Of a stretch of 20,000 nt of DNA, positions 1-20,000 are shown piece after piece. A program made the translations under genes and the position numbers. The notes below the pieces were generated by a model that ran no database searches, had not been told where the DNA came from, and saw nothing but the letters and a program-made list of their open reading frames with translations. The stretch comes from an uncultured virus (IMG/VR IMGVR_UViG_3300000553_000028) (Duplodnaviria > Heunggongvirae > Uroviricota > Caudoviricetes), in the IMG/VR virus record IMGVR_UViG_3300000553_000028, one strand, 5' to 3'. Position 1 is the first letter of the stretch; each line of letters starts with the position of its first letter.

Positions 1-71
1 TACCAATATTAGGTTTTAATGAAGCTCTAAAATTAACATATGAAAGTTATATCTCAAAAAGAATTGGATAA
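1..71 (+). CDS. 3' end of an upstream gene (partial), possibly an NAD-dependent sugar epimerase/dehydratase
   Basis: The frame from base 3 reads PILGFNEALKLTYESYISKRIG* (TAA 69-71) and overlaps the next start at 40. It resembles extended-SDR C-termini and the tail of 1821..2798 (ATTSLEDGLKNAYEWY). Not in the ORF track. Confidence 0.45.
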   Translation, partial: PILGFNEALKLTYESYISKRIG

Positions 72-441
72 AGAATTTGAGTATTTAGAAAAACAAAAAG
101 CAATACTCAAAGAAGAAAGAGAAAAAATAATGTTGGAAAGAAGTAAATTGTATTATCAATGGAAAGAAATACAAGAAACAGATGAATCTATTCAAAAAGA
201 CCAAGAAAGAGTTAATAAATTAAGAGGTGATTTACAATTTGAATTAAAAAAAGTAAATGAAGAATATACTATTAAGATAGATGCTGAAATCGCAGAAATA
301 CGAAAAGAAAAAAACAATGAATTAGAACTAGAACTGCAACAAGATAGATTACGATTAGATAAAATTAGAAGAGATTTACATGAGTTAATTGCAATAGAAG
401 AAGCAACAGTAATAACATTTAAACAAAAAAATATAATATAA
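40..441 (+). CDS. Hypothetical coiled-coil protein (133 aa)
   Basis: E/K/L/I-rich heptad-like sequence. Its stop overlaps the next start (TAATG), consistent with translational coupling. Confidence 0.75.
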   Translation: MKVISQKELDKEFEYLEKQKAILKEEREKIMLERSKLYYQWKEIQETDESIQKDQERVNKLRGDLQFELKKVNEEYTIKIDAEIAEIRKEKNNELELELQQDRLRLDKIRRDLHELIAIEEATVITFKQKNII

Positions 442-1178
442 TGTTAGATATACAAAAAAATGAATATTCTACTGGAACAATATGGGATATGGTAGATGAA
501 ATAAATTCCGATTTTCTTAAATCTTTATACGATAGTGTTTTAGTTAAATTCAAAGATAACACAGATTGTGTAACTTATTTGTATTCATCATACAATGATC
601 ATCCAGATTATAAACAATCTGCATATTATACAAAAGATGAATTTATTAATATAAAACAATATGTAGAAGAAAAAAATGATGAAAGATATGAACCACATCA
701 GCAAAATAAAATGTGTCATACTCATTTATCTGAATTTGAAGAAAAGATTGGTTTAGATAAAAATTATTTTAACAATGTAGTATATAAAGTATTAGATGAT
801 TTAGCAGTTAAAATATTAAAAAAAGAATATAATATAGAAGTTAACACAGAAGATTTTATACATAAAGCACAATTAACTTGGTATAGTGATGGTGATTTTA
901 TTAAAATGCATGATGATGGACCGACTGATACTAGAATATGTGCTTTGTTAATTTATTTAACTCCGGAAGAATATTATAAAGCAGGTAGTGGTGGTGAATT
1001 GGTATTGAAAAATAGAAAAAATACAATTGATATAGCTTATCCAATATTAGGAAACTATGCAGTTATTGATTTTACAAGAAACTCACCGGTACATTCAGTA
1101 CATAAAGTGAGTGGAAATTTCAATAGATTTGCATATTTAAATTTTATAGAATTAAAAGATAAAAATGCAAGGCCTTAA
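441..1178 (+). CDS. 2OG-Fe(II) oxygenase, prolyl-4-hydroxylase-like
   Basis: HxD (IKMHDDG), ICALLIYL, GGELVL, distal His (HSVHKV) and the 2OG-binding Arg (NRFAY). Confidence 0.88.
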   Translation: MLDIQKNEYSTGTIWDMVDEINSDFLKSLYDSVLVKFKDNTDCVTYLYSSYNDHPDYKQSAYYTKDEFINIKQYVEEKNDERYEPHQQNKMCHTHLSEFEEKIGLDKNYFNNVVYKVLDDLAVKILKKEYNIEVNTEDFIHKAQLTWYSDGDFIKMHDDGPTDTRICALLIYLTPEEYYKAGSGGELVLKNRKNTIDIAYPILGNYAVIDFTRNSPVHSVHKVSGNFNRFAYLNFIELKDKNARP

Positions 1179-1815
1179 TAAATCATATTATTGTGGAAAT
1201 GGGAATGAATTTTTTGGAAATGAATATTCTAAAAGATTAGAAGAAGCATATAATGGAATATTAAATTATAAAGATTTTGATTATCAAATTATATATTCTT
1301 TAAATGCAGTACACAATGTAAGTATTGTACCATCAAAACCATTTAATGAACAAATTTTTTATAAAAATGAATTTATTTCAAAGAAAGAAAATTTAGCACA
1401 AGTTTGGTTTGAAAAGAATAATCTAATAACTGAATTTCATTCTATATCTGATTATTGTTATTTAAAATTATTAGAATTATATCCTGAACAAAGTAAAAGA
1501 TTTGGTGGTCCATCTTTTTCTTTAACAATATATGATAAAGGTTGTTTTATAGAAAATCATAAAGATGGTGATGATGATGATAAAAGTAGATTATGTGTAG
1601 TTTTATTGTATTTAAATAAAGATTGGAAACCGGGAATGGGTGGAGAACTAATAATTACAGATGAACATGGAAATAAATTGGAAATTACGCCAGAATTTGG
1701 TAACTTTGCAATACTAGATTTTCAAAATTATAATTTATACCATGAAGTTAAACCAATTACGGATGATAACTTTCATAGAAAAACATTAATAAGTTTTATA
1801 CATTTAGCAAAATAA
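1165..1815 (+). CDS. 2OG-Fe(II) oxygenase, prolyl-4-hydroxylase-like
   Basis: IENHKDG (HxD), LLYLNKDWKPGMGGEL, HEVKPI, RKTL. Confidence 0.9.
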   Translation: MQGLNKSYYCGNGNEFFGNEYSKRLEEAYNGILNYKDFDYQIIYSLNAVHNVSIVPSKPFNEQIFYKNEFISKKENLAQVWFEKNNLITEFHSISDYCYLKLLELYPEQSKRFGGPSFSLTIYDKGCFIENHKDGDDDDKSRLCVVLLYLNKDWKPGMGGELIITDEHGNKLEITPEFGNFAILDFQNYNLYHEVKPITDDNFHRKTLISFIHLAK

Positions 1816-1820
1816 AAAAT

Positions 1821-2798
1821 ATGATAAATAAAGATTCAAAAATCCTGATAACAGGTGGTTCTGGATTAGTCGGACAGAACTTAACAAACCGATTACACAA
1901 AGAAGGTTACACAAACATTAGAGTTAATTTACACAAAAGAGGTGTAAGAAATCCAATTGAAGGAGTGGAGTATGTTCACTTTGATTTGAAAACATACGAA
2001 GGATGTTTAGATGCAACTAAAGGAGTAGAAGTAGTTTACCATTGTGCAGCAAGTACATCAAACGCAGTAGACACAGTAGTTGACCCATTAGCACATGTTA
2101 CACCAAACGTAGCAATGAACAATTTCTTAATTGATGCCAGTTGGAGAAATAAGGTTCAACATTACATCTTCTTATCATCTAATACTGTTTATCCACCAAA
2201 AGGAGATAAGCCGGTAGTAGAGACAGATTTCCTATTTGATGAACCATATCCGGTATACTTTCCAGTAGGTTGGATGAAAAGATATGCAGAAGTTCAATGT
2301 GAATTATACGCAAAGTATTTACCAACAAAAATGAAGTGCACGGTGATTAGACCTGCAAATTTATTTGGACCACATGATAAGTACGATTTCAATAAATGTC
2401 ATGTTACTCCTGCAACAATTAGAAAAGTAGCAGACCAAATGAACCCTATTCCAGTGTGGGGTGATGGTAGTGAATTACGAGATTTATTATATATTGAAGA
2501 TTTTGTAGAAGCATTACAAATAGTAATGGAAAAAGAAAAAGAAGATTATCAAGTTTATAATATTGGTTCTAACAGAGTTTATTCAGTATTAGAAGTATTA
2601 GAAGCAATGAAAAGAATTGCAAACTATAATGCACCTACTGAATTTATTAAAGGTAAACCATCGATGATTCCAACTCGTAAAATTGATTCATTTAAAATTT
2701 ATGATAAATTAGGATGGCAAGCAACTACATCATTAGAAGATGGATTAAAAAATGCATATGAATGGTATTTAGAACATAAAGATGAATTCCAAAATTAA
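1821..2798 (+). CDS. NAD(P)-dependent nucleotide-sugar epimerase/reductase, GDP-L-fucose synthase (Fcl/WcaG)-like extended SDR
   Basis: KILITGGSGLVG Rossmann motif. RPANLFGPHDKYDFNKCHVTPATIRK and VWGDGSELRDLLYIEDF match Fcl-type motifs. The catalytic YxxxK position reads VGWMK. Confidence 0.88.
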   Translation: MINKDSKILITGGSGLVGQNLTNRLHKEGYTNIRVNLHKRGVRNPIEGVEYVHFDLKTYEGCLDATKGVEVVYHCAASTSNAVDTVVDPLAHVTPNVAMNNFLIDASWRNKVQHYIFLSSNTVYPPKGDKPVVETDFLFDEPYPVYFPVGWMKRYAEVQCELYAKYLPTKMKCTVIRPANLFGPHDKYDFNKCHVTPATIRKVADQMNPIPVWGDGSELRDLLYIEDFVEALQIVMEKEKEDYQVYNIGSNRVYSVLEVLEAMKRIANYNAPTEFIKGKPSMIPTRKIDSFKIYDKLGWQATTSLEDGLKNAYEWYLEHKDEFQN

Positions 2799-3664
2799 TG
2801 AAAGGTATTTTATTTCCAGGCGACTCATATACATGGGGTGAAGGTCTTCATTTATATTCGGAGTTACCAGATACAAAATTTGATGAAATGGCGTTTGATG
2901 GAACAAATTATACTCCTTCTCATATTAAATTTATAGAAGCAAATAGATTTGCAAGAAAAGTTGCAAATCACTTCAATACGTTTGAATTAGTTAGATTTAG
3001 TAATGGTGGTAACAATAATGATATTTTTGAATTTATTGATCAGTTACCAAAACAATATTTAAAAAACCATATGCCAGCTACTGGACGTATACAAGTTCCT
3101 AGATCGGTAGAATATAGATTAGAAGATTTTGATTATATTGTTTTACAATTAACTGATATGTTTAGAAATGAAATTAAGTTTGAATATAAAGACATTATCG
3201 GATATTGTAACATTAGGTCAGATGAAAGTATAAAAAGGTCTGGTTTTATTTTCTATTTAAAAGATAATTTTAATGGTAATATAAATTATTTCATTGAATA
3301 TTATTTAAAAACTACAATTTATAATATAATAGAAAAATTTAAATTATACGAATCAAAAGGAATTAAAAGATGTTTTATTCATACATGGCATAATGACCCA
3401 ATTCCGTTCTTTAACAATAATGAATTCTTAAAAGAAAGGTGGATTACATATGATGATGGAAATAATATATTTAATTCAATTATGGATTTACAAAGTTCAG
3501 AAAAAAGAAGGTCTGGTATGAGTATAAATGATGATTATTTTTTTATACAAAAAGGAATAATTGTTAATAATGGGCATACATCATTAGAAGCACATAATAT
3601 ACAAGCAAAAGCAATAATTAAAAAAATAGAAGAATATGAGCAGTCCACAATACACTCCGTATAA
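2798..3664 (+). CDS. SGNH/GDSL hydrolase-like protein (possible sugar O-acyl esterase/transferase)
   Basis: Block I ILFPGDSYTWG, block II-like SNGGNN, C-terminal NGHTSLEAHNIQAKAI (His of block V). Confidence 0.68.
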   Translation: MKGILFPGDSYTWGEGLHLYSELPDTKFDEMAFDGTNYTPSHIKFIEANRFARKVANHFNTFELVRFSNGGNNNDIFEFIDQLPKQYLKNHMPATGRIQVPRSVEYRLEDFDYIVLQLTDMFRNEIKFEYKDIIGYCNIRSDESIKRSGFIFYLKDNFNGNINYFIEYYLKTTIYNIIEKFKLYESKGIKRCFIHTWHNDPIPFFNNNEFLKERWITYDDGNNIFNSIMDLQSSEKRRSGMSINDDYFFIQKGIIVNNGHTSLEAHNIQAKAIIKKIEEYEQSTIHSV

Positions 3665-4181
3665 AGATGCATTAACAACGGCAATGACTAATTTAGCAGA
3701 GTTAGAAGATTCTGTTTTTATTGGACAACAAATTGTATATCAAGGAAATCCTATGAGCACAACATTGGGTGGTGTATCAAAGGATAAAATGATTGAAGTT
3801 CCTGTAATGGAAGAATCACAAATGGGAATGAGTTTAGGTATGGCAATGGCAGGTAAAAGAGTTATTACATTTTATCCAAGATGGGATTTTATTATATGTG
3901 CAACAAATCAATTAGTAAATCACGTAGATAAGATTGGATTAATGAGTGGTGGCAAATGGAAACCAAACTTAATTATCAGATTGGGTAAGGGTAGTGATAA
4001 ACCATTAGATCCAGGTCATCAACACAAAGGAAATTACTTTGATGAATTTAAAAGTATGTGTCCTAATATAGAATTTCACGATTTAAAAAGACCTGAAGAT
4101 ATTGAATTAGCTTACAAATATGTAACTAAAGAAGGTGGTATTCATATTATGGTAGAATATCCGGAGTTATATTATGTATAG
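3636..4181 (+). CDS. Transketolase / 2-oxoacid dehydrogenase E1-beta-like protein, pyrimidine-binding domain only
   Basis: SVFIGQ, MIEVPVMEESQMGMSLGMAMAG (conserved ThDP-activating Glu region), FIICATNQLVNH and PGHQH. At 181 aa it lacks the C-terminal domain. Confidence 0.85.
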   Translation: MSSPQYTPYKDALTTAMTNLAELEDSVFIGQQIVYQGNPMSTTLGGVSKDKMIEVPVMEESQMGMSLGMAMAGKRVITFYPRWDFIICATNQLVNHVDKIGLMSGGKWKPNLIIRLGKGSDKPLDPGHQHKGNYFDEFKSMCPNIEFHDLKRPEDIELAYKYVTKEGGIHIMVEYPELYYV

Positions 4182-5082
4182 TGGAAAAGGAATTATATTT
4201 GTAGGATGTTCTTTTACTTGGGGTGGTGGTTTAGAATATTACCCACCATTTAAGGATATTCCAGATCCATATGCATTTCAATATGATGAACAAAAAATTA
4301 CATTTGCAATAATGAATTTTATTAAAGCAAATAGATTTAGTAGATTGGTTGCAAACCATTTTGGAATGTGGGAAGCAAATAGATTAAATTGTGGTGGTTC
4401 TGATGATGGTTCAATTGACCAAATAAAAATGATGTTAGAATTAGGTAATCATAGTCAAAACATTTCCAAGCAATTTGAAAATATTAAAATGCAAAGATAT
4501 TCAGCAGATGAAATTGAATATGTTGTATTCCAATTAACAGATCCATTTAGAAATTATCATATTAATATAAATGGTGAAAATTTAGTAATTAATATTGCAC
4601 AAATAAGACAAAGAAATACTAATGAATTTAATAAAAATGATATTAATAAATTTAAAGATACATTAGATGATACCACATTTAATAAATTTTTTAAATTTTA
4701 TATTGATAATTTTAATAGTTGGGAAGAAATGGAAGATTATTTTATATTACAAAATTTAAAAAATGTAATTGAATTATTTAAAGAGGTAGAATCACTTGGT
4801 ATAAAATGTAAATTGTGGAGTTGGCACAATGAATACGTTCCATTTATAAAAGAAAATGAATATTTATCGAATAAATTCATTAAACTAAAATATAATGATA
4901 CTGAATTTGATTCTTTATATAATTTAATGCATACATACCCAAAATTTAAAATAAGTACATCTGATTTTCGTTTAAACGGAAAAAAAGTTCCAGATGATCA
5001 TCAAACACCTGAGTGTCACAAAGTAATAGCAGATAGTATAATTAATTCAATAGAAAATGATGCAATTAAATCTACTTTATAA
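4174..5082 (+). CDS. SGNH/GDSL hydrolase-like protein, paralog of 2798..3664
   Basis: IIFVGCSFTWG, GGSDD and DDHQTPECHKVIADSI. Shares ANRFxRxVANHF, QLTDxFRN and WHN with 2798..3664. Confidence 0.68.
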   Translation: MYSGKGIIFVGCSFTWGGGLEYYPPFKDIPDPYAFQYDEQKITFAIMNFIKANRFSRLVANHFGMWEANRLNCGGSDDGSIDQIKMMLELGNHSQNISKQFENIKMQRYSADEIEYVVFQLTDPFRNYHININGENLVINIAQIRQRNTNEFNKNDINKFKDTLDDTTFNKFFKFYIDNFNSWEEMEDYFILQNLKNVIELFKEVESLGIKCKLWSWHNEYVPFIKENEYLSNKFIKLKYNDTEFDSLYNLMHTYPKFKISTSDFRLNGKKVPDDHQTPECHKVIADSIINSIENDAIKSTL

Positions 5083-6304
5083 TAATTGGGTAAATAATAC
5101 ACCGGTTCCTAATTGTAATTTATGGAAAACAAATGCTGGTATTAAAAGCTTTACTTTACCAACTATTTCAGATGTAAGTTCAAATGACTGGGTATATCCA
5201 ATTGAACCATGGGGACATTTAATGTATTCATTAAATATTGAAGCAATCGATGATTATGCAAATTTCTTTGAAAGTATACCAGTTGATGTAATACAACAAA
5301 TAAATAATGATAATGGTAAATTATTGATAAATTATTCACATGAAGGTTGGGTAAGTGATTGGTCATTAAAAGGATTTTATTTAGGTGCAAAAAACGCAGG
5401 AATAAAATTTAAAAATGTTATATTAGTTTTGAACGATTATAATTTAGAACAAAAATTAATTAAATTTAAAGAAAAATATAATATTGAAGAATATCCTAAA
5501 GTTATAAATTATTCATTTTATCTAACAGCATCTTCAAATAATTTTTATCAAACATATCGTAATTATGATTTATATACGAAACATGTAAATTTAAGTAAAC
5601 CTTACAAATTTGTATGTTTAAATAGAAGATTAGATTTACATAGAGTAATATTGTTAAGTGAAATATTTGATGACATAAAAACTGAATCATTAATATCTTT
5701 TGATAAATCTTTAATTACAAATGAAGTTGAAAAATTATTTGAAATTAGACCAGATATAAAAACTAAATTTGAAAATCTTCCTGATAAAGTAATAGCAGAT
5801 ATAGTTGATATCGAAAATGTAAATGGATATAAACATGATAATGAAAAATTATTTTTAGATTCATATATCAGTATAGTTACAGAAACATCATTTTATATTG
5901 ATAATGACTTTATTAGTGAAAAAATATGGAAACCATTATATAAATTTCATCCATTTATTGTAGTTGGTAGACCACATTTACTAAAATACTTAAAAGATAT
6001 TGGATTTAAAACATTTGATTTTTTAATAGATGAAACGTATGATACGATTGAAGATAATGATTTAAGAATGGAAGCTATTATAAAGGAAATTAAAAAAATA
6101 AATGAAATTTCTATATATGAATTAGAAACTATTATTAAACAAAATTATAATATACTAAAACATAATCATGATTTATTAAATGAATTTGGCAAACAAACAA
6201 CCGCTACTGAAGAATATTTTATTAAAAATATAAAAAACGATAATTATAGTTATACTGATATATACAAAGAATTAAAGTTACAAATTCCAAACAAAATAAT
6301 TTAA
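5057..6304 (+). CDS. Putative glycosyltransferase with a GT10 (alpha-1,3-fucosyltransferase)-like C-terminal motif
   Basis: KFVCLNRR..HR and SYISIVTETS...DFISEKIWKPL...HPFIVVG resemble the GT10 FENS..DYITEK..P.V.G donor-binding motif. The gene lies in a nucleotide-sugar cluster. Confidence 0.5.
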   Translation: MMQLNLLYNNWVNNTPVPNCNLWKTNAGIKSFTLPTISDVSSNDWVYPIEPWGHLMYSLNIEAIDDYANFFESIPVDVIQQINNDNGKLLINYSHEGWVSDWSLKGFYLGAKNAGIKFKNVILVLNDYNLEQKLIKFKEKYNIEEYPKVINYSFYLTASSNNFYQTYRNYDLYTKHVNLSKPYKFVCLNRRLDLHRVILLSEIFDDIKTESLISFDKSLITNEVEKLFEIRPDIKTKFENLPDKVIADIVDIENVNGYKHDNEKLFLDSYISIVTETSFYIDNDFISEKIWKPLYKFHPFIVVGRPHLLKYLKDIGFKTFDFLIDETYDTIEDNDLRMEAIIKEIKKINEISIYELETIIKQNYNILKHNHDLLNEFGKQTTATEEYFIKNIKNDNYSYTDIYKELKLQIPNKII

Positions 6305-6305
6305 T

Positions 6306-6425
6306 ATGAAAAAATTATTCAATAGATTAAAACAATTGTATAAGAACTACAAATTAAAAAAAGAGTTCAAAAAGAAAATAAAAGAGTTAAGAAAAAGAGA
6401 TCCATTTATCTATAAGAATGTTTAG
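6306..6425 (+). CDS. Small basic protein (39 aa), not in the ORF track
   Basis: ATG 6306 to TAG 6423-6425, MKKLFNRLKQLYKNYKLKKEFKKKIKELRKRDPFIYKNV. It starts 1 nt after the previous stop and fills most of the gap. Confidence 0.75.
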   Translation: MKKLFNRLKQLYKNYKLKKEFKKKIKELRKRDPFIYKNV

Positions 6426-6428
6426 TAT

Positions 6429-6437
6429 ATATTTATA
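6429..6437 (+). promoter_or_regulatory. ATATTTATA motif, putative late promoter (copy 1)
   Basis: Exact 9-mer shared by five intergenic gaps; here 3 nt before ATG 6441. Confidence 0.6.
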
Positions 6438-6440
6438 CTT

Positions 6441-9400
6441 ATGGAATTATCTAAATTTATTGTAAACGAATTACTTAACGATATCAATTTTGATGTTGTT
6501 GAACGTTTATTGTCCGAAGAAGGAATGTATGATATTGAAAATGATCAAGCAAGTAATCCTATTACAATCAAAGATATCGCAATTCATTGGATGGGTACTG
6601 GTAATACTGACTGGAGAAAAATTGCAGAAAAAGTAAAAACTCAACTTATATTAGGTATTAGAGCTGAAATGGAATATACTAATAATGTAAGATTAGCAGC
6701 CGAAATTGCTAAAAAACATTTAATGGATGATCCTTCTTATTATGATTTTTCAACTAAAGCAGATAATAGTGCAACTCAAGACCCACATCCTGAAATTCCA
6801 AATGAAAATACAATAAAAGAAGAAAATCCAAATTATGATAATGATTCGGATGATTTACATAATATTTACAATACACAAATATCAGATCCTTCAACAGGTA
6901 GAAAATTTAAGATTAAAGATGCATTGAGATTAGACCCAATGGATTTTGCACACCAAGAAGCAATGAGAATGTTAAGAGTGTTATTAGCACAAAAACACAG
7001 ACAAACTCCTGGTAATATTGGTAAAGGACAACAATCGCCTGAAACGGATAAACCTAAACAAGTTAATTTAAGTTTGTATGCAGCCGGGTATGGAGAGGGT
7101 GTAGTAAAAGAAGCAAGTTCAACGGGAAGTGGATATGATGAAAAAGTTTTAGACCAATTAGTAGATAATCCAGAGACCGGTGAAAAAGTAAAAGTTCGTT
7201 CAGCCTTAAATTACGATAGAAATCATCCGGCATATAGAGCAGCTATTGCATTAGTAAGAAAAGCAAATGCAATACAACAGGGAAAAGGTAAAGTGGATGT
7301 AGGTAATACTCCACCACAAACTCCACAAAATAATGCACCTAAACAACCATCTAAACAACAACCACCAAATGCAAGTGAACCTATTAGTGTTTCAAAAAGA
7401 TTTGGAAATGGTACACAAGATGGTTCAAATACACAAAACGGAACACATAGTACAAACAAAACACAAAAACCATTAGAAAAACCATTGAGTGCACCTAATG
7501 ATGTGGATAATCCAGTTGATAAAAAAGATATATCACATCATACTGTATTACAACCAACAAAGGGAGCAGAAAATGGAAATAAGGCAGGTGTTGGTAAAGT
7601 AGCAAGTAAAGCGGTTCAAAATCCAAAAATTATAGCAAGAGCAATACACCATAATATTAAAAAATGGAGTAGAGAAGAAAAAGAATTTTTTGTTAATGAA
7701 TTACATAAAGCAAATTCAGAAACAAGAAGAAGTATTGGACAGGCTATAAATCATAAAATTAAAGCAATTGTTCCAGCAGTTAAAAAAGAAATGTCTCATT
7801 TAGGACATGAATTTAAGCATGCCGGAGAAGGTATATCTCATTTATTTCAAGGTAAAAAATTAAGTGATAAAGAAAAACATGCATTTAAAAGTTTAGCAAA
7901 AACTGTTGCAATGAGTACAATGGGTGTTGCATTAGGCCCAGGATTAGGACATGGTGCAGCGGCTTTAGTATCTCACTTAGGAACACACTTAGCACAACAT
8001 ATGGTAGGTGAGTTAGCAGTTGGTGGTATTGGTAAAGCAGCATTATTTGCAGGATATGAACAAGAGGAAGATACTGACAAATATGTTGAATGGTTTATAT
8101 TAGCATTTGCAAAAAGAATGAAAGATGGAGAAATACCATTAGAAGTGTGGGAAAATGCAGTTCAAGATTATACCAATGATAAAGAAGATGGTAAATTTGA
8201 TAAAAAAGATGATGTTGAACCTGAAGAAACAAATGAAGAAGTTATAGCAGAAGAAAGTACAAGTGCAGATGCAATGAATGGAACAGGTGCATGGGCTGGG
8301 TTACAACCTGGAGAAACACCATGGAGTGGAGTAGGTATGGATACTGCACCAAGTAGTTTCATAGGAACACATACATTATCAGATATAAGTTCACAATCAG
8401 ATAGTGCAAACTCTACAACTGGAACAGAACATAATGCAACTTGGGATGAATACGACCATCAAGGATATTATACAGATAAATTACCAGGATGGCAAGTAAT
8501 AGGACATTTAAGTAATACACTACCAGATGAAGTAAAAAATAGAGTATTACCTATATTTAATCACGCGGGTAATGAAAACGGACCAGCGGCACACACAATA
8601 CAAAAAATAGTTGCACCCAATTTAATTAAATACGAAAGTTTTGAAAGAACCGATAAAGATTTACTTATGGAAGGTGGAGCAGCAGGACACTTGGCACATC
8701 CATTTGAAGATGAAAATTTAACTTTTTCCGATATGAAATTTATGATTGGAAAAGGATTGCTAGGTGGGTTAGATTCAGAAGGTCCTGTTAGTGAGAAATT
8801 AGATGGACAAAATATTGCATTTAGTGTAAGAGATGGTAAAGTAGTGTTTGGTAGAAATAAAGGACACGTTAAAGATAGTGGTAAGAATGCATTAGATACT
8901 AAAGGAATATACAATCAATTCAAAGGTAGAGGTGGTATTGAGAAAGCATTCGTAGGAGCATCTGAAGATTTACAATCAGCAGTTAAGAAACTTTCACCTG
9001 CACAAATTAAGAAAATGTTTGGTAATGGTTCTAAGTTTATGAGTTTAGAAATTATTTTACCAGATACTACAAATGTAATTCCATATGGTAAAAGTGTGTT
9101 GGTTATGCACGGAACCATTGAATATAATAAAGATGGAGAACAAATACGTCGTTCTACTGAAGATGCTGAAACATTTGCAAAAGCAGTTCAAAAAGTTGGT
9201 GCAGATAAACAAAAAACATTCGGAATTGAAGGTCCTAGAACAATTGCATTTTCCGATGAACCAACAAAAGAATATCTAAGTAAATACAAATTATACCACA
9301 GACAATTATCTGATTTAGAAAAACAATATGGTTTAACCGATAAATCTAAATTGGAAGATTATAGAAGAAAATGGTGGTCAATTGAATTAGATAAGCAAGA

Positions 9401-10742
9401 AAAACAGTTGGGTATTAAGTTTACTCCAGAACAAAAGAAAGGATTGATTAAAAGATGGGCAGATGGTGATAAAACATTTGGTGTAAAGAATTTTGATAAA
9501 CCTAAGCAACAACAATGGTTTAGAGATTTTGATGCAAATAAATTACAAGGTGCACAAAAACAAATGATTAAGCCGGTTGAGAGTGTATTCTTAAATGCAG
9601 GAGCTCAAACATTAAAAAGAGTAACAAACTTTTTAGCATCAAACAATCCAGGTGCAGCAGATGAGTTAAGAAAAGAAACTATAAAATCTATAAAAGGTAT
9701 TAAAGATAGTAAAGATGTTGATAAGATTGCAAAATTACAAACTGAATTAGAACGATTACATAATATCGGTATGGACAATGTTGTTCCATCAGAAGGTATT
9801 GTATTTCAGTATAAAGGTAAACCATATAAATTTACAGGAGCATTTGCACCTATAAATCAAATCAATGGTTCATTTAAGTTTGATAAACCTAAGAAGGGTG
9901 ATGTTAAAAAAGATGATAGTGTTGCAGAAATACCAAAGGTTAGTAAGAAAGAAGTAGCAATATTCACTGGTAGATTCCAACCATTTCACGCCGGTCATTA
10001 TAGTATTTACAAAGCATTAGTTGATAAGTTTGGTAAAGATAATGTTTATATAGCATCATCAAACGTACAAGATCCTATTAGGTCTCCATTCCCATTCAAA
10101 GATAAAAAGCAAATAATGCATACTATGTTTGATATACCTACTAATAAAATAGTTCAGGTTAAAAATCCATATGCACCGAATGAAATATTAGATAAATTAC
10201 CAAAAGATACTCCATATGTAACTGCTGTTTCTCAAAAAGATGCAGAAAGATTAGAGCAAGGGGGTAAATATTTTAAGAATTATGATAAAGTTGCAGCAGA
10301 TAAAAGAAAAGGATATGAGGACGAGGGGTATTATATAGTAGCTCCTGAAATGCAATTGAAAGTAAATGGTAAAAATATAAGTGGAACTCAGTTAAGAGCA
10401 ACATTTGGTGATCCTAAAATGAGTTTAGCAGATAAGAAAAAAATATTTACACAAGTTTATCCTAAATTTGATAAGGATATATTTGCTAGAATTGTAGTAA
10501 CAACTAAAAATGCAGAGAAAGCTAAAGGTGGAGAATCAAAACCAAAACCAACGGAACCACAAAAATCCAAAGTAAATACGGATATTAAGAACAATAAAAA
10601 GGTTGAAAAGGTATTACAACAAAAGATTAAAAATCCAGAAACTGGTAGAATGATTTTAGTTAAAACTGCTTTGGGATATGATAAATCTGTTAAGGTTAGA
10701 AAGAATGCAATGCAATTAGTAAAAAATGCAATGAGTAAATAA
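6441..10742 (+). CDS. 1433-aa multidomain protein: DUF5661-like motif, NPxTG repeats, KxDG ligase-superfamily domain and HxGH nucleotidyltransferase
   Basis: GIRAEMEYT..LAAEIAKKHLMDDPSYY (6642-6743). EKLDGQN (8793-8813), SLEII and EGIVF..YKF (9792-9833) fit ligase motifs I, III, IV and V. GRFQPFHAGH (9969-9998) and ISGTQLR (10377-10397) fit the cytidylyltransferase-like fold. Confidence 0.85.
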   Translation: MELSKFIVNELLNDINFDVVERLLSEEGMYDIENDQASNPITIKDIAIHWMGTGNTDWRKIAEKVKTQLILGIRAEMEYTNNVRLAAEIAKKHLMDDPSYYDFSTKADNSATQDPHPEIPNENTIKEENPNYDNDSDDLHNIYNTQISDPSTGRKFKIKDALRLDPMDFAHQEAMRMLRVLLAQKHRQTPGNIGKGQQSPETDKPKQVNLSLYAAGYGEGVVKEASSTGSGYDEKVLDQLVDNPETGEKVKVRSALNYDRNHPAYRAAIALVRKANAIQQGKGKVDVGNTPPQTPQNNAPKQPSKQQPPNASEPISVSKRFGNGTQDGSNTQNGTHSTNKTQKPLEKPLSAPNDVDNPVDKKDISHHTVLQPTKGAENGNKAGVGKVASKAVQNPKIIARAIHHNIKKWSREEKEFFVNELHKANSETRRSIGQAINHKIKAIVPAVKKEMSHLGHEFKHAGEGISHLFQGKKLSDKEKHAFKSLAKTVAMSTMGVALGPGLGHGAAALVSHLGTHLAQHMVGELAVGGIGKAALFAGYEQEEDTDKYVEWFILAFAKRMKDGEIPLEVWENAVQDYTNDKEDGKFDKKDDVEPEETNEEVIAEESTSADAMNGTGAWAGLQPGETPWSGVGMDTAPSSFIGTHTLSDISSQSDSANSTTGTEHNATWDEYDHQGYYTDKLPGWQVIGHLSNTLPDEVKNRVLPIFNHAGNENGPAAHTIQKIVAPNLIKYESFERTDKDLLMEGGAAGHLAHPFEDENLTFSDMKFMIGKGLLGGLDSEGPVSEKLDGQNIAFSVRDGKVVFGRNKGHVKDSGKNALDTKGIYNQFKGRGGIEKAFVGASEDLQSAVKKLSPAQIKKMFGNGSKFMSLEIILPDTTNVIPYGKSVLVMHGTIEYNKDGEQIRRSTEDAETFAKAVQKVGADKQKTFGIEGPRTIAFSDEPTKEYLSKYKLYHRQLSDLEKQYGLTDKSKLEDYRRKWWSIELDKQEKQLGIKFTPEQKKGLIKRWADGDKTFGVKNFDKPKQQQWFRDFDANKLQGAQKQMIKPVESVFLNAGAQTLKRVTNFLASNNPGAADELRKETIKSIKGIKDSKDVDKIAKLQTELERLHNIGMDNVVPSEGIVFQYKGKPYKFTGAFAPINQINGSFKFDKPKKGDVKKDDSVAEIPKVSKKEVAIFTGRFQPFHAGHYSIYKALVDKFGKDNVYIASSNVQDPIRSPFPFKDKKQIMHTMFDIPTNKIVQVKNPYAPNEILDKLPKDTPYVTAVSQKDAERLEQGGKYFKNYDKVAADKRKGYEDEGYYIVAPEMQLKVNGKNISGTQLRATFGDPKMSLADKKKIFTQVYPKFDKDIFARIVVTTKNAEKAKGGESKPKPTEPQKSKVNTDIKNNKKVEKVLQQKIKNPETGRMILVKTALGYDKSVKVRKNAMQLVKNAMSK
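6876..6974 (+). repeat. NPxTG protein module, copy 1
   Basis: QISDPSTGRKFKIKDALRLDPMDFAHQEAMRML. Confidence 0.65.
7155..7256 (+). repeat. NPxTG protein module, copy 2
   Basis: QLVDNPETGEKVKVRSALNYDRNHPAYRAAIALV. Confidence 0.75.
10620..10721 (+). repeat. NPxTG protein module, copy 3
   Basis: QKIKNPETGRMILVKTALGYDKSVKVRKNAMQLV. Confidence 0.75.
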
Positions 10743-10763
10743 TTCGTTAAGATAAAAAAATAT

Positions 10764-10772
10764 ATATTTATA
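10764..10772 (+). promoter_or_regulatory. ATATTTATA motif, putative late promoter (copy 2)
   Basis: Exact 9-mer, 15 nt before ATG 10788, heading the run of genes that includes the terminase. Confidence 0.65.
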
Positions 10773-10787
10773 TATAAAGTTACAAAT

Positions 10788-11450
10788 ATGATTATAAAGA
10801 GTAAAGGTAATAAAGACAAGAAAACCTGGATACACCCTAGTAGAAAAAAGATATTAGATACTATGAGGGGTATTGATAGTGGAAACGCTACATTGGGGTG
10901 GGAAGCAAAAAAGGTTAAGAGAGAAGTTGGTGATAAATGGACGGATGCAGATGGTAAGGAGTGGGAACAGCATGATGGATTTGTAATGCGTGTTACTCAA
11001 TATGATGAAGCTAGAGCATATTTAGATGAACTTAACACTTGTAAATCAAAAGAGTGTAAAACATTTAAATTAACTGCAGCACATAAAAAAATAATCAAAA
11101 AGACTGGTTATTGTATAAATTGTTTAGTGGAAAGAGAAGCAAAGATGAGAGAAGCAGGTTTATATCAAAACTATGAATTTTGGAAAATAAACTCAAATAC
11201 ATTAGGACAAATACAAGATGACCTAAAAAGATTTGAACAAGCAAGAAAAGATGCAGACACAGTTCCTACTTTTGTAAATGCAGATGGTAGTATTGAAAAG
11301 TGGAGTATTGATGGTGACATTGATAAAGTGAAAGCAGATTTAGATTCAGATATAGAGGGTCTAAAAGAATTAATAATAAAATTCCAAGCCGCAGTAGATG
11401 AGGATTGGGATATAATAAAGGAGAAATACAATGAAATTTTCAACGATTAA
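10788..11450 (+). CDS. Hypothetical protein with putative Zn-binding cysteines
   Basis: KREVGDKWTDADGKEWEQ beta-rich motif, CKSKEC...GYCINC and a helical C-terminus. Overlaps the next gene. Confidence 0.8.
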   Translation: MIIKSKGNKDKKTWIHPSRKKILDTMRGIDSGNATLGWEAKKVKREVGDKWTDADGKEWEQHDGFVMRVTQYDEARAYLDELNTCKSKECKTFKLTAAHKKIIKKTGYCINCLVEREAKMREAGLYQNYEFWKINSNTLGQIQDDLKRFEQARKDADTVPTFVNADGSIEKWSIDGDIDKVKADLDSDIEGLKELIIKFQAAVDEDWDIIKEKYNEIFND

Positions 11451-12072
11451 GAACATACTTTTAGTTGCATTTATTGCATTTTTTATCTACCAATTAAAAG
11501 GTGGTAAATTAGGAATAGGTAAAACTATGGTGGTGGATGGCAAGGCATACGAAGTTATCAAAGAAATTCACGATACAACCGAAGTAGAAAAAATAAAAAC
11601 ACTTTGGAAAAAAGGTAAAGATATTGTTCACACAACTATCTTACATGATACAACAATTAAATTAGCAAATATAGATACTAATGCAATATTACATGATTAT
11701 TTTGCTAAAAACATATACAAAGATACTTTAAGATTACCTGATAGTTTAGGATTTGTAACATTAACAGATACAATATCTAAGAACGCAATTCAGGGTAGAA
11801 CATTTACTGCAAAAGTTAAACAAAGAATTATCAATAATACTACAATTGTAAAAGAATTACCTAAAACAAAAGTATTCTATGGTATTGAAGGTGGATTTAA
11901 CAAAGCAGATGTAGTATCTCATTTAGGTTTAGGTGTGTTAATTAATACAAAATCGGACAAAATATACAATTTAGGAATTGGTGTAGCTAATAGAACAACG
12001 GACGGAACAAATGGTAAATTATCAGCTTATATCAATGGTGGTGTATATTGGAAGATTAGATTAAGAAAATAA
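11431..12072 (+). CDS. Membrane-anchored protein with C-terminal amphipathic beta-strands (possible lysis/spanin-like)
   Basis: N-terminal K-rich plus hydrophobic stretch (ILLVAFIAFFIYQL), several DT-x motifs, and terminal strands ending YINGGVYWKIRLRK. AAGGAG at 11418-11423. Confidence 0.7.
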   Translation: MKFSTIKNILLVAFIAFFIYQLKGGKLGIGKTMVVDGKAYEVIKEIHDTTEVEKIKTLWKKGKDIVHTTILHDTTIKLANIDTNAILHDYFAKNIYKDTLRLPDSLGFVTLTDTISKNAIQGRTFTAKVKQRIINNTTIVKELPKTKVFYGIEGGFNKADVVSHLGLGVLINTKSDKIYNLGIGVANRTTDGTNGKLSAYINGGVYWKIRLRK

Positions 12073-13667
12073 TGAGTACTCCACAAAAATCCTTAAAGGA
12101 TGTAATAAAGGAACAATATCAGAAGTGTGCATCCGATCCGGTATACTTCATGAAAAAGTATTGTAAAATCCAACATCCAATGAGAGGAAAAATTCCATTT
12201 GAATTATATCCTTTCCAAGAAGATGCGTTAACGGATTTCGCAACACATAGATACAACATTGTATTAAAATCTCGTCAGTTAGGTATCTCAACATTAGTAG
12301 CAGGTTATTCTTTATGGAAAATGATATTCCAAGAGGATTTCAACGTTCTTATTATTGCGAACAAACAAGATGTAGCAAAGAACTTAGTATTAAAAGTTAG
12401 AACGATGAATCAACTTCTACCTGTATGGTTAAGAGTTGCAGAATCGGAAGATAACAAACTTTCCCTTCGTTTAAAAAATGGTTCTCAAATCAAAGCGGTA
12501 TCTTCAAAACCTGACTCTGGTCGTTCTGAAGCCTTATCACTATTGGTATTCGATGAGGCCGCGTTCATTGATTATATTGATGAAATATGGACTGGTACTC
12601 AGTTAACACTTGCAACCGGTGGTGACTGTATTGCACTTTCTACTCCAAATGGTGTGGGTAACTGGTTTCACAGAATGTGGGTTGGTGCAGAAAATGGACA
12701 AAACCTTTTCAATCCAATCAAACTACACTGGACAGTTCACCCTGATAGAGAACAAAGTTGGAGAGATGAACAAACTAAACAATTAGGTGAAAAACAAGCA
12801 GCACAAGAGTGTGATTGTGACTTTATTAGTTCTGGTGATAATGTAATTGATGGTGAATTATTACAATGGTATACCAATAATTATGTGATTGAACCAACAT
12901 CTAAAGGTGGGTTTGATGGTAACTATTGGAAATGGAGAGAAGCAGATTATAGTAGAACATATGTAGTAACAGCTGACGTAAGTAGAGGTGATGGTGCCGA
13001 TTATAGTGCATTCCATGTTATCGATGCCGAAAGTTGTGAACAAGTTGCAGAATATAAAGGTAAGATAGAACCTACTGATTTTGGTAATTTCTTAATTTCA
13101 GTAGCAACCGAATACAATGATGCATTACTTATTGTAGATAATGCAAACATTGGTTGGGCAACTATTCAACAGATATTAGATAGAGATTATAAGAATTTAT
13201 TTTGGAGTAATAAAGATGTTCAGTATGTAGATGCTGATACACAATGGACTAACAAATGGTATAGAGAACAAAAACAAATGATACCAGGGTTTACCATTTC
13301 ATCGAAAACTCGTCCTATGATTGTTTCTAAGATAGACCAATATATGAAAGATAAATCCCTTATAATACACTCTAAGAGAACGATAGATGAGTTATTTACT
13401 TTCGTTTGGGTAAATGGTAGAGCAGAAGCAGCAAGGGGTTATAATGATGACTTAACAATGAGTATGGGTATTGGTTTATGGGTTAGAGATACTGCATTAA
13501 GATTGAGAAATGAAAGAGGCCAAATGTCTTATAGCACATTAAACGGATTTACTAGAACTGAATATGATCAGACTGGTGTTTATAGTTCTCGTGATTTCCA
13601 AGAAGATCCATATAAAATGCCACTTAACAAAGATGATTTTGAAGATTTGAGGTGGCTTATTAGATAA
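12072..13667 (+). CDS. terL: Terminase large subunit (T4 gp17-like)
   Basis: LYPFQ adenine-binding motif, Walker A region LKSRQLGIST, Walker B LLVFDEAAF, coupling motif LSTPNG, RNase H-like nuclease VVTADVSRGDGADYSAF and DDLTMS. Confidence 0.96.
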   Translation: MSTPQKSLKDVIKEQYQKCASDPVYFMKKYCKIQHPMRGKIPFELYPFQEDALTDFATHRYNIVLKSRQLGISTLVAGYSLWKMIFQEDFNVLIIANKQDVAKNLVLKVRTMNQLLPVWLRVAESEDNKLSLRLKNGSQIKAVSSKPDSGRSEALSLLVFDEAAFIDYIDEIWTGTQLTLATGGDCIALSTPNGVGNWFHRMWVGAENGQNLFNPIKLHWTVHPDREQSWRDEQTKQLGEKQAAQECDCDFISSGDNVIDGELLQWYTNNYVIEPTSKGGFDGNYWKWREADYSRTYVVTADVSRGDGADYSAFHVIDAESCEQVAEYKGKIEPTDFGNFLISVATEYNDALLIVDNANIGWATIQQILDRDYKNLFWSNKDVQYVDADTQWTNKWYREQKQMIPGFTISSKTRPMIVSKIDQYMKDKSLIIHSKRTIDELFTFVWVNGRAEAARGYNDDLTMSMGIGLWVRDTALRLRNERGQMSYSTLNGFTRTEYDQTGVYSSRDFQEDPYKMPLNKDDFEDLRWLIR

Positions 13668-13671
13668 TCTA

Positions 13672-13680
13672 ATATTTATA
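13672..13680 (+). promoter_or_regulatory. ATATTTATA motif, putative late promoter (copy 3)
   Basis: Exact 9-mer, 25 nt before ATG 13706. Confidence 0.65.
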
Positions 13681-13705
13681 TATTATACAAATATAGTAAA
13701 ATAAT

Positions 13706-14212
13706 ATGAAGAAAAGTTTTTTATATGAATTTTTTGGTTTATCTTCAACAAAGAAAACACATACATTTGAAAGTGGTGTTAAATTTGAATTGGGTAAAAT
13801 ATATTCTGACCCTTATGCAATGGCATTTGGTAAAATAAAAGAAGAAGTTGAGGATGATGATATTGATGAGTATGATGTGGATAGTGAATATCAGGATGAA
13901 TTAGAAGATTTCTTATCTTTCTTAAAAACAAAAATGAAAGAAAAAGAAGCGTATAATGAATCTTTAAACGAAGCAGAATATCAAGGTAAATCTGTAACTC
14001 TTAACAAACCAATGCAAGGTGATGTTAAAAAGTTTAAAGTTTATGTAAAGAATCCAGCAGGTAGAGTTGTTAAAGTAAACTTTGGCCAAAAAGGAATGGT
14101 GATTAAGAAAAATAATCCAGAGAGAAGAAAATCATTTAGAGCAAGAATGCATTGTGATACTAATCCTGGTCCAAGAACCAAAGCAAACTATTGGTCTTGT
14201 AAAAAATGGTAA
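13706..14212 (+). CDS. Hypothetical phage protein: acidic N-terminal half and basic Cys/His C-terminal domain (DUF6321-like, from memory)
   Basis: LNE|AEYQG followed by KKFKVYVKNP..VKVNFG..NPERRKSFRARMHC..KANYWSCKKW, a domain I recall from T4-like aquatic phages. Confidence 0.75.
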   Translation: MKKSFLYEFFGLSSTKKTHTFESGVKFELGKIYSDPYAMAFGKIKEEVEDDDIDEYDVDSEYQDELEDFLSFLKTKMKEKEAYNESLNEAEYQGKSVTLNKPMQGDVKKFKVYVKNPAGRVVKVNFGQKGMVIKKNNPERRKSFRARMHCDTNPGPRTKANYWSCKKW

Positions 14213-14221
14213 TAAAAAAAT

Positions 14222-16150
14222 ATGGCAGATAATTCATTTTACGGCAGGTTAAAGAAGCTCTTTTCTACTTCGGTAATCGTAAGAAACCAAGGTGGTAGAT
14301 TAAAAGTAATTGACTTTGATGAAACACAAGCAATTGCAACAAATCTAAGAGATAGATATATGAGATTACACTCATCGGCTATGAACAATACCTTTGAGAA
14401 CTATTTAGCATATCAACAAATTAGACAAGAGTTATTTAGAGATTATGATGCAATGGATCAAGATCCAATTATATCAGCGGCTTTAGATATATTTGCAGAT
14501 GAATCAACTTCTAAAAATGAGTATGGTAGAGTTATTGAAATAAAAACGAATAACGATCATATTAAAGATATTTTAACCAATTTGTTCTACGATATTGTAA
14601 ATGTAGAATTTAATATGTGGCCTTGGGTTAGAAGTTTAGTTAAATATGGAGATTTCTTTTTACACTTAGAAATTGCAGAAAACTTAGGAGTAGTGGGTGT
14701 ACAACCTCTTTCAGTATATGAAATTACAAGAGTAGAAGGATACGATCCAAATAACTGGCAGGCTGTTAAATTTGTTCATACTCCGTTAGCAACTAAATCA
14801 TTATTCATAGCAGGTCAAAAAACCGAATATGAAAACTATGAGATTGCTCACTTCCGTTTATTATCTGATACAAACTTCCTACCTTATGGTAAATCGCTTT
14901 TAGAGGGAGCAAGAAGATTGTGGAAACAAATTCAATTAATGGAAGATGCAATGATTATCCATAGAATTGTAAGAGCTCCACAAAAAAGAATATTTAAAAT
15001 TGATGTGGGTGGTATTAACCCAAATGAAGTTGATAACTATATGCAAAAAATTATCAACAAATCTAAGAAAACTCCATACATAGACCAACAAAGTGGTGAA
15101 TATAATCAAAAATATAATATTCAAAACCTAATGGAAGATTTCTATTTACCAGTTAGAGGTAATGATAGTGGAACTGAAATTACAAACTTAGATGGTTTGG
15201 AATACGCTCCAATGGAAGATATTGATTATTTAAAAAATAAAATGTTTGCAGCATTAAAGATACCTAAACAACATTTAGGTTATTTAGAAGATGGTAATTC
15301 AAAAGCTACTTTAGCTGCAATGGATATGAGATTTGCAAAAACTATTGAAAGATTCCAAAGAATAATTGTAGATGGTTTAGAAAAAATTGCAATCGCACAT
15401 TTATATGCACAAGGAGTTGATGATAGTGAATTAACAAACTTTGAATTACAATTAACCCTACCATCTTTAATTTACGAACAAGAAAAAATTAATCTTTGGA
15501 CAATGAAAATGGAATTGGTACAAAAGATGGACCAATTAAAAGTAATTTCTAAAGAATGGATATACAAAAATATACTTAATTTCAGTTACGAAGAAGCCGA
15601 ATTACAAATCGAAGGATTGAAAAAAGATGCAATGCTTACTTTCAAACTTAATAATTTAGAACAAACTGGAACCGAAAAACCACAAGACCAACAAGGAATG
15701 TTAGGACAACAACCTGCATTGGGTAGTGATGAAAATGGACAACCAATGGCAACTGATGGTGAAGAACAACCACAAATGGGAGGTGAAGAACAACCAGAAC
15801 AAGGTGGAGAGGAAGCACCTGAAGAACAAGAACCAACACCAAACGGACAACCATTAAATGTTGAAGACCAAATTGCAAAGTTAAAAGCACAATTGGGTGG
15901 TGAAGATGAAGAAAGTGATGATGAAGAACAAAACGAAGCTAAATTAGTAGGCAGACCTAAAGAATATTCAACTAGAGGTAAAGATAAATCTCCATTTGGT
16001 AGAGATGTAACCGGTAGTAAAGACTTAAAGAATCAATATAAAAACGAAAGTTTTATAGATATGTTAAAGAAAAACTTATCTAGAGGTGGTAAAAAGGTAA
16101 TAAGTGAAGGAAAATCTATGTTAGATGAACAAAATATCATAGAAAATTAA
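14222..16150 (+). CDS. Portal protein (T4 gp20-like) with an acidic low-complexity C-terminal extension
   Basis: DPIISAALDIFADE, PYGKSLLEGARRLWKQIQLMEDAMIIHRIVRAPQKRIFKIDVG, EDFYLPVRG..GTEITNL and DIDYLKNKMFAALKIP are gp20-family motifs. Lies downstream of terL. Confidence 0.94.
   Translation: MADNSFYGRLKKLFSTSVIVRNQGGRLKVIDFDETQAIATNLRDRYMRLHSSAMNNTFENYLAYQQIRQELFRDYDAMDQDPIISAALDIFADESTSKNEYGRVIEIKTNNDHIKDILTNLFYDIVNVEFNMWPWVRSLVKYGDFFLHLEIAENLGVVGVQPLSVYEITRVEGYDPNNWQAVKFVHTPLATKSLFIAGQKTEYENYEIAHFRLLSDTNFLPYGKSLLEGARRLWKQIQLMEDAMIIHRIVRAPQKRIFKIDVGGINPNEVDNYMQKIINKSKKTPYIDQQSGEYNQKYNIQNLMEDFYLPVRGNDSGTEITNLDGLEYAPMEDIDYLKNKMFAALKIPKQHLGYLEDGNSKATLAAMDMRFAKTIERFQRIIVDGLEKIAIAHLYAQGVDDSELTNFELQLTLPSLIYEQEKINLWTMKMELVQKMDQLKVISKEWIYKNILNFSYEEAELQIEGLKKDAMLTFKLNNLEQTGTEKPQDQQGMLGQQPALGSDENGQPMATDGEEQPQMGGEEQPEQGGEEAPEEQEPTPNGQPLNVEDQIAKLKAQLGGEDEESDDEEQNEAKLVGRPKEYSTRGKDKSPFGRDVTGSKDLKNQYKNESFIDMLKKNLSRGGKKVISEGKSMLDEQNIIEN
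15758..15796 (+). repeat. Direct repeat GGTGAAGAACAACCA x2 (GEEQP) in the portal tail
   Basis: Copies at 15758-15772 and 15782-15796 (24-nt period), followed by a degenerate GEEAP. Confidence 0.7.
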
Positions 16151-16168
16151 TTCTTATTTTAACACCTT

Positions 16169-16177
16169 ATATTTATA
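16169..16177 (+). promoter_or_regulatory. ATATTTATA motif, putative late promoter (copy 4)
   Basis: Exact 9-mer, 19 nt before ATG 16197. Overlaps the palindrome ATTTATAAAT (16171-16180). Confidence 0.65.
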
Positions 16178-16196
16178 AATGGAATAATGTATATAA

Positions 16197-17072
16197 ATGA
16201 AACAAATTAAACATTCAAAATTTAGAAACACAGGCTTTTTGTTTGAATTGCTAGTGAGACAAGTAACCTCTGATATCCTTAATAATAGAAAGGGTATAGC
16301 AGAAGGATTATTAAAGAAATATTTTAATTCAAAGACTGAGTTGTCTAACGAATTAAAACTTTATCAATTTATTGTTTCAGAAAGATACAATAGTGAAAAC
16401 AGAGCAGAGCGTTTTGTAGATGCAGTAGTAGAAAGTAGAGCTAAATTAGATGAAAAGAAAATCTTAAAAGAGAAGTATAATCTAATTAAAGAAATCAAAG
16501 ATAACTATTCTATCGATGAGTTTCTACGTTCTCAAATACCTAACTATAAAGTATTAGCATCAGTTTATAAGATATTTGAATATAAAACAAATAACGAACA
16601 AAACTACGACCCTAAAGATTATGTGGCTACTAAATTTACATTAGTAGAACATTTAGTAGGTAAAACACAAGTAAAAACAATTACGGAATCTACAATTGCA
16701 ACAGAATTAAAGAAAGAAGATAAAGAAATTCAATTACTTTCTTATAAAATGTTGGTAGATAGCTTTAATAAAAAATATAATAATCTTAACGATAAACAAA
16801 AGGGTTTATTAAAAGAATATATAAATTCATTTACAAATTCAGATAATTTAAAAAATCATGTAATTACCGAAGTTAAATCTTTAACAAAAGAATTTAAAGG
16901 AATTTCTTCTAAAATTAATGATAAAGTTACAAAAATTAAATTAGCAGAAACAATCAACCAATTATCTAAAATTGGTAATTCACAAAAAATAAAAGACAAT
17001 CATATCACATCTTTAATTATGTGTTATGAATTGGAAAAGGAATTAAAAGATGTTCAAAAAGGAATTATCTAA
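16197..17072 (+). CDS. Hypothetical helical protein of the head module (291 aa)
   Basis: Long ORF directly after the portal, starting KHSKFRNTGFLFELLVRQ. Function inferred from position only. Confidence 0.8.
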   Translation: MKQIKHSKFRNTGFLFELLVRQVTSDILNNRKGIAEGLLKKYFNSKTELSNELKLYQFIVSERYNSENRAERFVDAVVESRAKLDEKKILKEKYNLIKEIKDNYSIDEFLRSQIPNYKVLASVYKIFEYKTNNEQNYDPKDYVATKFTLVEHLVGKTQVKTITESTIATELKKEDKEIQLLSYKMLVDSFNKKYNNLNDKQKGLLKEYINSFTNSDNLKNHVITEVKSLTKEFKGISSKINDKVTKIKLAETINQLSKIGNSQKIKDNHITSLIMCYELEKELKDVQKGII

Positions 17073-17715
17073 AGAAGATATAGCTAAATTAAAAGAGACT
17101 ATTAGAACTAAACTTAGAGAGAAAAAAATCGAAGAGGAAAATAGTAGTGCAAATGCAGATGGATATAATACTCCTTTTGCATTTGGTAAAGATACTAAAG
17201 GTGATATTGCACGTAAAGTAAAATCATCTGGTAAAGGATTTGAATTTGCTAAAAGTATAGATGAAAATCGTTGGTTAGAATTAAAAAGAGATGAGACTAG
17301 AACTCCATCTCAAAAAGTATCACATGGTATTAGAGAATTAAAAAACCAATTAGCAGAAATTGAAAAATTTATGGGTTGGTATTCTAAACTTAAAAGTGAA
17401 ACAAATTTAGGTAAAAATGATTTCTTTAAAAGAACTGAAAATAATATCAGAAAAATTAAAGAAAGAATTATAAAAATGGCAAGTACTATTCAAGAAATTG
17501 ATAAGCCAAATGAAGTAACTGAAGACCAGGGTGTAAAACCAAAGAAACCTATGGCTTTAGATAAATATGTAGTTACTGCAACTCCAAAGGGTGCAAGTAA
17601 AGATGCAGATAGAAGAACAATAACTCAACCAGCTCCTAAAAATTCAGCTGAAACACAAGCTAAGAATTTAAAGAAAATGGATAAATATCAAACAGTAAGA
17701 ATTAAAAAGGCATAA
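17050..17715 (+). CDS. Hypothetical protein, putative head-internal/core protein
   Basis: IEE|ENSSANADGYNTPFAF motif, K-rich coiled coil, overlaps the previous gene. Confidence 0.75.
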   Translation: MFKKELSKEDIAKLKETIRTKLREKKIEEENSSANADGYNTPFAFGKDTKGDIARKVKSSGKGFEFAKSIDENRWLELKRDETRTPSQKVSHGIRELKNQLAEIEKFMGWYSKLKSETNLGKNDFFKRTENNIRKIKERIIKMASTIQEIDKPNEVTEDQGVKPKKPMALDKYVVTATPKGASKDADRRTITQPAPKNSAETQAKNLKKMDKYQTVRIKKA

Positions 17716-17716
17716 T

Positions 17717-18235
17717 ATGAAATTATCAGGATTAGTTCCAATGGGAGCTTTAGGAATAGCTTCAAAAGGACATAAATTAGTAAAGGAAAACGAAATAGAT
17801 GTTTGTCCTAAATGTGGTAAAGAAGTGTGTGAATGTGGAATGGGTGAAGACACTGTACCAGCAGATACCGATACAAATGTAGCAAACGGATTACCGCAAA
17901 CTCAAGGTGATGAAAAGAAATTAACTTTAAGTAGAGAACATTTCAAAAACATCGTTAGAGAAGTAATGAAAGAAGAAGGTGAATATCAAAAAGTATTTCA
18001 CAAATTGTTAAATAAATTTGGTGTTAAATCTCCAGCTGAATTAAGTCCAGAACAAAAGAAAAAGTTTTTTAACTTAGCTAAAGGGATTCAAACCGAATTA
18101 GCAGAAAGAAGTAAAATTAAAGAAGCTGAATTAAAAGGTGGACAAAAAAAATTAGATGTTGACCACGATGGTGACATTGAGGCCGATGATTTAGCTAAAT
18201 TAAGAGCTAGAAAAAACGAATCTAAAAAGAAATAA
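17717..18235 (+). CDS. Hypothetical modular protein with a Cys4 knuckle and an EF-hand-like loop
   Basis: CPKCGKEVCECG (17804-17839), EYQKVFHKLLNKFGVKSPAEL helix module, DVDHDGDIEADD (18155-18190). Confidence 0.8.
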   Translation: MKLSGLVPMGALGIASKGHKLVKENEIDVCPKCGKEVCECGMGEDTVPADTDTNVANGLPQTQGDEKKLTLSREHFKNIVREVMKEEGEYQKVFHKLLNKFGVKSPAELSPEQKKKFFNLAKGIQTELAERSKIKEAELKGGQKKLDVDHDGDIEADDLAKLRARKNESKKK

Positions 18236-18251
18236 ATAGAGAGGTATCTAT

Positions 18252-19115
18252 ATGTTATTAAAAAGAGGTGATAACAACGAAAACGTAAAACAATTACAAA
18301 TCAAATTAGGATTAGACCCAATTGGAAACTTTGGACCTAAAACTGAAGAAGCTGTAAAGGCATATCAATCTAGAAATGGTTTAACCGCAGATGGTATTGT
18401 TGGAAACGGAACTTGGAATAAGATTATGGGTATTACTGAAGCAATAGCTCCGGTAGCACCAACGGCAATTGCAACCCCAACACCAACCGCAACTCCTGTG
18501 GTAAGTGTAGGTGGGTTAAAGTTAGATACACTTAAAGGACACGTTCCTGATTCTGTTATAGCAATGATTCCAGAAGTAGCATCTAAATTTGAAATCAACA
18601 CTCCATTAAGATTGGCCCATTTCTTAGCACAATGTGGACATGAAAGTGGTGGATTCAAAATAACACAAGAGAACTTAAATTATTCAGCAAAAGGATTAAA
18701 CGGAATATTCAAAAAGTATTTCCCAACTGAAGCATCAGCACAACCATACGAAAGAAAACCACAAATGATTGCAAATAAAGTTTACTCTAATAGAATGGGT
18801 AACGGAACTGAAGCAAGTGGTGATGGTTGGAAGTTTCATGGTAGAGGGTTTATACAATTAACAGGAAAAGATAACTATACAGCATTCTCTAAATCAATTG
18901 GAGTAGATTGTGTAGCAAATCCTGATTTAGTAGCAACTCAATACGCATTAGCAAGTGCAGCATGGTTCTTCAACAAAAACGGATTACATAAATTAGCAGA
19001 CGGTGGTGCAAACGATGCAACTGTAACTACAATTACAAAAAGAGTAAATGGTGGAACTATTGGATTGCCTGACAGAATTGCACACTTTAACGAATTTTAC
19101 AAATTATTAGCATAG
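18252..19115 (+). CDS. Modular endolysin: N-terminal peptidoglycan-binding domain, Pro/Thr/Ala linker and GH19 (chitinase/lysozyme-like) catalytic domain
   Basis: LKRGD..VKQLQ..FGPKTEEAVKAYQ..GLTADGIVG..TW (PG_binding_1). AHFLAQCGHESGGF, ENLNYS, GRGFIQLTGKDNY, SAAWFF and TKRVNGG fit GH19. Confidence 0.93.
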   Translation: MLLKRGDNNENVKQLQIKLGLDPIGNFGPKTEEAVKAYQSRNGLTADGIVGNGTWNKIMGITEAIAPVAPTAIATPTPTATPVVSVGGLKLDTLKGHVPDSVIAMIPEVASKFEINTPLRLAHFLAQCGHESGGFKITQENLNYSAKGLNGIFKKYFPTEASAQPYERKPQMIANKVYSNRMGNGTEASGDGWKFHGRGFIQLTGKDNYTAFSKSIGVDCVANPDLVATQYALASAAWFFNKNGLHKLADGGANDATVTTITKRVNGGTIGLPDRIAHFNEFYKLLA

Positions 19116-19117
19116 TA

Positions 19118-19126
19118 ATATTTATA
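19118..19126 (+). promoter_or_regulatory. ATATTTATA motif, putative late promoter (copy 5)
   Basis: Exact 9-mer, 18 nt before ATG 19145. Confidence 0.65.
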
Positions 19127-19144
19127 GTATAACCAAAAAAAACA

Positions 19145-20000
19145 ATGGCAGATATTAAATTAAAAGATTTACTATCAGAAGGTAAATCATCAAAAGTAAA
19201 TGAAATTCAATTAAACGAATCAGCTGCAGCTGCATTAAATGTTGCAATAGCTAGTGCTATGATAATAGCCGCTCCTCTTGCAATAACTGGAGCTCATTAT
19301 GTAAAAGGTTTGGTTAATGATATTAGAGACCACTATGCAGGTAAAAAAATTGATATGGATGCATTTATCAAAAAAACAGCAGAAGCAACTACTGAATTGG
19401 ATGATGCACAAAGACAATCAATTGCACATGATATATCTAGAATGGCTATTCACATGGATGAAAAATCGTATAAAGATGCTAGTTGGTATATGGGTGCTAT
19501 TGATGATAGGGTTAAGGAAATGAATGACCGTAATAATAGTGATTATAGTACTGGTTTATTTAAAGATGCATGGTTAGCTAGACAAGAAGATAAAAAGAAA
19601 AATCCTGAAAAATACAAACCAGCTCCAGAAAAGGTAGCAGCAAATGTAGAAAAATATAAAGATGCTGTTGCAAGTGAAAGAGAAATAAATAGTTTACAAA
19701 AAGATAAAAGATTAAGAGGTGTAATGGTTAAGAATCCTGTATCGGGAAAAGAAATGGATATACAACATGCATTGGATATGGATAATAGTAGTTGGTTTCC
19801 AGCAGCATTAGATAAAGCACGTGAATTAACTGGAACTAAACCTACTACACAAAAACCACAACAACCAAAAGCAGAAAAAGATCCTGCTGATACTAATAGA
19901 GATGCTAAATTACAACAATTAGCTAAATTACAACAACAAAAGGCACAACAAGATAAACAAAAAGCAGCAACTGGTGGAGCAAGTGCAAATCAACAAAAAG
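19145..20000 (+). CDS. Partial hypothetical protein running off the window end, putative head-packaged protein; not in the ORF track
   Basis: Open from ATG 19145 to the end: MADIKLKDLLSEGKSSKVNEIQLNESAAAALNVAIASAMIIAAPLAITGAHY...VKNPVSGKEMDIQHALDMD...QQK. Confidence 0.88.
   Translation, partial: MADIKLKDLLSEGKSSKVNEIQLNESAAAALNVAIASAMIIAAPLAITGAHYVKGLVNDIRDHYAGKKIDMDAFIKKTAEATTELDDAQRQSIAHDISRMAIHMDEKSYKDASWYMGAIDDRVKEMNDRNNSDYSTGLFKDAWLARQEDKKKNPEKYKPAPEKVAANVEKYKDAVASEREINSLQKDKRLRGVMVKNPVSGKEMDIQHALDMDNSSWFPAALDKARELTGTKPTTQKPQQPKAEKDPADTNRDAKLQQLAKLQQQKAQQDKQKAATGGASANQQK
19721..19828 (+). repeat. NPxTG protein module, copy 4 (in a different gene)
   Basis: VMVKNPVSGKEMDIQHALDMDNSSWFPAALDKAREL. 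Confidence 0.55.

Follow-up and report, generated by a model that had tools for sequence, protein, structure and literature searches.

A covalent nucleotidyltransferase domain with an RNA-ligase fold is fused to an HxGH nucleotidyltransferase in a predicted head protein of large T4-like aquatic phages

The analysed window is a stretch of 20,000 nt from a large T4-like aquatic phage. It contains a long ORF that encodes a modular protein with two enzyme domains and lies upstream of the genes for the terminase large subunit (terL) and the portal protein. The features are as follows:

6430..6437, + strand: probable late-promoter-type motif of this group of phages (TATTTATA element), 3 nt ahead of the start codon
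6441..10742, + strand: whole ORF of the predicted 1433-aa modular head protein (ORF and translation)
6441..6518, + strand: predicted N-terminal propeptide or head-targeting leader, ending with LSE at aa 24-26 (L/I-x-E pattern)
6639..6743, + strand: small DUF5661-like module, aa 67-101 (Pfam E 0.0015, below cut-off)
6852..7283, + strand: two copies of a repeat of about 48 aa ('NPETG'), aa 138-187 and 232-281
7593..8210, + strand: shuffled module without family, aa 385-590, with mildly hydrophobic stretches
8253..8660, + strand: shuffled module, aa 605-740, between the predicted cut sites IAE604 and LME744
8664..8672, + strand: LME, aa 742-744, predicted prohead-protease site and last L/I-x-E of the protein
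8673..9887, + strand: covalent nucleotidyltransferase (RNA-ligase-fold) domain, aa 745-1149 (motifs, structure model)
9936..10505, + strand: HxGH (HIGH-superfamily) nucleotidyltransferase, aa 1166-1355, adenylyltransferase (NMNAT/PPAT) branch
10596..10739, + strand: third, C-terminal 'NPETG' repeat, aa 1386-1433
12072..13667, + strand: terminase large subunit, conserved downstream neighbour
14222..16150, + strand: T4-like portal protein (Portal_T4 E 2.6e-71)

Outside its two enzymes, the protein is a mosaic of shuffled modules. The DUF5661-like module is also present in many relatives, and the 'NPETG' repeat was found in 27 ligase-bearing ORFs and four other ORFs. The module at aa 385-590 (maximal 19-aa hydropathy 1.14) has homologs in other relatives and as separate ORFs; a search of the ESM Atlas with aa 380-600 returned nothing at 0.9, and leads only below that value. 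No tRNA genes were found within the window.

The initial annotation placed the gene behind a late-type motif. An element of this kind is indeed present upstream, but the coding strand reads TATTTATA, the T4 late box in reverse complement, and a T4-type late box was not found on the coding strand in the window. The window shows no excess of TATTTATA copies over chance (five versus a mean of 6.54), and only their placement is special, all five being located 3-25 nt ahead of + strand starts. In the family, 21 of 43 ligase ORFs have ATATTTAT in the 60 nt ahead of them, compared to 114 of 859 other ORFs; its reverse complement precedes five of these 859. No such motif lies in the 150 nt ahead of the fusion gene of the cultured phage Mel-JY01.

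The motifs that had drawn attention to the protein were all recovered at their places, i.e., LLME followed by GGAAGHLAHPF (aa 741-755), EKLDGQN (aa 785-791, with K786 at nt 8796), SLEII (868-872), EGIVF (1118-1122), YKF (1129-1131), GRFQPFHAGH (1177-1186), and ISGTQLR (1313-1319). The catalytic set of the first enzyme consists of K786 (motif I), R805 (Ia), E870 (III), H890 (IIIa), E1118 (IV), and K1130 (V), with the numbering derived from order and secondary structure, without residue-level superposition. K786, D788, G789, R805, E870, and H890 are each conserved in 148 of 151 aligned rows, E1118 and K1130 in 150, and G1119 in all 151. With conservation this high, the motifs are not chance occurrences. 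Motif V of the superfamily classically contains two lysines; in this family the position of the second is Thr in 146 of the 151 rows.

The structure model of the domain (pLDDT 94.5) has the ligase-type nucleotidyltransferase fold that was looked for, with RNA ligases as best matches. The 332 aa between K786 and E1118, which had been thought to imply a large insertion, indeed hold a helical insertion in the model (about aa 942-1109), and no OB-fold follows motif V. In a VIA structure comparison with 48,161 chains the top eight rows were all RNA ligases (Z 8.8-7.6), the best match having an rmsd of 4.1 over 186 residues. The first DNA ligase followed at Z 7.4, DNA ligases spanned Z 7.4-5.2, and capping enzymes reached 5.3 and 5.1. 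The top nine rows of a Foldseek search with the model were also RNA ligases, every one with E > 0.001, and there was no match at E <= 0.001. At the sequence level, Pfam RNA_ligase matched 25 of 45 family members weakly (best E 0.0029), and the window protein gave no profile match to the RNA ligase families Rnl1, Rnl2, and Rnl5 (PF09414 and kin) at the curated cut-off. PDB sequence searches with the domain recovered no ligase, and PHROGs and Pfam named the HxGH half and not the ligase half.

With motifs I, III, IIIa, IV, and V ordered and conserved and the fold present, the domain is assigned to the superfamily of ligases and capping enzymes. It is a candidate for a new RNA ligase family outside Rnl1/Rnl2, and its substrate is rather probably RNA. 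The ordered motifs I-V and the fold, with 181-201 residues aligned at Z 7.7-8.8, are in common with Naegleria NgrRnl (5cot), fungal Trl1 (9r3w, 6n0t), T4 Rnl2 (1s68), T4 Rnl1 (9do4), and REL1 (1xdn). However, it is only 11-14% identical to these enzymes and differs from them by the helical insertion of about 170 aa before motif IV, the His at IIIa, the single motif-V lysine, the N-terminal GGAxGHxxHP, and the fusion to an HxGH domain as predicted head cargo. Its K/R/E/H/K set is paralleled by the catalytic residues K73/R89/E174/H195/K253 of viral C12orf29 (bioRxiv 2024.04.24.590974).

The second enzyme belongs to the HIGH superfamily: it has the HxGH and SxTxxR motifs, a Rossmann-like fold, and a match to Pfam CTP_transf_like (PF01467) at aa 1174-1320 (E 5.9e-7, 30.2 bits versus a cut-off of 21). 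Its structure matches were NadM (Z 12.0), MJ0541 (11.2), PPAT (10.7), and cytidylyltransferases at 8.4 or less; the adenylyltransferase branch was therefore preferred, and a 'cytidylyltransferase' function rejected. PPAT is within 1.3 Z of the best match, so that NMNAT and PPAT cannot be told apart by fold. The domain shares the HxGH fold, GRFQPxHxGH, and SGTxxR with NadM and archaeal NMNAT (2qjt, 1f9a), but the sequence likeness to NMNATs is mainly confined to the first 65 aa or so and the SGT motif, and the family has NPY and G/SxKDxxRL motifs of its own. NMN can be named only tentatively as the acceptor. The structure matches thus bear out the claim that a single chain combines unrelated nucleotidyltransferase folds, one RNA-ligase-like and one NadM/NMNAT-like.

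The fusion is a trait of the family. It was found in 111 of the 150 top relatives, with the domains in either order; the HxGH domain was not seen in the other 39 representatives, many of which are fragments, and among ORFs with an intact 5' end 51 of 52 carry the fusion. The order changed at least three times on the tree. When the HxGH domain comes first, which is the commoner order, the domains are 13-743 aa apart, with a predicted cut site between them. A position near terL had been noted and proved to be conserved, as 70 of 73 loci have terL downstream. Of 79 scanned relatives, 13 contain CCA-adding, P-loop kinase, HD, or 2H domains; 66 relatives and the window protein have no end-healing domain, and Nudix, NAPRTase, or NadR-type kinase domains are fused in none of the 79.

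The initial annotation knew of no characterised protein with this architecture. The proteins are uncharacterised, but they are not rare: the ligase domain has matches in 1774 clusters (50% identity), and cultured phages carry the family under the label 'cytidylyltransferase'. The Mel-JY01 fusion (WWT39297) is from a cultured phage. Mel-JY01 has another RNA ligase, next to a tRNA. No description of the pair was found in the literature covered, and an earlier listing, e.g., in a supplementary table, is possible; the available part of PMC12619734 has nothing on it, and nothing was found on DUF6267 or on Mel-JY01. In LR756500 the gene after a standalone ligase encodes ENLDG and an HxGH domain; its N-terminal part matched the family profile with a probability of 0.4 and no alignment, so a 'pseudo-ligase' is a lead only.

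The same pairing of two folds exists in T4-like cyanophages, as DUF6267 (PF19782; T4-GC71) and the 'cytidylyltransferase' T4-GC190, which are fused in S-PM2 gp138. T4-GC190 has been known since 2010 as a core, virion-detected protein without function (PMC3037559). The HxGH halves are homologous, and DUF6267 shares the HxxH..KxDG start with the window ligase. Comparison of the ligase halves gave mixed results: Foldseek matched the window ligase to the S-PM2 protein (591 aa) with E 4.5e-5 and TM 0.36, hhalign gave a probability of only 15.5 for DUF6267, ESM features of 0.96-0.98 came with a low recognition score, and BLAST found no match. PF19782 had no match in the window at E <= 0.1 and exceeded its 27-bit cut-off in none of five carrier records; a weak match in LR756508, in a tape-measure-like protein, was dismissed as chance. 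The cyanophage genes are mostly near mazG/helicase, in contrast to the family near terL, and in S-CREM2 and S-CAM7 the sister genes are 65-100 kb apart.

The prohead protease gp21 of T4 has the motif L/I-X-E (PMC9026906). In the window protein this motif occurs before the ligase domain and never in aa 745-1433, and therefore a packaged 689-aa product with both enzymes is predicted. L/I-x-E directly precedes the ligase domain in 112 of 142 relatives, 102 of 141 have it among their N-terminal 25 aa (22.8 expected), and it is absent from all 13 ligase-to-HxGH linkers listed; the E744 position is C or M in 25 of 143. Homologs of the putative prohead protease of Mel-JY01 are encoded downstream in 30 of 73 loci, and none was found in the window or the 35-kb fragment G001. 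The family agrees with T4-type processed head cargo in its L/I-X-E at the N-terminus and domain borders and in a head module that encodes a gp21-type protease. Published virion proteomes of S-SM1, S-SZBM1, S-SCSM1, and S-CREM2 contain HxGH relatives, and the authors of virion proteomes caution about co-purification. The virion tables of S-SZBM1 and S-CREM2 contain the HxGH protein but lack the standalone DUF6267 sister ligase, and the S-SCSM2R NMNAT is not among the named non-structural virion proteins of that phage. The motif enrichment and the virion data on HxGH relatives make cleavage and packaging of the fusion likely, as had been suggested. The predicted processing logic is that of T4 internal head proteins and Alt, with different cargo (PMC9026906). 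Phage polyvalent proteins are likewise large multi-module late proteins near head genes, but in the available part of their description the cargo differs, the ligase-HxGH pair is not included, and 2H domains are not seen with RNA ligases (PMC5512222).

Both folds, the conserved catalytic residues, the conserved fusion, the gene position, and the motif enrichment were established by computation. The reading that we favour, with a probability of about 0.5, is that in a large T4-like phage the fusion serves as a late head protein and is injected for RNA repair. It would enter the prohead via its acidic, L/I-x-E-bearing N-terminal part, and a gp21-type protease would cut after E26, E63, E127, E604, and E744, so that the 689-aa product G745-K1433 would be freed and injected together with the DNA. 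The ligase domain would transfer AMP onto K786 and then to a 5'-phosphate, and would thereby seal broken RNA, with tRNA cleaved by nucleases of the host defence as the likeliest target. In support of the repair, the HxGH domain would transfer AMP from ATP to a phosphomonoester, i.e., NMN or a similar nucleotide-like acceptor. We infer an anti-defence role of the fusion. Against this reading stand the modest Z of 8.8, the lack of Foldseek matches at E <= 0.001, the Thr at the second motif-V position, the many relatives without end-healing domains, the further RNA ligase of Mel-JY01 and the missing motif ahead of its fusion gene, the replacement of E744 in some relatives, the absence of tRNA genes from the window, and the virion tables that lack the standalone sister ligase. 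Of the three functions originally offered, RNA repair fits best with the RNA-ligase structure matches, and it is favoured because 13 of 79 relatives add RNA-end domains. Ligase, kinase, phosphoesterase, and CCA domains are also combined in T4 Pnk-Rnl1 and in the RNA repair of jumbo phages (Rnl1/Rnl2, RlaP, CCA enzyme; PMC7824862), but the present family is outside Rnl1/Rnl2, is predicted to be pre-packaged, and has an HxGH enzyme instead of Pnk or RlaP as constant partner. A KptA/Tpt1 partner needing NAD+ was rejected as unsupported (two of five records, one over the cut-off, absent from Mel-JY01).

Injected NAD+ support is an unlikely alternative, in which the HxGH domain would be a true NMNAT acting against NAD-depleting defences and the ligase a passenger or a user of NAD+ as AMP donor. 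NadM and archaeal NMNAT are the top structure and sequence matches, and cyanophage relatives have been proposed as virion NMNATs (PMC9602691). However, the closeness of PPAT, the restricted NMNAT likeness, and the lack of Nudix or NadR-type kinase fusions argue against it. Furthermore, every NadM phage is reported to have NadV (PMC9503650), whereas NAPRTase (NadV) was present in one of five relatives' genomes and in neither complete fused carrier. Because of this absence, restoration of NAD+ by the standard NadV/NadM route, one of the original proposals, is disfavoured. Doubtful to the same degree is the view that the enzymes are unrelated cargo on one head-targeting leader, without functional coupling. 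It would agree with the shuffled modules, the sometimes distant sister genes, and the representatives in which no HxGH domain was seen, but 51 of the 52 intact ORFs retain the pair whereas other modules appear and disappear, and it recurs adjacent or fused in the distant DUF6267 family.

T4 Rnl1 takes App-X donors in vitro. It is conceivable, but very unlikely, that the HxGH domain makes App-X and the ligase adds pX to an RNA 3'-OH or another acceptor for refilling, blocking, or tagging. This would account for the folds staying together in either order, uncut when the ligase is first. However, K786 and motif I are fully kept, so that the ligase should activate its own donor, and the cut site in the HxGH-first order as well as the separated S-CREM2 and S-CAM7 genes also speak against it. 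Complex prediction for the two domains scored 0.00, which is uninformative in either direction. A broader version, quite unlikely as well, is a protease-released, injected two-step relay, in which App-X from the NMNAT-like domain would be the ligase donor or AMP source and host-cut RNA ends would be refilled, tagged, or sealed in the first minutes of infection.

ATP-dependent DNA ligases have Arg at motif I +5. A packaged DNA-end enzyme, acting on the injected genome by nick sealing, circularisation, or protection, would suit a gene adjoining terL and portal, the DNA ligases among the structure matches, and a head enzyme that encounters DNA first, but it is highly improbable given the RNA ligases in the top VIA rows, N or A at motif I +5 in 146 of 151 rows, the missing OB-fold, and the RNA-end accessory domains of relatives.

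As this family shows, the T4-GC190-type enzyme is constantly partnered by an enzyme of the ligase fold, which is fused to it in either order and has a head-protease motif ahead of it. If the favoured RNA-repair reading is true, abundant aquatic phages would bring along a ready-made enzyme pair for RNA mending or nucleotide transfer, ahead of gene expression. If the relay were true, large T4-like aquatic phages would share a conserved head-borne system not described so far, and via DUF6267/T4-GC190 it would also be present in most marine cyanomyoviruses. With Mel-JY01 and S-PM2 gp138 as cultured carriers, the question is now open to experiment.

All motifs quoted in the initial annotation were found at their places in the fusion gene, which lies among the following features of the window:

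441-6304: block directly upstream of the fusion gene, with two 2OG-Fe(II) oxygenases, an NDP-sugar epimerase, a transketolase-like subunit, and unnamed paralogs
6441-10742, + strand: fusion ORF, 1433 aa
6852-7283 and 10596-10739: about 48-aa 'NPETG' repeat, three copies in the fusion protein
10788-11450: unnamed gene, 220 aa, directly after the fusion gene
18252-19115: endolysin gene (peptidoglycan-binding and GH19 domains) within the head module

According to the Pfam and PHROGs annotation, terL and a T4-like portal gene follow 1.3 kb downstream of the fusion ORF, and terL is downstream of the ligase gene in 70 of 73 related loci with at least 4 kb of flanking sequence, in agreement with the earlier placement near terL. 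In Mel-JY01 and other loci, 50 of 93 in total, the 220-aa gene is directly 3' of the fusion gene; as a guess, it might encode a terminase small subunit. Blocks comparable to the upstream one lie ahead of the gene in L006, L007, L009, L013, and L016, and the nearest record (G001), a 35-kb fragment, contains extra sugar-modification-type genes upstream, as judged from N-terminal sequences. The 'NPETG' repeat, which is without a family name, is also present in 27 ligase-bearing and four other ORFs of related loci.

Searches with Pfam and PHROGs profiles recognized the HxGH half of the window protein alone (CTP_transf_like, E 5.9e-7; phrog_395 'cytidyltransferase', E 3.7e-16), and the ligase half matched none of these profiles. 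A query with aa 741-1149 matched 1774 clusters (50% identity) at E <= 0.001. When the query was aligned with the best 150 of these relatives (151 rows), each of K786, D788, G789, R805, E870, and H890 was conserved in 148 rows, E1118 and K1130 in 150, and G1119 in all 151, and the second motif V lysine position was Thr in 146. In the AlphaFold2 model (79 sequences, pLDDT 94.5) strands carry or flank K786, E870, the E1118 region, and K1130, and helices at about aa 942-1109 represent the large insertion that had been predicted. Modeling and a fold search had been suggested as a check, and the best-ranked structures were RNA ligases. Foldseek against the PDB gave no match at E <= 0.001, its best nine rows all being RNA ligases (E 0.016-0.058). 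VIA-align against 48,161 chains placed RNA ligases at ranks one to eight, headed by NgrRnl (Z 8.8, rmsd 4.1, 186 aligned) and including Trl1 (8.6 and 8.2), Rnl2 (7.9), and Rnl1 (7.9), with capping enzymes at 5.3 and 5.1; these are modest values, and according to the tool a Z under 8 can mean a common arrangement. Pfam RNA_ligase is weakly matched by 25 of 45 family members, and not by the window's own protein. A viral C12orf29 RNA ligase uses K73, R89, E174, H195, and K253 (bioRxiv 2024.04.24.590974), which, compared by sequence, correspond in type and order to the residues of the window ligase.

The HxGH model (pLDDT 89.4) is matched best by NadM (Z 12.0), followed by MJ0541 NMNAT (11.2), PPAT (10.7), and NadD proteins, with cytidylyltransferases behind (8.4 or less). 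This bears out the proposed resemblance to NadM/NMNAT, and the model places the domain in the adenylyltransferase branch. H1186 and R1319 are kept in 113 and 111 of 115 aligned rows, respectively. At H1183, the first His of the motif, a subgroup (L001:11243-13162 and its relatives) has Gly (24 rows) together with a His two places later (25 rows), as in Mel-JY01, and may differ in specificity. Two HxGH domains are present in one chain in the relatives P0013, P0019, P0027, and P0047.

Both domains are present in 111 of the best 150 representatives (94 HxGH-first, 16 ligase-first, one with both orders). The structure matches of the two models support the view that two unrelated nucleotidyltransferase folds share one chain. 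The order has switched at least three times on a FastTree tree with 110 labeled rows. Among the 93 IMG/VR loci, 51 of 52 ligase ORFs with an intact 5' end are fused, seven of the 51 being near-duplicates. Three GenBank phage records contain the ligase domain: the cultured Mel-JY01 has a fused protein of 639 aa, annotated 'cytidylyltransferase like' and encoded upstream of terL, LR756508 has a fused protein, and in LR756500 the HxGH gene adjoins the ligase gene:

L003:9959-14389: LR756500.1 ligase region, with the ligase encoded on its own behind a short F-x-x-E leader

Next to this ligase comes a gene of 653 aa whose product has ENLDG (Asn for the ligase Lys) and a C-terminal HxGH domain, and after it lie small genes with similar leaders. 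The 653-aa product is a possible inactive-ligase partner; a profile comparison with the ligase family gave no confirmation. An intein lies near the ligase-domain start of one relative (P0122), and five relatives carry a ROS/MUCR-like domain; these features were noted in P0122, P0051, P0079, P0080, and P0112.

Accessory domains were searched with Pfam in 79 of the best 150 relatives, picked mainly for length. RNA-end enzyme domains are carried by 13 of the 79: five have a CCA/poly(A) polymerase, six a Zeta/AAA_33 P-loop kinase, three an HD domain, and one a 2H domain, the last below the cut-off. No such domain is present in the window protein. CCA and kinase domains need five changes each on the tree, with unscanned rows taken as absent, and are therefore scattered. 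The same partner domains are listed for phage RNA repair (PMC7824862); the kinases could have different substrates. Mel-JY01 also encodes another RNA ligase next to a tRNA gene; therefore, the fused enzyme is not its sole ligase.

The leading position of NadM would fit a support of NAD+ by the packaged protein, but NAPRTase was found in one of five genomes and in neither fused carrier, and the 79 relatives contain neither Nudix nor NAPRTase domains, so that this is unlikely. The NAD+ restoration first envisaged is weakened for the standard salvage route, because NAPRTase is absent from both fused carriers, while according to PMC9503650 NadV accompanies NadM in every phage that has the latter. 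That the two enzymes are uncoupled cargo also has a low probability. Sealing of DNA ends would be in line with the DNA ligase at rank nine in VIA-align (Z 7.4), but eight RNA ligases outrank it, and this role, as well as an App-X relay, is quite improbable.

A comparable pairing, with DUF6267, is found in cyanophages. A BFVD search with the ligase model matched a 591-aa S-PM2 protein (E 4.5e-5, TM 0.36), taken from organism and length to be S-PM2 gp138 (591 aa), in which DUF6267 spans 5-398 and CTP_transf_like spans 414-554. Directly adjoining genes encode the two in S-SZBM1 and P-SSM4, and DUF6267 relatives were found in 464 phage records. The window ligase matched DUF6267 neither by Pfam nor by BLAST, a profile comparison reached a probability of 15.5, limited to the HxxH..KxDG start, and ESM features gave 0.96-0.98 with a low recognition score. 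Because this ligase link is remote and the HxGH halves are clearly homologous, we regard the window ligase as a sister, not a member, of DUF6267. The two folds, like the proposed route of delivery, belong to known kinds; a description of the family and of the pairing was not found in the literature covered, including the main texts, as far as consulted, of PMC5512222, PMC3012670, and PMC12619734 (supplements and Burroughs and Aravind 2016 lie outside this coverage).

T4 gp21 cleaves after L/I-X-E (PMC9026906). This motif directly precedes GGAxGH, the ligase-domain start, in 112 of 142 relatives (eight of 150, without anchor or prefix, were left out), compared to per-position rates of 0.4% within the ligase and of 1.3% upstream, and it occurs within the first 25 aa in 102 of 141 relatives versus 22.8 expected. 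The window protein has sites ending at E26, E63, E127, E604, and E744. Because none follows E744 and all 13 ligase-first linkers inspected lack the motif, a single 689-aa product holding both enzymes is predicted to be released by the prohead protease. HxGH relatives have been reported as virion proteins in S-SM1 (T4-GC190; PMC3037559), S-SZBM1 (ORF140, two peptides; PMC9146016, Table 1), S-SCSM1 (ORF91; PMC9602691), and S-CREM2 (ORF154, three peptides; PMC10665884, Table 3), with co-purification allowed for by the authors of virion proteomes. The virion tables of S-SZBM1 and S-CREM2 in these articles do not contain the standalone DUF6267, and the S-SCSM2R NMNAT is not one of the non-structural virion proteins named in the consulted text of PMC12801897. 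In S-SZBM1 the HxGH protein has an I-x-E leader and DUF6267 has none, which may be the reason that only the former was found in the virion. Unnamed window proteins with acidic, L/I-x-E-like leaders or segments (13706-14212, 17050-18235, and 19145-20000), located among terL, portal, and lysin genes, may be further head cargo.

The late-type motif of the initial annotation was upheld in its placement, 3 nt from the ATG of the fusion gene, and all five window copies of TATTTATA precede + strand starts; its number is at chance level (mean 6.54), without enrichment, and it is distinct from the T4 box. ATATTTAT is found in the 60 nt preceding 21 of 43 ligase ORFs versus 114 of 859 other ORFs, and its reverse complement precedes five of the 859. 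In Mel-JY01 it precedes the portal, tail tube, and chitinase-like lysin genes, whereas all 14 genes for replication or metabolism that were checked lack it upstream, as do terL, the capsid and sheath genes, and the fusion gene. The motif may plausibly be a late element.

Taken together, we propose that the fusion protein would be packaged and freed by the protease, and that the released ligase-adenylyltransferase would repair RNA early in infection. We assign this reading a probability of about 0.5; the rival readings overlap in part.
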